The notes below the pieces were generated by a model that saw only the letters and a list, made by a program, of their open reading frames with translations, was not told the origin of the DNA and did not search any database. DNA of 63,932 nt, filler included, from a bacterium (GTDB lineage: Bacteria > UBP15 > UBA6099 > JAJRTR01), in assembly GCA_024278215.1 (NCBI GenBank). It is 4 parts of 4 records of this genome, joined end to end, with 100 filler letters (N's around TTAATTAATTAA, not from the genome) between each part and the next. Parts side by side here need not be neighbours in the genome. Positions count along the whole stretch, not along the records: positions 41,502 to 60,877 come from JAJRTR010000056.1; 3 more parts are not named here. The stretch is one strand, 5' to 3'. The position numbers were made by a program, and so were the translations under genes. Every line of letters starts with the position of its first letter. Within the stretch, counting starts at the first letter, position 1. Shown piece by piece: positions 1 to 63,932 of this stretch.

Positions 1-2
1 CC

Positions 3-845
3 GACCTCATCGTTGTACCGTGTTCGCATAATCAGGATTTATTCAGCCGGTATGTGGCGGATATCCCGGTTGATGTTTGTCTTGAGGGAGTAGAGGTAGA
101 CAAATTCACTTGTTATGCTCGGCAGTTTCCGAAATTATACCGGTTTGTGTTTTACTGGTGTGGCGCGTCGAATCCTCGGAAAGGGTATCACTACACGATT
201 GCAGCATGGGCCGCGTTCAACAACACCCACCCGGATCTAGCAAGTAAAATCCTGCTGTACATGAAAACGACGCAGGTAAGTGATCAAGAACATATTATCG
301 GATACAAGGCAGGCAAGCCGATACGCGAACAGATGCCGCGAGAACGTGTGCTTCAATGCGGCAACGCGCGCATCGATACACGGAAAATCCCCTTCGAAGG
401 TCCTGGGGGACTTATAGAGCAATATCACAAGGCGCATTGTTTCTTGTTTCCGACTATGGGCGAGGGGTTCGGACTGACCTTGGCCGAGGCAATGGCGACC
501 GGTCTTCCTGTCATTTACACGCCCTGGTCTGGGCCGAACGATTTCTGCTCAAGAGCCGAGGGGTTTCCAATTAAATACAGCTTTACGAAAGTAAAGAGCA
601 GGCGCGTTATGAAAGACGGCGAATTCATAGAAGGGTTTGAAAGCTACGCCGCCGACCCGGACGTGAAATCAATCGTGCGCGAAATGTATCGCGTATATAC
701 CAATTACGAGGCCGCGCTTGCGCGCGGACGGCGAGCCGCAGAAAGAATCAGACGTGAGATTACGTGGGATATCAGCGCAAGCAATTTCGCCGAGATCGTG
801 AAAAAACGATATGCAGAAGCTCGCGGGAGGGTGCGTGTTGGATAA
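3..845 (+). CDS. GT4-family glycosyltransferase, phage-encoded, 5'-truncated at window edge
   Basis: Frame is open from position 3. GT-B motifs RKG and FLFPTMGEGFGLTLAEAMATGLPVI. Confidence 0.85.
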   Translation, partial: DLIVVPCSHNQDLFSRYVADIPVDVCLEGVEVDKFTCYARQFPKLYRFVFYWCGASNPRKGYHYTIAAWAAFNNTHPDLASKILLYMKTTQVSDQEHIIGYKAGKPIREQMPRERVLQCGNARIDTRKIPFEGPGGLIEQYHKAHCFLFPTMGEGFGLTLAEAMATGLPVIYTPWSGPNDFCSRAEGFPIKYSFTKVKSRRVMKDGEFIEGFESYAADPDVKSIVREMYRVYTNYEAALARGRRAAERIRREITWDISASNFAEIVKKRYAEARGRVRVG

Positions 846-1500
846 CACCTCCCCAATATGGTTTTTGCATGTCATAAAAACCGGCGGGTCAACGATTTGC
901 GCGCATCTGTCGAGGCACATGCTTGGATATTATGACATCGATATCCCAGAGCTAAGCACAGGCGGGAAAGAAATTTTCCGCTCAGGGCATGCGCTCGTGT
1001 GGCGTCCGGACCGCCGGGTGATAACTATTGTCCGCGACCCGGCAGATTGGCTTGTCTCCGTGTACAATCACGACATGGCCAGGTCTGGGCAGCGTATCTC
1101 ATTCGCGACGTGGTATGACCGGTCGGCTCCGAACAGCGTCAATACGGTTGGGGGGCTGCGAGACCGCATGGTTAAGTGGGCGTCGTATATGTTTCGCCCT
1201 CCTGGGGGAGGGTTGCAGGGACTGATAGATATGTTATCGGAGTGCTGGCTCGTCGGGGTTACCGAGCGACTCAATGATGATCTGCCTGCTCTGTGCCGGT
1301 ATTTGAATGTCCCGACACGGTATCGGAACGAACGGGTAACCGGCGAATTCGACAGATTCGATGGCCGCGAAATCGAGCGGCGATATGAATTGACGGCCGA
1401 AATGAGAACCAAGATTTACAGGGAGAATGCAAGCGACATGGAATTTTATATGCACGCGCGCCGAGTCGCGAAACCGTGGGCTGAGGTTTTAGGGGGATAA
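811..1500 (+). CDS. Sulfotransferase family 2-like protein
   Basis: FLHVIKTGGST (5'-PSB-like), IVRDPADWLVSVYNH (3'-PB-like) and VGVTERL. True start may be GTG835 or TTG838 after GGGAGG. Confidence 0.7.
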   Translation: MQKLAGGCVLDNTSPIWFLHVIKTGGSTICAHLSRHMLGYYDIDIPELSTGGKEIFRSGHALVWRPDRRVITIVRDPADWLVSVYNHDMARSGQRISFATWYDRSAPNSVNTVGGLRDRMVKWASYMFRPPGGGLQGLIDMLSECWLVGVTERLNDDLPALCRYLNVPTRYRNERVTGEFDRFDGREIERRYELTAEMRTKIYRENASDMEFYMHARRVAKPWAEVLGG

Positions 1501-2316
1501 ATGGACGCGAAAATTAGTGTGACGACGAGATGCAACGCTCGCTGCAAGACATGTCCTGTGTGGACGCTCCAGGGCGACGACATGCCTGCTGGCGTGTTTA
1601 AGGAAATATATAAAAAGTTAATGACCGATCCGCGCATTGATAGAATCCTGCTCAACAATACAGGGGACATGTACGTACATCCCGATAGGGCTCGATTGTG
1701 GGAGATTATCGAGGCGACAATGTATAAGCCGGTGATCCTCACGACGAACGCGGCCGAGATGGATTATTGTCCTAAGGTGACGAAAATCATAATTTCGTTT
1801 AACGGCTATGACAAGGCGAGCTACGAATACACTACCGGGCTGCCTTTCGACGAGACAGTGGCGAATATCCGCAGCTTTTACGACGATCTGTCCGAATTGA
1901 ATGCTGAAATCCATACGCTCGCCTGGGGCGACATTTACGTTCCGAACATCGAAGAGCGCGTGCGTGATCTGTGGGGCGATTTCCCCGGGCGCGTTCGCGT
2001 GTCCTACAAGACTGACAATCAACAAGAGCATGACATCCCCGGGGCGCCGGTTCATCAGGCGGAAGCGCGAATACCATGTGATTATTTGGACAAGGTGAAT
2101 ATCTGGCCGGATGGATCAATAATACAATGTGCGCATGATTTCAGGGGCGAGGGAAGGTTCGGTAATATTTTGACAACAAGCGTTTTCGGGTCTATACTAC
2201 ACCCAGACAGGATGAAATTAAAGGCACAGCATGCGGTCGGGGCGTTCCCGGGATTGTGCGCGACGTGTAATTACAACACGCCTACTGACGGCAGGATTGT
2301 GTACGTGAGGGGCTGA
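1501..2316 (+). CDS. Radical SAM protein with SPASM/twitch domain
   Basis: CNARCKTC (CxxxCxxC). C-terminal CDYL..CAHD..FGNI..CATC. Confidence 0.85.
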   Translation: MDAKISVTTRCNARCKTCPVWTLQGDDMPAGVFKEIYKKLMTDPRIDRILLNNTGDMYVHPDRARLWEIIEATMYKPVILTTNAAEMDYCPKVTKIIISFNGYDKASYEYTTGLPFDETVANIRSFYDDLSELNAEIHTLAWGDIYVPNIEERVRDLWGDFPGRVRVSYKTDNQQEHDIPGAPVHQAEARIPCDYLDKVNIWPDGSIIQCAHDFRGEGRFGNILTTSVFGSILHPDRMKLKAQHAVGAFPGLCATCNYNTPTDGRIVYVRG

Positions 2317-2317
2317 C

Positions 2318-2917
2318 ATGGCACTCGACACGACGAACGCGCTCGATACGCTGGCGAATATCAAAACGCATTTGCGTATTACATCCGGGGACACGACGTA
2401 TGACACGCAGCTCGAAACGATGATCGACGGCCTGTCGATAGCGTTCAATCGATACACACGGCGTGACCTTCTTGCGAGAGACAGAACGGATTATTACGAC
2501 GGCGACGGATCGGGCATCCTGTACGTGCATCACTGGCCGATCAATTCCATAACATCATTGCATTATGATACCGACCGGGATTTCGATTCAGATACTCTCG
2601 TGGCGACAAGTGATTATTTCTACAACAAGGATGAAGGTGTTATCGAATTGGAATCCGGCGGGTTTCCTGATGCGAGGAAATGCATAAAACTAGTATCGAA
2701 TGCCGGCTTTACAAGCATCCCTGCCGATCTGCTCATGGCGTTCCGAGATCAAGTCAAAGCACATTGGCGTTGGTGGATGGATAACCTGGAGAAGATTAGG
2801 TCTGTGACGAAAGAATCCGTCAGTTATTCATTCGACAATTCGGTGTTTTTGCCGGTCGTGCAACGGGTATTGGATACATATCGGCGCAAGGGCTACACGG
2901 GGGGCATGACAACGTGA
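2318..2917 (+). CDS. Phage head-tail connector (gp6/gp15-like)
   Basis: TLANIKTHLRI..D..L, YDGDG, AGF..IPADL and VLDTYRR pattern; lies just before the tail genes. Confidence 0.8.
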   Translation: MALDTTNALDTLANIKTHLRITSGDTTYDTQLETMIDGLSIAFNRYTRRDLLARDRTDYYDGDGSGILYVHHWPINSITSLHYDTDRDFDSDTLVATSDYFYNKDEGVIELESGGFPDARKCIKLVSNAGFTSIPADLLMAFRDQVKAHWRWWMDNLEKIRSVTKESVSYSFDNSVFLPVVQRVLDTYRRKGYTGGMTT

Positions 2918-3327
2918 TGATGACCTGGCCGCAGTTTGAGAAGAAAATCGACCGGTGGGTTCGCGATTTCCCGGACGCCGTGGAAAATGCACTCGAAACG
3001 GGGGGTGAGATCATCCTCGGCGAAGCACAGCGAAAGCATTTGTCAGGACCGAAGATGCCGAAAGGCGTCGGCAACCCGATGCGGGGGACGTTGCAACCGC
3101 GAAGCGGTGATTTGAAAACGCGATTGAATAAGCGCGTCAGAGTATCACGGACCGATGTCTCGTTGCGCGTCGGGTCGAACATGGTTTATGCAGCGACGCA
3201 TGAATATGGGGACCCTCGCCGGGGCATCCCTGCGCGGCCGTTTTTGCGCTCGTCGCGTGACGCGCGTATTGACGATGTGAAAGCGATTATTCTTAAACGA
3301 ATCATGGCGGCATACGAGAGGGCATAA
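2914..3327 (+). CDS. Phage tail completion / virion morphogenesis protein (HK97 gp10-like)
   Basis: RSGDL, VGSNMVYAATHEYG and IPARPFL motifs. Confidence 0.8.
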   Translation: MMMTWPQFEKKIDRWVRDFPDAVENALETGGEIILGEAQRKHLSGPKMPKGVGNPMRGTLQPRSGDLKTRLNKRVRVSRTDVSLRVGSNMVYAATHEYGDPRRGIPARPFLRSSRDARIDDVKAIILKRIMAAYERA

Positions 3328-3776
3328 TGGCCGATTCGAAACAAAAAGATATTGTCGATGCGATAGTGTCCGCGATTGGGGGATTGTCTGCGGTGGCGAA
3401 GGCAACGCAGGATGAAGCGGCATGGGCCCAGGCGGGGCAGAATCTGGCGGACCTCCCGATTGTATTTGTCAACGCGCAGAAGCCTATCAATTCGCGAGCC
3501 TATTTCCCGCATGCGACCGCGAACGATATGGAGGGCGAGATGGAAATCGAAATCCATGGTCAGACGCTGTCGCAATACGGGAGCTCGAAACGTGCGGATG
3601 TCGATACTGTGCGACAAGCAATTGAGACAGGCCTCGACACCGATACGACATTGCAGGGACTTATACTTGATATTGTTTTGACATCGAGTATAATTGACAT
3701 AGGCTCTTCGGAGAACAGGGGATTTTTTCTCGATAAATACATACTGACGTATGAATATAATCATGCGTCGCCATAG
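3327..3776 (+). CDS. Putative tail terminator protein
   Basis: 149 aa, positioned between the gp10-like gene and tail tube; translationally coupled (TAATG). Confidence 0.55.
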   Translation: MADSKQKDIVDAIVSAIGGLSAVAKATQDEAAWAQAGQNLADLPIVFVNAQKPINSRAYFPHATANDMEGEMEIEIHGQTLSQYGSSKRADVDTVRQAIETGLDTDTTLQGLILDIVLTSSIIDIGSSENRGFFLDKYILTYEYNHASP

Positions 3777-3787
3777 GAGGCACTAAA

Positions 3788-4183
3788 ATGCCGGCAACTG
3801 TAGGTAAAGACGGGGGGTTCTATCTCGGCACGTCGCTGTTGACGTTTATCGATTCATGGAGCATTCAGGGGACCATCGGGCATGAAGAGATAACCGGATT
3901 CGGCGATTCAAACGTCAAGCGCACTCCAACGCTGCGCGACTGGAGCGCATCGGCGTCTGGGACGCTCGACAGGTCCGATGCCAACCAGGCGGCGATGCTC
4001 GACCAATTCGAGGACGGGACTATTACGGCGACGAGCGTGCGCCTCTCGACAGAACGAGGGTCCGATTACTGGGAGGGCTCTGCTATCATCGAGTCGTTCA
4101 GCGTCGATGCAACAGTGCAGGGCAAAGTGTCGGTGAGTTTTTCCCTCGTCGCTGCCGATGCGCTGTCGTGGACTGAGGCATAA
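3788..4183 (+). CDS. Major tail tube protein
   Basis: RBS AGGAGG. GKDG, SWS, TGFGD, LRDWSASASG and VSVSFSL beta-rich tube pattern. Confidence 0.75.
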   Translation: MPATVGKDGGFYLGTSLLTFIDSWSIQGTIGHEEITGFGDSNVKRTPTLRDWSASASGTLDRSDANQAAMLDQFEDGTITATSVRLSTERGSDYWEGSAIIESFSVDATVQGKVSVSFSLVAADALSWTEA

Positions 4184-4185
4184 AA

Positions 4186-4548
4186 ATGGCGAGCCTCGAA
4201 CTTGTTGGGCGGTATTCGTTTATCCCCGAGGCCGGCGGCAATCGTGCAGATGATGCGCCTGTTGAATTTATTTGCCAGGCATTGTCGCCGTCTGAATGGG
4301 CGACAGCAGTAAACCATCGTGCCGTATCAACTGGAGGAGCTGGGGAAGTCCAGATTGTCACGGATAAAGAAATGCTGGTTCGGCGTGCAGTGATCGAAGT
4401 GAAAAATCTTTCAGCCGATGGGAAGCAGATTTCAGATGCTGCGGAGTTTCTTGCGCTTCGGCATCCGATTGCCGGACAATGGTTTGATGAGCTCGTCAAT
4501 GACATCATCGCGCGGCGCATGGCGGATGAGGAAGACCTAAAAAACTGA
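4186..4548 (+). CDS. Tail assembly chaperone (G-like)
   Basis: Between tube and tape measure; ends in slippery A-AAA-AAC just before its stop. Confidence 0.7.
   Translation: MASLELVGRYSFIPEAGGNRADDAPVEFICQALSPSEWATAVNHRAVSTGGAGEVQIVTDKEMLVRRAVIEVKNLSADGKQISDAAEFLALRHPIAGQWFDELVNDIIARRMADEEDLKN
4539..4545 (+). other. Programmed -1 ribosomal frameshift site A AAA AAC
   Basis: X XXY YYZ heptamer. The -1 frame is open (KLKRAALLVVDGW..) into ORF 4566-4886. Confidence 0.75.
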
Positions 4549-4565
4549 AACGCGCCGCCCTGCTC

Positions 4566-4886
4566 GTGGTAGACGGGTGGCGCGACCCGAAGACTAAACG
4601 ATGGATAGCGCGTGATTGGAGCGGGTTTGTTCCGACGCCGGACCAAGAAAACAAAGTATCGATTATTGGTCCTGACATTCCGGGGGTTGACGACGAGGAC
4701 CGACTTTTCAGGTGGGGCGACATCCCGCAGATACGGGAGAAAGGGCGGCGAGGGATGCAACTATACGATATGTGGAAGCGGTTCGGCCTCCCGTTCAGCG
4801 GAGGATGGGCAGATCAGCCGCAATATGTTATTGACCGCCTACACATAGTCGATACGATAGTGAGGGCGGCACATGCCAAGAGATAG
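4566..4886 (+). CDS. Tail assembly chaperone T-like portion, probably made as a G-T frameshift fusion
   Basis: In the -1 frame of 4186-4548, with no obvious RBS of its own. LPFSGGWADQP motif. Confidence 0.65.
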   Translation: MVDGWRDPKTKRWIARDWSGFVPTPDQENKVSIIGPDIPGVDDEDRLFRWGDIPQIREKGRRGMQLYDMWKRFGLPFSGGWADQPQYVIDRLHIVDTIVRAAHAKR

Positions 4887-6891
4887 AGTTGAAGTTGAAG
4901 TTCTCACGCACACGAACAAATCGAATGCATCCCTGAAAAAATATCTTGGCCTTGTAGCGGCGGCGACGGCGGCAGCCTACGGACTGAAAAAAATCGTTAT
5001 TGACAATGCGAAAGCGGGGCTCAAATACGCAGGCTCAATGGATGCGCTGTCTGCGTCATTCCGAGTATTGTTGCGCAGTGGTTCAGAAGCTGAAATGCTC
5101 ATGGAGAGTCTTCAACAGTTCGCGGCTACGACGCCGTTCCAGATGGAAAAACTAGCGCAGGCCACAAAGGTTCTCATTAATACCGGTACTGACGTGTCGC
5201 GGGTGACGGACGTACTGGAATCGTTGGGAAACGCGGCCATGGGCAATGCGGAGGTCATGGACCGGCTAGTCGATGCGTACTCAAAGCTGCAGACCAAAGG
5301 ACGCGCTTCGCTGGAAGAATTGAATCGTTTTCTCGAAGCCGGCGTGCCGATTTTAGACGAGTTACAAAAGTCCCTCGGCGTGACGAAGGATGAATTATTT
5401 GCAATGATCAGCGCCGGGAAGGTGCAATTCGCCGAAGTAAATAAAGCGCTTGAAAATCTCACCACCGGACAAGGCCGCTTGGCCGGACTCATTAAAGTTC
5501 AGTCGGAAACACTGCCTGGGCTGCTATCGACATTGCGAGATGTTGTGGATCAGATGCGCGGGGGATTCATGGAAGCGTTCCTTCCGGCGCTCAAGGCCGG
5601 GCTCCAAAAACTCATCGGCTGGCTGCAGAAAGCGGCAGAGAATATCAAATCGTGGGCTGAAACGAATCAGGCTACGATTTATGCGATATTTACCAAGTTG
5701 CCTGACATCGTTAAAGCAGTTATGGAGACGGTCGTTTCGATGATCAACACTGCCATGACCGGAACGACGATGGTGAATGTGATGAAAGTGTTCGGGCAAT
5801 ATATCGCCGACGCCATGCGCCTAGGCATTTCGACGCTGCCGTTTATGTTCAAGACAATTTTGTCTGTCGCCGAAGACGTCTGGCGTGCATTCGGCGACAA
5901 TGCTGGGAAATATATAATTAACGGCATAGTAAACGCTATTCTTACCGGCCCGCGATGGGCGACGAAGTTCGTTGGATGGTTGACGGGAAATGAGACCTTA
6001 GAAATAGGGCGAGTCGATTTCTTCGGCGTCGATACTATGCGGGACATGGAGGAGTTTAAGGGGCTTATTGCAAACACGTTCGAGGAAGCCGGCTTAACTG
6101 CGCGCCGTATGGTGGCGCAAAACATGACGAACTGGGCCGATTCGGTGAAAGAGATAGCCGGACTATTCGATGATGACCTGGCAGCCGGAGCCGAGAAAGT
6201 CAATGCGTTGATAGAAGACGGGAAGGCAGCATTCGAGGAATGGAAATCGTCGGCAGAGGATTTCGGCGTCGCTACTGTTGACGCCACTGCCGCAGGGGCC
6301 GAGGCGACAAAAGCTTTGATTATGAGTCAAGAGCGGTCGGTAGATTTGTGGCGCGAAATGATTGTGAAGAACGATGAATTAGAGCAATCATATTATGACT
6401 TGGCAGCCGCAGCGGCGCAGGCGCAACAAAAAGCATTTGAGGAAATGACATCCGATTTATTCGGATGGGCCGGCGATTATCTCGACGTGTTGCGTGAACT
6501 TGGCGTGGCTGAGGAAAAGCTGTTTCAGTATAAAAAAGCAATAGCTCTTGTCGAGGCGACAATCGGCATGTTGACGGCTATTGCTAAAGCGACGACTGTA
6601 TGGGAAAAAGTGGCAGCGCTGACGACAGGGCTGCTGGCAATAGCGAAAATTGGATATGAGCAACCGCCGCCGCCGCCGTCATTTGCGAGTGGCGGAATTG
6701 TAGCCGGCCCTATTACCGCGACGGTTGGTGATGCCGGCCCTATGCGGACGGGGGCGGAAGCGATTGTCCCGCTCGATAGATACGGCGACAGTCCGACTGT
6801 CGTTGTCCACGTCTACGGGACAGTAATCAGTGACGACCAATTACAGGGCGTGATAGTCGGCACCGTGCGGGAAATGCAGCGTGGCTATTAA
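4873..6891 (+). CDS. Tail tape measure protein
   Basis: FAATTPF..KGRASLEELNRF..GVPI tape-measure N-terminal domain, Ala-rich helical body, FASGGIV..GDAG..EAIVPL C-terminus. Confidence 0.9.
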   Translation: MPRDRVEVEVLTHTNKSNASLKKYLGLVAAATAAAYGLKKIVIDNAKAGLKYAGSMDALSASFRVLLRSGSEAEMLMESLQQFAATTPFQMEKLAQATKVLINTGTDVSRVTDVLESLGNAAMGNAEVMDRLVDAYSKLQTKGRASLEELNRFLEAGVPILDELQKSLGVTKDELFAMISAGKVQFAEVNKALENLTTGQGRLAGLIKVQSETLPGLLSTLRDVVDQMRGGFMEAFLPALKAGLQKLIGWLQKAAENIKSWAETNQATIYAIFTKLPDIVKAVMETVVSMINTAMTGTTMVNVMKVFGQYIADAMRLGISTLPFMFKTILSVAEDVWRAFGDNAGKYIINGIVNAILTGPRWATKFVGWLTGNETLEIGRVDFFGVDTMRDMEEFKGLIANTFEEAGLTARRMVAQNMTNWADSVKEIAGLFDDDLAAGAEKVNALIEDGKAAFEEWKSSAEDFGVATVDATAAGAEATKALIMSQERSVDLWREMIVKNDELEQSYYDLAAAAAQAQQKAFEEMTSDLFGWAGDYLDVLRELGVAEEKLFQYKKAIALVEATIGMLTAIAKATTVWEKVAALTTGLLAIAKIGYEQPPPPPSFASGGIVAGPITATVGDAGPMRTGAEAIVPLDRYGDSPTVVVHVYGTVISDDQLQGVIVGTVREMQRGY

Positions 6892-9800
6892 ATCGATCCT
6901 GTCAGATCATCAATCGAATCTCATGACCGGCGCCGGGGGAGATCGCGACGAGCGATTGTACCTCGGGCTGCGTGGAGTGAAATACCCCGACATTGCGAGA
7001 GACACGCGGACATATATCGACCGTGGCGACTGCGAATCTACCACTGCTCCGGCGTTGCGTGGGGAAACAGCGGTTACAACGTCGAATCTTACATTCGCAC
7101 GGTCCGACGATTGGAATCATAGAGGCGCGTACTCGTACAAACTGATCAAGGCGGTCGCAGCGGGGACCGAAGCCTACGTCGCGCTGCAGGATGGAGTGGG
7201 CACCGCCGACATGCACGGGTTTATCGCCGGCGAGACGGTGGAGATGATTGCGTGGCTCAAGTTGCCGTCGTCCGGAGGCCCGCTATCGAGCGAGGTTACG
7301 TTGCGCGTGCAGGAATACTATTCAGGCGCGTGGAACGCGACGACGCTGGACACAGGGAGCGTCGATGCCGGGAACATCGAAAAACTCTCCGGTCGGATCG
7401 CACTCAACGCATCCACGGCTGCAGTGCGATTTGAAATCGTACTCGCCTCTGCTGCGGCAGATACTGAGTACGTCTACGTAGACGATATCGAGATTTATCG
7501 ATATGCCACGTTCACTTTGGCGCGCGAGGACAATTTGGTTGACCGGGGGAATTGTGAGTCGACGACGGCTCCGGCGTTCCGTGGAGAAACATCAGCGGTA
7601 TCAACCAATGCATCGGGCGCGCGCACGGCTGAGGTTGCGCGCAGCGGGAACTATGCATGGCGGGTTACTAAGACGTCGGCTGCCGGCGCCGGTTGGGCTA
7701 GCTGGTATTTTCAGGATTCAGCATCTAATACAGACATGCATGGATTTTCAGCCGGTGAGACATTAGAGGTATCTGCATTTGCAAAGCTGACGTCCGGATC
7801 AAGTCCTGATCCGGGAGAAGTGCGGATGCTATTTGAAAATTACAGATTATCTACAAGCTCTTGGGTTGTGATCGGGGCATCAGCCTACATGTCGGTAAGC
7901 GACGCGTTCGAAAAATTGACACTTACTCCGACAATATCAGATGATGCCCGCGGTATCAGATTGCGAGTACAAATTAATACAAATGCAGGCTTAAACGAAT
8001 ATGTAGATATTGATGACATCCGCGTTACCCGCCACAGCGTCCCCGGCACCCACTATCTCAGCGGCAGCTATACCGAGCACCTGGTCGAGATGCCGGATAA
8101 GTTCACGCTGCAGATTAAGTTCAAGCCGAATTTCGCGTATGATATTGCAACCTCGCAATATATTTGCGGATGGAGAATAGATAGTGCGCATAATCTTGTA
8201 TTATATTATGAGGCTTCAGGCGATAAATTCCAAATTCAATGGATAGACGGTGGATCTGCAAAGTATTTGTTTTCCGCTCAATATGATGATGGCACTACAT
8301 ACCGGAATATCAATCAATGGATTACATTAACATTTGCATTTGATCCGGCATCCGGGCAAACAGGTTCCGCATTATGGCTTAACAAAACACAAGACGATGC
8401 GGATTTCGGCGCAGCCCCAGATAGTAAATCAACATCATTCCAGACGATGCGAATGCGTGAATATAACGGAGTACAAGGCGATATTAATATCGCCTTCATC
8501 CGCCTTTTCCGCAACTACGTGGCCACCGACGCCGATGTTCAGAACGATTTCAAGGACGTCAAGGCCGAGGAGATTTACTGGAGTTTCGACGGACATGCGA
8601 CCGGGCGAACACGGGTCAATGTATCGAGATTCTACGCTCGGCGGATGAAACTCACACGCTCGGTTAAAACCGGCACATCAGGCGCCTACGGAGCGAATCG
8701 ATTTCAATGTGCACTCAAAAATCTGAATGGCGAATTCTCCGACGATCAATATGGGACGTATGATCCTACGACCGACAGTTTTAACGGTGACTCCGACCAG
8801 GCGTATTTGCGCGATAGATTCGAGGTCGAGCTTGAATCGTGGTACTCAGGAGATTTCGATTCGGTGTTCCGCGGCCGTGCAGTAGGTGGGTTGCAACGCA
8901 ATAGCGCGAGAAAGAATGTATCGTGGGTATCGCTGGTTGCGGAAGATCGGTCGGCCGATCTGGCGTCGGCAATCATCACATCCGGGCATGTATTCGAGGA
9001 TTGCAAGCTCGCCGACACCGTGGAGGCTAATTCTCTGTTCCACAGAATTGCACGCCTGGGGCGGCCGACCGTCAAACAATATCTGGCGAATAATTCGTTC
9101 GAGGACGCGACGATTACCGATGCCTGGGTGGCGAGCGGGGGAACATGGACGCGCGAAGCGAACCCTTTATTCGGTACATATTGCGGCCGGCTAGTGCCTG
9201 GGGCCTCGGCGCAGAGCGTGTATCAGGAGATAACGTTTTCCGGCTCTGAAAAGCTGTCCGTTAACCAGGAATTCACGTTTTACGTCTGGCTCTATTCCTC
9301 TGCGGCTGCATCGGGCGCGAACAATTATATCCGGATTGATGAGCGCGATAGTGGAGGATCAAACGATACGACAGATACGTCTATGGCATTGACCGGCGGC
9401 GAGGGGTGGGTGCTCCATCAGGTGACGCACACGATTACGGATGCTGATTCAGACAGATTGCGAATCATCATCGCTGCAGATGCCGGAGACACGATTGATA
9501 TAGACGGGGCCATGTTCGTTGTCGGCGACCGTAAAAATAATGTGTTCCGCGAATCATCGTTGGTATTGACTGATGCCGTGTCGAGCGGGTCGGTGAGTGC
9601 CGATTATCGCGACGAGGTGCAATGGGACGAGTTCGGGTTCGACGCGGCGACGATTGACTATGTGCATCCGTGGCGGCGCGTGGATCAAGGCACGACCGTA
9701 TGGGACCATCTCAAATCCCTGTTCGATGCGGCCATAGTGGATTACGGCGGATTCGACGAGTCTGGGACGCTATTATATCACGGGTATTTAGAGTCCGGAC

Positions 9801-12019
9801 GGTCTGAGCTTATTACGATGCACAAATTCACTGCGTCAGGCTCCGGATATATCCGCAATAGTATCCAGATCGGCATTATAGGAATCGCGGCGAATCGGAT
9901 CATCGGTCACGGAGTTAAAATCGTCAAACACGGCCGGATCGTCTACAAAGCGGCCGGCAATCAGACAATGGTCGTCGCCTCGCGGATTCTGTGGCAGGCA
10001 TCGGCGACCGACCTGTTCGAAGAATCGCTCGAAGGGCTGATTCTCAATGTGACGATTCCTGACGGCGGTTATTTCCCCGACCAGGAGGAGTTCGCCACGT
10101 TCTGGGCGCGCCTCGGGGATGTAGAGGATAAACAGGACCTGTTCAAGCGCCTGTGGGATAGGAGGTATGAGTTTTTTGGCGAGGAACGAGTATTCTTGAC
10201 GCAACCTGTGAACCGGAAATCGATAACAGGATTGCAATCGACCGTAGGATATTTCGGGTCGGTCGGATTGGGCGGGCAGTGGGCGTTGACCGGAGTTTGG
10301 TCGCCGAACGGACCGCTGCTGAAATTGGTCGGCGGTGAACGGCTCATCGGTGTGACCGACGCCGATCTGCTGCACAAGTTGACCGACACGTCGGGGGACG
10401 GCAATTCGGCTCTCACCGAACAAACGATCGGTAATATGGTCGGCGGGCTCGATGTATTGAGCCGTCCCGATCAAGCGCGCATCTTGTTGTATAACGGGAC
10501 CGGAGCGAGTAAAACCATCATCGACGTGGGAATCGTCGGGCGCCCTGTTACGCTGTACGGTGATGATAGCGGATATGTTAATGACCACTATCGGCTCGAC
10601 GAGGATATCGCGCGCAACGGTGAGAAGCCGCTTGAGTTCGGCAATATCGATATCCTCGGCGACGTCAGGGAGGCGAACGACACGAGCAACCCCATACATG
10701 TGGATCGCATATGTGAGTATTGGGCGAAGTTCTGTTTCACGAAAAAGCATTCATATTCATTCGCACAACACGGATCGCGCTTCTGGGTATGCCCAGGGCA
10801 GTGGGCCACGATAGAGGTCGGCTCGTCCGGCGAGGCGGAATACCTCAACAGCAAAGCCTCAATCGCAAGTATTACTATTGATCGCGGTCCCGACGGCATC
10901 GGGAATACGTCTATCGCCGCGGTGGAGGTGCAAGAAGGATTCAAGAGTACGACGACGCGGGATCTGGCGGCATTTCTGGCCTCGGGGATCAAGCCGCGAA
11001 CGCGGCGGACCTCCGTTACCGTCGTGGGCCGATATCATATCGGCGACGCTGATTTCAGGTGTTCAGGGTCTGACGACCAGACAACAATCAATGCGGCGAT
11101 TGATTTCATGTCCGGCGCGTATGGTGGCGGGGAAGTCATCCTCACAGGATATTTTTATCTTTCCGGCGCGATAAAACCGAAAAGCAATATCACATTGCGC
11201 GGCGGAAGCGCAGGGGCTGTCATAGAAAAGAATTGTGATGATTATGCAATATCTGTAAATCAAACACCAGGATCGGAATATTCGAACGTTAGCATCAGGG
11301 ATATGAAAATAACGCGCAATGCAGGAGATACGAACGCAGGGAAGCATCTGCTATATTTCATGTATTGCGATTTATTGTCAATCAGCAACGTCTCGATCTA
11401 TGACTCGTATGCGTATGCATTATACATTTCTTATTGCGATGATGCAACAGTAAATAATGTGTTTGTCCAGGAATGGAATGGAGATAGAGCAGTACAGTTC
11501 GAGCGTTTAACCAGGTTCGTCGTTCGCGATTTGACAGTTGATGGAAACGGCTGTAGCTCGCAATCTGGAGTTGTTTTTGCAGTCGTTACAGATGCAGCGA
11601 TAATCGCAGATTCAATTGAAGTGAGGAACTTTGTTAGTTCAGGAAGCACCACCTATGGGTTCTACACGAATGCAGATAAGATGTCTCTATCAAATATAAT
11701 AGTGCATGATCTAACCAAGTCAACCGATGGATCGATCATTCATGGCATCGCTTTGGATGCTGACGATATAAAGGGCTCTAATCTCACAGTTTCAAATGTA
11801 GATAATACGTATGCCGCTTCCGCCGTTCGAGGCTTGTACGTGCGCGGTGCCGATGTGGTGCTAAGCTCCATTTTCGTATCAGGATGCAGCGGGACGGGTA
11901 TATACATAGATGCCACGTCGTCGAAAACACAGATCGCAGGGGGGAGAACTACCAATAACGGAGTTAATTATAATGACGTTAGTGGATCGGCAAATACGGC
12001 GGCCTTCGATACGACATGA
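6881..12019 (+). CDS. Large multidomain tail tip / receptor-binding protein (CBM-like repeats, LamG-like region, hub region, C-terminal beta-helix)
   Basis: Directly follows the tape measure. Two RG(D/N)CESTTAPA(L/F)RGET..DDI repeats, a third NNSFE..IDG module, and a DDQTTINAAID..SNITLRG pectate-lyase-like start. Confidence 0.8.
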   Translation: MAIKSILSDHQSNLMTGAGGDRDERLYLGLRGVKYPDIARDTRTYIDRGDCESTTAPALRGETAVTTSNLTFARSDDWNHRGAYSYKLIKAVAAGTEAYVALQDGVGTADMHGFIAGETVEMIAWLKLPSSGGPLSSEVTLRVQEYYSGAWNATTLDTGSVDAGNIEKLSGRIALNASTAAVRFEIVLASAAADTEYVYVDDIEIYRYATFTLAREDNLVDRGNCESTTAPAFRGETSAVSTNASGARTAEVARSGNYAWRVTKTSAAGAGWASWYFQDSASNTDMHGFSAGETLEVSAFAKLTSGSSPDPGEVRMLFENYRLSTSSWVVIGASAYMSVSDAFEKLTLTPTISDDARGIRLRVQINTNAGLNEYVDIDDIRVTRHSVPGTHYLSGSYTEHLVEMPDKFTLQIKFKPNFAYDIATSQYICGWRIDSAHNLVLYYEASGDKFQIQWIDGGSAKYLFSAQYDDGTTYRNINQWITLTFAFDPASGQTGSALWLNKTQDDADFGAAPDSKSTSFQTMRMREYNGVQGDINIAFIRLFRNYVATDADVQNDFKDVKAEEIYWSFDGHATGRTRVNVSRFYARRMKLTRSVKTGTSGAYGANRFQCALKNLNGEFSDDQYGTYDPTTDSFNGDSDQAYLRDRFEVELESWYSGDFDSVFRGRAVGGLQRNSARKNVSWVSLVAEDRSADLASAIITSGHVFEDCKLADTVEANSLFHRIARLGRPTVKQYLANNSFEDATITDAWVASGGTWTREANPLFGTYCGRLVPGASAQSVYQEITFSGSEKLSVNQEFTFYVWLYSSAAASGANNYIRIDERDSGGSNDTTDTSMALTGGEGWVLHQVTHTITDADSDRLRIIIAADAGDTIDIDGAMFVVGDRKNNVFRESSLVLTDAVSSGSVSADYRDEVQWDEFGFDAATIDYVHPWRRVDQGTTVWDHLKSLFDAAIVDYGGFDESGTLLYHGYLESGRSELITMHKFTASGSGYIRNSIQIGIIGIAANRIIGHGVKIVKHGRIVYKAAGNQTMVVASRILWQASATDLFEESLEGLILNVTIPDGGYFPDQEEFATFWARLGDVEDKQDLFKRLWDRRYEFFGEERVFLTQPVNRKSITGLQSTVGYFGSVGLGGQWALTGVWSPNGPLLKLVGGERLIGVTDADLLHKLTDTSGDGNSALTEQTIGNMVGGLDVLSRPDQARILLYNGTGASKTIIDVGIVGRPVTLYGDDSGYVNDHYRLDEDIARNGEKPLEFGNIDILGDVREANDTSNPIHVDRICEYWAKFCFTKKHSYSFAQHGSRFWVCPGQWATIEVGSSGEAEYLNSKASIASITIDRGPDGIGNTSIAAVEVQEGFKSTTTRDLAAFLASGIKPRTRRTSVTVVGRYHIGDADFRCSGSDDQTTINAAIDFMSGAYGGGEVILTGYFYLSGAIKPKSNITLRGGSAGAVIEKNCDDYAISVNQTPGSEYSNVSIRDMKITRNAGDTNAGKHLLYFMYCDLLSISNVSIYDSYAYALYISYCDDATVNNVFVQEWNGDRAVQFERLTRFVVRDLTVDGNGCSSQSGVVFAVVTDAAIIADSIEVRNFVSSGSTTYGFYTNADKMSLSNIIVHDLTKSTDGSIIHGIALDADDIKGSNLTVSNVDNTYAASAVRGLYVRGADVVLSSIFVSGCSGTGIYIDATSSKTQIAGGRTTNNGVNYNDVSGSANTAAFDTT

Positions 12020-12411
12020 CGCGGAAATTTTTAGTTACTGCCTTGTTCGCCATGATGTGGACGATTACATCCTGCGTTTTTGTCGACGAACAGCTTCTTA
12101 TCGCGATTGAGGAGGCTCGGTGGGTGTATTTGAATATCATGCAGGTTCCGTCATATGAAATAATCAAGCATCCGATTGAGACGATGGAGGACGGAGAAGG
12201 TGATTGTGCCGACATGTCCGCTTTGCTGATTGTTCGTATGCGGCGCCGGGGAGTTTTTGCCGGCCAGCTCGTTGCATATGACGTAGGTGCGGACGTTGCC
12301 CATATGGTAGTCGAGATATTCGGGGTGACTATCGACCCGACGAACAAGGATATCGTTGTGACGATTGATGGGACCGAGATCGGGCGCTATTTATGGATAT
12401 CATGGCTGTAG
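12016..12411 (+). CDS. Putative lipoprotein with transglutaminase-like Cys-His-Asp fold
   Basis: Signal peptide with ITSC lipobox-like motif; GDCAD, HM and IDPT motifs. Confidence 0.6.
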   Translation: MTRKFLVTALFAMMWTITSCVFVDEQLLIAIEEARWVYLNIMQVPSYEIIKHPIETMEDGEGDCADMSALLIVRMRRRGVFAGQLVAYDVGADVAHMVVEIFGVTIDPTNKDIVVTIDGTEIGRYLWISWL

Positions 12412-12512
12412 CAGTGCCTGGTGGAAATATCTGCTATGGCAGATCGGACGAAGATAGCAAAATAACGATTAAGGGCGATAAAGAATGAATATGCGGAACA
12501 GGAGCTTAACTA

Positions 12513-12809
12513 ATGCCGACACATCAATGCACGCAGGAAGCCGAGCTGAAACGGATCCGCTCTGCGATTGACAAGCTGGCGACGAGCAACGCAGAAATCC
12601 GAGAGAAAATTTTCAACGGCCTATCTGATGCCATCGCCCAATTGCCTGCAATGCGTGATGACATAACATGGATCAAAGCCAAACTCAACGGTAACAGCAG
12701 CCGGCGCGTTGTCGCGCAGCGTGGAAAAGAGGTTGCAATCATGGCATTGATTATCTCGGTCGTGTCGCGGTGGGACGACATTGCAAGATTCATCGGGAGG
12801 TTATTTTGA
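12513..12809 (+). CDS. Small membrane protein (holin/XhlA-like)
   Basis: Coiled coil plus one C-terminal hydrophobic helix, just upstream of the endolysin; RBS AGGAG. Confidence 0.5.
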   Translation: MPTHQCTQEAELKRIRSAIDKLATSNAEIREKIFNGLSDAIAQLPAMRDDITWIKAKLNGNSSRRVVAQRGKEVAIMALIISVVSRWDDIARFIGRLF

Positions 12810-13411
12810 CACGTCCTTCTTTCGTCAAAGAGAGAATCATAACGAAGAATGAATTTTCCCGTCCGGGGATGAAGCGACCAGGAACAAAAGCAATCGACGT
12901 GCACTGGAATGGAAACCCCGGAATGGATGAATATATGCTCGTTGATTATTTTGCCTCGTTGGCCGAGCAGGACAAAACAGACGACAGGCCGGACCGATAT
13001 GCAGGGGCGAACATAATTATCGGCCCGATGGCTGCGATTATCATCGTGCCGATTGATGAGATTACCTATACAGCCGGCGCGAAACGCACGTCACAATACA
13101 CGGTAGCGGCTCGGCGTCGGTTCGGCGAATTCTGGCTGACAAACAATCCGCAGACGCCGAACTGGCTCACATGCTCTATCGAGATGGTGCACCCTGATGC
13201 GACGGGACGGTTCGCGCCCGAGACGCTGTCACATGCCGCGCAGGTTATCCGATGGATCCTCGACGAACATTTCACATGGCTGTGGCCGCATGATGTCATA
13301 CGTCATTATGATATCACCGGCAAGGAATGCCCTAAATGGTTCGTCGCGCACCCGGGCGATTGGTGGGATTTCATCGAGCAAATTAAATCGCTCAACGAGG
13401 TGACGGCGTGA
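12806..13411 (+). CDS. Endolysin, N-acetylmuramoyl-L-alanine amidase (Amidase_2)
   Basis: IDVHW.GNP, SIEMVHPD and IRHYDITGKECP Zn-amidase motifs. TTG start after GGGAGG (ORF track starts at 12770). Confidence 0.85.
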   Translation: MTRPSFVKERIITKNEFSRPGMKRPGTKAIDVHWNGNPGMDEYMLVDYFASLAEQDKTDDRPDRYAGANIIIGPMAAIIIVPIDEITYTAGAKRTSQYTVAARRRFGEFWLTNNPQTPNWLTCSIEMVHPDATGRFAPETLSHAAQVIRWILDEHFTWLWPHDVIRHYDITGKECPKWFVAHPGDWWDFIEQIKSLNEVTA

Positions 13412-13881
13412 GCATCGCAACCTGGCTCGGCATCGGAAAAACCGTGGCTGATACTGCATCCGCATTGACCTCCGGGGCGGCTGAGATTGTGACGGCCGCG
13501 AAAACGGATCCTAATCGTGCAGTCGATGCGGAGATCGAGAAACTGCGGATCGATGCCGAGGCGCGAATAGAGGAGCTGGTCACACGATCGGCCGAGAGCG
13601 CACGTGCCTGGTCGATACAGTACGAGGGTCGCGCGAGCGAGATACAGCCGTGGTTGCGTGTCGTGCGCAACCTAATCAGACCGCTAACTACGCTACTGTT
13701 CGTGGGGATTTTCGCCACGGCGGCCGTGATTGATTTCGTGGGGCAGGTCCGCGCCGACGCGCCGTGGCGCCTCCTCGCCGGGCTCCCGCAGGGATTCTGG
13801 TGGGCGTTCGGTATCGTCCTGACGTTCTGGTTCGGGGGCAAGGTCGGCGAGAGAATCGCCGAGCAGATACGCAAGGAGTAG
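13408..13881 (+). CDS. Holin (3TM/GTA-holin-like)
   Basis: SAR..IRPL..hydrophobic helix..W..FWFGG pattern, downstream of the endolysin. Confidence 0.7.
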   Translation: MSIATWLGIGKTVADTASALTSGAAEIVTAAKTDPNRAVDAEIEKLRIDAEARIEELVTRSAESARAWSIQYEGRASEIQPWLRVVRNLIRPLTTLLFVGIFATAAVIDFVGQVRADAPWRLLAGLPQGFWWAFGIVLTFWFGGKVGERIAEQIRKE

Positions 13882-13886
13882 AGAGG

Positions 13887-14048
13887 ATGAACGAGAAAAC
13901 GACGCGAACATTCCGGGTGACGGTCAGCCGGGAATTCTACGCCGAACTCGATTCGGCTCAACGCGAGAGCGGAGAGATCGGGATCCAGGCGCTAGCGAAA
14001 ACAGCCCTGAGACAATACCTGAATCGATACCACAAACCGCAAAAATAG
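13887..14048 (+). CDS. Ribbon-helix-helix DNA-binding protein
   Basis: RTFRVTVS strand then two helices ending ALRQYL; RBS GAGAGG. Confidence 0.55.
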   Translation: MNEKTTRTFRVTVSREFYAELDSAQRESGEIGIQALAKTALRQYLNRYHKPQK

Positions 14049-14219
14049 CATCCCCTCAGGCGCGCGAGAACGGGCCTAGAAAATCTGTCCGCGCCTGATA
14101 GCAACCGAATACCTAAATCGCTAAAACCCCTCCCAAATCGTACTGATCGTACAGTCACTACAGATATGTTTCGGCCACGGGCAAGGGACTAAATTCCTTA
14201 CATATTTGCGGCGAAAGTG

Positions 14220-14248
14220 TTGACAGCTATAGCAACGCGCTTTATAAT
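14220..14248 (+). promoter_or_regulatory. Consensus sigma70 promoter (phage early promoter)
   Basis: TTGACA-17 bp-TATAAT exactly, upstream of RBS AAGGAG and ORF 14291. Confidence 0.85.
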
Positions 14249-14290
14249 AGTAGAAACATGCCGAAAATGGCTGAATAAGGAGTTGAGAGG

Positions 14291-14476
14291 ATGAAATGCG
14301 AAAATTGTCGGCGCGAAATTGAGGATCCACGGTATTACGTGGACGAGCTACGGGTCTGCCGTCCGTGCTGCCGGGCGCTGCAGGACCTGACCAGAGAGAC
14401 CGGTGGCGAGATCGAGACGGTCGCTGAGATCCGCTACGAACAGTGGATCGATTCGATAGTGGGGGTGTACGGATGA
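14291..14476 (+). CDS. Small zinc-finger protein
   Basis: CENC..CRPC motifs; first gene after the promoter. Confidence 0.6.
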   Translation: MKCENCRREIEDPRYYVDELRVCRPCCRALQDLTRETGGEIETVAEIRYEQWIDSIVGVYG

Positions 14477-14607
14477 TTACGAGGGGATGGAGCGGCATCG
14501 TCGAGTATGAGCGCAGCGATGGGACGATGGCGCGCATCAGGTACTGGGTCAAAGAATGTATCGAGGCCGGCGATCCGCGCATATTTCGCGACGTCGGTCC
14601 GAATTGA
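14473..14607 (+). CDS. Hypothetical 44-aa protein (below ORF-track cutoff)
   Basis: ATGA overlap with the upstream stop; MITRGWSG..VGPN fills the gap up to the next RBS. Confidence 0.5.
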   Translation: MITRGWSGIVEYERSDGTMARIRYWVKECIEAGDPRIFRDVGPN

Positions 14608-14618
14608 GGAGGATTGAG

Positions 14619-15002
14619 ATGGATAATTCCACGACTGACCTGTCCGCCGAGCCTGCGGATGTGAATTTCGCCGCAATCGTGCGGCAGATTCTCGCGCTCA
14701 ACCCCGAGGTGGATGGATTCAGACACCCGGACTCATCCTGCCGGTGCACGCGCGAGAACCCTCTAAAATGCGGGGAAGTACTGCTCGACTGCCGCGCACA
14801 TTCCTGGGGCTGCGCCGACCACGGGACTCTGCGCGACCTGGTGACGCAAAACATGGCCGGTCTCGGCCTATCACGCTGCTGGATTAAGACGGCCGCGGGT
14901 CACTGCAGCAGGTCCAGGCGCGAGCTACGCAACGGTGCCTGCACAGGCAATACGTGTTGCGTGGCAACATGGCACGATTACGCCTCTGAGGCCAACCCAT
15001 GA
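14619..15002 (+). CDS. Cys-rich hypothetical protein (paralog of 15741-16178)
   Basis: ATG after GAGGAGG; FRHP..CxCTR..CGE motif shared with 15741-16178. Confidence 0.65.
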   Translation: MDNSTTDLSAEPADVNFAAIVRQILALNPEVDGFRHPDSSCRCTRENPLKCGEVLLDCRAHSWGCADHGTLRDLVTQNMAGLGLSRCWIKTAAGHCSRSRRELRNGACTGNTCCVATWHDYASEANP

Positions 15003-15535
15003 GACTGCAACTCAGGAGGGAGCCTGTGAAAGAGCGCGCTTATAGACCGGCGCTAATGTGCCGGCTGCAGGGAATGAACTGGGTCGTTAATCTGGAAGTC
15101 CGTGAAGAATTGGCCGGAGCTGCATGGGAGGTTAAGCAGCTATCCTCGGTCTTGGAGGAGGATGACCGCGGGCTGGGATGTTGGCGACTCAGCAATCCTC
15201 TGGGTGCCGTTGAGGCAAGCGATAGGAATAGAGACAAGTCATTCACATTTCCCGAAGAACCTTTTCGGATCTTCAAACTGTTCGGCGCTTGGCTCGACTA
15301 CGGAAGGTATGTGCAGCGATTGACCCTTGGTCGGTTTCTGGTCGTTGCACCCGCCGAATGGGAGCTCAAGACGGGGGATTCTGGGATTGAACGCCCCATT
15401 GCCTCTGAGTATCTCATCGGAATGGAGTACCGAGCTCATCACGTAATGATATCGCAGCAGTCCCGGGCACAGCGTGTGGTGTTGTCTACTCCTGACGGAC
15501 GGCAGGTGCCCGTGCCCGCAGGAGGGACAATATGA
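14999..15535 (+). CDS. Hypothetical protein
   Basis: 178-aa ORF with ATGA overlaps at both ends. Confidence 0.55.
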   Translation: MRLQLRREPVKERAYRPALMCRLQGMNWVVNLEVREELAGAAWEVKQLSSVLEEDDRGLGCWRLSNPLGAVEASDRNRDKSFTFPEEPFRIFKLFGAWLDYGRYVQRLTLGRFLVVAPAEWELKTGDSGIERPIASEYLIGMEYRAHHVMISQQSRAQRVVLSTPDGRQVPVPAGGTI

Positions 15536-15747
15536 CCTTATTAAACTCATTTCACAACACAACCGCGAGGACGCGGAAGCCGTACGAAGATGTGGCCCGC
15601 ATCCGATACATCCTCGGCATGGGGGATGCCGAGGCGCGCCGGCGATTGCCTGCCGCCGAATACGCCTGGGCGCTCAGCGTCCGTAGACGGCTCTGCGGCG
15701 TCGACGGCTGCACCTGCGCCCAGACGCCGCTCGGGGAGAGGTGGTGA
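15532..15747 (+). CDS. Hypothetical protein with LCG..GCTC motif
   Basis: RBS GGAGG; coupled to both neighbours. Confidence 0.55.
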   Translation: MTLLNSFHNTTARTRKPYEDVARIRYILGMGDAEARRRLPAAEYAWALSVRRRLCGVDGCTCAQTPLGERW

Positions 15748-16178
15748 CGGTATATGCAGATGCTATTTATGCGTCTGGCACGGAGCCGCCCCGTGTGGCA
15801 CTGTCAGACGCGTACCGGTATGAGCCGGAAAAATCTTTCGTGGAGAAGATAATGATGTTACGTAATGTCATTGATGCCTGGATACAAGAGCGCGATGATG
15901 AGGGTATATATTTTCGGCACCCGAACCCGCTTGTAGCGTGCTCGTGCACGCGTGGTGGAGAATGCGGCGAAATGTTAATGCCGTGCTACCCGGTAGTGCC
16001 CGAGGGGGCATTATTCGGGCGCGTTTCTTTGCGCGATATTATTTGCGCCCATTTGTGCGCAGCGGGATGTGTAGGGTGCAGGACAGAAGCAGCCGATTGC
16101 GAATGCACGTTCGAATCGCTCGCGCGAGGGGACTGCAGCGGGAACCCGAAATGCTTAGTATTGTCGCAGCAAGCATAA
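15741..16178 (+). CDS. Cys-rich hypothetical protein (paralog of 14619-15002)
   Basis: FRHP..CSCTR..CGE and LRD..C..RGDCSGN motifs. Confidence 0.65.
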   Translation: MVTVYADAIYASGTEPPRVALSDAYRYEPEKSFVEKIMMLRNVIDAWIQERDDEGIYFRHPNPLVACSCTRGGECGEMLMPCYPVVPEGALFGRVSLRDIICAHLCAAGCVGCRTEAADCECTFESLARGDCSGNPKCLVLSQQA

Positions 16179-16227
16179 TCATAATTTTATGCGTCAATGC
16201 TATTTGGCGCAATATGAGGAGGTCGAA

Positions 16228-16413
16228 ATGACGGTGAGGGAAGCATCAAAAATCCTTGGATTATCGGATCGAGCGGTGCGCCGGTGGTGTCGGCGAATGG
16301 GGGTCGAAAAGCACGGGTCGGGGTATTGGCTGCTGGATGAAGATGTCGCGTTGATACGCGATGCAAACCACAAGGCCGGACGTCCGGCCAGGAGAGAGCA
16401 TGGCCTTGCATAA
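16228..16413 (+). CDS. Helix-turn-helix protein (excisionase/MerR-like)
   Basis: MTVREASKILGLSDRAVRRWC; RBS GAGGAGG. Confidence 0.75.
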   Translation: MTVREASKILGLSDRAVRRWCRRMGVEKHGSGYWLLDEDVALIRDANHKAGRPARREHGLA

Positions 16414-16663
16414 TTCTGTATTATTTGAGGGGGAAATTACCGAGATAATTGGCACTGATTTCATGCTGCGCAATCGCATGGGAATGAGGGGACATGCCCC
16501 TGTATCTATCAGAATCAGGCAAGCCGGGCGGAATCGCAGCCTCCCGGGGCTCGGATCGATCGTCCGTATTGTGGGGCATCTAATACGAAACAACGGAGAG
16601 ATTGAAATCGTTTGCGAGTATCTGCAGGTGATGAAGGGGGTTGTCATAGATAGTAATACATGA
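16400..16663 (+). CDS. Small OB-fold SSB/PriB-like protein
   Basis: NSVLFEG..G.IVRIVGHL..EIVCEYLQ matches the SSB OB-fold pattern; no acidic tail. Confidence 0.5.
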   Translation: MALHNSVLFEGEITEIIGTDFMLRNRMGMRGHAPVSIRIRQAGRNRSLPGLGSIVRIVGHLIRNNGEIEIVCEYLQVMKGVVIDSNT

Positions 16664-16762
16664 TACAATACAAAAGCCCGGATGGCGCGTTGCGTCTCAC
16701 CCGGGCCGAGTCGAGAGGATAGTCGACTCGCAAATATTACCACAGTCGAGGGGAGAAAACAA

Positions 16763-17455
16763 GTGGAATATGTGTTGAATGCCGAATCAAAGCTGCTGCC
16801 GGCACTTTGTTCGGCGCAAACAGAACTACTGCCGATCGCGACGAACCGGGACAATGATTTCACTGGGTCGCGCTATCTGGATCTCGCAGAGCTGTTGAGG
16901 GTGACAAAGCCGATCTTGGCGAAACATAAATTAGTATTAATTCAGACAGTTGACTCAACACAGAGGGGTGCCGGGGAAACCGATACGCGAATCACCGTTG
17001 CTACCCGGCTCTATCATGCGGAGTCGGGCGAATACGTGGTGTGTGGCGGGACGCTCGGCATCACCGCCCTACACAAAGCCAACCCGACGCAGAAACTTTT
17101 TGCGACCGCGAGCTACATGCGCCGAAACCAGATACTCGCCGTCCTCGCGCTCGCTGGTGCCGACGATGACACGGACGGCGACGTAGGCGAACATCCGGAC
17201 GAAACGCCACGAGAAGCGGCTAAACAGGAAGAAACGCTGGTAGACCCGGAAAGGAAAAAGCGCCTTGATGTGCTTAAACAAATCGTGACAAAGGAGGTAT
17301 TCACAGAGAGGGATCGGCTGGAATTTCGCCGAGCGGTGGGGACTGCCGAAAGTGCGGCGGAACTCGACAGGATCATCGAAGACGCGAAGACCGCGTTGCG
17401 GATCAAGCAGCGCAAAAAAGCGGCCACAGAGCCGGAAGGAGAATCGTTGTTGTGA
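16763..17455 (+). CDS. erf: ERF-family single-strand annealing protein
   Basis: YLDL, TRLYH.SGEY, Q....ASYMRR and DDDTDG motifs. GTG start after GAGGGGAG (ORF track starts at 16682). Confidence 0.8.
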   Translation: MEYVLNAESKLLPALCSAQTELLPIATNRDNDFTGSRYLDLAELLRVTKPILAKHKLVLIQTVDSTQRGAGETDTRITVATRLYHAESGEYVVCGGTLGITALHKANPTQKLFATASYMRRNQILAVLALAGADDDTDGDVGEHPDETPREAAKQEETLVDPERKKRLDVLKQIVTKEVFTERDRLEFRRAVGTAESAAELDRIIEDAKTALRIKQRKKAATEPEGESLL

Positions 17456-18075
17456 GCGGAATCATAATTGCGCCTAAAGAGACGGTAGAAAAATTGGAGG
17501 TCGAGGGTGAAGAGCTCGTCAGAGAAGCAAAAGAACTGACGATAATTTCACAAGCGACGTATGAAGCCTGTGCCGAGTTGGCGCGGACTGCAAAAGCGTT
17601 TCAGCGCGAGGTAGAAAAGGTCTGGAAAGAGCCGGTCGAGTCTGCACATCGTGCGCACAAGGCGGCGCTCGCCGCGAAGAAGAAACAGCTCGATCCGTAC
17701 AAAACGGTAGAGCGCATCTGCAAAACCGCAATGGCGGAATGGGACCGGGAACAACGGCGCCTCGCCGAGGAACGCGCGCGGAAGGCCGAAGAGGAACGGT
17801 TGCGACTCGCTGCGGAAGCCGAAGAAAAAGGCAATGTTGCAGAAGTCGATATCATACTCAATGCTCCGGCAACCATAGTTGAAGCACCCGAAAGACCTTC
17901 GGGCGTGGTCTACGTCGACAATTGTAAAGCCGCAGTCGTCGACCTTGACGCCGTACCGAGAGAGTACCTGGTGCCCGACATGCAGATGCTCAATCGGTTA
18001 GCGAAAGCGTCGAAAGGAAAAAATCCTCCGACCGGCGTGCGGTATTACAATGACCGAACGACGCGAATTATCTGA
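17452..18075 (+). CDS. Conserved phage coiled-coil protein of recombination modules
   Basis: Helical A/E/K-rich body ending VDLDAVPREYL..PTGVRYY. Confidence 0.6.
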   Translation: MSGIIIAPKETVEKLEVEGEELVREAKELTIISQATYEACAELARTAKAFQREVEKVWKEPVESAHRAHKAALAAKKKQLDPYKTVERICKTAMAEWDREQRRLAEERARKAEEERLRLAAEAEEKGNVAEVDIILNAPATIVEAPERPSGVVYVDNCKAAVVDLDAVPREYLVPDMQMLNRLAKASKGKNPPTGVRYYNDRTTRII

Positions 18076-18655
18076 AATCGTACTCGACCCCGAGTCGCAT
18101 ATATACTATGTGGCCGGGGTCCGGGTGCCCGGCGTGACGAAGATTTTGCAAGACGCCGGCTTCGTCGATTATCGGTTCTGCCCGCAGGATGCGATTTCTC
18201 GGGGTCAATGGGTGCATTCCGTGATAGCGGAAATGGAAGCCGATATGTTCTCGGCGCGGGTCGATGGGCGAATAGATTGGGCGGGCTATATCGCTGCGTG
18301 GGAAGAATTTCGCGCAACGATCGATTACGGGCCCGGGGAAATAGAGATAGCGAGATATCGCGAGGACCTCGGATATTGCGGAACTCCTGACGTGGTATAT
18401 CCCGGCGCAGGCGTTGTAATAGATTACAAGACCGGCTCGCCGCGTCCTGCCGACGCTATCCAACTCGCAGGTTATGCCCTGCTCGTAGGCAATGCAGATA
18501 GGTCCGGCCGCGATTGGCGACGGGTCGGAGTTTATTTGCGCGCCGATGGAAGCTATCGCGCAGTAGAATATGACGACCGGTCTGATATCGACGTATTCAT
18601 TGCGTTGACGCGATGTGTTGCCTGGAAACGGGCTAACGGGATGTGGCATGGCTAA
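18050..18655 (+). CDS. PD-(D/E)XK exonuclease-like protein
   Basis: VPGVTKIL, RG.WVH, YCGTPD, IDYKTG and QLAGY motifs. Confidence 0.8.
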   Translation: MTERRELSEIVLDPESHIYYVAGVRVPGVTKILQDAGFVDYRFCPQDAISRGQWVHSVIAEMEADMFSARVDGRIDWAGYIAAWEEFRATIDYGPGEIEIARYREDLGYCGTPDVVYPGAGVVIDYKTGSPRPADAIQLAGYALLVGNADRSGRDWRRVGVYLRADGSYRAVEYDDRSDIDVFIALTRCVAWKRANGMWHG

Positions 18656-19574
18656 AATCTATTTCGAGGCGTGGGTGGCATGGGAGCGTACGGGGTCTGG
18701 ACACATCACGTTTCGCGTCAGAAAACAACATCTCGATTCATTACGTGAAGCATTGCGGCGGCTAAAAAAAACCGAAATGAAGCGCGGCCCGCTCCTACTC
18801 GAAAACCGCTTGGAAATACACCATCGGAAACGCAGCAATCCGCAGAATGCGCTCATGTGGGCATTGTTGGAGATTGTTGCGAACGAGCATAATGCCGGAC
18901 TGCCGACTGATGCGAGTATGCGCGACTCAGAATATTTCTACCGGCTGTTCCTGCAGCGGTATGCACCGCGCGAAAAAGCACACACAGGCGAGGAGATTAT
19001 TAAAACGTCGTCGCATTTCAACACGCTGGAAATGTCGGAATTCATCGAGCGCATTTTCGACGAGCTCGCAGTGATGGACATCGGCGTTACAAACCCAGTC
19101 GAGATAAGCAGTTATTGGGAACAGCATAAAACGCATATGCGCGACAAGAAAGTCATACTCAACGCAGATATCGAATTCACGCCGGCGCAGTACAAAGCGT
19201 CGGTCAAATTGTGCGAAGCTTGCGCGGCGCCGGTCTGGCACGAGGATATTGGATCGTCGCTCGCACATATCAAATCCGTCGGAATGGGTGGCGGTCGCGA
19301 GGCTACAGTGCGCGGCGACGAGGTAATGCATCTGTGCGACACCTGCCACGCTCTATTCGATAATGGCAAAGGGCGCGCGCACTTCCTTGGCAAATATCCG
19401 CATTTATGTTACAAGGTCAAGCAGGCGTTAGGAGAAGAAGATGGAAATACAGGCGAAGAGCGATTCCCCAAACATGACGATGCAGCCGAACGTCAAGATG
19501 AACCGGGGAGTAGAGGAGATGATGATTTCGGCGGTGGCCGAGTCGGAAGAGGAGCGGAACTTGAGCTTTTCTAA
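18648..19574 (+). CDS. NinB/Orf-like domain fused to HNH-like Zn-finger nuclease domain
   Basis: KRSNPQNALMW and TSSHFNTLEMSEFIE, then CEAC..AHIKSVGMGG..LCDTCH. Confidence 0.65.
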   Translation: MAKIYFEAWVAWERTGSGHITFRVRKQHLDSLREALRRLKKTEMKRGPLLLENRLEIHHRKRSNPQNALMWALLEIVANEHNAGLPTDASMRDSEYFYRLFLQRYAPREKAHTGEEIIKTSSHFNTLEMSEFIERIFDELAVMDIGVTNPVEISSYWEQHKTHMRDKKVILNADIEFTPAQYKASVKLCEACAAPVWHEDIGSSLAHIKSVGMGGGREATVRGDEVMHLCDTCHALFDNGKGRAHFLGKYPHLCYKVKQALGEEDGNTGEERFPKHDDAAERQDEPGSRGDDDFGGGRVGRGAELELF

Positions 19575-19737
19575 TTCGGAATGTCTCCTGCTGTATTATG
19601 GGCTCGAATCTCTCATACACAGATATGAAAACGCAATTGGGTCGCCGGTGTTTTCGCCGGAGACGAAACGAGAATGTATGCGTCGTATCGGCATTGCCCG
19701 TGAGGCGCAACAGAAATTGGAGGTGAACGATGTTTAA
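19561..19737 (+). CDS. Hypothetical protein
   Basis: TTG start after GAGGAG, inside ORF-track 19441-19737. Confidence 0.45.
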   Translation: MSFSNSECLLLYYGLESLIHRYENAIGSPVFSPETKRECMRRIGIAREAQQKLEVNDV

Positions 19738-19918
19738 TCCTAAGGCTTATGGGTTCGTGCAGGTGGGGAAAAAGGACGGATATAAAGTTCTGAAGGGCTC
19801 GAACTCGAAGTTGATCGTGCTTTACAGCCAGACTGCAGAAGTGGGGCAACAATTCCGGCAATATTTGCATCCTGACGGTGCAATACTGCTCATGCCCGTT
19901 ATGTCCGCTAAGGATTGA
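19730..19918 (+). CDS. Hypothetical protein
   Basis: RBS GGAGGTG; overlaps the upstream stop. Confidence 0.55.
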   Translation: MFNPKAYGFVQVGKKDGYKVLKGSNSKLIVLYSQTAEVGQQFRQYLHPDGAILLMPVMSAKD

Positions 19919-19943
19919 TTATTTAGCGAACGCATGCTACAAT
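19915..19943 (+). promoter_or_regulatory. Putative sigma70 promoter for replication genes
   Basis: TTGATT-17 bp-TACAAT with a TG extended -10. Confidence 0.5.
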
Positions 19944-20009
19944 ACGCGTGATATCACAAGGCGGGGGTCGGTTCCCCAAAGTCGCCCCCGCCGCTTATTT
20001 GGGGGAATC

Positions 20010-20837
20010 ATGACACATATTTTCGAGGTCGAAGACGCTAATCAATACGGCGTCGAAAAGGCCGTCATCATTTATCATCTGCGGCACTGGATCAGGCGTA
20101 ATTACGCAAACCAGCGAAACATCTATGACGGGCGGTGCTGGACCTATAATTCGGCCGAAGCATTGTGCGATTTATTCCCGTATTGGACGCGGCGGAAAAT
20201 AGCGCGCTTGTTACAAGACCTTGAGGCTGAAGGCGTGATCGTGAGCGGTAATTACAATGAGAAAAAGTACGACAGGACTAAATGGTATGCGTTCGCAAAT
20301 GTCCAAAGCATTGGACAAAACCTTCCAAAGCATTGGACAGATCTGACCAATGGAGTGGACGAAAGTGTCCAACCTATACCAGATTCTTTACCAAATAAAT
20401 TACCAGATAAAGAACCTCGGCATTTGTCGGATTTCAATACTCAATTCTGGCCTGCCTACCCTCGGAAGGTAAATAAAGGCGGTGCGCTAAAGGCTTTCGC
20501 AGCTCGCCACAAAGAAGGATTCAAAATCGAGCAAATCATGAAATGCCTTGAAGGCTACAAGATCAAACTCAAACAAGAGCGAACCGAAGAAAAATTCATC
20601 ATGCACGCCTCAACTTTCCTCAACGCCGAGCATCGGTTTCTGGATTTTGAGGACATCAAAAAGAAACCTGCTCATCCTGATGGTTTAGATGCGCTCGGCA
20701 GGCAGTGGAAGGGCGGGAAGATCGTCGCGTATTTCAATGGGTACAGATTCATAACCCCTAAAGAATACGAGCGGACGCGAGAGACGAAGACCGAAAAGAA
20801 TTACACCATCTCAGAAATACTATCCGGTAGAAGCTGA
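20010..20837 (+). CDS. Phage replication initiator
   Basis: YGVEKAVII..WTYNS..FPYW..YDRTKWY winged-helix N-terminus, FWPAYPRKV..HASTFLN C-terminus, internal iterons. Confidence 0.8.
   Translation: MTHIFEVEDANQYGVEKAVIIYHLRHWIRRNYANQRNIYDGRCWTYNSAEALCDLFPYWTRRKIARLLQDLEAEGVIVSGNYNEKKYDRTKWYAFANVQSIGQNLPKHWTDLTNGVDESVQPIPDSLPNKLPDKEPRHLSDFNTQFWPAYPRKVNKGGALKAFAARHKEGFKIEQIMKCLEGYKIKLKQERTEEKFIMHASTFLNAEHRFLDFEDIKKKPAHPDGLDALGRQWKGGKIVAYFNGYRFITPKEYERTRETKTEKNYTISEILSGRS
20302..20412 (+). repeat. Iterons, putative phage replication origin
   Basis: TCCAAAGCATTGGACA at 20302 and 20324, degenerate copies at 20346 and 20368 (22-bp period), then an AT-rich TTACCA(A/G)ATAAA repeat. Confidence 0.7.
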
Positions 20838-21178
20838 TGCGAGCAGGCAAGATCATAGGCGCACCACCCGCAGACAGGACCGCTCAATATCGCGAGGTTG
20901 TAAAGCGCGAAATTGATAGAGCCGAGAGATTATATAATTCCGGATTAAAAAAGGTATCTGCTGCGGTCCTTATGGCGATTGATGGCGGGGAATGTACGCA
21001 TTGCGGAACGTCGTGGAAAGAAATCAAAGTGGATAATTTGTTTGCGCTGTACTCGTATTTTTCTCCTGCTTGTAATTGCTATCCTAAATGCAAGCGCTGC
21101 GGGCATCTCATGGTCGAGGATGTCGAGGGCGGACTCTCGCCCGATATTTGTCCGAATTGCAAATGGAGGCTGAAATGA
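20837..21178 (+). CDS. Zinc-finger protein
   Basis: CTHC, CNC, CKRC and CPNC motifs. Confidence 0.6.
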   Translation: MRAGKIIGAPPADRTAQYREVVKREIDRAERLYNSGLKKVSAAVLMAIDGGECTHCGTSWKEIKVDNLFALYSYFSPACNCYPKCKRCGHLMVEDVEGGLSPDICPNCKWRLK

Positions 21179-21417
21179 TAGAGATCGTATCTTCTCGGTT
21201 CAATGCGCGCCCTCGTCCGCTCAGAAACGGGGACATGATCAAGCTTGAAATCGAAATCCCATTCACCGAGAGCGTCTGGGCGCAGATTGCCCCTCTCGCG
21301 CTGAAGCATGTCAAGGTGGCGCTCTGTGTTGCGTCGCAGGCTGAAGTTGAAGAAGCCGAGGGTTTGCAAATGCAGCTTGATGGAATTCCAACGGAAGCTG
21401 TAGCGGCTGTGGGGTGA
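21175..21417 (+). CDS. Hypothetical protein
   Basis: ATGA overlap, RBS GGAGG. Confidence 0.55.
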   Translation: MIEIVSSRFNARPRPLRNGDMIKLEIEIPFTESVWAQIAPLALKHVKVALCVASQAEVEEAEGLQMQLDGIPTEAVAAVG

Positions 21418-21418
21418 G

Positions 21419-21708
21419 ATGAAAAATATCAGGGTGATAGCTATCGATCCATCCTTGCGCTCAACCGGATATTACCGCAGCGATACCGACGAGTGCGGCG
21501 TGATTAAATGCAAAGGCTTGCCGAGCGAGGCGATACGCACGATCGGAGAGACACTCATGGCGATGATATCGGTCGCGCACCCTGATATCCTGCTGCTCGA
21601 ATCTCTAACATCATATATGTCGGCGAGAGTCACAGTTGCGCTCGCCCAGGTCCGAGGTGCAATCATATACGTCGCCGGAATTATGGCGGTGCCTGTCGTC
21701 GACGTGCC
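21419..21708 (+). CDS. ruvC: RuvC-like Holliday junction resolvase, truncated at contig end
   Basis: VIAIDPSLRSTG, PDILLLE and LAQVRGAI motifs. Confidence 0.75.
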
Positions 21709-21808
21709 NNNNNNNNNNNNNNNNNNNNNNNNNNNNNNNNNNNNNNNNNNNNTTAATTAATTAANNNNNNNNNNNNNNNNNNNNNNNNNNNNNNNNNNNN
21801 NNNNNNNN
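21709..21808. other. Artificial contig spacer
   Basis: N44-TTAATTAATTAA-N44, which has stops in all six frames. Confidence 0.97.
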
Positions 21809-22423
21809 AACAACAAATGAACGTTCCCGCCGCCGGCTGTTGTCGTGTATCGCCCAGGCCACAAGTTCTTTGCCCGTGCCGGTTTCGCCGGAGATGAGAA
21901 CAGTGCTGCTGGACAGTGCCAGTCTCTCGATAGCATCGAAAACCCTCTTCATCGGTTCACTTTTCGCGATTATATTAGAAAAATTATATTTTTTCTCCAC
22001 CTCGCGGCGCAACAATCTGTTCTGGAGCATGAGCCGTTGCGCGGAGACAGCTTTTTCAACCGCGCTTTCGATATCCTCAAGTTTAAAAGGTTTTTTCAGA
22101 TAATCCGAAGCGCCGCGCTTGAGAGCATTGATGGCATCGTCCATATCGGCAAACGCCGTTATCATAATCACAGCAGTTTCCTGGCTTGTCTCCTTCACCT
22201 GCTCGAGAATTTCCATCCCGTCCATTCCGCCCGGCATTTTTATATCAGTAATTACTATCTCGAATATATTTTCATTAAAAAGTTTCAGGCCGGTCGGGCC
22301 GTCTTTTGCCGTCTTCACTTCATAGCCGAGCGATGCCAGATGTTCCGACACAAGCATCCGTATGTTCTCTTTATCATCTATGACCAGAATTCTTGTATTC
22401 ATTGGACGCTCCCTGATGTTCAT
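21809..22423 (-). CDS. NtrC-family sigma54-dependent response regulator, 3'-truncated
   Basis: Receiver domain (ILVIDD, TDIKMP, KP) and Walker A GETGTGKE. Confidence 0.9.
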
Positions 22424-22509
22424 GTCTCAATCTCGATACTGATGTCCCGCGTCTATCTCCTGCACATGTGAATACATTAGAAGGTTTTTCTACGTTCAGC
22501 CGCCGCCTT

Positions 22510-24360
22510 TCAGGCACCGTCACCGCCTGCGTCGCGAGGAAGTGTGAAAGAAAAACACGCCCCCCTGAGAGAATCCTCGACAACCATTTTTCCGCCATGT
22601 TTTTCGATTATCCTGTAGCATATTGAAAGGCCGAGTCCCGTGCCGACCCCCGGCGGTTTTGTTGTAAAGAACGGATCGAAAATCCGGCGGCGCGTACTCG
22701 CTGGAATCCCCGGTCCCGTGTCCCTGACTTTTATCTTCACATGATCCGCGAGGACCACTCCTTCAACAATGATTCTTCCGCCGTTTTCCATCGCCTGCGC
22801 GGCATTCATCAGCAGGTTGAGAAAGACCTGCATGATCTCTTTGTGGAAGCAGGGAACTTCCGGGAAGTTATCGGGAAAAACCACCTGCAGATTCACTTTC
22901 CGAAAAGCTTTGTGTGCGGAAACCGTTTTATGTGCGGCATAGAGCAGCTTGACGATATCCGCCGGTTCGGGAACCGTGGATTCCTGTTTCGATGGCCTGG
23001 AGAAGTGGAGAAGGTCCTGGATTATTTTCTCGATAAACTCAGCTTCTCTTTCTATCTGCTTTGCAAATTCGCGGTCCTTTTCCTCAAGCGACGGCCTTCT
23101 CTGAAGCATCTGCGCATAGCCTGAAATAGCACTGAGCGGATTGCCTATTTCATGCGCGACACCCGCCGCCAACTCACCCACCGCCGCCAGCCGGCCCGAC
23201 TGTATAAGCTGGTCCTGATTCACCCGCAACCTGCGTGTGGCTTCCTTCAGGTTCCGCTCCCTTTCCTTGAGAGCGTCCGACATCTCGTTGAAAGCGCCGG
23301 CAAGTTCGCCAATTTCATCCTTCTGCTTAATGAATATTTTCACGTCGTAATTGCCGTCGGCAATATTACCGGCGCTTTCCGTCAACCTGCGCATCGGCAT
23401 GAATATTCTTCTGGCCGTATACACGCCGACTCCCAGCGCCATCAGGACAGCGACAACCGCGATTGCGATTGCGAAAAAAATTCCTTCACGCCACATCGCT
23501 TCCATGTCGGCCATATTCCTGCCGATCACTTGAAGGCCCACCGACCGCCCCGCGGCATCTTCGACAAGGCTCGAAACCATAGCGTAGGGTTCGCCGCCCA
23601 GCGACTGGCGGCTAATAGTGTCGTCGGCACCCTTGTGGCCTCCGGCTTCCGTCATTGATATCATGTCGGACAGTTGCCTGACTTCTTCCGGGGACAGACT
23701 GTCGGAAGATATGGAACTCGACAGCACACGTTTGCGCCGCAGGAGAATGTAGTCTGTGCCTGACGTTCCTCTTATCTCGCGTGCGAAATCGTTGTCGAGC
23801 ATATAGCCCGCACTCACATATCCCACTAACCGCCGGTCACTGCCCGGTCCGGTGTACACCCGGGCATAAGAATCCACACACACAACATCCGGCAGGCACA
23901 GCTCGACACCTGTCGATGCAAGGCCGGCAACCGCATTTTTAAAAAGAGGATTCAGGAACACCGGCTCGCCGCTTCTGATCCTGCGGCTTTCCACATCCTG
24001 CGCCGTTTCAAGCCGGCTGATTATTACTCCATCCTTATCTATTACGGAAAGGATGTCGATATTCATGCGGCCCCTGTGTTCTCTCAACACCGAAAGAAGC
24101 GAAAGAGAACCACCGGAGATAATCGATTCGCCGATCTGCGGGTTGGCTGCCAGCAGCCGCGCTATCAGCTCTGCCCGTCCAGCTCGTTCCGACACCGCTT
24201 TCCTGATACCCTCCCTGCCGTAGGCGATCTCCTGTGTTATCTCGTCGTCCAGACTGCTGCGGAAAATAAATGTGTATGCAGCCATGCAGCAGCCGACTGT
24301 CACGGCCACTATCAGTATGACCATGAGGATTATCCTGTTTTCAAGTCTACTGCGTCTCAA
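22510..24360 (-). CDS. Sensor histidine kinase (Cache-like periplasmic domain, HAMP, HisKA, HATPase)
   Basis: Two TM helices; [20 protein letters not shown] and GTGLGL boxes. Confidence 0.92.
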
Positions 24361-25000
24361 TCCCCGCAGGCTCTCCTTCCGATTTTTCTGGATAATACGA
24401 CTTCTTAAACCAGTTCATGAACAGTTGCTGATAGGCACCTGTTTCATAAATATGGGTTAAGACCAGATTAAACACATCCGCAAACACAGGATCGTCTTCA
24501 ACCTTCAGGCAAAGCCATCCTGTCTCCGAGCTGTAGAAATAGGGGGTGGAAAAGAAAGAAGCTGTATCCGCGCCGCAAACCGCGGGACCGCTGATCATAG
24601 ACTCCCGGTCCGAGCCGACCACATTCAGTTTCGCGCCAAGGAAATATGCGAACTGGCGCAACAGGTCCACCTCGAACCCCCTCGGGATTCCATACTTATT
24701 TTTCGAGCACATAAGCGGCCTGTCGCAATCGAGAGATACGACCAGTAAGCCGGTTTCCCTGATTTTCGAAAGTATGGCCGAATCACCAGCCGCCTCGACA
24801 ATATACATGCCGGGAATGCTGAAGGCGGCGTCGGGAAAGATCGGTTCCGACGGCGTCCCTTTTTTCGGCGCTATGCTTTCTTTTCCCATGTCGCATCCGG
24901 GAACAAAAACAAGCATAACAAAAACAACGATAACTAAAATAAAAGCAGTATAAAATGTGCTTCCAACAATTAATTCCGATGTGTTTTTATATGTGCTCAT
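24347..25000 (-). CDS. Exported protein with family-3 solute-binding-like domain
   Basis: N-terminal hydrophobic helix and PGC; KIRETG.L, GFEVDL and GAYQQLFMNWF. Confidence 0.55.
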   Translation of the reverse strand: MSTYKNTSELIVGSTFYTAFILVIVVFVMLVFVPGCDMGKESIAPKKGTPSEPIFPDAAFSIPGMYIVEAAGDSAILSKIRETGLLVVSLDCDRPLMCSKNKYGIPRGFEVDLLRQFAYFLGAKLNVVGSDRESMISGPAVCGADTASFFSTPYFYSSETGWLCLKVEDDPVFADVFNLVLTHIYETGAYQQLFMNWFKKSYYPEKSEGEPAGIETQ

Positions 25001-25048
25001 ATCGGCCTTTTTTGCAGCGATAGACCGCCGGCGCGGCTGAAACCTGTA

Positions 25049-26212
25049 TCAGGGCTTATACCCGGACAACAATTGATTGAATTCGGCAGTGTGCCTGATA
25101 GACGCGAAGTCCGTGTCGCTGCCTGCAAGGCGGTAAAATGTTTCTGCGTCGAGTTCGAGGCAACGTCTGAGAGAAAATAAAGCGTCCTGCGCATTGCCTG
25201 TCAGGGCCTGAACACTTGCAAGAGAATACCACACGGACGGCATGAACGGAGCTATCTCCAGCGCAGCTTTATAGTTGTGAATAACCTTGTCCAGGTCGCC
25301 GAGATCAGTATATATGGTGCCGAGGTAGATGTAGGCTTCGAGAAAACCAGGCTTTATAGCGACAGTCTTTTCGAGCTGTTCCGCTGCCCGGTCATACTCG
25401 CCCATCAGGCGATATGCCAGACCAAGCTGGTATCGGGCTCCGGGGTCATCCGGATGCTCTTTTATTATTGCCGTCAGGTACTTTGTCGCAAGTTGAAAGT
25501 TGAACTGCCTCGTTACAAAGAACTTGCCGAGGAAATAATTCAGGTCTCGAAACGCATTCTCATGAAGCGCACTCCTGAGCGTATTGAGTCCGGCCTCGAT
25601 CCTGTCGTTTCGCAGCAGGCTTACACCCTCTCCGAAAAGATAGAAGACATGCCAGTCTGCGGCAAGTTCGCGTCCGTCCCAGAAGTTGGCGTCCAGCCTT
25701 AGAGGGAGTCTTTCGACAAGTTCGGAGAATACGTCCTTCTGAAAATCAGTCACACTTTCCGCATCAGTGCGCAGTTCAAAAACAGCACTTCGTACAGTGC
25801 CGTCCAGCGGCATATAGTTGACACGGAAACGCGAAGCGATCTTATCTCCGGAAATCCTGCGATGGCGCGCTACTATGATAATATCCGCGTTTGTTCTCCC
25901 GGCGAGAAGGCGGCTCTTGTCTTTGTCACCCTTCCAGAGCAGTTCGAGGTCACCACCGGAAACAAACATTTCCGTCTCGAACTCATGCACGAGACTTACG
26001 TCCGGCATGTATTCGAAATTGAACGCGGTAACATTATCCGTCGCAAGTGACAGCCATACATCCTGCTGATCAAGCCCCTCGACGTATGACAGGTAAACAA
26101 TAGTGTGATGTTCATGCCATTCACATTCAGCACGAGAACCCAGCAGTGCGGTGAGGATAACAATTGTCAGGATAACCCTTTTTAATGAGGCCGACACTTC
26201 GCAATTTTCCAC
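25049..26212 (-). CDS. Exported tetratricopeptide-repeat protein
   Basis: Signal peptide, several TPRs, and a C-terminal YSLASVQA..DTDFASIR motif. Confidence 0.8.
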   Translation of the reverse strand: MENCEVSASLKRVILTIVILTALLGSRAECEWHEHHTIVYLSYVEGLDQQDVWLSLATDNVTAFNFEYMPDVSLVHEFETEMFVSGGDLELLWKGDKDKSRLLAGRTNADIIIVARHRRISGDKIASRFRVNYMPLDGTVRSAVFELRTDAESVTDFQKDVFSELVERLPLRLDANFWDGRELAADWHVFYLFGEGVSLLRNDRIEAGLNTLRSALHENAFRDLNYFLGKFFVTRQFNFQLATKYLTAIIKEHPDDPGARYQLGLAYRLMGEYDRAAEQLEKTVAIKPGFLEAYIYLGTIYTDLGDLDKVIHNYKAALEIAPFMPSVWYSLASVQALTGNAQDALFSLRRCLELDAETFYRLAGSDTDFASIRHTAEFNQLLSGYKP

Positions 26213-26315
26213 ATGGTATTTTCCCTATGAAACCTGATTAAATTATGCCCTCCGAAACCTTAAAAAGCAAGGTCTTTCAATACGTAATAAAAAGCACCAT
26301 GGCTTTTCGGGAACC

Positions 26316-28040
26316 TCATTTAAAAATCATGATAACGGGAATTCCAGCCTTTTCCAATTTCTTTATCTGATTATAAATTTCGTATTCGCGTCTTATCGAG
26401 CACACAATGACGGCATCGGGATGTAAAGTGGGAATCACATTCATCTGTATTACCTTGTGTCCCAGGAAATCACGGCCCTGTTTCTTGAGGTCGCCGTCGG
26501 CCACTCCAAGTATTTCTATGCCTTCGTCCATAAGAATTTTCATTACCACTCGTCCGAAATCACAGGCACCATAGCAGACAACACTGTAGATATTTCTCAC
26601 AGCCTTTATTTCCTTGACCCACGGGACCATCCGATCTTTATATTCTTCGTAAAGATTATCAAGCTTTGCCGCCAGGATTTTTTGTTCGTATTCTCTCATA
26701 AGATCATAGAGGGTCTCTTTATCCATGGCTCTGTTGAGATAGATGCCGTTATTTTTTTCACGCATCTCCAGCCATTCATCCAGTGATAGAAGATTATAGT
26801 TTCCTCCTCCGGTCCAGGTGTAATGACTCAGCTTGCTCCATTCCATATCATGTGAAACAATTCCCGCTGAAAGGGCAGCGTCCCATAGCTTTGTTCCAGG
26901 CAGAGGACACATAATATTGCACAGCGCTTCGGCAATCTTACCCTCGGCTATATGCTCGTAGATAAAGTCGAATGTCTCGCGTGCTTCGGCCTCCGTCTCT
27001 CCAGGCGACCCGACTATATAAGTAGTGTGGACTACTATTCCATGCCTGTGCAGAGTATCCACGGCCTCCCGACAGCGGTCAACGGTCAATGTCGAACACT
27101 TCAGTTCTGTCAGCACTCTCTGATTCGCCGATTCAAGACCAAAGCTGACCTGTCTTATGCCGCCTTTTTTCAGGAGTTCGCAAAATTCATCGTCAATATA
27201 ATCCGCCCTGACGTTGCAGATGAAACTTCGCTCCGTTGCCCATCCTTTTCTATGTATCTCCTCGACTATTTTCCTGAAACGTTTTCTGTCGGCGATAAAC
27301 AAGTCGTCGCTGAAAGATATTATCCGCGATTCAGGGAATTTATTTATAATATGGGCAAGTTCATCAATAACGTAATCCGCCGAGAAAAACCTTGCATGTC
27401 CCCAGAACTTCGATGAAGAACAGAAAATACAACGATATGGACATCCGCGCGAAGTAAAGAGATAAATAGACTGCCAGCTCTTTTTCGTTGTTTCACGATC
27501 CGGAAAAGGGAGTATATCCAGAGTTTTAAAAGGTTGCCTTGGAGTTGTCAGGCTTAGCTCTCCTCCTTTGCGCCTGAACACTATTCCGGGAATTCTCTCG
27601 AGGTCAGCCTCTTCGAGCGTTCCCGTTTTATTAAATGCATCGAGGAGTTCAAGGAATGTTTGTTCGCCTTCACCGATGACGCCGATGTCCATAGACGGCG
27701 CAAGCGTGTACGGAAGCAGGCTTATGTGAAATCCACCTATGACGACAGGCACTCCTGTTTTGCGTTTCACCGTGTCCGCAATATTTATAGCTGCACCGAA
27801 GTTCTGTGACACACACGATAAACCTGCAATATCATAGCTGCATTCCCAGAGCAGTTGCGGGTCATCGATTATCTCGATATCATAACAGTTCCGATGTTGT
27901 TCAACGTATGATTTCAGGTATCCCGGGCCGACCGGCATCAGTTGATCGAGGTCTTCACGTCCCACAACATTTAAAAGCGCAATTTTCATTTTGTTGTCCA
28001 GCGGATTTCGAGAACTGCGCAATTCAATAATCGAACGCAA
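26316..28040 (-). CDS. B12-binding radical SAM protein with C-terminal Rossmann-like domain
   Basis: GGFH and GEGE B12 domain, TSRGCPYRCIFC, C-terminal CYGA..G..D..KQG. Likely start 27989 (MKIALL). Confidence 0.9.
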   Translation of the reverse strand: MRSIIELRSSRNPLDNKMKIALLNVVGREDLDQLMPVGPGYLKSYVEQHRNCYDIEIIDDPQLLWECSYDIAGLSCVSQNFGAAINIADTVKRKTGVPVVIGGFHISLLPYTLAPSMDIGVIGEGEQTFLELLDAFNKTGTLEEADLERIPGIVFRRKGGELSLTTPRQPFKTLDILPFPDRETTKKSWQSIYLFTSRGCPYRCIFCSSSKFWGHARFFSADYVIDELAHIINKFPESRIISFSDDLFIADRKRFRKIVEEIHRKGWATERSFICNVRADYIDDEFCELLKKGGIRQVSFGLESANQRVLTELKCSTLTVDRCREAVDTLHRHGIVVHTTYIVGSPGETEAEARETFDFIYEHIAEGKIAEALCNIMCPLPGTKLWDAALSAGIVSHDMEWSKLSHYTWTGGGNYNLLSLDEWLEMREKNNGIYLNRAMDKETLYDLMREYEQKILAAKLDNLYEEYKDRMVPWVKEIKAVRNIYSVVCYGACDFGRVVMKILMDEGIEILGVADGDLKKQGRDFLGHKVIQMNVIPTLHPDAVIVCSIRREYEIYNQIKKLEKAGIPVIMIFK

Positions 28041-29289
28041 TGTCGAAAACCGGCAAGTCCCCTTTATTGAACAATTCTATCGTCGATCGTATTTCATTAA
28101 TAAAACCTGTCGAGCAAATTACGATTGCGTCGGCGTCGAGCATCTCGATGTTCACAGGCGGCTCTATAACGCGCCCCATGAATATTGAGCCCTGTTTTGC
28201 CGGGTTGGAATCAATAATCCCCGCGATACCCATACCGGTTTCTTCTGCGGCCCTGATTATTATCCTGCCCGACTCCGATGCGCCGAAGCAAATTATTCTT
28301 CTTATCCCCTTCGACCTCAAACCGCCCATCATGACATGTCCGACAAAATCCTTTAATAGTCTGACATTCTTTATATGCTCGGCGCAACTCATGAATTCTC
28401 TATGTATCGCATTTATGCCGGGGGTATCAGGCGACGTATCACGCGAGGTGAAAAAATCTGTATATTTCATCTTATGATCTTCTATGAATCTTCTGTCTTC
28501 TTCAATGAAAATATAGTCGTCGTTCTCGATAATATCCCGCCATTTAGAATAGAAATACGCCTTTCCTTTATCCATATTTTTCTTCATCTTTCTTTTATCC
28601 GCATTGAGTGTGATCGAACTGAAATGTTCTATCCTCGACCAAGGGCTGTATACTACCTTTTTCCCCGCGGCTCGCACTCTCAGGCAGATATCCACATCCT
28701 CATAACAATTATCCAGGTTCTCATCAAAGTCACCTATAGCATGGAAAAAATTCTTTTCAATGCAAAGGCACACACCCGCAAGAGCCTGAAACTCGCGAAC
28801 CCGGTTCACTGCCGGCGCACGTGCATCAATATTCGAGTACAGCGGATAGTGATTCTTTTCGCGATCAAATACCATCCCGGCATACTGCACCCGCCCTCCA
28901 CCTGGATACAGTGACATGCAGCCCACAATGCCCACATTCTCAATTTGTTCATAAACATCGGTCAGACCCTCGATCCAGCCTTCTCCCGGTATCGTGTCAT
29001 TGTTCAGAAAAACAAGAAATTCTCCTTTGCTGATTTTTGCACCCGCATTATTGCCCTTTGCATATCCCATGTTTTTGTTGAATCGAACGATGCGCATATT
29101 ATCTCTTTCCGTCAACGTCTTCGTTTCATCGTCCGATCCGTTATCCACCAGTATGATCTCATAAGCGCCTTTCGTATTTCGCGCTATCGCGTCAAGACAT
29201 CCGACTGTATACTCATACTGGTTGTAGACCGGAATAATAATACTGCATCGCGGTGTCTGTATGGTGTCGATAATTCTTTCTTTCGTCAT
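28024..29289 (-). CDS. GT2-family glycosyltransferase with C-terminal Rossmann-like domain
   Basis: SIIIPVYN, VDNGSDD, FLNND and YEDVD motifs. Confidence 0.9.
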   Translation of the reverse strand: MTKERIIDTIQTPRCSIIIPVYNQYEYTVGCLDAIARNTKGAYEIILVDNGSDDETKTLTERDNMRIVRFNKNMGYAKGNNAGAKISKGEFLVFLNNDTIPGEGWIEGLTDVYEQIENVGIVGCMSLYPGGGRVQYAGMVFDREKNHYPLYSNIDARAPAVNRVREFQALAGVCLCIEKNFFHAIGDFDENLDNCYEDVDICLRVRAAGKKVVYSPWSRIEHFSSITLNADKRKMKKNMDKGKAYFYSKWRDIIENDDYIFIEEDRRFIEDHKMKYTDFFTSRDTSPDTPGINAIHREFMSCAEHIKNVRLLKDFVGHVMMGGLRSKGIRRIICFGASESGRIIIRAAEETGMGIAGIIDSNPAKQGSIFMGRVIEPPVNIEMLDADAIVICSTGFINEIRSTIELFNKGDLPVFDIAFDY

Positions 29290-29408
29290 ATTCCGAACCT
29301 TTTCAGCCGATTCACTCGCAAAATAACATAATTATGAGAACACCGCAGTGTGCCATGCACTAAGTTATTTGCTTTGTGCATGTGCACAGGGTTTTAGCCC
29401 GGTTATTA

Positions 29409-29435
29409 AACCCGCGTTTGTGAAATATGCGGGTT
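29409..29435. repeat. 27-bp palindrome, isolated end module of MITE family B
   Basis: AACCCGCGTTTGTGAAATATGCGGGTT; its reverse complement matches 34234-34260 and 32398-32424. Confidence 0.7.
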
Positions 29436-29440
29436 AGGTC

Positions 29441-29530
29441 CAATACCGTTCACTTAAGGCGATAAAGAATCATAATATCATGATAAACACTGACTTTTGA
29501 GCACCTATATTGCTTAAGTGACTGGTATTG
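29441..29530. mobile_element. MITE family C, 90 bp, IS4-like ends
   Basis: TIRs CAATACCGTTCACTTAAG / CTTAAGTGACTGGTATTG; flanks GGGTTAGGTC / GGGTTAGCCC form an imperfect 10-bp TSD. Confidence 0.75.
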
Positions 29531-29573
29531 GGGTTAGCCCGGCCACTATATCCATAAGAACGCCGCCACGAAG

Positions 29574-30698
29574 TCATCTGAAACATGATGATATAATATC
29601 GATTGTTTTACGAGCGGTTTCATCCCATGAAAACATTCCTGCCCTCTCCAGCGAACTGCGCGCCATTTTTGCAAGAAGCGCAGGGGATGACATGAGCTGA
29701 TCCATCGCCTCTGTCATTACGGCAACATCGCCCGGCTCAATAAGACATGCGCAATCCCCGGTTATTTCAGGAATGGACGAGCATCTGGAAGACAACACAG
29801 GAGTCCCCGCCGCCATGGCTTCCAATACAGGCAATCCGAATCCTTCATACGATGTCGGATATACGTACAATACCGCGCCGCAATAGAGCGCCGCAAGGTC
29901 CTCGACCGGTATAAACTCTGTAAACACTATACTCCCGTTCGCGACCCCGCGACCGGCTGCCTCATATACACCATCTACATTCCAACCCCTTTTTCCCACA
30001 ATCACCAGTTTCATTGATTCCGATTGAAGGTAGACGCTTTGATAAAATGCTTTTATCAGGCAATCGACATTCTTTCGTGGTTCAATCATACCCGAAAACA
30101 ACACATAGCGTTTATAATCCAGACTATATTTTTGCAGTGTCGACTTGATCTCATCAACAGACCTCGGAGAAAAGAGATCAGATACGCCGAGATGAATGAC
30201 TTTTAATTTATCGGCGTCAATATCAAATGTTTTCTCTATATCGTCTCTCGTGCAACAACTGTCACAAATAACTGCCCGGGCGCTGTTTATAATCTTTTTG
30301 ATGTTGTCAAATGTGAAATTACGTTTGACGGCATCCGTGAAATACTCAGGTCGGATGATAGGTATAATGTCATGGATGACGACAGCAAGAGGTGTCTTCA
30401 TGTGAATTTCGTTCATAAGGAAAGGCATCAGGCAAATGTCCGCATCAGCGGCGTCAACTTCATTTGCGAATACGCGGAGCGAATCGGGGTCTTCCCACTC
30501 GGCCCGTGAAATCCTTACATCCGCGACAGACATTGAGATCGGTATGTCGGATATTCTTCGATGTGATGAAAAAAAAGCGGTAATTTCATTACCGGATTCA
30601 TTCTTAATCATCGAATCGAGTACATTGCGGGTATACACTCCGACACCGCTTCGGAAAAAATACGACCTGGCGTCTACCACAATTTTCATTTGCCGCAA
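29574..30698 (-). CDS. GT4-family glycosyltransferase
   Basis: GVGVY, EPRKN and YEGFGLPVLEAMAAGTPV motifs. Confidence 0.92.
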   Translation of the reverse strand: MRQMKIVVDARSYFFRSGVGVYTRNVLDSMIKNESGNEITAFFSSHRRISDIPISMSVADVRISRAEWEDPDSLRVFANEVDAADADICLMPFLMNEIHMKTPLAVVIHDIIPIIRPEYFTDAVKRNFTFDNIKKIINSARAVICDSCCTRDDIEKTFDIDADKLKVIHLGVSDLFSPRSVDEIKSTLQKYSLDYKRYVLFSGMIEPRKNVDCLIKAFYQSVYLQSESMKLVIVGKRGWNVDGVYEAAGRGVANGSIVFTEFIPVEDLAALYCGAVLYVYPTSYEGFGLPVLEAMAAGTPVLSSRCSSIPEITGDCACLIEPGDVAVMTEAMDQLMSSPALLAKMARSSLERAGMFSWDETARKTIDIISSCFR

Positions 30699-30763
30699 GT
30701 CTCCGAATCGATGTGCATTTCAATTATCGCCTTTAACGTAATATGCCATCTGACATCTCATGT

Positions 30764-31933
30764 TTACAGGAACAAACTTCGATAAATATCAACAAGCGTC
30801 TTCGTGTTCGCTCGAATATCAAATTTTTCACACACCCATTCACCGGCTCTTTTTCCCATCCTGCCGTACAGTTCAATGTTGCTCAAAAGGGTCACGATCC
30901 TGTCGGCCAACGCATTATCATCTCCATGCGGCACGAGGAATCCGGTCTCGCCGTCTATTATTGTTTCAGGAGTTCCACCCGTTGCGAAACTCACTACCGG
31001 TCTGCAAAGCGTCTGGGCCTCCACCAGCAGCAGCCCCAGGCCCTCGAATCTGCTCGTCATTGCAACAACATCCATGGCGCATATTGCCATGTATTGATTC
31101 CGGACATGTCCGAATCGTCGCACCCTGTCCCTGATTCCAAGCTCCGATGCCAGCGAATTTATATCGACATCCTCATGACCTTTGCCCACCAGCATCAGCA
31201 ATGCGTCTTCCCGCTGCGCGGCTACCATACTGAATGCCCTGAGCATGGCATCCACTCCTTTTCGCGGGCTTAACTGTGAAACTGTCCCCACAATCGTGGC
31301 TTCCACAGGGAGCCCCAACAAATCACGAGCTTCCTTCTTTGTCACCGCCTCCGCCGATATTTCATCGAGGTACAATCCACAATAATGCACTTTCATCAGC
31401 GTTTCATTTACGCCTTCAGCAATTAAAAGACTTTTTACGCTATTGCTTATAGGCAACAATAGATCGGCTTGATTCAAAACCCGGGCATCCATTGCCTTAT
31501 AAGAATCCGGTTTATCGTGACTGCCGCCCATGAGTGTTGAGACAACACGACAATCCGCTATGCCTTCCAACATCTTAGCTGCCACTAATGCACAATAGCA
31601 GGACATTCCAGTGTTTGCGTGGAATATTACTTTCATCCCGGCAGCCTTGCGACAGTTTTGTTCGACAATATTCCCTATCTTCATTGAAGCATTAGCAAGC
31701 TTCTTAATATCACGCTTGAAAATATCAGTTGTAATGCGCTCTTCGATACAGTCCGAAACTTCATTTAAAAAAGTAACATCGTCATAAAGATCGTCGATTT
31801 CACCGTTTGTAACAAGTATCTGACTGATTCCGCCGTATTCGCTTAGTTCCTTAATCACATTAACAACGGCGCGACCGCCCCCAAAGTGCAGAAACGGCAT
31901 AAGGTGAATTATGAGGTATTTGTTTTGTTTCAT
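30764..31933 (-). CDS. GT4-family glycosyltransferase
   Basis: FGGG, RKG and FEGLGLLLVEAQ..GGTPE motifs. Confidence 0.9.
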   Translation of the reverse strand: MKQNKYLIIHLMPFLHFGGGRAVVNVIKELSEYGGISQILVTNGEIDDLYDDVTFLNEVSDCIEERITTDIFKRDIKKLANASMKIGNIVEQNCRKAAGMKVIFHANTGMSCYCALVAAKMLEGIADCRVVSTLMGGSHDKPDSYKAMDARVLNQADLLLPISNSVKSLLIAEGVNETLMKVHYCGLYLDEISAEAVTKKEARDLLGLPVEATIVGTVSQLSPRKGVDAMLRAFSMVAAQREDALLMLVGKGHEDVDINSLASELGIRDRVRRFGHVRNQYMAICAMDVVAMTSRFEGLGLLLVEAQTLCRPVVSFATGGTPETIIDGETGFLVPHGDDNALADRIVTLLSNIELYGRMGKRAGEWVCEKFDIRANTKTLVDIYRSLFL

Positions 31934-32301
31934 ATTCTCAAACTATACCTGTTAACAACATGTTCCGGCAATGCGCACAGGTAGAGAATCGACGGCGCGC
32001 TAATTATCGTAATAAGGAAAAGCATGTGCAGTTACCTGCTACATCGTGCATAAGGCATTCTTGTGAAACACCGGCTTTCCCTTCCTCAGGACGATCCGTA
32101 TACCGTATAATATAGCAGTCTTTGAAAGAAGCGGAAACCCAGGATGTCTTTCTTTGAAAAGAATCTCCAAGCGCACACCCACAGAGATTTCCCTGTTAAA
32201 TATGAAATTATTGAGAAGCTATGCACGGAAACGCCACTGGAGACGGTGGAAACACCGTTGCGTGATTGTCCCACGGCATTTGGGTTCGACGGATTTAACG
32301 C

Positions 32302-32392
32302 CAATACCGTTCAGTTAAGACCTAATGTACCAAATAACGCCAGTGTTTATCAGCGTTTCTATTGTTTCCCTGCCCGTATTTGAACGGTATAG
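32302..32392. mobile_element. MITE family C, 91 bp, IS4-like ends
   Basis: Left TIR CAATACCGTTCAGTTAAG, degenerate right end ..TGAACGGTATAG, perfect 10-bp TSD GATTTAACGC. Confidence 0.75.
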
Positions 32393-32397
32393 GATTT

Positions 32398-32596
32398 AAC
32401 GCGCATATTTCACCAATGCAGGCCAAAAATCGGGGGAATGCCTGTGACAGGCGTGGCAAGTGAGTGGTGAGAGAGCAGCCGACCAGTCGGCCTCTTGCTC
32501 AAAATGCCGGTATGTGACCGGTCCCGAATCGCTGCCGCAACGCAGTAGAACATGCCTTATCGCGATTTTCCGGATTTCTTTGTGAAAAATCCCGGG
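32398..32596 (+). mobile_element. MITE family B copy
   Basis: Aligns by eye with 34234-34412, with an extra internal hairpin GCCGACCAGTCGGC. Confidence 0.65.
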
Positions 32597-32680
32597 GAAG
32601 ATAAATGGGGCGCGCTTTACAGCACAACGAATCCTGTCAAAGAGGACGAACGCTGGAGCAAGGCACAACTTCTCATTACT

Positions 32681-32858
32681 GAGCCAATTGCAAAATTCTG
32701 ATTCTGCTGCGGTCGGCTGCAATTGTCCATAGCTGCGTTGTCAGCACAAAATCATCCTCGACGTACTCGATGAGTATGCCTGCGGGGATTTTGCCCCTCC
32801 GCCTTGCTACGAACAATTTTGCTCGACCTCGCTACGAACATAATGTGGCAATTGGCTC
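32681..32858 (-). mobile_element. MITE family A, 178 bp
   Basis: TIR GAGCCAATTGC, 4-bp TSD TACT; reverse-complement homolog of 62857-63034. Confidence 0.85.
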
Positions 32859-33162
32859 TACTGTCTTTTATATCAAGCTCAAATAATTTTTGGATTTAAC
32901 ATTTCTCCTGGAAAACATGCTTGGGAACCTGAAATGACAAATTATTACAGGCAGATTATACCATAATATGGTATAATCTACCCGATCAATCATCGCTCTG
33001 CCTTTTGTCAATGCGAACAGGATATAAGAAGAATATGAACAATAATTCAAGTAGTCAGCATATATCATTTAATGAGAAGTATGCGATATTCGAACGATCA
33101 ATGCAAACCCAACTAATGAGGATTCTGGAAAACAACCCATTCTTGAAAAGATTGACTGCCCT

Positions 33163-33981
33163 GTGTGCAACAGTACATCTTCACACCGGCATGTGAAAAA
33201 ATGGAGCATGACGTACCGATTGTGTGAGGAGTGCAAGAGCATTTTTCTCTCTCCCCGACTGCCTGAAAAGATACTCATGGAAAGCTTCTACAGTGATGAA
33301 TTGTCTAGCCTGCACAGGGATTGGTTACTGGATGCGCTGGAAGCAGTTCAGGGGGTGAATTACAGGTACCGGCTAGACGAAATTTACAGACATCAGGGTA
33401 GTGCAACAGGAAGGCTCCTTGACGTGGGGTGCGCTTGCGGAGGATTCCTTTTGGAAGCAAGACGTCGAGGATGGGATGCGATAGGGCAGGAAGTCAGCGT
33501 TTTGTTTGCAAGTGTACTGCATGAACGCGGAATCAGCATGGTCCATGATTTAAAGGAGGTCGAACACGGAAGTGTTGACACAGTCACATTATGGTCGGTG
33601 TTCGAACATGTATATGAACCCGGGCAATTACTGGAAGAATTGAGGACGAAATTGAGGAGTGGAGGACTGCTGTGCATAGCGGTCCCGAACAGCCGGTCGG
33701 CAGGCGCCCTTTTGTTCGGTGCCGATTGGCCCCTCTTCACACCACCGGAACATGTGGTTTGTTTCGCGCCGGAGGCTCTCAGGAAGCTTCTCCTACAACA
33801 TGGATTCCGCATAAGACAAATGCGAACAACATGCTGCTGGAGTTATGTCCGCAATGCACTCCTTCAAACCTGCAACAGCGATCCCGGCGATGCTACGCGA
33901 AACGGCCCTGCGTTTTACAGGAAGGTGATCGATCAGTTCGACGCGGGTGATATGATCGAAGTTTTTGCAGAAAGAATATAA
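33163..33981 (+). CDS. Class I SAM-dependent methyltransferase; true 5' end uncertain
   Basis: LLDVGCACG, VFEH..P, AVPN and PEH motifs. The CPVC motif begins upstream of the GTG start. Confidence 0.8.
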   Translation: MCNSTSSHRHVKKWSMTYRLCEECKSIFLSPRLPEKILMESFYSDELSSLHRDWLLDALEAVQGVNYRYRLDEIYRHQGSATGRLLDVGCACGGFLLEARRRGWDAIGQEVSVLFASVLHERGISMVHDLKEVEHGSVDTVTLWSVFEHVYEPGQLLEELRTKLRSGGLLCIAVPNSRSAGALLFGADWPLFTPPEHVVCFAPEALRKLLLQHGFRIRQMRTTCCWSYVRNALLQTCNSDPGDATRNGPAFYRKVIDQFDAGDMIEVFAERI

Positions 33982-34233
33982 GCATTGGGGGACAATCCTG
34001 CTATTATGCTTTGCCGTGAAGCTGCATCCGGGCTCGAGAGCACCCGAAACGTGTGCATCCTGTCACCTATTCTGACGGAAGTGTGAAAAACACCCCATTT
34101 TCTCAAACCGCATAGAAAAAACTTGCGCCGTCGGGATCTAATATTTTCTTTTCTCTAATAATTCCCGTACTTCCTCTGCTTCTGAACTTTCCTTAACATC
34201 AGGTTTGCATTATAATTTCCAATATGGTGGTCT

Positions 34234-34412
34234 ATCCCACATATTTCACAAATGCGGGTTCAAAAACCGGAAGAACGCCTATAATGCAATGCGCGGCAAG
34301 TGAGTGGTGCGTGAGCATACTGAAAGTATGTGACCGATCCCGAATCGCCGTCGCAACGCAGTAAAATAGGCGTTATCCCGATTTTCCGGATTTCTTTGTG
34401 AGGAATCCGGGT
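34234..34412 (+). mobile_element. MITE family B, about 179 bp
   Basis: Ends ATCCCACATATTTCACAAA / TTTGTGAGGAATCCGGGT; internal IR AACGCCTAT..ATAGGCGTT. Confidence 0.7.
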
Positions 34413-34436
34413 CAGTTACCGGAACAGGGAAGGTTT

Positions 34437-35999
34437 ATGGAGAAGAAAAAACTGCTGATTGCATGCGCGCCGCAGGTAATGGTTTTTCGGGCGGCTGAAA
34501 TGCTGTCCGTGCGTGAGTGTAACACTGCATACACGATTATAACCAGGGAAAATCGAGTCGACGAATCACGCGACCGCCTACCGGGATGGGAGATCATCAC
34601 TTATGCTGGAGAATACCTGAACCCATGGACACTTTCGGATGAAACACTGCAAGCATGCCGGGCCGCAGCACGGGACGGGGTGTTTTTCGTGTGCAATAGT
34701 GATAATTGCAACGGATATCTTAATATTAACATCCTTGCGCATACGTTCAGTAGGAGTGTTGCGGCTGTTACACCATCCATGAAACTGATCATTCCCCGTT
34801 TACCCGAAACGCTACAGGAAATGATTTCCCGTAATGATATGGAAAAAATCCGGTCATACGTGGAGTCGACTCCTGAATATATTCACATGAAACACGATAT
34901 AGCCTCTGCTGTACGATCACCCACGACGATGGTGGGGCCTCGACATGTGCATCTCAGCGTGTCCACTGCATGTAATTATAAGTGTGTTATGTGCGCTTTT
35001 CATTCTCCGAGAAATAAACCCGGGGAAATATCCCCTGACTTTCAGATGCCACCAGGCTACAAGCGCGCGGAAGACTTGAAAAAGGTTGTTATGAATTTCG
35101 ATGTTTTCAAAACCGTAGTCGACGACTTGCGTGATGTCGGCGGCGGAACAATCGTGTTTACAGGATTTGGCGAACCACTTTTGAACCCTCATATCTGTGA
35201 AATGATGCAATATGTTGCTGATAAAAATCTTGTTGCTAATGTTGTCACAAACGGTCGCCTTATGGACGTGGAAATAAGGGATACGATAGGTAGGACGGAA
35301 GTCCGTGTTGTACATATAAGTTTAAACTCAGCGTCACCCGCGACATACGCTCGCATTCATACAAATATGCCGGAAGAAGGATTCGACATTGTTGTTTCGA
35401 ATATCGCGGGACTTGTGGAAGAAAAAAAGAAATGCGGAATAGGCCCTGATATAGGTATTTCCTTCGTGCTCAGCTCAATCAACATCCATGAAATAGGGGA
35501 TATGCTGAAGCTTGGTTCTGAACTCGGTGTGGACTACATAGCACTTGTTCCGGTTTTTGTGTTTCCGGAAATCCGCGACCTCCTGCTCGAGTCCGGCGAC
35601 ATAGAACAAGTTCGGACCGAAGTTCGTGCTTTTGAGAAAGCTAATGATAGCAGGCCAAGAATAAATGTTGATTTTTCGATGTGGAACCCAGAACCTCTAT
35701 CGACGAAGAATTTTCATTCAAAGGCGCCATGCTACATAGGATGGACTTTTACACAGATCACAAGCTGGGGCGATGTCAGGCCTTGTTGCTCTTGTTCAAG
35801 TGTAATGGGAAACGTACTGGAGGAGCCATTTGCAAAGATATGGAATAATGAAAAATACATTGAAATGAGAAAAAAAATGGCCGATCTGCCGACCCGGCGC
35901 AATCCTATTGCTAATTGCGGTTGTTATAGTTGCGGACACATCCGGGAAAACAGCAACATACATTATGAGGTAACGGGGCAGAGAATAGAAAACGTATGA
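34437..35999 (+). CDS. Radical SAM/SPASM protein with extra N-terminal domain
   Basis: CNYKCVMC, GFGEP, and CYIGW..GDVRPCC..GN..IWN..CYSC. Confidence 0.88.
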   Translation: MEKKKLLIACAPQVMVFRAAEMLSVRECNTAYTIITRENRVDESRDRLPGWEIITYAGEYLNPWTLSDETLQACRAAARDGVFFVCNSDNCNGYLNINILAHTFSRSVAAVTPSMKLIIPRLPETLQEMISRNDMEKIRSYVESTPEYIHMKHDIASAVRSPTTMVGPRHVHLSVSTACNYKCVMCAFHSPRNKPGEISPDFQMPPGYKRAEDLKKVVMNFDVFKTVVDDLRDVGGGTIVFTGFGEPLLNPHICEMMQYVADKNLVANVVTNGRLMDVEIRDTIGRTEVRVVHISLNSASPATYARIHTNMPEEGFDIVVSNIAGLVEEKKKCGIGPDIGISFVLSSINIHEIGDMLKLGSELGVDYIALVPVFVFPEIRDLLLESGDIEQVRTEVRAFEKANDSRPRINVDFSMWNPEPLSTKNFHSKAPCYIGWTFTQITSWGDVRPCCSCSSVMGNVLEEPFAKIWNNEKYIEMRKKMADLPTRRNPIANCGCYSCGHIRENSNIHYEVTGQRIENV

Positions 36000-37462
36000 A
36001 AAAAGACAAAAACAGCTCGAAAAGCAAGTGGGATGACAACTGGGCGGATCGACAGACCACCTGTATTGATGGGGCAATTCCGTATGTAGCGGAAATTATC
36101 CAAGATTGGATTCGCGTCATCGAGGGGAAGAAAATCCTCGAGGCGGGCTGCGGCGCTGGACTGGACTCGGCGCAACTTGCTCTCTGGGGTGCCGATACAC
36201 ACCTCATGGACCTGAGTCCAGGTGCCGTGGAGCTATCTTCGGAAAACTATGAATTGAACAAGGCGAACGGCGCGTTTTATGTTGGAGATCTGCAAAACTT
36301 GCCTTTTGCGGATCGATCATTTGACATCGTGTTCAATCGTGGTGTTGTCGAGCATTTTCTCGACCCGGTTTCTGTGTTGCGTGAAATGGCACGTGTATCT
36401 TCCACTTGGGTGATTGTCTTCGTTCCTTTCCGTTTCTCGGCATATACTTTAAACAAAAGGTTCAAGCAACTATTCAGCAACTGGGCTTTCCCGTGGGAAA
36501 CGGAATATTCGCTTGATGAATTAAAGGAAATATGCAAAAAAGCCGGACTTGAAGTACTGGGACATCGAGGAGTGGCTTATGGAAATGACCTGAATTCTGT
36601 ATGGAAAGCTCTCCGCGGAAAATCCAGCATGGTTCTCCAGGATATCAGGGAGTTTATGGAAGAAAATCTCCATGGTGTGGTTGAAATAGGAATTATCGCC
36701 CATCGGACGAATACATTGCCGAACAGGAATACGTCCGTACCGTCTGATCTCTACGACAACGACTATTACCACGTTTGCGAAGGCTTCTCTAATCCGAAAT
36801 CAAGAAGAATATCCCGTGTCGAAGAACTCATGGATATCCGTGCCGGCCAGAAAATGCTGGACATCGGTTGCGGCAGGGGAGAACACCTGGCCTTTGCTAT
36901 GGGAAAAGGCGCTTCGGTCGTAGGTATGGATTTTTCTTTTCAGTCATTGAGCTTGTCGAAAGACCGTCTTGGAAGCAATGCAGGGCTTGTCGCAGCCAAC
37001 GCATTATCGCTGCCGTTCAAGGACGATTCATTCGACTTCATAATAATGATCGATATTGTTGAACACCTGCTTGACAAAGAGCTGGACCACATGTTTTCAG
37101 AAGTGCGGCGAGTGCTGAAACAAAATGGATCCGCACTTATCCACACAGCGCCCAACCGGCTGTTCATTGAAAAAGGCCATGATTTTCTACGGGGGCTCTC
37201 GATGCTGATGTATGGGAAGTACATAAAAAAATATCCAAGGACAGTATACCTGGAGATGGTGCATGTGAACGAACAAACCCCCGACAGCCTGAAACACATG
37301 CTGGAGCCGTATTTCCATGCCGACGTTTTCGTCGAGCAGGGCGCAACAGGCTGCGGAGGGGACGAGCAATTTCAAAGCATGATCGAAACTCTATGCGGAA
37401 TTCCGGTATTGAAGAACTATTTTTGTGTGGACATCTTTGCCCGGTGCAGACCTATAAAATGA
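35996..37462 (+). CDS. Tandem double class I SAM methyltransferase
   Basis: Two motif-I copies (ILEAGCGAG, MLDIGCGRG), each followed by LPF.D.SFD and VEH. Confidence 0.88.
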   Translation: MKKDKNSSKSKWDDNWADRQTTCIDGAIPYVAEIIQDWIRVIEGKKILEAGCGAGLDSAQLALWGADTHLMDLSPGAVELSSENYELNKANGAFYVGDLQNLPFADRSFDIVFNRGVVEHFLDPVSVLREMARVSSTWVIVFVPFRFSAYTLNKRFKQLFSNWAFPWETEYSLDELKEICKKAGLEVLGHRGVAYGNDLNSVWKALRGKSSMVLQDIREFMEENLHGVVEIGIIAHRTNTLPNRNTSVPSDLYDNDYYHVCEGFSNPKSRRISRVEELMDIRAGQKMLDIGCGRGEHLAFAMGKGASVVGMDFSFQSLSLSKDRLGSNAGLVAANALSLPFKDDSFDFIIMIDIVEHLLDKELDHMFSEVRRVLKQNGSALIHTAPNRLFIEKGHDFLRGLSMLMYGKYIKKYPRTVYLEMVHVNEQTPDSLKHMLEPYFHADVFVEQGATGCGGDEQFQSMIETLCGIPVLKNYFCVDIFARCRPIK

Positions 37463-37584
37463 TGTCGAGACTGTCTTATGTCCTTGCAAAGGCGCTATAT
37501 TCTGCCCGAACAAAATTCTGTAGCACAGGCGTATCACCTTGCGGATTAAGGCTAAAAGCTTAGAACTATTGAGGGAGTGATGGA

Positions 37585-38145
37585 TTGATACTGATAATAA
37601 AAACAGCTCCAGATAAACACTTGCAAAAAGCACTGGCTCTTTTTGGCTCCGGTGAAAAAATATGTCTACTTGTTCAACCGTCTTCGAGGGAGAGAATCAG
37701 GAGTGAGTTCCCTAATTGTCGTATAATGCTTTTCCCCAGGGACGGAATGTTTGAAATATCTCATGTGACAGCAGATTTTATGAGAAACATGAGAAAAGAG
37801 AAATACAGCAAAGTCATATTGCTTTACAATACAAAAACCAGAATGTTCTATGATCATCTGGAGACACTGGCACGAGCATTTGATAGTCCGCAGGTTATAG
37901 GCATGTATCCCGACGGCAGTACCGAGGATCTGGTCGCCACTCCGTTTGGAACAGCGAAATTGAAAGCCCAGGTAGCCGTTGGCCGGATTGGGATTAGCAG
38001 TAATGCTGGTCGGGTCATTTCCTCATTACTGACCTTCGCTTATTTGCATATTCATTTCAAGAGCATAGAATTTGTGGAATATCTTACGCGCCCGGTCGCC
38101 GATGTCGTCAGGCAACGCCACAAAAGCAGGGATAAAAAATATTGA
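37585..38145 (+). CDS. Hypothetical protein, stand-alone copy of the N-terminal module of 38142-40952
   Basis: Clear homology (MILII, LVQP, FP.DGMF, ILLYN, HLE) to the next gene's N-terminus. Confidence 0.7.
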   Translation: MILIIKTAPDKHLQKALALFGSGEKICLLVQPSSRERIRSEFPNCRIMLFPRDGMFEISHVTADFMRNMRKEKYSKVILLYNTKTRMFYDHLETLARAFDSPQVIGMYPDGSTEDLVATPFGTAKLKAQVAVGRIGISSNAGRVISSLLTFAYLHIHFKSIEFVEYLTRPVADVVRQRHKSRDKKY

Positions 38146-40952
38146 TTCTCATCATCCGCAGCGGAACTCATGAACATTTCGAAACTGTTTATCGGGAACA
38201 CCGTGAACACGGCCCGATTGCAGCTCTGGTGCAGCCTCAATTTGCAGAGCTCTACGCGGAACAGTATCCGGAGTGTGAAATATTCACTTTCCCCGAAGAC
38301 GGTATGTTCAATATCGGAATGATCCGTCTGTCCTGGCTTCTCGCGCTGAGAAAGAAAAAATTCTCCGAGATCATCCTGCTCTACAATTCCCGGGACAAGA
38401 AGGGTTATGAGCATTTGGAATTTCTTGCAATCGCGTTAGGCGGACGGCAAGTCACGGGTGTGTATCTCAATGGGGAAACAGAACATCTCCAGACATTCGT
38501 TCTTTTGCCTCTAATCCTCTATACGTTATGCATTCCTCTTTTATCGATCATTCCGTTTCTCATCACTCTGGCAGGTCTATTCCCCGGCGCCGTACACTCT
38601 AAACAGGAGTATTGCAGTCCGGTCGATACGTCCGGTATCAGCTTCCTGATTCCAAACTACAACGGGAAGCACCTTTTAAAGATGTTTCTTCCGAGTGTGC
38701 TGGAGGAGGCGCACAGGCAGGCCGCCGCGGGCCGGAGTGTTGAGGTCATTATAGTTGATGACGCCAGCACAGATGGAAGCAGGGAATTCATTGAAGAAGA
38801 ATTTCCAAGCGTAAAGATTGTAGCACTGGCTGTGAACCGTGGTTTTCCGGGCGCGTGCAACAGCGGTATCGACGTCGCTCAATACGACCTGCTGCTATTG
38901 CTTAACAATGACATTAAACTCGATCCCGGCGCAGTCGACGCACTTCTTCCGCATTTCAGCGATCCGGATGTATTCAGCGTATCGCCCCAGGTGCGCCGTC
39001 TCCACGACAATAAGCCACTACACCTGCGCTCGGTCGCGTTCATGCAAAACGGAAAGTTCTGGTATACACATGATGACGACGATACGATTGTGCCGGGAGA
39101 ACAATTCGTCTCCATCGGTTGCGCCTCGCTTATGGACTTGCGCAAAGTCAGGCTGATAGGCGGGTTCGACATTATGTACAGCCCCTTTTACGCGGAAGAT
39201 ACGGACTTGGGGTATCAGGCATTGAAACGTGGCTGGAGGATCCTTTACGAACCCAATGCCGTAGTGCTCCACGAAAGCCGCGCTACAATCGGCGTGCATT
39301 TTTCCGATGAAAAGATTAAGACTGTCATCGAACGCAATCATATCCTTTTCGTATGGAAAAACATTCAGAATATCCGGTTTATCTGGAAGCACTTTTTGCG
39401 CACTCTGAGCGAGAGTCTTTTCCGATGGTCGCATGGAGACAAAACAAAAATACACGCATTGGCCGGTGCCGTGACGCATCTGCCCGCCGTGCTGAAGCGC
39501 CGCATTGCTTCCAATAGGCGACGCATAATTCCCGACTGGCGCATTTTCGAACGCACGCTAAAGAATAAGTATATTGCGAACTCGGAAACAGTGGCGCAGT
39601 TGCGCCGGAAACGGCTTGTCGACAATCCGCATAAGGTACTGCTGGTTCTACCGCGTGCCGACAAACTTTCGCCTTACATTCCCTCTTATGGGCTGGCTGC
39701 GCTGGCGACCCTGCTTGCCGACAACGGCTTTACTGTGCGTGTCCTGGATTTCAATATCGCTCCGCAGATGCCGTCCCTTCATAGCGTAATACGTGAATTT
39801 CAACCAGATGTCGTAGGGTTCTCCGGCTATACCAGCATGTGGCAACAGACATCAGAAATGATAGATTATGTCTATCACCTGGGAATCCCCGTGCTTGTCG
39901 GCGGCCCTCATGCAACACTTTGTGATGACAGTCTCCTTGACGACCACCGAATACAATATATTGTCAAAGGCGAAGCCGAAGATGTCATACTCTCCGTGAT
40001 GCAGCGATCATTCGATTTTACAAACCGCCCGGAGATAATCCAGGGCTATCCTGTGTCCCTGAAAAACCAACCAATCAACGATTATCGCATGTTCGTCAAT
40101 CATGAAAAACTATCCGTTTATCCTCTCCTGACCAGCCGGGGCTGCCCCCACAATTGCGCGTTCTGTGCTGTGGAGACCATTTCGTCACGCAAATGGCGGA
40201 CCAGACCACTCGAAAAATGTATACAGGAGTTGCACCTTGCACGCGAACGTTATCCTGCCGTTTCCAAGCTCGACATAATCGACAGCAGCCCCAGCCAGAA
40301 CCTTCCGAGATTCAAGAATTTTATCCGCATGTTCCTTGATGAGCAGTTCCCGTGGTCGTTCTGGATTTCAAACATGAGAGCGGACAGAGTTGATGATGAA
40401 CTCCTATATCTTCTCAGGCGAGCAGGCTGCTTTCAGCTTTCCATCGGCGTGGAACACGGAGACCCGGAAGTATTCGACAGGATAGGCAAGGGTGAAACGC
40501 TCGACGATATCCGCCGCTCTGCAATCCTTATAAAACAACACGGCTTCAAGCTGGGCCTATGCTTCGTGGTCGGACTGCCGCACGATTCTATGCCCGCCAC
40601 AATGAAGTCCATTGCCCTGGCGCGTGATCTTCAACCTGATTATATATTCTGGAACATGATGCACCCTTTCAAAGGGACGGCGGCTTATCGGTGGTTCGAA
40701 CAGAATGGGACTTTCTACGATGTACCCGATTTTTCGTCGTATGATAATCTTTCTATCTATCCCATGGACCCATGCGTAGATTATCCGGGATTCACCAGAA
40801 AACAGATAAAAAAGGCGCACTTCATCGCAAAAATCCACACAGGAGCCTACCGCGTCCACGGTATTAGAGACAATGTTCGCCTGGTATTGACATCATTAAA
40901 ATATGGGTGTCTTAAGTATCTCGTCCGGAATCGAAGAAAAGCAATGTTTTGA
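38142..40952 (+). CDS. Fusion: N-terminal module + TM + GT2 glycosyltransferase + B12-binding radical SAM
   Basis: IPNYNG, VDDASTD, LLNND and AEDTD, then GGPH, GEAE and TSRGCPHNCAFC. Confidence 0.88.
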   Translation: MILIIRSGTHEHFETVYREHREHGPIAALVQPQFAELYAEQYPECEIFTFPEDGMFNIGMIRLSWLLALRKKKFSEIILLYNSRDKKGYEHLEFLAIALGGRQVTGVYLNGETEHLQTFVLLPLILYTLCIPLLSIIPFLITLAGLFPGAVHSKQEYCSPVDTSGISFLIPNYNGKHLLKMFLPSVLEEAHRQAAAGRSVEVIIVDDASTDGSREFIEEEFPSVKIVALAVNRGFPGACNSGIDVAQYDLLLLLNNDIKLDPGAVDALLPHFSDPDVFSVSPQVRRLHDNKPLHLRSVAFMQNGKFWYTHDDDDTIVPGEQFVSIGCASLMDLRKVRLIGGFDIMYSPFYAEDTDLGYQALKRGWRILYEPNAVVLHESRATIGVHFSDEKIKTVIERNHILFVWKNIQNIRFIWKHFLRTLSESLFRWSHGDKTKIHALAGAVTHLPAVLKRRIASNRRRIIPDWRIFERTLKNKYIANSETVAQLRRKRLVDNPHKVLLVLPRADKLSPYIPSYGLAALATLLADNGFTVRVLDFNIAPQMPSLHSVIREFQPDVVGFSGYTSMWQQTSEMIDYVYHLGIPVLVGGPHATLCDDSLLDDHRIQYIVKGEAEDVILSVMQRSFDFTNRPEIIQGYPVSLKNQPINDYRMFVNHEKLSVYPLLTSRGCPHNCAFCAVETISSRKWRTRPLEKCIQELHLARERYPAVSKLDIIDSSPSQNLPRFKNFIRMFLDEQFPWSFWISNMRADRVDDELLYLLRRAGCFQLSIGVEHGDPEVFDRIGKGETLDDIRRSAILIKQHGFKLGLCFVVGLPHDSMPATMKSIALARDLQPDYIFWNMMHPFKGTAAYRWFEQNGTFYDVPDFSSYDNLSIYPMDPCVDYPGFTRKQIKKAHFIAKIHTGAYRVHGIRDNVRLVLTSLKYGCLKYLVRNRRKAMF

Positions 40953-41062
40953 CACTGTTGATTCTCTCACATCCCGGGATGTTACGGCCCGTTACAAAAG
41001 TTGTGAGTTCGGAGAAAATTGACTTTCATCCGCATCATTGTTTAAGGAGGAGGTTCTCATTT

Positions 41063-41260
41063 ATGTCGGAAAGAACACCTTGTGAATCAAATATTCGTTT
41101 CAGTGATTCTCCAATTTTTATTGTCGCGGTATCCAGAACAGGCACTGAACTTGCTACGAACCTTGTTTCAATTCATCCCGTCGCAGTTGGTCTTCCTCAC
41201 GAACCAAGGCCCATTTCAAATTTGATTGATTACGTAAAATATCTGAGGTTTATTTATAAG
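41063..41260 (+). pseudogene. Sulfotransferase-like N-terminus interrupted by an IS end
   Basis: RBS AAGGAGGAGG; PIFIVAVSRTGT..L..HP..PHE; repeat sequence starts at 41261. Confidence 0.6.
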
Positions 41261-41401
41261 CTGGACAGTACCAAGTTTACCATCAAGCTGCAAGGCGAAA
41301 GTCAGGTAATCTACCAGGGTCGGCGTTTTCGAGGATGAATAACGCAAGGTCGGCCTGATTATCCCCGGCAAAGAGAAATTCGGGAAGTGAATGCCTCAGG
41401 G
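41261..41401 (+). mobile_element. End of an unidentified multicopy insertion sequence at a contig break
   Basis: 41261-41400 is the exact reverse complement of 60978-61117; flanks diverge beyond CTGGACAGTACC. Confidence 0.7.
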
Positions 41402-41501
41402 NNNNNNNNNNNNNNNNNNNNNNNNNNNNNNNNNNNNNNNNNNNNTTAATTAATTAANNNNNNNNNNNNNNNNNNNNNNNNNNNNNNNNNNNNNNNNNNN
41501 N
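41402..41501. other. Artificial contig spacer
   Basis: N44-TTAATTAATTAA-N44. Confidence 0.97.
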
Positions 41502-42966
41502 ACAACAGCTTTCCGAGATCGGCCTTTTCAAGTTTCGAATATCGCGTTCTGAGCGTTATGTCGAGCTGCCTGAAAACTGAAGAGTACGAGTTGATGAGTT
41601 GCCTTTGGGCAATGCTTATTTTTTTTATTCCACTGAACGGGTCGAGCAGTTCGTTAGCCAGTTGCTGATATTCGCCGTGCAATTGTGAAGCGATGTGAAG
41701 CAACGTCTTGTGGTCGATGCCCGCTGCTCCGGCAAGCAGGTTGTCCCTGAAATCGGCTGCAATCCGCATATTTCTGTTTCTTGCCGCCTCTGAATATGCC
41801 GGGGCGTCTTTATTGAAGGCGGCAGTGAACGGGTCTGTAAAACCAGGCGGCAGATCAAGCAGTTTTTGGATTGTTTCGACGGGTTTCAAGCGGGCCGATG
41901 ATGTGGCCGTGTCTGAAGGAAACAGGATGTTCGTTCTCTTAACATAATCGACGTAACTCCATTCGGAGCCGAACTTTTCATCGAGCATACGGCCGTAGTC
42001 GGCAAGCCATGCGGGTGGCGCGACAAATTCCGGGCACCGGGCGGTTTGGGAGTTCTGCTTGCCTGCCATACAGTATGCCGCCGCGCGCAGGGCGTTGCGC
42101 CGGGAGATTGTCCACACTGCCTGCGGGGACATCATATCTGTTCCGAGGCCGGCTTCAGAAGCCGCTTTCGCTATATCTTCCGAAATCGAAATGATCATGT
42201 CCGGCGCGGGCTGTTCTCCGCTGTCGCGCGTGATCTCCATCTTCATGAGGGGGCCGGACAGGTCTGCATCGAGCGCAGTCTGTGCCTTGCCGCCGAGGGC
42301 CCTGTCGCCGAAAGTATTTTTCGCGAATCTCTCGTAAGCGTATACCGATGCCGACACGAGCGCGTTGCTGACTGTTTCAGCCTGCCGCGCATCTTCGTCC
42401 GGCACGTAAGCGAAGTCAAAAAACAGTTCAGGCGCCACAATATTTTTTATAATAGTCACATCCAGGTCACCCGGCAGCACATCGCGTTTTTCTATTATGC
42501 CATGGTCGATCACACCAGCGAAAACCGCCGCTTCGAGATTCGTCTCGGGAGAAACAACAACCTTGTTTTCACCTGAATCGACCGGCGGCGCAATCGCGGA
42601 AAGCAGTGGTTCACCTTCTGCCGTTTCGACCCGCACAATAAGATTTCGCTCGCCCGCAGGGACGCCCTCGAGCCTGAAGACGCCGTTTTTAAGCTGCGCG
42701 GCCGGCACCTGCGTGAGCGGCGCGAGTCCCGTTCCGTCGGGCTGCACACGATACAACCGCACGACAGCGCCGGCTTTCAACTGCGCGACATTGCCCGCTT
42801 CCGCGAGTTCCAGCCCGAAACCCGTAAATGCGTCGATCCTGCCGGTGACGACACCTTCGGGCGCGCCCGCTCTACCCTGGTCCTTTTTCCCGCCGCCGCA
42901 GCCGCCGGCAACAAGCACGAAGCCCAGTATAATGACAATCAGAATGATTATTTTGTACTTTCTCAT
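41502..42966 (-). CDS. Lipoprotein of unknown function, 3'-truncated
   Basis: MRKYK, hydrophobic helix, then AGGC lipobox. Confidence 0.75.
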
Positions 42967-43150
42967 TGCTTCCCCGTTTCCGGCGCAGCCGGATTGCCGT
43001 CCTTTTGTGATATGTCAGAATTCTAACTGAAGCTGTAAGAAAATCATAACTGTGAATGAAAAGAAGCTCACTACTGCCATGTCACACTTGTAAATGTGCG
43101 GGATGTGGGCGGGATCACCGCAGCCCGCCGGATCATATTATTGATAACCG

Positions 43151-45601
43151 CTATAACATGCCTGAATTTATGAGATGAATGATAGTGGCCGCCACGGTAC
43201 AGACTGCAATATTCGACGCGACGAGAAGGGTGGCGGCGGCAATGGGAGACAGTCCGAATACTCGCGAAATAATATTATGTTGAAGATATATTTCCCAGAT
43301 CATTATTGCGCCGACAATCACGGGAGCGCCGAACGGAAGGAACGGAATCACAATATACAGGGGCCGCAGGGCCACGCATCTGCTGAGCAGTTCGAACACT
43401 CGCAGGGGTTCCCCCCCGGTGAAGATCGACACGATGAGTGAAACAAGCAGCAACCACCCCAGCTGCAATCCGAAAAACACGGCGAAGGACGACCGGTAGG
43501 AGTGCATCCAGATATACACCGCGCTTCGAGCGGCGGCAGAGTAGCCTGTCGGATCGAGCACCGAATGCGGCGCGAGCGCGGAGAAGGCAAACGCGGCCGC
43601 CGCGGCACCCGCAAGCAGCATCGGGAGTCCGAAAAACAGCAGGTTTCCCGTCGTCCGGCCCGGTGCGTCGTCGGTGGCGGCGAGTTGTTCGGGCTCGACG
43701 AAAGCAGGCCACAGCAATCCGTATCCCGCCCATACCATATATAACGGCACAAGCAGCATCAGCAGTACGAGAAACTCTTTGCCGGGGAAAACAAAGCCGG
43801 TTATCGAGCGGCGGCGGCTGAGCGGCTCGCCTGAAAGGCCGGCGATATGCTCGTAGGCGAGTTTGGGTTCGCGCTGCGATGTAAGCAACCCCGAGAAGAC
43901 GGTGTTGTTTTGCCCGCGGGGGTCCACAAGCGGGCCTTCGTAATCGGCGAACGAGTCCAGGAACCACCCTGCCGCCGCCCTGCTCCGGCCAAGCAATCTG
44001 TCTATGGTCAGAATCGTATTTGTCTGATCTGTTTCCGAGTCTTTGATATTTATCTCACCGGTGTTTCCGGGTATACCCTGCGCGCCGTAGTCCACGACGA
44101 TAGTCTGTTTCGCGCCCGGCGCATATTCCCTCGAGATTCCGCCGACTGATTTTTCCTGAGCCCGCGCACTTTTTCCGAACATGTTTATCGTATTGAAATC
44201 ACTTGCCGGGTGAGATATGTAGCCGGTGCCCCGCGCGGCGATATAGACGGGTCTGGTGCCGTCCAGTGAGCGGATGAGTTCCGTGAGGCGTGCTGTAGTG
44301 CCGAAAGACAGGTTGCCGGCATCGCCCGGAGCGACTGAGAGCCCCCAGGCGACAATCGAAGGCCGGTTCCTGTCGCGCAGGATCATGCGCCGTATCCGGT
44401 CCTCGACCTCATCGACGTAGCTGCCGCCCGCGCCGAGCCATTCGTATGCCGGTACCGGGAATTCCTCGACAACGAACAGTCCGCGCCGGTCGCATTCGTC
44501 CAGCATCGCCGGGTGGACCGGATGCGCGAAACGAACGGCGTTGAACCCGGCGGTTTCGATTCTGTCGAGATCGGTTTTCAGGGTGTCGACATTGACGACC
44601 GGCCCCCTGCCGCCGGGCATCTGCTCGCGCCATGTCACGCCCCGCAGTTTCGGCGGATTATCGTTCGAGCCACGGTTGCCGGCGGCGGCATTCCGGCCCT
44701 GCACGATTCCGAATTTCGCGGCTATGCCGTCTGCCGTGCCTGTAAGCCGGATGGCGACAAGAGACACGACATACAGTTCGGGTGTCCGGGGTGTCCAGGC
44801 GATTACGGGCGACACATCGCCCTCCCACGTCACATTGCCCGAACCGTCTTCGTTCCAGGTGATCCCGGCATCGAACGTCATGACATGTGCACCTTCGGCA
44901 TTCTGTATCTTGCCGAAAACCATGACTTGCGAGCTGGTGTCGGAATCCAGCGCGGCCGAGACGATTATCGTCGCTGTCGCGCCTCGAATGGAAAGTGTCT
45001 GAACCCGAACATCTCTGAACCGCAGATCTTTTCGCAGTTCGAGATAAGCTTCCCTGTAGATGCCGCCGAAATTCTTTTCGTCACCGGGCGGCTCGAGACC
45101 GGGGATTGTCCTGCTGTTGTCGAGCGAAACTTCGATGACGCTCTTCTTCTCGTAATCGACAAAATCAGTTATATCCATCTCGAGCGGCGTGTATCTCGAG
45201 AAACCGCTGGATACGAGTTCCCCGTTGACGCGGACCTCCGAGTAACCGGCGAGCCCGCCGAAACAGACGAATGTGCGACCGTCACGCCAGTCGTCGGGAA
45301 ACTCGAATTCGAGGCTGTACAGTGATTTTCCCACATAGTTTTCGAGGCCGGGAATAGAATTCCAAGCATGAGGCACCACGACTGTATGCCACCCGTTATC
45401 CTGCCCGGTGCGGAACCGCCATTTACCGTTAAGCCAGAGTTGTTTGCGGAAAGGATTGGGCGGCGGCTCTACCGGCTCGAACAAAACCGGCGCACTTTTA
45501 TAGTCGGGCCTGACGGTGTTGCCCGGCGCTGTTAGAAAAAGCAGTCCGGCCATAGCCGCGAGCACCAGCAATGCAAGGCCATATTGAGGCGATCTGGTCA
45601 T
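43151..45601 (-). CDS. GH2-like protein with C-terminal multi-TM domain, probably non-catalytic
   Basis: LNGKWRF, VPHAWN, FGGIYR, GFNAVR and RDRNRPSIVAW motifs, but no NE motif; several C-terminal hydrophobic helices. Confidence 0.8.
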   Translation of the reverse strand: MTRSPQYGLALLVLAAMAGLLFLTAPGNTVRPDYKSAPVLFEPVEPPPNPFRKQLWLNGKWRFRTGQDNGWHTVVVPHAWNSIPGLENYVGKSLYSLEFEFPDDWRDGRTFVCFGGLAGYSEVRVNGELVSSGFSRYTPLEMDITDFVDYEKKSVIEVSLDNSRTIPGLEPPGDEKNFGGIYREAYLELRKDLRFRDVRVQTLSIRGATATIIVSAALDSDTSSQVMVFGKIQNAEGAHVMTFDAGITWNEDGSGNVTWEGDVSPVIAWTPRTPELYVVSLVAIRLTGTADGIAAKFGIVQGRNAAAGNRGSNDNPPKLRGVTWREQMPGGRGPVVNVDTLKTDLDRIETAGFNAVRFAHPVHPAMLDECDRRGLFVVEEFPVPAYEWLGAGGSYVDEVEDRIRRMILRDRNRPSIVAWGLSVAPGDAGNLSFGTTARLTELIRSLDGTRPVYIAARGTGYISHPASDFNTINMFGKSARAQEKSVGGISREYAPGAKQTIVVDYGAQGIPGNTGEINIKDSETDQTNTILTIDRLLGRSRAAAGWFLDSFADYEGPLVDPRGQNNTVFSGLLTSQREPKLAYEHIAGLSGEPLSRRRSITGFVFPGKEFLVLLMLLVPLYMVWAGYGLLWPAFVEPEQLAATDDAPGRTTGNLLFFGLPMLLAGAAAAAFAFSALAPHSVLDPTGYSAAARSAVYIWMHSYRSSFAVFFGLQLGWLLLVSLIVSIFTGGEPLRVFELLSRCVALRPLYIVIPFLPFGAPVIVGAIMIWEIYLQHNIISRVFGLSPIAAATLLVASNIAVCTVAATIIHLINSGML

Positions 45602-45656
45602 AAGACGGTAAAAGTATACAAAAAAAAACAGTGGGTGTATAGAAAAACAAACTTAT

Positions 45657-45705
45657 GAGCCAATCGCAGCCGACCGCGCCGCGAAAATAATTTTGCAAGC
45701 GGCTC
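45657..45705. mobile_element. MITE family A, 49-bp internally deleted copy
   Basis: GAGCCAATCGC..TTGCAAGCGGCTC with 4-bp TSD TTAT. Confidence 0.7.
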
Positions 45706-45780
45706 TTATGTCCTGCCGCGTCGCATGTCCATTACAGGCTGAAAGCTGTTCCCGGCGCGATTTCAGGATATAATTATTTT

Positions 45781-48147
45781 ATGGGAAAAAAGTTTATGCT
45801 TCTGTCTCTTCTGTGCATAGCCGCATCGGCGGTTGCCGGTGTCTTCATGGCCGCCACGCCCCTGCTGAACGTCATCGGTTATGAAAGCGGCGCGGCGGCA
45901 GCGATCTTCATTTCCGTTGTCGCGTGCATACTGGGGGTCGCGGCGGGAAGAGCCACGCGGACGGCGGACGATGCAGCCGCCGCGCCCGCTGTGCTTTCGG
46001 TCAACAGGGCATATATGCTAAGTCTTGCGGCGGGTTTCGCGTCGCTCGCGTCGCTCGCGTCGATTATCGCCGCAAAAACGTTCTTCTTCGACAAATGCAA
46101 TATCGGAACCGGCTTCCCGATTTTCGCGTGGATAGCCGTTCCCACCCTGATCCACACAACAGCAGTGGGCGTTTTCCTTGGCCGCCGCTGCTCGAAACGA
46201 TGGACGGCCACCCTGCTTTTCGCGGCATACTTCCTGCTCTCGGCGGTCGCGACACTTATGGAGTTCCTTCTCGGGCAGCACCAGGTTGTGAACAACCTGA
46301 TTATCGGCGCTTTCACCATGACCGGCTTCAACGGCTGGGCGCTTGTCGTGCCCGATTCCTTCTATGTATATCGAATTCTTATTATGTTTTTTTCAGTTTT
46401 CTTCATCGGGCTTGCGATCCTTGCGCGACCCGGCGGCGGCGAACTCTCAAAAACGGACCATTTCATCGGCTGGCGCAACGTGGTCGTTCCGCTGGTCGTT
46501 TTTGTCGCATGTGTTGTTTTCGTGCCCGACCAGACAGGTTTCGGCTCGGGGCGCAGGACGCTCGACGCCGAACTGTCCGAAACGATCGACACGGGGAACG
46601 CGGTTATTCATTTCTCGCCGGGCGCTATGACACGCGACGAACGCCGCCGCGCCGCCGCATATACCGAATGGTGGCTGCTGCGGATTCGCGACGCTCTTGA
46701 TATGGAGCAGCCGTGGAAAGTGCAGATATATCTTTACCGCGACAGCGACCAGATGGAACGCCATACCTGCGCGCGCGACTTCTATTTCGCGCAGCCCTGG
46801 AAACAGACGCTCCATATCGAGAAACGTTCTGTCGGCACTGAGATTATGAAACACGAACTCACACACGTCATGATGGGCGCATTCGGCAGCGGCATTTTCG
46901 GCACACCGTACAATATGGGCGCGGTGGAAGGCATAGCTGTGGCGGTAGAAGAAGACCTGTTCCGTGGGGCGGATTCGCAGGAAAAGTACGCCGCCGCGCT
47001 TCAGGCTCATGTGATAGCGCCGGGAACACAGACTATCAGCAACGCAGGCTTCGGCGCGACGACGATGTGGAAATCTTATGATATGGCCGGTGGATTCGTC
47101 GGATTCCTGCTCTACAGGTACGGTCCTGAAAAGTATGAGAAATATTACGCGCATACCGATGCGCAAAAGGCATACGGCAAAACGCTGGGCGGGTTGAATA
47201 AAGAATGGTACGACTGGCTCGCCGGGATCGAAGTCAGGCCCTATGTGCTGAAATATGTCGCACACAAGTATGACGACACGGCTTTTCCGGCTTTCTACAA
47301 GACGAGATGTCCGCGTGTGGGCTCGCGCGAAAAGGAGGAAGAGAGTCCATATCGGAAAGTGGGCGCGCTGCGGGAGGAAAAGAAATACGACGAGGCGGCA
47401 GCGTTGTGCGGGGCCTATTATGCGAAGAACAACGACCCGGAGTGGCTTGTACGCAAAGCCCGGGCTCACAGGGAGGCAGGAGAATATCAAAAAATGGCCG
47501 CCGCCGCGCGGCAGGCGTCGAACGCGGAAAAGATTCAGCCGGGCACAAAGGGCCGGGCATACCTTCTCGAAGCATGGGCATACGCAAAACTCGGCGATTT
47601 CGCCGCCGCCGCCGATGCTCTCGAAGCGTTGAGCGAATACGGGGTTTATGAACCTGAATACACGGAGATCGCACTGAGAATCGCTCGCCGGAAGGGCACG
47701 AACAGGATTCTGTTGTGCGCGTATCTGCACCGTGCATATTCAGATGCCGCATACGGGAAATTGCTGGAAACCGCCGCCGCGCTCGATCCTGATTTCGGTA
47801 TTATCTATCAGCAGGCGGCAGCGAGTATCGGGAAAGATACGTTCAGGAACATTGACGGATACCTTGAGCGGTTTTCGGAGCTTACGGAGAAATTCCTGAA
47901 ACTGAGCCCCGGCCTGAATGAAACGAAATACGATCTCTTACAACGACTCGGCACGGCATATCTCGATGCCCGCCGCTACGATGAAGCAGTCTCGACATTC
48001 AATAGAATGACCGGATTCGCCGCCAGCGGCAAAGACGTTTACCAGGCCCGTGAACTTGCGGCCCGTGCGGCATTTGTTGGAGCGTACAACAGTGTCGAAC
48101 CGCGCGCTGAAACGTCCCCTGGCGGCGTCGAAATTGACTCTCCTTGA
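45781..48147 (+). CDS. Polytopic membrane protein with Zn-metallopeptidase (HExxH) and TPR-like domains
   Basis: Multiple N-terminal TM helices; KHELTH..VEGIA; helical repeats at the C-terminus. Confidence 0.7.
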   Translation: MGKKFMLLSLLCIAASAVAGVFMAATPLLNVIGYESGAAAAIFISVVACILGVAAGRATRTADDAAAAPAVLSVNRAYMLSLAAGFASLASLASIIAAKTFFFDKCNIGTGFPIFAWIAVPTLIHTTAVGVFLGRRCSKRWTATLLFAAYFLLSAVATLMEFLLGQHQVVNNLIIGAFTMTGFNGWALVVPDSFYVYRILIMFFSVFFIGLAILARPGGGELSKTDHFIGWRNVVVPLVVFVACVVFVPDQTGFGSGRRTLDAELSETIDTGNAVIHFSPGAMTRDERRRAAAYTEWWLLRIRDALDMEQPWKVQIYLYRDSDQMERHTCARDFYFAQPWKQTLHIEKRSVGTEIMKHELTHVMMGAFGSGIFGTPYNMGAVEGIAVAVEEDLFRGADSQEKYAAALQAHVIAPGTQTISNAGFGATTMWKSYDMAGGFVGFLLYRYGPEKYEKYYAHTDAQKAYGKTLGGLNKEWYDWLAGIEVRPYVLKYVAHKYDDTAFPAFYKTRCPRVGSREKEEESPYRKVGALREEKKYDEAAALCGAYYAKNNDPEWLVRKARAHREAGEYQKMAAAARQASNAEKIQPGTKGRAYLLEAWAYAKLGDFAAAADALEALSEYGVYEPEYTEIALRIARRKGTNRILLCAYLHRAYSDAAYGKLLETAAALDPDFGIIYQQAAASIGKDTFRNIDGYLERFSELTEKFLKLSPGLNETKYDLLQRLGTAYLDARRYDEAVSTFNRMTGFAASGKDVYQARELAARAAFVGAYNSVEPRAETSPGGVEIDSP

Positions 48148-48222
48148 GATGATTACGAAGAAGCGTAGATGCCGGCATTTAACCCCTTGACTTTGCATGG
48201 CATGTGGTATTTTGCATCGCCA

Positions 48223-48241
48223 CTGTTGTATTTTGCAACAG
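48223..48241. promoter_or_regulatory. Palindromic putative activator-binding site
   Basis: CTGTTGTATTTTGCAACAG; the 16-mer core recurs exactly at 49717. Confidence 0.55.
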
Positions 48242-48268
48242 TTGTGATATTATTGATATGAAAATATT

Positions 48269-49648
48269 GTGCGAGTTGAGCCGAAGATGAGAAAAAATGC
48301 GCGATTACTGATAGTGGACGACGATGAGGTGGCACGGAAAAACCTGGCCAGGATATTAAAACGCAAAGGCTGCCGGATTTCTTCCGTAGCTTCCGGTGCT
48401 GAGGCTGTCGCGAAGCTTGGCAGGGAAAGTTTCGACCTGGTCCTGGCCGACCTGATTCTCGAGGAGGGCGTCAGTGGTCTTGATGTACTTGAAGCAGCGA
48501 AAAAGAGATGCCGCGACACGGAGGTTATCATCATTACCGGTTATGCCTCCGTGGAGACTGCTATCGGGGCGATGAAAAAAGGTGCGTATCACTATCTTCA
48601 GAAACCTTTTCGCGCTGAGGAAGTCAGACACCTTGCGGCACAGGCTCTGGAGAAGACAAGGTTGAGAAACCAGGTCAGAGAACTGGAAGAGGAAATACGG
48701 TCCGGCGCTCAAACGCATGACATTATAGGCAAAAGCAGAAAAATTCTTTCGATATTGGATTTGATCGAACAGGTGGCACCCACGGATGCCAATGTGATAA
48801 TTACAGGTGAATCGGGGACAGGCAAGGAACTGGTCGCCTCCGCCATACACAGGCAAAGCAGAAGGGCCGGGAAACACTTTCTGCCGATAAACTGCGCGTC
48901 TTTCACCGACGAGCTGCTGGCGAACGAGCTTTTCGGACATGAAAAGGATGCCTACACGGGGGCGACATCGTCGCGTGCCGGGCTGCTCGAGAGCGCCGAC
49001 GGGGGCACGGTGTTTTTCTACGAAGTGGCTGAAATGCCTGTCCCGATGCAGGCCAAGCTGCTTCGCGTAATCCAGGAACGCGAGTTGATCCGTGTCGGCG
49101 GAAACCGTCACATTCCGATAGATGTGCGAATTATCGCAGCGACGAACAAAGACCTGAAAAAACATGTCGCCCAGGGTTTATTCCGCGAGGACCTTTATTA
49201 TCGCCTCAATGTGATCCACCTCCACATGCCCGCGCTGGCCGAGCACAAGGAAGACATACCGCTCCTTGCCTCCTATCTCCTCGAGCAGATACTAAAACAG
49301 ATGGATAAGCCGGTGAAAGGGTTTTCGGATGAGGCGATGAAAATATTGAAGGGGTACGATTATCCGGGCAATGTGAGAGAACTGGAGAATATTATAGAGA
49401 GGGCTGCCGCGCTGTGCCGCACGGATGTGATAGATACAGATGTTCTGCCGGATGATCTCAAGGGTGTGGCGATATACAGATATGATACGGAAAAGCACGG
49501 CATGAAAAGCATGAAAGAGATCGAAAAAGAGTATATCCGCTGGGTTTTGAACCAGGTCGGCCATAACAAATCCCGTGCCGCCAAAATTCTTGGAATCGAC
49601 AGGGCGTCTTTATACCGGAAGCTGAAAAACTATGAAATAGGCGATTGA
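48269..49648 (+). CDS. NtrC-family sigma54-dependent response regulator
   Basis: Receiver, GESGTGKE, ELFGH..DAYTGA, FREDLYYRL, PGNVREL and a Fis-type HTH. Walker B reads FFYE. Confidence 0.92.
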   Translation: MRVEPKMRKNARLLIVDDDEVARKNLARILKRKGCRISSVASGAEAVAKLGRESFDLVLADLILEEGVSGLDVLEAAKKRCRDTEVIIITGYASVETAIGAMKKGAYHYLQKPFRAEEVRHLAAQALEKTRLRNQVRELEEEIRSGAQTHDIIGKSRKILSILDLIEQVAPTDANVIITGESGTGKELVASAIHRQSRRAGKHFLPINCASFTDELLANELFGHEKDAYTGATSSRAGLLESADGGTVFFYEVAEMPVPMQAKLLRVIQERELIRVGGNRHIPIDVRIIAATNKDLKKHVAQGLFREDLYYRLNVIHLHMPALAEHKEDIPLLASYLLEQILKQMDKPVKGFSDEAMKILKGYDYPGNVRELENIIERAAALCRTDVIDTDVLPDDLKGVAIYRYDTEKHGMKSMKEIEKEYIRWVLNQVGHNKSRAAKILGIDRASLYRKLKNYEIGD

Positions 49649-49709
49649 GCCGATTGCAAAATTCCGATTCTGCCGTGGTCGGCTGCAAACATAATTCTGC
49701 GATCGGCTC
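49647..49709. mobile_element. MITE family A, 63-bp internally deleted copy
   Basis: GAGCCGATTGCAAAATT..AATTCTGCGATCGGCTC with 4-bp TSD GATT. Confidence 0.75.
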
Positions 49710-49716
49710 GATTAAG

Positions 49717-49732
49717 TGTTGTATTTTGCAAC
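49717..49732. promoter_or_regulatory. Putative upstream activating sequence
   Basis: TGTTGTATTTTGCAAC, about 170 bp upstream of the sigma54 promoter. Confidence 0.55.
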
Positions 49733-49900
49733 GATGAATCTCTGAAGGAGTTCGTCTGAAAAACCGGGAAAAAATCTCCTGAAAAAAAACTTGAAACTTT
49801 TTTTAGACGAAACCACATTATCCCCTATTGGCAATAACAGCATTATCATATCATCTACCCCAGCCGTTGGCAGGCAATATGCAAAGCCAATTATGACAGT

Positions 49901-49916
49901 TGGCACGGGTTTTGCT
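49901..49916 (+). promoter_or_regulatory. Sigma54 -24/-12 promoter
   Basis: TGGCAC-GGGTT-TTGCT matches TGGCAC-N5-TTGCW exactly, upstream of the USP operon. Confidence 0.8.
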
Positions 49917-49942
49917 TAGAGAAAGCGAGGCGGTGAATTGAG

Positions 49943-50425
49943 TTGGCATCGGAACGTTGCATACTTACACTTTTTGATAATCCCGACATCAGGCCGGAGG
50001 CGGTCAGGTATGCATGTGGGCTGGCAAAACGTGTAAACGCGAGCATCATTATGTTTCTGGTGCTGATTTTCAGCGAGCAGAGCGGGCAGAAGCCCGACGA
50101 CATCCGGGTGCAGGAATTGAGAACGCTGGGTGAGGGGTTGTTGAGTCCGTTTCTTGAGGCGGCAAAGAGAGAGGGCATTGAGGTGCGCGGGGAAGTCAGG
50201 GTGGGGGAACCGGCATCTGAAATGCTGAAGTTCCTTGCCGAAGATCATGTGCTTCATTCGGTGGTGTGGGGCGGAGACAACAGTGTTCTGGACACAAAGA
50301 GGTTAAGGCATGAAGATCACTGGCTGGACCGGATAAAGGATAAATTCGGGTGTCCGCTCGTGTCGCCGAAAGGACCGGATGCGCAGGAGCGAAAAGAAGG
50401 TATTTCCATAGAGCCGATTGCATAA
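49943..50425 (+). CDS. Universal stress protein-like protein
   Basis: AVRYACGLAKR, GIEV..VRVGEP..E and VVWG USP pattern. Confidence 0.7.
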   Translation: MASERCILTLFDNPDIRPEAVRYACGLAKRVNASIIMFLVLIFSEQSGQKPDDIRVQELRTLGEGLLSPFLEAAKREGIEVRGEVRVGEPASEMLKFLAEDHVLHSVVWGGDNSVLDTKRLRHEDHWLDRIKDKFGCPLVSPKGPDAQERKEGISIEPIA

Positions 50426-50448
50426 TTCTGATTCGGGCGGCGGTCGGC
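50411..50448. mobile_element. MITE family A single-end remnant
   Basis: GAGCCGATTGCATAATTCTGATTC..CGGTCGGC matches the end of the 32681 copy. Confidence 0.55.
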
Positions 50449-50494
50449 ACCACAGAAAAACAGTAAAGAAACCTGCGGTGAAAGGGATAGAGAG

Positions 50495-52039
50495 ATGCAG
50501 ATTATATGTATAGGCAGAGGTAGTTATTCGAAAGGGAAAGAACTTGCGGAGACACTGGCGGAAAATATCGGCTGCCAGTGCGTGAGCAGGGAAGACATGA
50601 TCGAGGAGGCGATAAAAAGCGGGGTAGCCGTGGGCAAACTCGAGACGGCGATACTCAAGCCGCACATCTTCAACGAGCGCCTGGCGATAGAGAAAGAGCT
50701 TTTTCAGGCGTTCAGCACGAAATATCTGCTCGAGCGTGCGGCGACGAACGGCGGATTGGTTTATCATGGCCGCGCCGGTCATCTTCTGCTGCCCGGCATC
50801 AGCCACGTGCTTCGAGTCCGCGTGGTAGCCGACAAGGAGTTCAGGATCAATGACGTAATGAACCGGCTGAATCTGAACCGCGCAAAAGCCAAATCGTATA
50901 TCGAAAGTGTCGATGAAGATATCAGGCGATGGGTGAGGATGTATTACGGGGTGGAATGGGAAGAGGCCTCTCAGTATGATGTGATTCTCAACCTCGAGCA
51001 GATGCACGCCTGGAATGCGGCGACCGCATTATGTGCACTTGCGGAATTGCCCGAGTTCCAGATAACACCGGCGTCGAGGAAAGCTATAGCGGACCAGCTT
51101 CTTGCGGCGAGGGCGCGTCTGGCGCTGGCCGAGGATGAATCGACCTATAACGCCCGGCTCGCTGTCCGGGCCGACAACGGCACAGTGTCCGTGGTGTACC
51201 AGTTGCAGCAGGCGGAGGCGGCGGACAAGATACCGGAAGTTCTCAAAAAGCTCGACGGGGTGAAAGATGTCGTATGCACGATGGCGCAATCCAACATCTT
51301 ATGGATTCAGGAGAAGTATGACCCGGAATCGGAATCGTTCAAGAATATATTCAGCCTGGCTCAGAAATGGGACTCCGCGGTCGAGCTGTTGCGCCTCGTG
51401 CCGAGCGAGGGAAACGAGCAGGACGAGACAATACAGGTGACGGGCGCTCCGGATGCGGCTGAACTTAAAAGTGGAACCGGCGGCGGGCGAAAAAAAGGCG
51501 CGTATAACGGCGGAATCGAGGACGATGATGATGAGCAGGTCGAGCGGGAGGACGACGGCGGACTGAACAGGACACTGACCGAGCTTGCCAGGCTGGGCCG
51601 GTCCGGTGGCGGGCGTTCGGTGCGAACGACTCCTCGCAGGCTGGTAAAAGCGATAGATCATTCTGTGGAATATAATCTGCTTGTCGTCGGCGATGTATTT
51701 CTCTCCAAGGGGCACGCGGCCCAGGTGCGTATGGCCCAGGAGATGTGCGGGCTTCTCAATGAAAAGATAAAAGTGCCGGTGGTGATGGCGGACGAACTCA
51801 AGCAGCAATTCTTCTTCGGCACAAGACAACTGCTCAACATGCTCGCATATCTTACCATCACCGCAGTGATTTATTTTACCGTATTCACTCATCAGGCACA
51901 GATTCTGGAATTCCTGCATGACGACAACCCCACGGCTAAAATTCTTTCCGCCGGCGCGGTATTCGTCTTTGTGCCTGTTGTTGCTTATGTCTACGGCACA
52001 GCGAGCAGTCTGTTTCTGAAACTCCTGCGGATCGAATAG
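50495..52039 (+). CDS. Cytidylate-kinase-like domain protein with BON-like, USP-like and C-terminal 2-TM regions
   Basis: IICIGRGSYSKG.ELAE, VYHGRAG and YDVILN, then C-terminal hydrophobic helices. Confidence 0.75.
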   Translation: MQIICIGRGSYSKGKELAETLAENIGCQCVSREDMIEEAIKSGVAVGKLETAILKPHIFNERLAIEKELFQAFSTKYLLERAATNGGLVYHGRAGHLLLPGISHVLRVRVVADKEFRINDVMNRLNLNRAKAKSYIESVDEDIRRWVRMYYGVEWEEASQYDVILNLEQMHAWNAATALCALAELPEFQITPASRKAIADQLLAARARLALAEDESTYNARLAVRADNGTVSVVYQLQQAEAADKIPEVLKKLDGVKDVVCTMAQSNILWIQEKYDPESESFKNIFSLAQKWDSAVELLRLVPSEGNEQDETIQVTGAPDAAELKSGTGGGRKKGAYNGGIEDDDDEQVEREDDGGLNRTLTELARLGRSGGGRSVRTTPRRLVKAIDHSVEYNLLVVGDVFLSKGHAAQVRMAQEMCGLLNEKIKVPVVMADELKQQFFFGTRQLLNMLAYLTITAVIYFTVFTHQAQILEFLHDDNPTAKILSAGAVFVFVPVVAYVYGTASSLFLKLLRIE

Positions 52040-52131
52040 TATAATTGAACCTTTGCGTTTTCATAGAAACAACCGATTTTTCCGGGGACACGGTCCGGAG
52101 TTAAAGAACAAGTATACGGAGGAACAGGATA

Positions 52132-53268
52132 ATGTTGGGAGAGTTAGGCGGATTGTTTATTTCACTGCATTTCTCAAATGCCGCTCAAGTAGTAGTACTG
52201 GGCTTTGTCGGAGGAGTGCTGAGCGGATTCATCGGTAGTGGGGGCGCGTTTTTTATGACTCCCGGCATGATGAACCTGGGCGTGCCCGGAATCGTGGCCG
52301 TGGGCAGCAACATCACGCACAAGTTCGGCAAAGCGATGATGGGCTCTAAGAAGCACGGGGAAATGGGGCACGTGGACAAGAAATTAGGTGGTTATCTCCT
52401 GGTGACGTCATTCGTCGGCATCAGGATCGCTGTCTGGATCAACAGCATGTTGTTCAAGGGCGGCGGCGGCAGCCACGGGGTAGGCGGGGGCGCGGCGTCC
52501 GATCTCTATATCAGCCTTGTGTTTGTCACCATTTTGTTTTTTGTCGCCGTGTCGATGCTCAAGGACGCTTTTTCATCCGGCGGTTCCGATGATTCCGAGG
52601 GTGGGCCCTCCACCAAGCTGGTCGAGTTCTTTTCAAGGCTTTATCTTCCGCCGATGATCAATTTCCCGGTGGCGGACGTAAAGATTTCGCTGTGGATACT
52701 CATGATTGTCGGGCTTGCCACAGGCTACCTTGCGGGCACCATCGGAGTCGGCGGATTCATCGGTGTTCCCGCCATGATCTATGTCTTCGGGCTCCCCACG
52801 CAGGTCGCCGCCGGCACCGAACTGTATCTCGCCATGTTTATGGGCGGTTTCGGCGCTCTCAATTACGCATACGAGGGTTATGTGGATATCCGTCTGACTA
52901 TGCTGATGTATCTCGGCTCACTTATCGGTATTTATTTCGGCGCATACGGCACAAAAGTTGTCAAAGAGGTAATCATTCGTATCGTTACCGGAATGATCAT
53001 TATTCTATGTGTTTTCAGCCGCGGTATCGCCATACCCATGTATATGCGCCAGTTGGGTTGGCTGAATATCAACCCCGGCTATGATATTTACTTCAACCAG
53101 GCCAGCAAGGCGCTGCTGTTCATCAGTGGAATCACGGGCACGCTCGTTATTTTATTTTACGTCGTCAAGGCCTACCGCCAGCGAAACCGCACCTATGCCA
53201 CACTCAAGGCAACCAGCACTATGAAACAGCGGATGGAAGCTGCCGGTGTGAAGGCCGCGGGCAGTTGA
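52132..53268 (+). CDS. TauE/SafE (TSUP) family sulfite/sulfur-compound exporter
   Basis: Two GF.GG..SGFIG.GG / G.LAG.IGVGG repeats, AVGS and AAGT; multi-TM. Confidence 0.88.
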   Translation: MLGELGGLFISLHFSNAAQVVVLGFVGGVLSGFIGSGGAFFMTPGMMNLGVPGIVAVGSNITHKFGKAMMGSKKHGEMGHVDKKLGGYLLVTSFVGIRIAVWINSMLFKGGGGSHGVGGGAASDLYISLVFVTILFFVAVSMLKDAFSSGGSDDSEGGPSTKLVEFFSRLYLPPMINFPVADVKISLWILMIVGLATGYLAGTIGVGGFIGVPAMIYVFGLPTQVAAGTELYLAMFMGGFGALNYAYEGYVDIRLTMLMYLGSLIGIYFGAYGTKVVKEVIIRIVTGMIIILCVFSRGIAIPMYMRQLGWLNINPGYDIYFNQASKALLFISGITGTLVILFYVVKAYRQRNRTYATLKATSTMKQRMEAAGVKAAGS

Positions 53269-53474
53269 AAGCACCGGCTTTCACCATAAATGTTTTTCGC
53301 AACAACTGCCGAAAAACGCAGTGTTTGATACAATATCAACGGAACCTGCGCTTCAGAATGATACAGCGGCGCTTCGACAGGGGCCATCTCATTTATTTAC
53401 GCTCGTAAGCGACAACAACCTGTCGCCTTCAGCGCGACAGAGCCCCGCGACGAAACCTGGAGAAAGAGCAATCT

Positions 53475-55844
53475 ATGAACTGGTGGCGGAAACTATCAGG
53501 CACGCAGCCTAAACTTGATCCGAATACGATTTTGAGGCTGAAATGCGCCAGGTTTCATCATGTGCAGGAGAACTATAAGAAGTTCAACAACCTGATAAAT
53601 GACGCGATTGAAAAACTGGGCGGCGAGTATGTCATCGACAAACAGTATCTCTCGTCTCTCCTCGAGAACGCTTTCAGCCTTGCCGGCGAAATCGTGCACG
53701 ACATGAACATGATGTCCGGTTATCAATACAGTGACCTTTTTTTCAAACTTGACAGGATGAAATCGAATCTCAGGCGTATTCTCGCGTGGCAGCCACAGAT
53801 AAAATCCGGCGACCTGGTTATCTCGCTTTCCGACATTGATGAACTTGACCACTACCACCAGGTCGGCGGTATTTTCACCCGCCTTGCCGAAATAAAACAG
53901 CGATTGGGTCTGCTCGTGCCGGAGGGTTTCGTTATTTCATTCTCCGCTTTTTCCATGTTTGTTGATTACAACGGGCTCGAACCGCTCATGAACCTTGCAG
54001 ATGCGCGGCCTACAAAGGTTATGGAGGAGTTGCGCGGCAAAATGCGCGTTGCAACCCTCCCGCCCGATCTCGCGGGCGACATCGAGACGGCTGTGCGCCG
54101 GCTGTGCGAAATATACGAACCACCACACAGATTCATTCTCAGGGGCGCCGCGCTGGGTGAGGAATATAATAAACATTCGGCAGGCAACCTCTGTGCCGTG
54201 GAAGCGGTCGGTCCCGGCGATGTCCTGAATGCTTACAAAGCGGTGTTGGCCGCTATGTATGGCGGACAGGCGGTTGAGAACCGCATCAAGCTGGGACTCG
54301 ATCCCAAATGTGATGTGGCGGTAGCCGTATCCAGAATGATAAACGCCGAGATCGAAGGCAGCATCTACACCGTCAGTCCCGACACCCCCCATAACGGAAA
54401 TATCCGCATAGAAACATTATCGAACGGCGCGCCCGACGCGGCATACGAGGCATCCCGCAGACCTCCCTACAACGTCGAAACATATCCGGAAGAAGAAACA
54501 TCTAAAACCCGACTCGCACGGCGCGACATCTCAGGCCTCGCGGAAAAGGCGATGCGGATTGAGCGTTATTTCAAAGGCCCGCAGGAGATCGTATGGGTGC
54601 AGGATAAGAAAAAAGACACCTACATTATACAATCAAAACCTCTCATACTGGATGTGGAGCACAGCATTCCGCCGGGAGAGCTGGCCGAGGCAGTCGCACG
54701 CCACGAGTCGCTGTATGACCAGGCGGGCAAAGTCGCCTGCCCCGGCATAGCGTGCGGCAGCGTCCACCTGATCTCCGGAAGGCAGGACCTCGAAAACCTG
54801 CCGGAGAACGGCGTGATTGTGATCGAGAAGTTCGAGCCAGTAATGGACCTTATGCTCGTATTGTCGCGGGCAGCGGCAATACTCGCCGACACCGGCGCGC
54901 CTACCGGACATGCCGCATCGCTCGCCCGCGAATTCCATGTCCCGACCATTGTGGGACTGGGCGATGCCTCACGGCGCCTCAAGCCCGGCGACACTGTAAC
55001 CGTGGACGCCGATGATAATGTCGTCTATATGGGCGAAGTCAGCGAACTGCTCCACTACCAGCTCCAGGAATACTTAAATCTTGAAAATGAGAAAGAATAT
55101 AATCTATTGCGGTTCATGCTGCACCGCATATCCTCCGGCGGAGTTGTAGGCGCCGGATCGAGCAGGACAAAACTCAGGGACCGCGAAACTCTCGACAACA
55201 TCATCCGTTTCTGCATGGACGTAACCAGTCGCGAAATGACACATGCGATCGAGTCGATAAGGGCGGGATTACTCAAATCAGCTCCACACATTGAAAGCGG
55301 CCCGGGGCTGAAACTTCACCTGATCGACCTCGGAGACGGCATCGAACCCGCGGGAGCATCAGGGAATAAAATCATTGAAATGGATGCGGTCAGGTCGCCG
55401 CTGTTTCGTGCCCTGTGGGAAGGACTGTCCGGCGCGGAAGCGGCGAATCGCAATCCTGCCGCTTTCGGACTTGCCGCGATCTCGGCGGAACGTCTCCATC
55501 TGAACCTGGCGACAGGCGCGCGCACTTATATTCTGGATGCGTACCAGTGCGGCGACGACGAATACAATTACATCTACGTGCACATTTCCGACCGTTTGTA
55601 CGCAGAAGACAGGAGCGAGCGCCGGATTCTGTGGCTGAAGGGGATCCTTGAGAAATTCGATTTTCGCACTTTTCGCAGCGATGATGGAATTACCGTATGG
55701 AGATATGTCATGCCGGCAACAGAAACCGCGCGGCTATTGACTATAATAGGCAGGATGCTGGGCTACGCCGAGAATCAGGATATGCAAGTACATGCCGGTA
55801 TGCCTGTCGAAAAAGAAATAGAAGTATTCCTGAAACAACAATAA
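53475..55844 (+). CDS. PEP-synthase/PPDK-like protein A: intact phospho-His swivel domain, degenerate nucleotide-binding domain
   Basis: TGHAASLAREF is intact; GGI, RGAA, QEIVW and QSKP replace GGK, RSS, QDIEW and QxRP. Confidence 0.8.
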   Translation: MNWWRKLSGTQPKLDPNTILRLKCARFHHVQENYKKFNNLINDAIEKLGGEYVIDKQYLSSLLENAFSLAGEIVHDMNMMSGYQYSDLFFKLDRMKSNLRRILAWQPQIKSGDLVISLSDIDELDHYHQVGGIFTRLAEIKQRLGLLVPEGFVISFSAFSMFVDYNGLEPLMNLADARPTKVMEELRGKMRVATLPPDLAGDIETAVRRLCEIYEPPHRFILRGAALGEEYNKHSAGNLCAVEAVGPGDVLNAYKAVLAAMYGGQAVENRIKLGLDPKCDVAVAVSRMINAEIEGSIYTVSPDTPHNGNIRIETLSNGAPDAAYEASRRPPYNVETYPEEETSKTRLARRDISGLAEKAMRIERYFKGPQEIVWVQDKKKDTYIIQSKPLILDVEHSIPPGELAEAVARHESLYDQAGKVACPGIACGSVHLISGRQDLENLPENGVIVIEKFEPVMDLMLVLSRAAAILADTGAPTGHAASLAREFHVPTIVGLGDASRRLKPGDTVTVDADDNVVYMGEVSELLHYQLQEYLNLENEKEYNLLRFMLHRISSGGVVGAGSSRTKLRDRETLDNIIRFCMDVTSREMTHAIESIRAGLLKSAPHIESGPGLKLHLIDLGDGIEPAGASGNKIIEMDAVRSPLFRALWEGLSGAEAANRNPAAFGLAAISAERLHLNLATGARTYILDAYQCGDDEYNYIYVHISDRLYAEDRSERRILWLKGILEKFDFRTFRSDDGITVWRYVMPATETARLLTIIGRMLGYAENQDMQVHAGMPVEKEIEVFLKQQ

Positions 55845-55848
55845 GGAG

Positions 55849-56241
55849 ATGTCTTTTATGAGTAATAAATTGCGAACTCTGATATTGGATGACGAATCAA
55901 TAGTTTGTAAGCGTCTCAAACCGGCCCTCGAAAAAAGCGGCTACGAGGTTGAAACTTTTGATAATCCGACCGATGCCCTCAAAAGGATCGACCAGGAAGA
56001 GTTCGATATAGTAGTCACGGACATCAGGATGGATGAGATCGACGGGATACAGGTGCTCGAACATGTTCTCGCAAGATCGAGCCGGACCAGGGTCATTATT
56101 ATCACCGGTTACGCAACGGTCGAAATGGCGCGTGAAGCGCTCGCCAAAGGCGCTTTCGACTTTATTGCCAAACCCTTCAAACCCAACGATCTGCGCGCGG
56201 TCATCGCAAAAGCCGCCAAGGAACTCAAAAGCGAAAAATAA
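55849..56241 (+). CDS. Stand-alone response regulator receiver
   Basis: LILDDE, TDIRMD, TGY and KP motifs. Confidence 0.92.
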   Translation: MSFMSNKLRTLILDDESIVCKRLKPALEKSGYEVETFDNPTDALKRIDQEEFDIVVTDIRMDEIDGIQVLEHVLARSSRTRVIIITGYATVEMAREALAKGAFDFIAKPFKPNDLRAVIAKAAKELKSEK

Positions 56242-56371
56242 TTGGGTCAGGCCGGGATAATTGCATAATTGAGCCCGGTTGTTTTTGCGCTTTTCCCAAT
56301 GTTCCCAACGGGAATGGTGGGAACGTTGCAATACACATGCAGGATAAATAAGATACAAAGAACACACCCGG

Positions 56372-58258
56372 TTGTTGTCATTGAGGAGAATCTGGATGTC
56401 GATTTTTTACCGAAGGATGGTTCATACCGATTTCTACAATGCCGATGCGATGCGGCGCAGAAGCGAGGTGAAAAGAAGCATTCTGAACATGAGCGGACTT
56501 CTGCGCCGGGACATCGAGAATCTGGAATCCGAAATCCGCTATTTCCCTCCGTACAGTTCCCGTATGCGGCAATATATTCTGCAAATTCTCGAAAGAACGC
56601 TGCTCCTTACTGAAAACCTCAATTTTTTAACCGGAGATAAGTATCAGTTCCTATATGCGGCGCATCAGCAGGTGGAAAACGCTGTACGCGCATATTTTAA
56701 GTCTCTCGAATCCCGAGAAGGCTCTGTCCTGGTCGTTTCACCGGCTGAAGCGGACACTGTCGATGAAAAACTTATCGGCGACAAGTCCGCAAAACTTTTC
56801 AACCTGAAAAAAAACTTCCCCGGGAACGTGTCTCCCGGTTTTGTTGTTACCACTGCGGCCTATCGACTGTTTATTGATGAAAACGAATTGGAAGAGAAAA
56901 TTCATACGCTACTTAAAGACCTGGATGTAATCGCCAATCGGGACCTGTTCCACATCCGTACCCGCGCCATCAGGAAGTTGATGGAAGAAGCCGCTGTCCC
57001 TGAACGCATAACGGCGGAGATACGCGAGTGGAGCGAGAAAACCGCCGGTCGGGACAGCCGATGGGCCGTGCGCTCGAGCGGCATCGGCGAAGGCGGGCGA
57101 GCGACCTTTGCCGGGCAGTTCGACAGCTTCCTCAATGTCGCGGGCGACAGCCTGCCCGACGCATACCGGAAAGTCATCGCGAGCCGTTTCACTGATCGGG
57201 CTGTTTATTATCGTCTGGCCGGCGGCTTCAGTGAAACCGATACGCCTATGGCGGTTTTGTTTATGCCCATGATCGACGCCCGTTCCGCTGGAGTGCTCTA
57301 CACGAGTGACCCCGGCGACAGTTCGTCGGATCGCATGATTCTGAACTCCGTGTGGGGGCTCGCCGCGGACCTGTTAAGCGGGCGTGCCGACCCCGATACA
57401 TTTATTGTCAGCCGTTCGGCACCGGGGCGGATAATTAAAAGCTATGTAGCCGAAAAGCAAACCGCCGTGGTACCCGGCGCCGATGGGCTGACCGGCAAAG
57501 AGCAACTCGCAACGGCCAGGAGCGGCGCGCCGTCGTTGTCGGAAAACGAGATATCCGATCTGGCGCAACTCGGCCTTGCGATAGAAAAACACCTTGGCGC
57601 TCCGCAGGATATCGAGTGGGTAGTGGATCGACAAAACAAGTACTGGATTGTGCAGTCGCGGTGCCTTCTGCTGCCGCGGCGGCGCGACCGGAGTGGCGGC
57701 AGACCGGAACAAGCCGAGTTGCTGACAGAGGGCGGCGATACGATCTTCCCCGGCTGGACGACCGGCCCCGTGTTCACTCCCGGCAGCGATGCCGCTTTGA
57801 TCGAGACGCCGTCGGGCGCGATACTGGTTGTGAAGAAACTTCATTCGGGAATTGTCGAGGTTCTGCCTTACCTCGCCGGCTTGATCGCCGAACAAAGCGA
57901 TCATACGGGACGCATAGCTTCGCGTGTGCAGGAATATGGGCTTCCATGCCTGTTCGGGGTGGACAATGCAACGGAAAAACTCCCGCCCGGTACGCATATC
58001 GTACTGGATGCCGCGCACCGCTCTGTCTTCGCCGCCTCAGCGCCCGAAACGGATGACGCCCCTGACGCCAGAGGCGACAATGACGGTTTTTCCAGTGTGC
58101 CCGGCACACTTTCCGAGCTGATATTCAAGTCGAAACATACCGATCCGGTCGACCTCTCAAGCGAATCCGCACAGGGCGTCTCTCTTTATGATATTGTTAG
58201 GTTCGTTCATGGAAAAGCAGCGAAATTCAATCCTGTTTCAGGACGGGATCAGGGCTGA
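56372..58258 (+). CDS. PEP-synthase/PPDK-like protein B: largely intact nucleotide-binding domain, phospho-His replaced by Arg
   Basis: GDK, AVRSS, FAGQFDSF, QDIEW and QSR retained; swivel motif reads TGRIAS. Alternative start ATG56396 after GAGGAG. Confidence 0.8.
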   Translation: MLSLRRIWMSIFYRRMVHTDFYNADAMRRRSEVKRSILNMSGLLRRDIENLESEIRYFPPYSSRMRQYILQILERTLLLTENLNFLTGDKYQFLYAAHQQVENAVRAYFKSLESREGSVLVVSPAEADTVDEKLIGDKSAKLFNLKKNFPGNVSPGFVVTTAAYRLFIDENELEEKIHTLLKDLDVIANRDLFHIRTRAIRKLMEEAAVPERITAEIREWSEKTAGRDSRWAVRSSGIGEGGRATFAGQFDSFLNVAGDSLPDAYRKVIASRFTDRAVYYRLAGGFSETDTPMAVLFMPMIDARSAGVLYTSDPGDSSSDRMILNSVWGLAADLLSGRADPDTFIVSRSAPGRIIKSYVAEKQTAVVPGADGLTGKEQLATARSGAPSLSENEISDLAQLGLAIEKHLGAPQDIEWVVDRQNKYWIVQSRCLLLPRRRDRSGGRPEQAELLTEGGDTIFPGWTTGPVFTPGSDAALIETPSGAILVVKKLHSGIVEVLPYLAGLIAEQSDHTGRIASRVQEYGLPCLFGVDNATEKLPPGTHIVLDAAHRSVFAASAPETDDAPDARGDNDGFSSVPGTLSELIFKSKHTDPVDLSSESAQGVSLYDIVRFVHGKAAKFNPVSGRDQG

Positions 58259-58347
58259 ACCATATCCGCGACAAGGCTGCCTGCCCTACACTTCTATCGT
58301 TTTTACGCTGACCATAACCCGCGCCAATACATGGAGATCCGACGATT

Positions 58348-59961
58348 ATGAAGACCAACAGACAAAACGATGGCAACGACGACGCAATATTGAAGGATTC
58401 ACCGTATTTCCTTTCAGAGAACACAGACGTGAAGACCGCCCTGTTGAAAGACGATTCCGAAACGAAAATACTCAGGGCGCTCCTCGAGCGGCCCGGATTC
58501 AGTATCCGCGCTCGTCTGGCGCTGGGATTCCTGTTGTTTTTCGCCTTGAGCGTGGGCATCACCATCACCGCGTACATCGCCCTCAATCACATGGAGCGCA
58601 AATTGATTTTCCTGGAAGTTGCCGATCTATTCACAAATGAGATACAACAGGCCCGCCGGTACGAGAAAAATTTCTTTCTGTACGGTTCCGACATTTCCAA
58701 TGTCCTGGAGCATATAGACATCGCCGATCAGCTTCTGGACTCCGCCAGAAGCGAGCTGGTCTCGGTAGTCGGCGAAAAAAACATGCGAACGATGGAGAGC
58801 CATCTTAGTAAATACAAGAAACTCGTCATTAAAATAAATACACTCAGCATTGATCAGGAATCCTCCGAACTACCCGAATACAAGGAAATAGCCGAAGAGC
58901 TTCGCTCGCACGGCACGGAGATGCTATCGTTCGCAATCGACATGTCACGCAAAGAGCGCGACAAAGTCAATGACATGATACGTGTCGCCAAAATGGCTCC
59001 CGTCGTCTTTTCGATTATCATTTTTCTGCTTATGCTCTACGAGACCAATTTCCTTGCCCGGCACATTATCCGCCGCCTCAACCGACTCATGGAAGCCACC
59101 CAGCGTGTGGCGAACGGCGATTTCACCCCCATCATGCCACATCGCCGCTTCCGCGACGAGTTCACCAACCTCGCGGTGGCCATGAACAGCATGATGAGCC
59201 AGCTCATGCACCGCCATGAAATCCTGGTGCGCTCACATAAACTCCGCGCGGTGGGCACACTCACCGCAGGCGTAGCCCACGAACTGAACAACCCGATAAA
59301 CAATATCATGCTCACCTCGGAAATGCTGAAGGAGGATTACAGCGAACTCTCCGACGAAGAACGACTCGACATGGTGTCCGACCTGGTGAGCCAGGCGGAA
59401 AGAGCGCGGAAAATCGTCAGCAACCTCCTCGATTTCGCCCGGGAAAGCGAGATCGAACCGGAATTGCTCGATGTCGGACAGATTATTCGTGAAACTCTCG
59501 CGCTGGTCGGCAACCAGTTGAAGCTCCACAACGTGAAGCCGCAACTGGACATTGCACACAACCTGTCTCCCGTTCACGGTGACAAACAGCACCTCAGCCA
59601 GGTTTTCTTCAACCTGATTATGAACGCGATCGACGCAATGCCCGAGGGCGGGAAACTCATAATAAACGTATCGAACTCATCCTTCGAGGCCTCCTTTCTG
59701 GAAGTAAGAATAAGTGATACGGGGAAAGGTATCCCCGAGCATTTGATAGGCTCCATATTCGACCCGTTCTTCACCACCAAACCTACCGGCAAGGGAACCG
59801 GGCTGGGACTTTCCGTTTCCATGGGTATCATCAGAAAACACGGGGGCGCCATCCGGGTGGAAAGCAAAGTCGGCGAAGGGACGTCCTTTTCAATCCTGCT
59901 GCCCATCTCCACGGTGCCGGCCGAGATCATGCACGAAAAATCTCAGAAAAACGGGGAATGA
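58348..59961 (+). CDS. Sensor histidine kinase (HAMP, HisKA, HATPase)
   Basis: Two TM helices; AHELNNP, NLIMNA, DTGKGI and GTGLGL boxes. Confidence 0.92.
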   Translation: MKTNRQNDGNDDAILKDSPYFLSENTDVKTALLKDDSETKILRALLERPGFSIRARLALGFLLFFALSVGITITAYIALNHMERKLIFLEVADLFTNEIQQARRYEKNFFLYGSDISNVLEHIDIADQLLDSARSELVSVVGEKNMRTMESHLSKYKKLVIKINTLSIDQESSELPEYKEIAEELRSHGTEMLSFAIDMSRKERDKVNDMIRVAKMAPVVFSIIIFLLMLYETNFLARHIIRRLNRLMEATQRVANGDFTPIMPHRRFRDEFTNLAVAMNSMMSQLMHRHEILVRSHKLRAVGTLTAGVAHELNNPINNIMLTSEMLKEDYSELSDEERLDMVSDLVSQAERARKIVSNLLDFARESEIEPELLDVGQIIRETLALVGNQLKLHNVKPQLDIAHNLSPVHGDKQHLSQVFFNLIMNAIDAMPEGGKLIINVSNSSFEASFLEVRISDTGKGIPEHLIGSIFDPFFTTKPTGKGTGLGLSVSMGIIRKHGGAIRVESKVGEGTSFSILLPISTVPAEIMHEKSQKNGE

Positions 59962-60265
59962 GAAACAATTCACAGCTGCATTTACAAGAAAAACCTTGTG
60001 TGTTTCTGAAAAACGATATTATTCGCTTCGCACGGATTGATTCCTGTTCCGAGGACAATATCTACAAGCAAAAATAGTTGCCGTCCCGATCGAAGCGAAT
60101 AATTCCCACAGAGTTCAGTCTGTGGCGAAAGATGTTTCCGTCGATGGGCACTTCGTAACATTATATGTAAAGCTGGTATTTTTTCTTGTTTGGTCCTATT
60201 CTATTCGGCGGGTATGTGAATACATGATAATATTGTTGAAAGGTAAATAACAGGTTGCAACATTT

Positions 60266-60877
60266 ATGAAAGACAGCATTTTATCTGCGATTAACAAGGT
60301 GTCCTCGAACTATGTGAGAAAATGGATCGGATTGAGTATCCTTATAGGAATAGCAGCCGGACTGGGTGCAATACTTTTTTTCTGGGCTATCAGAGAAGTC
60401 TCCGATCTCCTGATGGTAGCCGGTGCGGGCTATAAGCCACCTGCGCCGGCAGGGGAAGGTCCGACCATACTGACGGCAATAGCCCGGCCATGGCTGTTCC
60501 CGATCATCACGGGCCTGGGCGGTCTGGCAAGCGGACTCATAGTATATTCGTTTGCGCCGGAGGCTGAAGGACACGGCACGGATTCCGCTATAGATTCTTT
60601 TCACAATAAGGGTGGTTTCATCAGGCGGCGCGTTCCGATTGTCAAGGTTATTGCTTCCGCGATAACAATAGGTTCAGGCGGTAGCGCCGGGCGTGAGGGT
60701 CCGACAGCCCAGATAGCCGCGGGCGTGGGGTCCGCACTCGCAGACCTTTTCAGACTTAAGCCGCATGACCGGCGGTTGGCTATGGCGGTGGGGATCGGCG
60801 CGGGGATCGGCGCGATATTCAAAGCGCCTCTCGGCGGTGCCATACTCAGTATGGAGATTCTCTACCGTCGCGATTTC
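60266..60877 (+). CDS. ClC-family chloride channel/transporter, 3'-truncated
   Basis: [14 protein letters not shown] and FKAPLGG motifs. Confidence 0.9.
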
Positions 60878-60977
60878 NNNNNNNNNNNNNNNNNNNNNNN
60901 NNNNNNNNNNNNNNNNNNNNNTTAATTAATTAANNNNNNNNNNNNNNNNNNNNNNNNNNNNNNNNNNNNNNNNNNNN
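60878..60977. other. Artificial contig spacer
   Basis: N44-TTAATTAATTAA-N44. Confidence 0.97.
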
Positions 60978-61117
60978 CCTGAGGCATTCACTTCCCGAAT
61001 TTCTCTTTGCCGGGGATAATCAGGCCGACCTTGCGTTATTCATCCTCGAAAACGCCGACCCTGGTAGATTACCTGACTTTCGCCTTGCAGCTTGATGGTA
61101 AACTTGGTACTGTCCAG
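60978..61117 (-). mobile_element. End of the same unidentified insertion sequence as 41261-41400
   Basis: 140-bp exact reverse-complement match, located at a contig start. Confidence 0.7.
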
Positions 61118-61278
61118 AAAGGAAGAGAAAGGAAAATACAAAGAGCACTATAAAGCAAATCATCATTCCGCTTGCAATAGGAATAATTGTTGCAATGTTT
61201 GCATTCTTTCTGGGGAGAACTTTTCAGTAATATTTCACGCCGCTGATTTATTGTCTTGCACGCCGGTCGACCGCTTGT

Positions 61279-61785
61279 TCACTTCTGATCATTCCTGCCC
61301 CGTTCAACTTCTTCGGAAATAAAATCATGATAAGCGTCGATACCGCCGTCGAGGATGAACACGCGCGACACGCCCGAGGATGATATCAGCTTCGCGGCCC
61401 AAATCATACGTTCGCGGTTGTCGCTCACGACGAGGCACACTTTGACATTCGCCATTTCCGCAAGTTTTGTTTTCAGTTCGGATGCCGCGACATTCACGGA
61501 ACCTTCGACCCTGTCGCCGTCGCGGGCGAAGGCGCGCGGCGGTCTGATGTCGATAATCGCGGCGCCCTGCTCGCGCAGCCTGGCGACACTCTCCGGCCCC
61601 GCAGTATCGAAGCTCGCGCCCTCCGCAGCCTCGCGCGACTGCTTTCTCACCTTCACTATCAGCACAACCGCCGTGGCGACCGCCAGTATTATAAAGATTA
61701 TTCTTGATATTATTCCCACTTTTTCCGCCCTCGCAGATCTTTCACATTGTGAATTATAAACTTTTCCAACAGATGTAACAAACAA
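61279..61785 (-). CDS. Membrane-anchored rhodanese-like protein
   Basis: TM helix; IIDIRP, VEGSVN and FILDGGI.AY motifs. Confidence 0.75.
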   Translation of the reverse strand: MFVTSVGKVYNSQCERSARAEKVGIISRIIFIILAVATAVVLIVKVRKQSREAAEGASFDTAGPESVARLREQGAAIIDIRPPRAFARDGDRVEGSVNVAASELKTKLAEMANVKVCLVVSDNRERMIWAAKLISSSGVSRVFILDGGIDAYHDFISEEVERGRNDQK

Positions 61786-61998
61786 TAATACATTTGGCGG
61801 TGATAAGTAACATGGTGCTCAATCAGTAGACTGGACTATAACGATGTCTCCGGCTACTCTGTACAGGAGTGTATGGACAGGTATCTTGAATTTCGAAGGG
61901 AAGGCCTGGACAAATTTAGTGAAGAAGTACGATAGGTGTCATAAGGCAGGTTCCTCTTTATTGAGGAGCCTGCTTAATTCATTCCCGGGAGACGAGCA

Positions 61999-62664
61999 AT
62001 GAGAATAATCGCTTTGGCAATCCTGTTTATCAGCATTCCTGTAATGGCATTGACCGTGGGCTTTGACGGTCAGGATTCCAACCCGCTTGTACAGCAAAGA
62101 GTGTTCACCTGGATACAACACAACCAGGTGCATACTATATTTCGTTTCGAGATTCTAAATATAAAAGAAGAACTTGAAAGGCACAAGCAGGGAAGAGTTG
62201 ACGATAACAATGTAAGAGAGCTTCTTAGCGCTGTTGATATTATCAAAGGTGGAGAACAAAAATTCTTTTTACTTGCCCCGGACGATTATTGCCTGACAGG
62301 GTACGCGCTCGAGTACATATTGCAGTCATGGATGGCGCAAATAGCTGAAATGAACGGTGAATCCGAACTAAGCCTGAAACACGAGGCCGGCATGAATGAA
62401 ATCCTCGAAATAGACTGGTACAGGGATATGGAAGAGTTGACCGGACTGTTCATGTACCCTGAAAAGGTCAATGAAGAGGTAGACATAGCCGCGAAGAAAT
62501 ATGCAAAGGAGTTCGCGCGGCTTCAACAGGCGGAAGATTTTGACTTGAAAGATACAATGCAAATGAAAGCGTATTTGAAAAGGTATCTGCTAAAACCGTT
62601 TTGCACAGAACCGCCGATTGTAGATATGGTATTGGATAAAGTCCTTTTTTTCGAAACCGAGTAA
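61999..62664 (+). CDS. Exported hypothetical protein
   Basis: Signal peptide MRIIALAILFISIPVMA; RBS GGGAG. Confidence 0.7.
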   Translation: MRIIALAILFISIPVMALTVGFDGQDSNPLVQQRVFTWIQHNQVHTIFRFEILNIKEELERHKQGRVDDNNVRELLSAVDIIKGGEQKFFLLAPDDYCLTGYALEYILQSWMAQIAEMNGESELSLKHEAGMNEILEIDWYRDMEELTGLFMYPEKVNEEVDIAAKKYAKEFARLQQAEDFDLKDTMQMKAYLKRYLLKPFCTEPPIVDMVLDKVLFFETE

Positions 62665-62856
62665 TGCTTGAACCTGTGTGTTTTTCGATATTATGCTGGA
62701 CCTGCGCGAATACGGATATTTTGTAAGAATTTCGGGGACACGACCGGAGTTTGTCCTTTAATTCCGTATCGTGTGCCGTGCTCAAACTGTTTTTGTTTGG
62801 GCACGACCGTCAGTGCTGATAAAACCGTAGATCGTGTTCCCGGAGAATTCTCATTT

Positions 62857-63034
62857 GAGCCAATTGCAAAATTATGTTCGTAGCGAGGTCGAGCGAAATT
62901 GTTCAGAGCAAGGCGGAGGTGTGAAATCCTCGCAGGCGTACTTGTAGAGTACGTCGAGGACGATTTCGCGCCGACAACGCAGCTATGGACAATAGCAGCC
63001 GACCGCAGCAGAATCATAATTTTGCAATTGGCTC
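62857..63034 (+). mobile_element. MITE family A, 178 bp
   Basis: Perfect 20-bp TIR GAGCCAATTGCAAAATTATG and 4-bp TSD ATTT. Confidence 0.88.
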
Positions 63035-63129
63035 ATTTGGTTGAAATATTACAACAAGCTTAATCACCAGCAAGATAATCCACATTTAAAGCAACGCACC
63101 CGACAAGCAATCCCGAGAGGGAGGAAGAT

Positions 63130-63525
63130 ATGGAAGCATTGAGTATGAGCGACGTGGTCGTGCTGGTCATGCTGCTGGCGATAGTGGCAAGCCGTGTGAT
63201 GAAGCTGGCGGGCTGGGACCGGGGCGCGTATATCGCGGACGAACTTGCCGGCGCGCTTCGCGACGCGCAGGGTCTTATAGCGGCGGCGAGAGACGGAGGC
63301 ACAGTGAATCTCGACAGGGCCGCGGAGGCCGTGGCCGCGCAGGTGAAGGGCGTCGAGGCGAAGGACGTCAGGCCGATTATCGAGTCGCTCGCAAGCAGGG
63401 CGGCGGACGACAGGTACGGTCTCAGCGTGCGGCTCGACAGCGGCGGCAACGTCAGTGTCGATCCCTCCGGCCTGGCCGCCAAGGCGGTCTACAAGGCCGG
63501 CAAGTGGCTGAAAAAGATTTTCTGA
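63130..63525 (+). CDS. Small membrane-anchored hypothetical protein
   Basis: RBS GAGGA; N-terminal TM, Ala-rich helices, basic amphipathic tail KWLKKIF. Confidence 0.7.
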   Translation: MEALSMSDVVVLVMLLAIVASRVMKLAGWDRGAYIADELAGALRDAQGLIAAARDGGTVNLDRAAEAVAAQVKGVEAKDVRPIIESLASRAADDRYGLSVRLDSGGNVSVDPSGLAAKAVYKAGKWLKKIF

Positions 63526-63587
63526 TCCGGCCGCATCAATATGTCGTTACACAGGCCGGTTCTTCGATCCGGCGAAACATTCTGCAA

Positions 63588-63631
63588 GGGGAGGGCAGGG
63601 GACTTATGGTTCCCTGCCCTCCCTCTTTTTT
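63588..63631 (+). terminator. Rho-independent terminator
   Basis: GGGAGGGCAGGG / CCCTGCCCTCCC stem followed by TCTTTTTT. Confidence 0.75.
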
Positions 63632-63763
63632 GTGGCTTTTCGACAATCAAAATTTATGCCGTCTCTTCTGCTTTTCAGAACCGACCGAAAATAAGCTATA
63701 ATCATGGAAGATTGATGTTTGACGCAGGATCACGCCTTAGCAACAGGGGGCCGAACAGCAATA

Positions 63764-63932
63764 GAGCCAATTTCAAAATTATGTTCGTAGTGAGGTCGAG
63801 CGAAATTGTTCAGAGCAAGGCGGAGGTGTAAAATCCTCGCAGGCGTACTTGTAGAGTACGTCGAGGACGATTTCGCGCCGACAACGCAGCTATGGACAAT
63901 AGCAGCCGACCGCAGCAGAATCAGAATTTTGC
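63764..63932 (+). mobile_element. MITE family A copy, cut by window end
   Basis: Near-identical to 62857-63034, same orientation. Confidence 0.85.

Follow-up and report, generated by a model that had tools for sequence, protein, structure and literature searches.

Related systems

The closest described systems are found in mycobacteriophages, whose capsid and tail tube are reported to be glycosylated (PMC11600133). The Che8 capsid carries an O-linked modification (PMC13445384). In cluster O, the enzymes are encoded between portal and protease (gp35–38 of Corndog) and are present in infected cells, not in virions (PMC4351075). In cluster J, an insertion of 8–10 genes lies between the capsid and the head-tail connector, and its content varies between phages (PMC3706429).

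The locus described here is found at the beginning of a window of 63,932 nt (the whole stretch of DNA that was analyzed), made of four contigs with N spacers between them; positions 1–21708 correspond to contig C23. It contains genes for a glycosyltransferase (GT4), a sulfotransferase and a radical SAM enzyme (rSAM). As in Che8, which belongs to cluster F1, the glycosyltransferase is encoded by the phage (PMC11256854, PMC11600133, PMC13445384, PMC10877033). The Che8 targets are the capsid and the tail tube, with an O-linkage, and the same targets may apply here. There are also differences: neither a radical SAM enzyme nor a sulfotransferase is described in the available portions of the Che8 papers, the F1 glycosyltransferases lie near the 3' end of the genome, and in our case no mycobacterium is established as the host. 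Clusters O and J resemble our locus in having a glycosyltransferase and tailoring enzymes within the head module, and cluster J even uses the same slot. Nevertheless, their available descriptions list several glycosyltransferases, SAM methyltransferases and a kinase, while we find a single GT4, a twitch rSAM and an exchangeable sulfotransferase, methyltransferase or SDR. The first-pass annotation had stated that some actinophages encode virion glycosyltransferases in structural regions. This is correct for clusters O and J, but not for the cluster F1 phage Maravista, whose glycosyltransferases are placed near the 3' end of the genome.

A soluble phage glycosyltransferase co-located with virion genes is the feature which our locus shares with systems of the Che8 and Corndog kind. 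Judging from position and enzyme class, the cassette would work like mycobacteriophage virion glycosylation, with different enzymes. In the literature searched, we have not found a description of a core made of GT4 and a twitch rSAM to which an exchangeable sulfotransferase is added.

Position of the three genes

Contig C23 is of phage origin throughout, as indicated by Pfam and PHROG matches: it encodes adaptor, neck, tail tube, tape measure, tail protein, endolysin and holin, and also Erf, exonucleases, a replication initiator and RuvC. The three ORFs have the previously annotated coordinates, all on the + strand: GT4 at 3..845 (open at its 5' end), the sulfotransferase-like gene at 811..1500 and rSAM at 1501..2316. 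The close packing noticed before is also correct. GT4 and the sulfotransferase overlap, the sulfotransferase and rSAM abut (TAA-ATG), and there is only one base between the stop of rSAM and the start of the head-tail adaptor gene (2318..2917, + strand; phrog_442, E 6e-19; PF05135), which is the right boundary of the cassette. Their packing and position suggest that the three genes share a late transcript. We have not detected a promoter of the cassette's own, as promoter and terminator counts are at chance level; a hairpin 3' of the capsid stop has a z of -1.84. The GC and GC3 values of the three genes resemble those of the structural genes. None of the three proteins has a transmembrane segment, and the hydropathy of GT4 (maximum KD19) is 1.08, versus 2.15 in the holin control.

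The window starts at a contig end. The last 315 nt at the 3' end of another contig, C29, are identical to positions 1–315 of the window at 313 of 315 positions. The genes of C29 are, in order, DNA methyltransferases, FGE-like repeats, ParB-like, Mom-like, terminase, portal-MuF, protease and major capsid, followed by a 53-aa zinc-ribbon-like ORF and by the start of GT4 at position 11663. The major capsid gene (phrog_10) is outside the window, at 10107–11447 of C29 (locus L001); its product ends in TAAS and is the candidate first acceptor. Since the capsid gene is found toward the end of C29, and C29 overlaps the window, the three genes are placed between the major capsid and the head-tail adaptor. 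C29 is thus the upstream contig whose recovery the first-pass annotation had suggested, with terminase, portal, protease, major capsid and GT4 at its end. The possibility that the join near 2317 is chimeric may be discarded, because the rSAM–adaptor junction recurs, as in the window, in dozens of independent contigs. A capsid search through the host phylum (13 genomes) matched this genome alone, so the phylum supplied no prophage control.

The three enzymes

The window contains the C-terminal 280 aa of a GT4 of about 366 aa; the 5' part of the gene is found at 11663–11918 of C29. Three Pfam models match above their cut-offs (PF00534, PF13692 and PF20706, GT1 / GT4-conflict), as does phrog_2170 (E 2e-21). 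The EX7E motif is at nt 462–488, with both Glu kept in 33/34 aligned rows. A GT1-type domain together with this motif makes the protein a retaining glycosyltransferase of the GT4 family, with a GT-B fold. Among 50,697 GenBank phage records, GT4 has matches of about 21–26% only, with relatives in actinophages: the Kitkat and Magritte copies are just 5' of tail genes, those of Weasels2 and Kenrey are beside ribonucleotide reductase. No match to rSAM was found in the same records. Locus searches with a single GT4 or rSAM sequence found no viral relatives, an alignment is required as query. NCBIfam has nothing above cut-off, and the ESM Atlas matches are unnamed viral radical SAM/SPASM clusters with no function given.

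The second gene (811..1500, + strand) codes for a PAPS-dependent sulfotransferase of the carbohydrate (HS2ST/HS6ST-like) type. Its probable start is GTG 835 or TTG 838, after GGGAGG. The 5'-PSB motif (KTGxT) is at nt 868–894, with K23 in 34/35 rows, and the 3'-PB motif (R..S) is at nt 1033–1065, with R75 and S83 in 35/35 rows. Single-sequence Pfam scores are below cut-off, one relative passes it. The family profile matches heparan sulfate 6-O-sulfotransferase in the PDB (E 4e-9). Fold searches with the model (pLDDT 94) give only sulfotransferase-superfamily structures among the matches listed, the heparan-sulfate enzymes first, with a TM of about 0.5. Both motifs and the fold thus agree in the assignment. 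The heparan sulfate 2-O, 3-O and 6-O sulfotransferases are alike in fold and in both PAPS-binding motifs, but the phage protein is soluble and has about 220 aa and 12–19% identity. The sulfotransferase alignment is too diverse for a locus search, therefore its range is known from the loci anchored on rSAM or GT4 and from 143 protein matches. Genes for ATP sulfurylase and APS kinase, which could supply PAPS, are present in the genome bin; CysD was not found there. These genes may not belong to the true host of the phage, since we have found no integrase, no host flank and no convincing spacer-like match that would link the phage to the bin.

The third gene (1501..2316, + strand) codes for a twitch-type radical SAM enzyme of 271 aa, similar to BtrN. 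It has a CX3CX2C motif at aa 11–18 and auxiliary-cluster cysteines at 193, 210, 253 and 256. There are 93 homologs of similar length, and these seven cysteines (CX3CX2C and four C-terminal) are invariant in 78/78 aligned rows. Motifs, alignment with BtrN and fold all indicate a twitch enzyme, with CX3CX2C and a domain for one four-Cys auxiliary cluster. BtrN, the butirosin dehydrogenase (PDB 4M7S/4M7T), is a twitch enzyme with a four-Cys auxiliary cluster, which oxidizes an aminocyclitol (PMC9012708, PMC10337720). It is alike in size, in the N-terminal CX3CX2C and, Cys for Cys, in the auxiliary cluster. It is the sole sequence match of the rSAM profile in the PDB, a weak and partial one (E 7e-8), with the four auxiliary cysteines aligned. 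The rSAM model (pLDDT 94.7) superimposes on BtrN with a Z of 17.3 (rmsd 2.8, 193 residues), and the two are 17% identical when aligned by structure. Nevertheless, several peptide-modifying SPASM enzymes equal or exceed BtrN by fold: SuiB (Z 19.0), SkfB (18.2) and anSME (17.9). A BtrN-type dehydrogenase is a candidate suggested by the best sequence match, itself weak, and not singled out by fold. The phage enzyme also differs from BtrN in its late-gene context, and the likeness is one of size, motifs and fold.

Radical SAM epimerases of the NeoN/EpeE type have an invariant extra Cys as H-atom donor. We have considered this type and rejected it, as no Cys beyond the seven is invariant: at position 139, 58/78 rows have Cys, but our protein has Thr. 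BtrN likewise has no invariant extra Cys.

Conservation of the cassette

A search with the rSAM alignment gave 80 loci (30 viral, 47 metagenome, 3 genome). Together with the window, a profile match is found in 80/81 of them, and they form 48 clusters at 90% identity. Forty of these, with at least 290 bits, are the close family. GT4 is found near rSAM in 37/40 close clusters, the three misses have less than 1 kb of upstream sequence. Both flanks, capsid and adaptor, are seen in 23/40. A sulfotransferase is found in seven close clusters, a methyltransferase in seven and an SDR in four. The cassette is therefore a core of two genes, GT4 and rSAM, with an exchangeable tailoring slot; there is no fixed trio. 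The placement within the virion structural operon which the first-pass annotation described is confirmed, with capsid genes on the 5' side and conserved synteny of GT4 and rSAM between capsid and connector. The sulfotransferase as a constant member is not, as it is present in only 7/40 clusters. The fear that homologs might occur only in bacterial polysaccharide loci is dispelled by the capsid–adaptor synteny found in phages. In the eight weaker clusters, rSAM is beside polysaccharide genes in 6/8 cases, which suggests that the family originated in bacterial polysaccharide loci.

The slot may change between close relatives. For example, the rSAM proteins of L029 and L026 have 94% identity, and what distinguishes the two loci is a clean insertion of 660 nt, the sulfotransferase gene. 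In the case of L017 and L042 (92%), an SDR is present in L042, where no more than a short piece of the sulfotransferase is left. In a tree of 45 rSAM rows, where bootstrap is unsettled and short and near-duplicate rows were excluded, the sulfotransferase label has 6 changes, at least 4 of them forced by well-supported branches, and its clustering is no greater than in shuffles. The partners found in the slot are enzymes that work on sugars: SDR epimerase, GDP-mannose dehydratase, Man-6-P isomerase, TylF/FkbM methyltransferases and GT2/GT9. Two natural fusions were detected, each as a single sequence in one contig: GT4–sulfotransferase (P0123) and sulfotransferase–rSAM (P0159). These fusions would tie all three enzymes to one pathway. 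Another GT4, in L139, has a C-terminal extension with no Pfam match, which we take to be an FkbM-like methyltransferase. A sulfotransferase is also found with GT4, without this rSAM, in L134, L139, L155/156, L158 and L161.

The association may also be seen from the capsid side. A search anchored on the capsid gave 44 loci, 19 of them in contigs absent from the rSAM search. GT4 is directly 3' of the capsid in 13 of these 19 contigs, four end too early and two have no GT4: L088, where the tail tube is directly next, and L103. A third search, anchored on GT4, confirmed 501 relatives in IMG/VR, of which 80 were kept and 43 mapped. A second unrelated rSAM family, B12-rSAMs and further sugar enzymes are found in the slot among the mapped loci. 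A second recurring site also appears, between tail terminator and tail tube, directly 5' of the tail-tube gene. It is found in L024, L049, L145, L155 and L158–L162, in L021 as a second GT4, and in the cultured phages Kitkat and Magritte.

Candidate acceptors

Both sites are next to a gene for an abundant structural protein. The second candidate acceptor is the major tail (tube) protein, encoded at 3788..4183 (+ strand; phrog_1407, PF06199), with Ser and Thr near its C-terminus. A Ser or Thr is found in the last four residues of 46/48 capsid clusters followed by the cassette, a single clade of capsids, versus 4/10 reference capsids without glycosyltransferase, which are few and distant controls (about 25–30% identity). 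The proportion is 1/5 in the capsids of tail-site phages, 25/26 in tail tubes, for which there is no control set, and 40/184 in other genes of the same loci. In virion glycosylation of the Che8 and Corndog kind, the site is reportedly C-terminal on capsid and tail tube, according to Freeman in 2023. We consider the Ser/Thr tails as a suggestive sign of the acceptor only, since the residue window was picked after viewing the ends and the capsids belong to a single clade. There are also counter-examples: despite a related glycosyltransferase upstream, neither Kitkat gp31 nor the major tail protein of Magritte has a C-terminal tail rich in Ser/Thr, as their last five residues include no more than one Ser.

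Proposed function

The most likely function, to which we give a probability of roughly 0.7, is O-glycosylation of the C-termini of capsid and/or tail tube, where the sugar would be oxidized by radical chemistry and, in some phages, also sulfated. The idea of a virion glycan, already present in the first-pass annotation, gains support from the capsid genes 5' of the set and from the conserved synteny. From their position and overlaps, the three soluble enzymes would be produced alongside the head and tail proteins. GT4 would move a sugar from a host NDP-sugar onto a Ser/Thr hydroxyl in the tail at the C-terminus of the major capsid protein, and probably onto the tail tube as well; its enzyme class is established, its acceptor is a candidate. 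The twitch rSAM might then take an H from a carbinol carbon of the sugar, either as NDP-sugar or already attached, to yield a ketone, as BtrN does. Family and cofactor motifs are clear in this case, and for the reaction itself the odds are about even. Where a relative has an SDR as partner, this enzyme may reduce the ketone again, to give the epimer. Finally, the sulfotransferase would put sulfate from host PAPS on the sugar: its class is established and, granted the glycosylation, the sugar is a fairly probable acceptor. Relatives which exchange the sulfotransferase for a methyltransferase or an SDR, or lose it, would have different coats on the same capsid, and such swapping suggests that whatever reads the surface of the virion exerts selection on it.

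Direct modification of protein is the main rival for the rSAM step. GT4 would still glycosylate a virion protein, while rSAM and/or the sulfotransferase would act on the protein itself, by anSME-like Ser/Thr oxidation, cross-linking or sulfation of Ser, Thr or Tyr. The peptide-modifying SPASM enzymes among the top fold matches and the co-location with abundant structural proteins would agree with this. We consider it unlikely, as the four C-terminal cysteines correspond to a single auxiliary cluster of the BtrN type, as far as the available description goes (PMC9012708), the rSAM model of 271 aa has no leader-binding extension, carbohydrate sulfotransferases rank first, and both the slot alternatives and the neighbors of distant relatives are sugar enzymes.

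The first-pass annotation had also proposed modification of DNA or of the host surface, and both proposals have lost ground: a C5-methyltransferase is present in only 1/5 cassette-bearing genomes, base-activating enzymes have no matches in two complete relatives, and membrane segments are absent. In the first case, a sugar would be added to a base of the phage DNA before packaging, then edited and sulfated. GT-B enzymes are able to glycosylate DNA (Pyle et al., bioRxiv 10.1101/2023.12.21.572611), and upstream of its terminase C29 encodes a C5 methyltransferase, another DNA methyltransferase and a Mom-like gene. Nevertheless, the known pathways, as far as the same source describes them, pair the glycosyltransferase with a C5-methyltransferase and 5mYOX/TET, or with a thymidylate-synthase homolog (10.1101/2023.12.21.572611). 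Among the five cassette-bearing genomes, the complete G014 is one of those without a C5-methyltransferase, and the 83 non-structural ORFs of G014–G016, many of them without a family, gave no hydroxymethylase, ThyS or integrase match. A Tet_JBP search in five genomes had no match, and its control likewise gave none. The cassette goes together with capsid and tail-tube genes, not with replication genes, and DNA hypermodification appears very unlikely.

A moron whose products change a glycan or receptor on the host surface, for superinfection exclusion or serotype conversion, is slightly less probable still. The descent of the rSAM family from polysaccharide loci points in this direction, as do L052, L053 and L067, which keep rSAM and GT4 with a GDP-mannose dehydratase apart from head genes. 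On the other side are the soluble proteins, the GC and GC3 values typical of structural genes, promoter counts not above chance, the fixed position within the late operon, and the absence of integrase matches in the window phage or two complete relatives. Gtr-type morons are membrane proteins with lysogenic expression near attP and integrase. Lacking transmembrane segments and an integrase match, the cassette is not a serotype conversion moron of this type.

The least probable reading is that the enzymes act in late infection on a small molecule (a modified nucleotide sugar, a host defence signal), which they would either produce or inactivate: GT4 matches the Pfam model GT4-conflict and the substrates of BtrN, BlsE and SpeY are small molecules, but the strict adjacency to capsid and tail-tube genes and the C-terminal Ser/Thr tails would be left unexplained.

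Significance of the proposed virion glycosylation

Taking virion glycosylation as the function, a broader proposal may be made, which we hold as tentative, with somewhat less than even chances: a widespread, uncultured siphophage clade of about 35–40 kb would coat its capsids with an rSAM-edited sugar, and the exchange of one gene would decide which mark the sugar finally bears (sulfate, methyl, epimer or none). If so, phages would have their own counterpart of serotype variation. The surface of the phage studied here would be sulfated and heparan-like, and in the literature searched we have not found such a glycan chemistry described for a bacteriophage. Virion glycosylation is reportedly documented in few actinophages and thought to be rare elsewhere, a view attributed to Freeman in 2023. 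What the cassette suggests is a compact system in unrelated environmental phages, near-universal in the sampled loci of the clade, in which radical chemistry and sulfation are combined. Its swappable slot offers natural experiments: sister phages 92–94% alike in rSAM, with and without sulfotransferase, may help to find what reads the phage surface. The cassette also offers a three-gene toolkit with a defined short peptide as candidate substrate, testable in E. coli without phage culture. Its rSAM represents a new twitch family, whose reaction is likewise open to testing.

In-frame TGA codons in the upstream contig

The portal and capsid genes of C29 contain one in-frame TGA each. The portal site is Gly in 18/25 rows of relatives, the capsid site is variable, with Gly in 8/34 rows. 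We have ruled out a code in which TGA is Gly, because the trio and neighboring genes use TGA as true stops and because the two mismatches in the C29/C23 overlap are likewise of G versus T. In fact, both have G on C23 and T on C29, so the in-frame TGA codons and the mismatches are likely to be G-to-T errors or to correspond to a second strain.

Genes associated with the cassette

The slot linked to the GT4 gene is, in other loci, also occupied by other radical SAM enzymes. A second family, of about 275 amino acids and unrelated to the rSAM of the cassette, is found in this position in related loci, and a B12-dependent radical SAM enzyme is present in L172, L184 and L186. Together with these, the loci which have one or the other are L097, L109–L111, L134, L164–L169, L173, L175 and L181.

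In L002, the closest relative, a homolog of a small transglutaminase-like gene (L002 1064–1513) is placed between GT4 and the sulfotransferase. In the window, this gene (12016–12411) lies 3' of the gene for a 1712 amino acid tail protein (6881–12019), which has a C-terminal beta-helix region and gives no PHROG match.

Two GT4 genes in related loci (L055 278–2125 and L148 5098–6909) contain an insert of about 240 amino acids at the same site. A LAGLIDADG match is found in L055, and the insert is probably an intein.

A sigma-70-like promoter match (11/12) is found near the end of the rSAM gene (window 2170–2198), 120 nt 5' of the adaptor. Promoter-like matches are at chance level overall.

The upstream phage contig

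In C29, the upstream phage contig, genes for two DNA methyltransferases and for a Mom-like DNA-modifying protein are found 5' of the terminase (L001 959–2440 and 5168–5800). A FGE-sulfatase/C-type-lectin-like gene is also present: It is separated from its own C-terminal segment, and the flanking ORFs show four diverged versions of this segment (L001 2642–4178). We take this array to resemble the variable-tip cassettes that serve as DGR targets.

In-frame TGA codons are found in the portal (L001 7846–7848) and major capsid genes (L001 11145–11147). In the overlap with C23, the phage contig of the window, two mismatches have T in C29 and G in C23 (L001 12030 and 12126). A G-to-T change on C29 would account for all four sites, which is compatible either with damaged bases or with a second, defective strain.

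Host contigs

Artificial N spacers (window 21709–21808, 41402–41501 and 60878–60977) join C23, C24, C26 and C68. The window past 21708 is host DNA, placed beside the phage by this joining, and need not adjoin it. At its end, C24 carries 140 nt that recur without a mismatch, in inverted orientation, at the start of C68. A MITE/REP-like element of about 180 bp (window 32680–32858, 62857–63035 and 63764–63932) has many copies over the host contigs, with 80–99% identity.

Follow-up and report, generated by a model that had tools for sequence, protein, structure and literature searches.

Drawing on residue-level alignments to solved enzymes, a predicted structure and comparison with related loci, our analysis of a 63,932-nucleotide stretch of bacterial DNA (the window; all features below lie on the + strand) points tentatively to a two-protein dikinase, in which protein B would phosphorylate His479 of protein A in trans. 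A and B, which share 24% identity, are old paralogues in a large, unnamed dikinase-like family; each copy is missing a different essential part, so that the two probably work only together.

Family members, about 850 residues long, have a helical N-terminal extension followed by an ATP-grasp of the PpsA type, a swivel His domain and, last, a novel C-terminal domain. Their ATP-grasp and swivel domains are homologous to those of PpsA and PPDK, with the same order and the same catalytic motifs (hhalign 100%, columns 112–590), but A and B differ from these enzymes in their extra N-terminal helical domain and in that neither protein holds all catalytic parts. With the NCBIfam PpsA model, A scores 159 bits and B 233, far short of the 598-bit cutoff. 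As the preliminary description had stated, neither has a pyruvate-binding barrel: PF02896 gave no match and no PpsA TIM barrel was found in either, and hhalign gives 0.3% for the PEP/pyruvate barrel. No relationship was detected between the C-terminal domain and the RIF-binding domain (hhalign probability 0.1%). Residue equivalence was taken from HMMER alignments to solved PpsA (8a8e, 9dae, 2ols) and RPH (5hv2) and from a 111-row MAFFT alignment, and every residue assignment previously made for the pair stood when aligned with PpsA and RPH. Since the wider family rows (P0011–P0047, P0059–P0109) retain K, RSS, xxEW, QxR and the His wherever these columns are present, the residue losses in A and B exceed chance.

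Protein A, the A-slot paralogue (53475..55844, 789 aa), consists of a helical N-extension (residues 1–120), a dead ATP-grasp (121–395), a swivel domain (436–520) and a degenerate C-terminal domain (556–789), with Pfam matches to PPDK_N (3.2e-26, in two stretches) and PEP-utilizers (9.3e-16). It retains the swivel His479 and none of the catalytic residues of the ATP-grasp, in which, as described before, GGK is replaced by GGI133, RSS by R223-G-A, AGQ by AGN238, DIEW by E371-IVW and QxR by QSK388 (HMMER, MAFFT). The GGI loop indicates a dead ATP site, given that Lys22 and Arg117 are reported, in the RPH mutagenesis results of PMC4844700, as essential for transfer, with K22A abolishing all activity. 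An ATP-grasp fold is still seen in the AlphaFold model of A (pLDDT 83.2, pTM 0.76), whose top Foldseek matches are PpsA 2ols (5e-17), RPH and PPDK, and all members of A subclade 1 similarly keep the grasp domain without its catalytic residues. The motif D-E-L-[DE]-H-Y-H, preceding the dead GG(I/L/V) loop (residues 122–128; 53838..53858), is specific to this subclade and invariant there (7/7); it was found neither in complete enzymes nor in subclade 2. In the TGH479 motif, retained in both the HMMER and MAFFT alignments, His479 (codon 54909..54911) occupies the swivel-domain phospho-acceptor position and falls in the same column as the catalytic His of PpsA 8a8e, 9dae and 2ols. This column is His in five of the seven protein A orthologues, the exceptions being P0009 (with the L001 relative) and P0010; such persistence spans 3.1–3.9 substitutions per site, with a rough chance of 0.02–0.04, and none of the 25 other grasp-dead (sister) A-slot rows retains the swivel His.

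Protein B, the B-slot paralogue, presents the complementary state. Its ORF does open at TTG 56372 and run to 58258 (628 aa), as first described, but the start is most likely ATG 56396 (56396..58258, 620 aa), because GAGGAG lies 8 nt upstream and MSxFY falls at the start of the orthologues. In ORF residues, an N-extension is followed by an intact ATP-grasp (126–440), a His-less swivel (479–555) and a conserved short tail, with Pfam matches to PPDK_N (9.7e-71) and PEP-utilizers (1.3e-9). Both alignments confirm that B retains K138, R234-SS, AGQ, D413-IEW and Q428-SR, and that Arg514 (codon 57911..57913) stands in the catalytic His column, where its orthologues carry Leu, Leu and Gly; the codon positions formerly assigned to the two columns, 54909 and 57911, are arithmetically correct. 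Three residues before this column B has another His (SDH), once raised as a possible substitute acceptor; it is not conserved, being P, P and A in the orthologues. B lacks the C-terminal domain and is indeed shorter, but what had been called an early stop is a conserved truncation: B, P0058, P0060 and the L001 remnant end at the same point with a common tail, F[DN]x[VI]SG[KR], and so the B gene is not broken. All three B-type proteins (window, P0058, P0060) carry K, RSS, AG(Q/L), DIEW and QSR, and the 11 catalytic grasp residues have stayed fixed without a cis His over 1.92 substitutions per site, for which the rough chance at the mean rate is 7e-10. The tree places the B-type proteins together in a single subclade (98*) and A subclade 1 in a single clade (100*); thus the complementary states arose once and then persisted.

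Among the 21 pairs in which both genes are complete, the usual state, found in 16, is a dead A-slot protein (no His, grasp deleted or degenerate) beside a complete B. Both copies are live in one pair and dead in another, that of L001, the closest genome. Three pairs are reciprocal (window, L021, L023), with L021 and L023 making up one lineage, so that this state is limited to two independent lineages, the window and one metagenome lineage. The question of whether the pattern recurs in orthologous clusters is thus answered in part: the same gene order is seen in L021–L023 (P0005/P0058), but as an exception to the dead-A/complete-B rule.

That an A-slot protein without live grasp or His has nonetheless been retained in those 16 pairs speaks for an alternative that we consider possible, though on balance unlikely: A would be a non-catalytic scaffold or receiver-docking subunit with an idle His, and B a regulatory module, binding or hydrolysing ATP, with the receiver/histidine kinase system reading out its nucleotide state and no phosphate passing from B to A. 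The domain conservation profile, which is equal with and without the His, points the same way. In a control comparison, the swivel domain is conserved at 52% in A's subclade and in the His-less subclade 2 alike and the linker helix at 60% in both, while the C-terminal domain shows relaxed conservation throughout the dead A-slot proteins (30% in A's subclade, 32% in subclade 2, as against 65% in complete B-slot proteins); hence A-slot proteins have a conserved role for which the His is not required. Left unexplained by this alternative are the fixed grasp residues of the nucleophile-less B-type proteins, the confinement of the retained His to the one subclade with a His-less partner, and the joint loss of grasp and His in L001. 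There, A is without the His and B, down to 322 aa, is without the grasp, yet the neighbouring genes are well conserved relative to the window (receiver 75%, histidine kinase 66%, TauE 74%, cytidylate-kinase-like protein 54%), which argues that the operon does not depend on dikinase chemistry.

In the L001 genome a further cluster, made up of TauE, the enzyme, two receivers and a cytidylate-kinase-like gene, encodes a complete paralogue, and with three to six family members per genome (22 matches across five genomes) such a protein elsewhere in the window's genome could be the real partner of A or B. That a complete member would load A-His479 or be served by B's grasp, the complementarity of the neighbours being incidental, seems to us improbable: no further paralogue was found within the 64-kb window, and the coupled states of neighbours, with neither an orphan live grasp nor an orphan live His in the 21 complete pairs, suggest that the partner is the neighbour. 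Least probable of all is that A and B are relics being lost, their complementarity a snapshot, for although L001, with both genes dead, could be the end state and the C-terminal domain of A's subclade is poorly conserved, both frames are intact, full-length orthologues are 41–48% identical, the catalytic residues and tail of B and the swivel domain and linker helix of A (52–60%) are conserved, and protein A is confidently modelled (pLDDT 83).

In the two-protein dikinase that we favour, B would bind ATP, A and B would bind each other, and the beta-phosphate would be attacked in trans by A-His479, in the manner of PpsAB, CreHI and HpeHI. Both proteins may have kept their dead domains for assembly, a role without precedent in that HpeH and HpeI are described as forming no stable complex (PMC12167813). 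Of 42 C-terminal-domain columns with 90% or higher conservation among 22 complete enzymes, A matches only 16; C570, H574, D575, H581, Y682, H683, G706, G707, R714 and R766 are among those lost. Because this domain is eroded in A and absent from B, the pair cannot rebuild the ancestral three-site enzyme. The split phosphorelay first suggested for the pair gains from the recurring pattern, the kept grasp of B and the joint loss in L001, but lacks an intact second active site. With the ancestral second site eroded, the phosphate most plausibly serves signalling, either by transfer onto Asp58 of the receiver or through the phospho-state of A, and not the phosphorylation of the substrate that the family originally had.

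The pair sits in a sigma54-controlled signalling operon whose conservation extends over several phyla. The gene order A, receiver, B, histidine kinase, downstream of sigma54/Usp/TauE genes, was borne out by ORFs and Pfam. An NtrC-type sigma54 activator (receiver, AAA+ and HTH_8 by Pfam; 48269..49648), with an orthologue in the same place in L001, L006, L021 and L024–25, is followed by a sigma54 -24/-12 promoter, TGGCACGGGTTTTGC (49901..49915), 28 nt upstream of the Usp-like gene and the only zero-mismatch match to such a promoter in the window. In L001, L006 and L021, too, the Usp gene is preceded by a similar element; L024 and L025 yielded none. The Usp-like protein (49943..50425), whose Pfam Usp match (3e-4) misses the curated cutoff, keeps its place in L001, L006 and L021–25. 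A cytidylate-kinase-like protein of 514 aa with hydrophobic C-terminal helices (50495..52039; Cytidylate_kin2 1.7e-32) is likewise syntenic in related loci; a TauE/SafE-family membrane protein (52132..53268; Pfam 1.1e-34) is 70–75% identical to its counterparts in L001, L006 and L021. Between A and B lies a stand-alone CheY-like receiver of 130 aa (55849..56241; Response_reg, 4.6e-31), with D14, D15, D58, T86 and K108 intact, 52–85% identity across loci, and orthologues that start at Met4 (55858). Directly 3' of it, a candidate terminator-like hairpin followed by a T-rich run (56250..56294) was read from the fold; the whole gap has a z-score of -1.1 and the hairpin is not listed in the scan. 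Downstream of B, a membrane sensor histidine kinase of 537 aa (58348..59961; HAMP-HisKA-HATPase_c) is 54–66% identical to those of L001, L006, L013, L015 and L021. The A and B slots are conserved, mostly flanking the CheY-like receiver and adjoined by the histidine kinase, TauE and cytidylate-kinase-like genes, with tight A-receiver-B packing in 19 loci and the window and A directly 5' of B in six loci.

For PpsAB, CreHI and HpeHI it is established that a His is phosphorylated in trans, grasp and swivel residing on separate proteins (PMC12167813), and Pps/Pas alpha and beta are given in PMC7500099 as two-protein dikinases of this kind as well. With phenylphosphoamidate synthase, these share the division of grasp and swivel His over two polypeptides (PMC12167813, PMC7500099), and in the PpsAB (phenylphosphate synthase) type the His protein is loaded from grasp-bound ATP as proposed here for A and B. 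HpeI (9goj) matches B by sequence (6.4e-36) and the model of A by fold (Foldseek E 1e-12, rank 8). Whereas PpsAB, CreHI and HpeHI are cleanly split into a grasp-only protein of ~340–390 aa and a swivel with a RIF-BD-like substrate domain, A and B each keep a dead copy of the partner's domain and a helical N-extension; their acceptor site is eroded, and they lie among two-component signalling genes rather than aromatic catabolism genes. RPH resembles them in its ATP-grasp and swivel His, but is a single chain in the order grasp, RIF-binding domain, swivel, the second of which A and B lack. VadK (Rv1127c), a truncated PPDK described in PMC13400623 as a regulatory, autophosphorylating His kinase, is similarly a dikinase relative serving regulation with ATP and His domains only and no second substrate domain; in contrast, it loads its own His422 in cis, while the live ATP site and live His of our pair are on different proteins.

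With its sensor kinase, single-domain receiver and output response regulator, the operon also resembles a multi-step His-Asp phosphorelay, from which it differs in that the His carrier of A/B would be a PEP-utilizer swivel loaded by an ATP-grasp and not an Hpt or DHp domain loaded by HATPase_c. We know of no phosphate transfer from a swivel domain to a receiver. Hybrid histidine kinases carry a C-terminal receiver after their ATP and His modules, and some family members in related genomes have a receiver in the same position, after their own ATP and His modules. These fusions do not give the direction of the link between receiver and dikinase-like protein, but they indicate that it is real, and they keep phosphate transfer to the receiver possible.

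Using HMMER alignments to solved PEP synthase (PpsA; 8a8e, 9dae, 2ols) and to rifampin phosphotransferase (RPH) together with a 111-row family alignment, our analysis reveals that the two dikinase-like paralogues A and B have decayed in complementary ways. In A (53475–55844; 789 aa), the GGK lysine of the ATP-grasp is replaced by I133, RSS by RGA, AGQ by AGN, DIEW by EIVW and QxR by QSK, and the swivel domain retains T-G-H479. B (open reading frame 56372–58258) retains K138, RSS, AGQ, DIEW and QSR and carries Arg514 in the histidine column. All residue assignments of the preliminary description, the losses in A as well as the live grasp and the arginine in B, thus agree with these alignments, and its remark that neither protein has a pyruvate-binding barrel is borne out by the lack of any PEP-utilizers_C (PF02896) match in A or B. 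The two proteins share 24% identity over 514 residues; Pfam PPDK_N matches A weakly and in two stretches (3.2e-26) and B strongly (9.7e-71), each followed by a PEP-utilizers swivel domain. Because the K22A substitution in RPH removes all activity (PMC4844700), we read the ATP site of A, with its GGI loop, as dead. In the full-length model of A (pLDDT 83.2), which is structurally most similar to PpsA 2ols, RPH and PPDK, with HpeI lower at rank 8, the grasp is predicted still to fold as an ATP-grasp, and the N-terminal extension forms three long helices. Directly before the dead GG(I/L/V) loop lies a D-E-L-[DE]-H-Y-H motif (53838–53858, A residues 122–128) that is invariant in all seven proteins of subclade 1, the subclade of A-type proteins to which A belongs, and absent from both complete enzymes and subclade 2; it may be a new site.

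The earlier view that B stops early holds in one respect, since its C-terminal domain is absent after the first helix, but the end is not a break: end point and tail are conserved. With the truncation point and tail common to four proteins and a gap of only 90 nt between B and the downstream kinase gene, we reject the reading of B as a frameshifted pseudogene and regard the truncation, on this conservation, as old and shaped by selection. A histidine three residues upstream of the arginine in B, within an SDH-type sequence, was considered as an alternative acceptor and rejected, as it is not conserved in orthologues. When B was searched against shorter proteins, the matches were for the most part fragments or proteins consisting of a grasp alone, and none resembled the remnant at L001, a close relative locus in which both dikinase-like genes are dead.

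The four genes for A, the receiver (55849–56241; 130 aa, Pfam receiver), B and a sensor kinase with HAMP-HisKA-HATPase_c architecture in Pfam (58348–59961) are co-directional. Open reading frames and Pfam families both support the described order, with these genes lying 3' of the sigma54, Usp and TauE genes; specifically, the region 5' of A encodes an NtrC-type sigma54 activator, a Usp-like protein, a 514-aa cytidylate-kinase-like (CK-like) protein and a TauE-family protein. A sigma54 -24/-12 element of exact consensus precedes the Usp-like gene (49901–49915) and is the sole perfect match in the window. Elements of this type also lie 5' of the Usp-like gene in three of five related loci checked (L001, 1844–1858; L006, 3544–3558; L021, 4696–4710), and a scan with the same pattern before the Usp-like gene of L024 and L025 found none. 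The most likely start of B is ATG 56396, given that GAGGAG precedes it by 8 nt and that orthologues have MSxFY at their start. The resulting gap between receiver and B (56242–56395) measures 155 nt, as against at most about 32 nt in related loci. It contains a hairpin with a T-rich run after it (56250–56294) and a sigma54-like TGGTGGGAACGTTGCA (56315–56330); the fold z-score of the whole gap is only -1.1. Given these elements in so long a gap, B and the kinase may have a separate promoter.

Further scans of this region were negative: Pfam families were found in none of 11 open reading frames on the reverse strand or in alternative frames, Rfam gave no match within 49500–60400, and PADLOC returned nothing for A, B, the kinase, the CK-like protein, TauE or Usp and generic matches only for the receiver. 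The N-terminus of the CK-like protein (50495–52039) is glycine-rich and atypical (GRGSYSKGKE), its C-terminal part has two hydrophobic helices, and the protein is therefore probably membrane-anchored; a form of 270–280 aa accompanies other clusters of the family.

Homologue searches place A and B in a wider family of about 820–890 residues, built from an N-terminal helical extension of about 110 residues, an ATP-grasp, a swivel domain and a C-terminal domain of about 290 residues. Members of this wider family keep the ATP-grasp residues and the histidine wherever these columns are present in the 111-row alignment. Searching with a profile of the C-terminal domain retrieved 1591 representative proteins at E<=1e-3 among 1.84 billion. 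None of 33 members has a Pfam family in this domain, no PDB sequence matches it at E<=10, and comparisons of the N-terminal extension with PDB sequences gave only chance-level rows (E >=0.18). Two candidate identities for the C-terminal domain were rejected by hhalign: a degenerate TIM barrel (probability 0.3% against a PpsA alignment) and a RIF-binding domain (0.1% against an RPH-like alignment). For its model (pLDDT 77.7, pTM 0.73), the best Foldseek match in the PDB has a TM of at most 0.27, normalised by query length, and VIA wide gave a best Z of 7.6 with no chain at Z 8; the best VIA matches are ferredoxin- or ACT-like, sub-domain in extent, and cover model residues of about 160–250. Foldseek rows to histidine-kinase cores (probability <=0.28, TM <=0.2) were not trusted.

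In complete B-slot enzymes no part is better conserved than the C-terminal domain (65%), and in dead A-slot proteins of every kind none is conserved less (30–32%); A-slot and B-slot here denote the two gene places of the conserved module. A matches only 16 of the 42 columns whose conservation reaches 90% or more across 22 complete enzymes, and most conserved polar positions are among its losses: C570, H574, D575, H581, Y682, H683, R714, R766 and both glycines of FRFxGG are lost and R717 is kept, so that two of three conserved arginines are gone. Complete members conserve C-x3-H-D-x5-H on one helix as well as YH, FRFxGG, RRxxR and RQLD, which map to A residues 570–581, 682–683, 702–717 and 766–769, where most are lost; in the complete enzymes these motifs could form a metal or phosphotransfer site. 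A full-text literature search found no paper on the family or the module, and the family is uncharacterised. A possible lead is a proteomics study of Dissulfuribacter thermophilus in which a ‘PEP synthase’, DITHS69_1988, encoded beside transmembrane protein and TauE genes (1989 and 1990), increased under thiosulfate disproportionation (PMC13490349).

The module recurs outside the window. Among 20 GTDB and 17 metagenome loci retrieved by a motif scan, the order A-slot, receiver, B-slot was found in 19 loci besides the window, and in six loci labelled Acidobacteria/Acidobacteriota the B-slot gene comes immediately after an A-slot gene. A histidine kinase usually follows; TauE and the CK-like gene lie upstream, often with Usp and the sigma54 activator. 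Labels of the sampled metagenome-assembled genomes (MAGs) cover Acidobacteriota, Myxococcota (Anaeromyxobacteraceae), Latescibacterota, Armatimonadota, Nitrospirota and Pseudomonadota. In a 74-row tree rooted on PpsA, both proteins fall inside the family, A in an A-slot clade (support 99) and B in a B-slot clade (100). The basal members of the A-slot clade (L002, L003 and P0011) are complete enzymes, and the other 17 rows of that clade (100) are grasp-dead and split in two: subclade 1, comprising A, P0005–P0010 and L001, retains a degenerate grasp, and in subclade 2 the grasp is mostly deleted and the histidine always lost. Outside subclade 1, none of 25 grasp-dead A-slot rows keeps the histidine. 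The B-slot proteins are complete except in one subclade (98) that unites B, P0058, P0060 and the L001 remnant.

Scoring the 21 pairs for which the contig carries both genes in full, several of them near-duplicates and hence not 21 independent events, we find one with both copies live (L003), 16 with A dead and B complete, three reciprocal pairs in which A keeps the histidine and B the grasp (the window, L021 and L023, the latter two forming one lineage), and one with both dead (L001); neither a live grasp nor a live histidine occurs as an orphan in any pair. Among orthologous clusters the complementary pattern thus recurs in one further lineage, L021 and L023, but the prevailing state, in 16 of the 21 pairs, is a dead A beside a complete B. 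The genome of L001 (G001) carries a second cluster (L038, contig C245) with a TauE-like gene, an 862-aa complete family enzyme, two receivers and a CK-like gene.

The best single explanation for the reciprocal pair, which we put forward tentatively from sequence patterns and by analogy, is that B loads A in trans: B would bind ATP, and the phosphate would pass to His479 of A. Despite having no nucleophile of their own, B-type proteins have kept all 11 of the catalytic residues in the grasp across a divergence of about 1.9 substitutions per site; the A subclade has lost every one of the 11 with the grasp itself retained. The histidine of A persists in five of seven orthologues over 3.1–3.9 substitutions per site, a persistence with a chance of roughly 0.02–0.04 if the site changed at the mean rate; proteins elsewhere have A, I, G, P, S, T, D or Y in this column. 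P0010, an A-type protein, carries Ile at the histidine column, and P0060 combines a live grasp with loss of the histidine. At L001, loss of the A histidine coincides with deletion of the B grasp. Separate grasp and swivel proteins acting in trans are established for PpsAB, CreHI and HpeHI (PMC12167813) and for the alpha and beta proteins of Pps/Pas (PMC7500099).

In the main rival reading, which we judge less likely, A is a non-catalytic A-slot partner, as in most lineages, and the ATP site of B has another role. The swivel fold (52%) and the next helix (60%) are conserved in A-slot proteins with or without the histidine; the conserved A-slot job therefore does not need phosphotransfer. Since histidine-less A-slot proteins give the same values, conservation of the swivel domain in A was rejected as a sign of an active carrier. 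The receiver, kinase, TauE and CK-like genes of L001 are likewise well conserved though both of its dikinase-like genes are dead. That A or B instead works with a distant paralogue elsewhere in the genome has a parallel in the complete paralogue in the second cluster of the L001 genome, and we consider it improbable. If B does load A in trans, the eroded C-terminal domain of A makes a small molecule an unlikely onward acceptor, and transfer to the receiver is possible.

A link between the family and receivers is seen at several levels. The receiver between A and B has D14, D15, D58, T86 and K108, read from its sequence and conserved in the 17 receivers inspected from a 33-sequence alignment, and the kinase and receiver of the window show canonical two-component features: HisKA with HATPase_c, and an acidic pocket with phospho-Asp, Thr and Lys. 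This sandwiched receiver is highly conserved across all pair states. Three of 148 new profile-search representatives (P0235, P0244 and P0260) have a receiver fused after the C-terminal domain, as does the genome-encoded L053 (1–2799), where a second receiver gene comes next; the fused receivers match that of the module at E 1e-45 to 1e-52. All catalytic residues (K, RSS, AGQ, DxEW, QAR and His) are present in P0235 and L053, and P0244 and P0260, N-terminally cut fragments, keep them in their remaining parts. P0235, P0244 and P0260 are closest to L004 and L005, the sister group of the A-slot clade. Among 22 family genes of five genomes, a receiver comes next in five and a histidine kinase in four (9/22), and a further six adjoin a TauE or CK-like gene. 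These fusions and gene neighbourhoods therefore tie the family to receivers, and the receiver may either control the enzyme or accept its phosphate. More speculatively, and in our estimate with little likelihood, the family in its entirety, with its 1591 or more representative clusters, would use an ATP-grasp and a swivel His in place of a histidine kinase to pass phosphate to receivers, with the window pair a split version running from B through His479 of A to Asp58 of the receiver. If so, the operon would gain a second, HATPase_c-independent phosphorelay input.

Comparison with known systems sets the pair apart from each. Of the features of PpsA (TIGR01418/NF005057), the competent PPDK_N grasp is found in B, not A, the catalytic swivel histidine in A (His479), not B (Arg514), and the TIM barrel (PF02896) in neither; NCBIfam PpsA scores are 159 bits for A and 233 bits for B against a cutoff of 598. 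Like PpsAB, CreHI and HpeHI, the pair has a live grasp (B) and a live histidine (A) on separate polypeptides encoded nearby, with one gene between, but the histidine protein of those systems has a RIF-binding-domain-like substrate domain that A lacks by the hhalign comparison. VadK-type proteins combine a live ATP site and a live histidine in one chain, whereas neither A nor B has both. Within the unnamed family of about 850 aa, A and B lie inside the tree, but their conserved C-terminal residues are mostly lost (A) or the domain is absent (B). We regard the pair as a variant of the two-protein dikinases that reciprocal degeneration has produced within a signalling operon. Should B load A in trans, the two-protein dikinase would have arisen through reciprocal decay of two full-length paralogues, not by gene fission, and would be a natural case in which complementary losses have bound two copies of an enzyme to each other. 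The pair also exposes a large unnamed enzyme family whose C-terminal domain lies outside Pfam and has no convincing solved relative, and which is embedded in two-component signalling operons of sampled MAGs and sometimes fused to receivers. Its live, half-dead and dead pairs are ready natural mutants for working out the substrate and the links to receivers, TauE and the CK-like protein.

Elsewhere in the window, a second receiver/sigma54-activator gene on the minus strand (21761–22423; 220 aa) is cut about 55 residues into its AAA+ domain and adjoins a HAMP-HisKA-HATPase_c kinase on the same strand (22510–24360). On the plus strand, 4873–12019 encodes a tape-measure protein (PF20155, 1.3e-26) followed by a 1712-aa open reading frame without a Pfam family, and this segment looks phage-tail-like.
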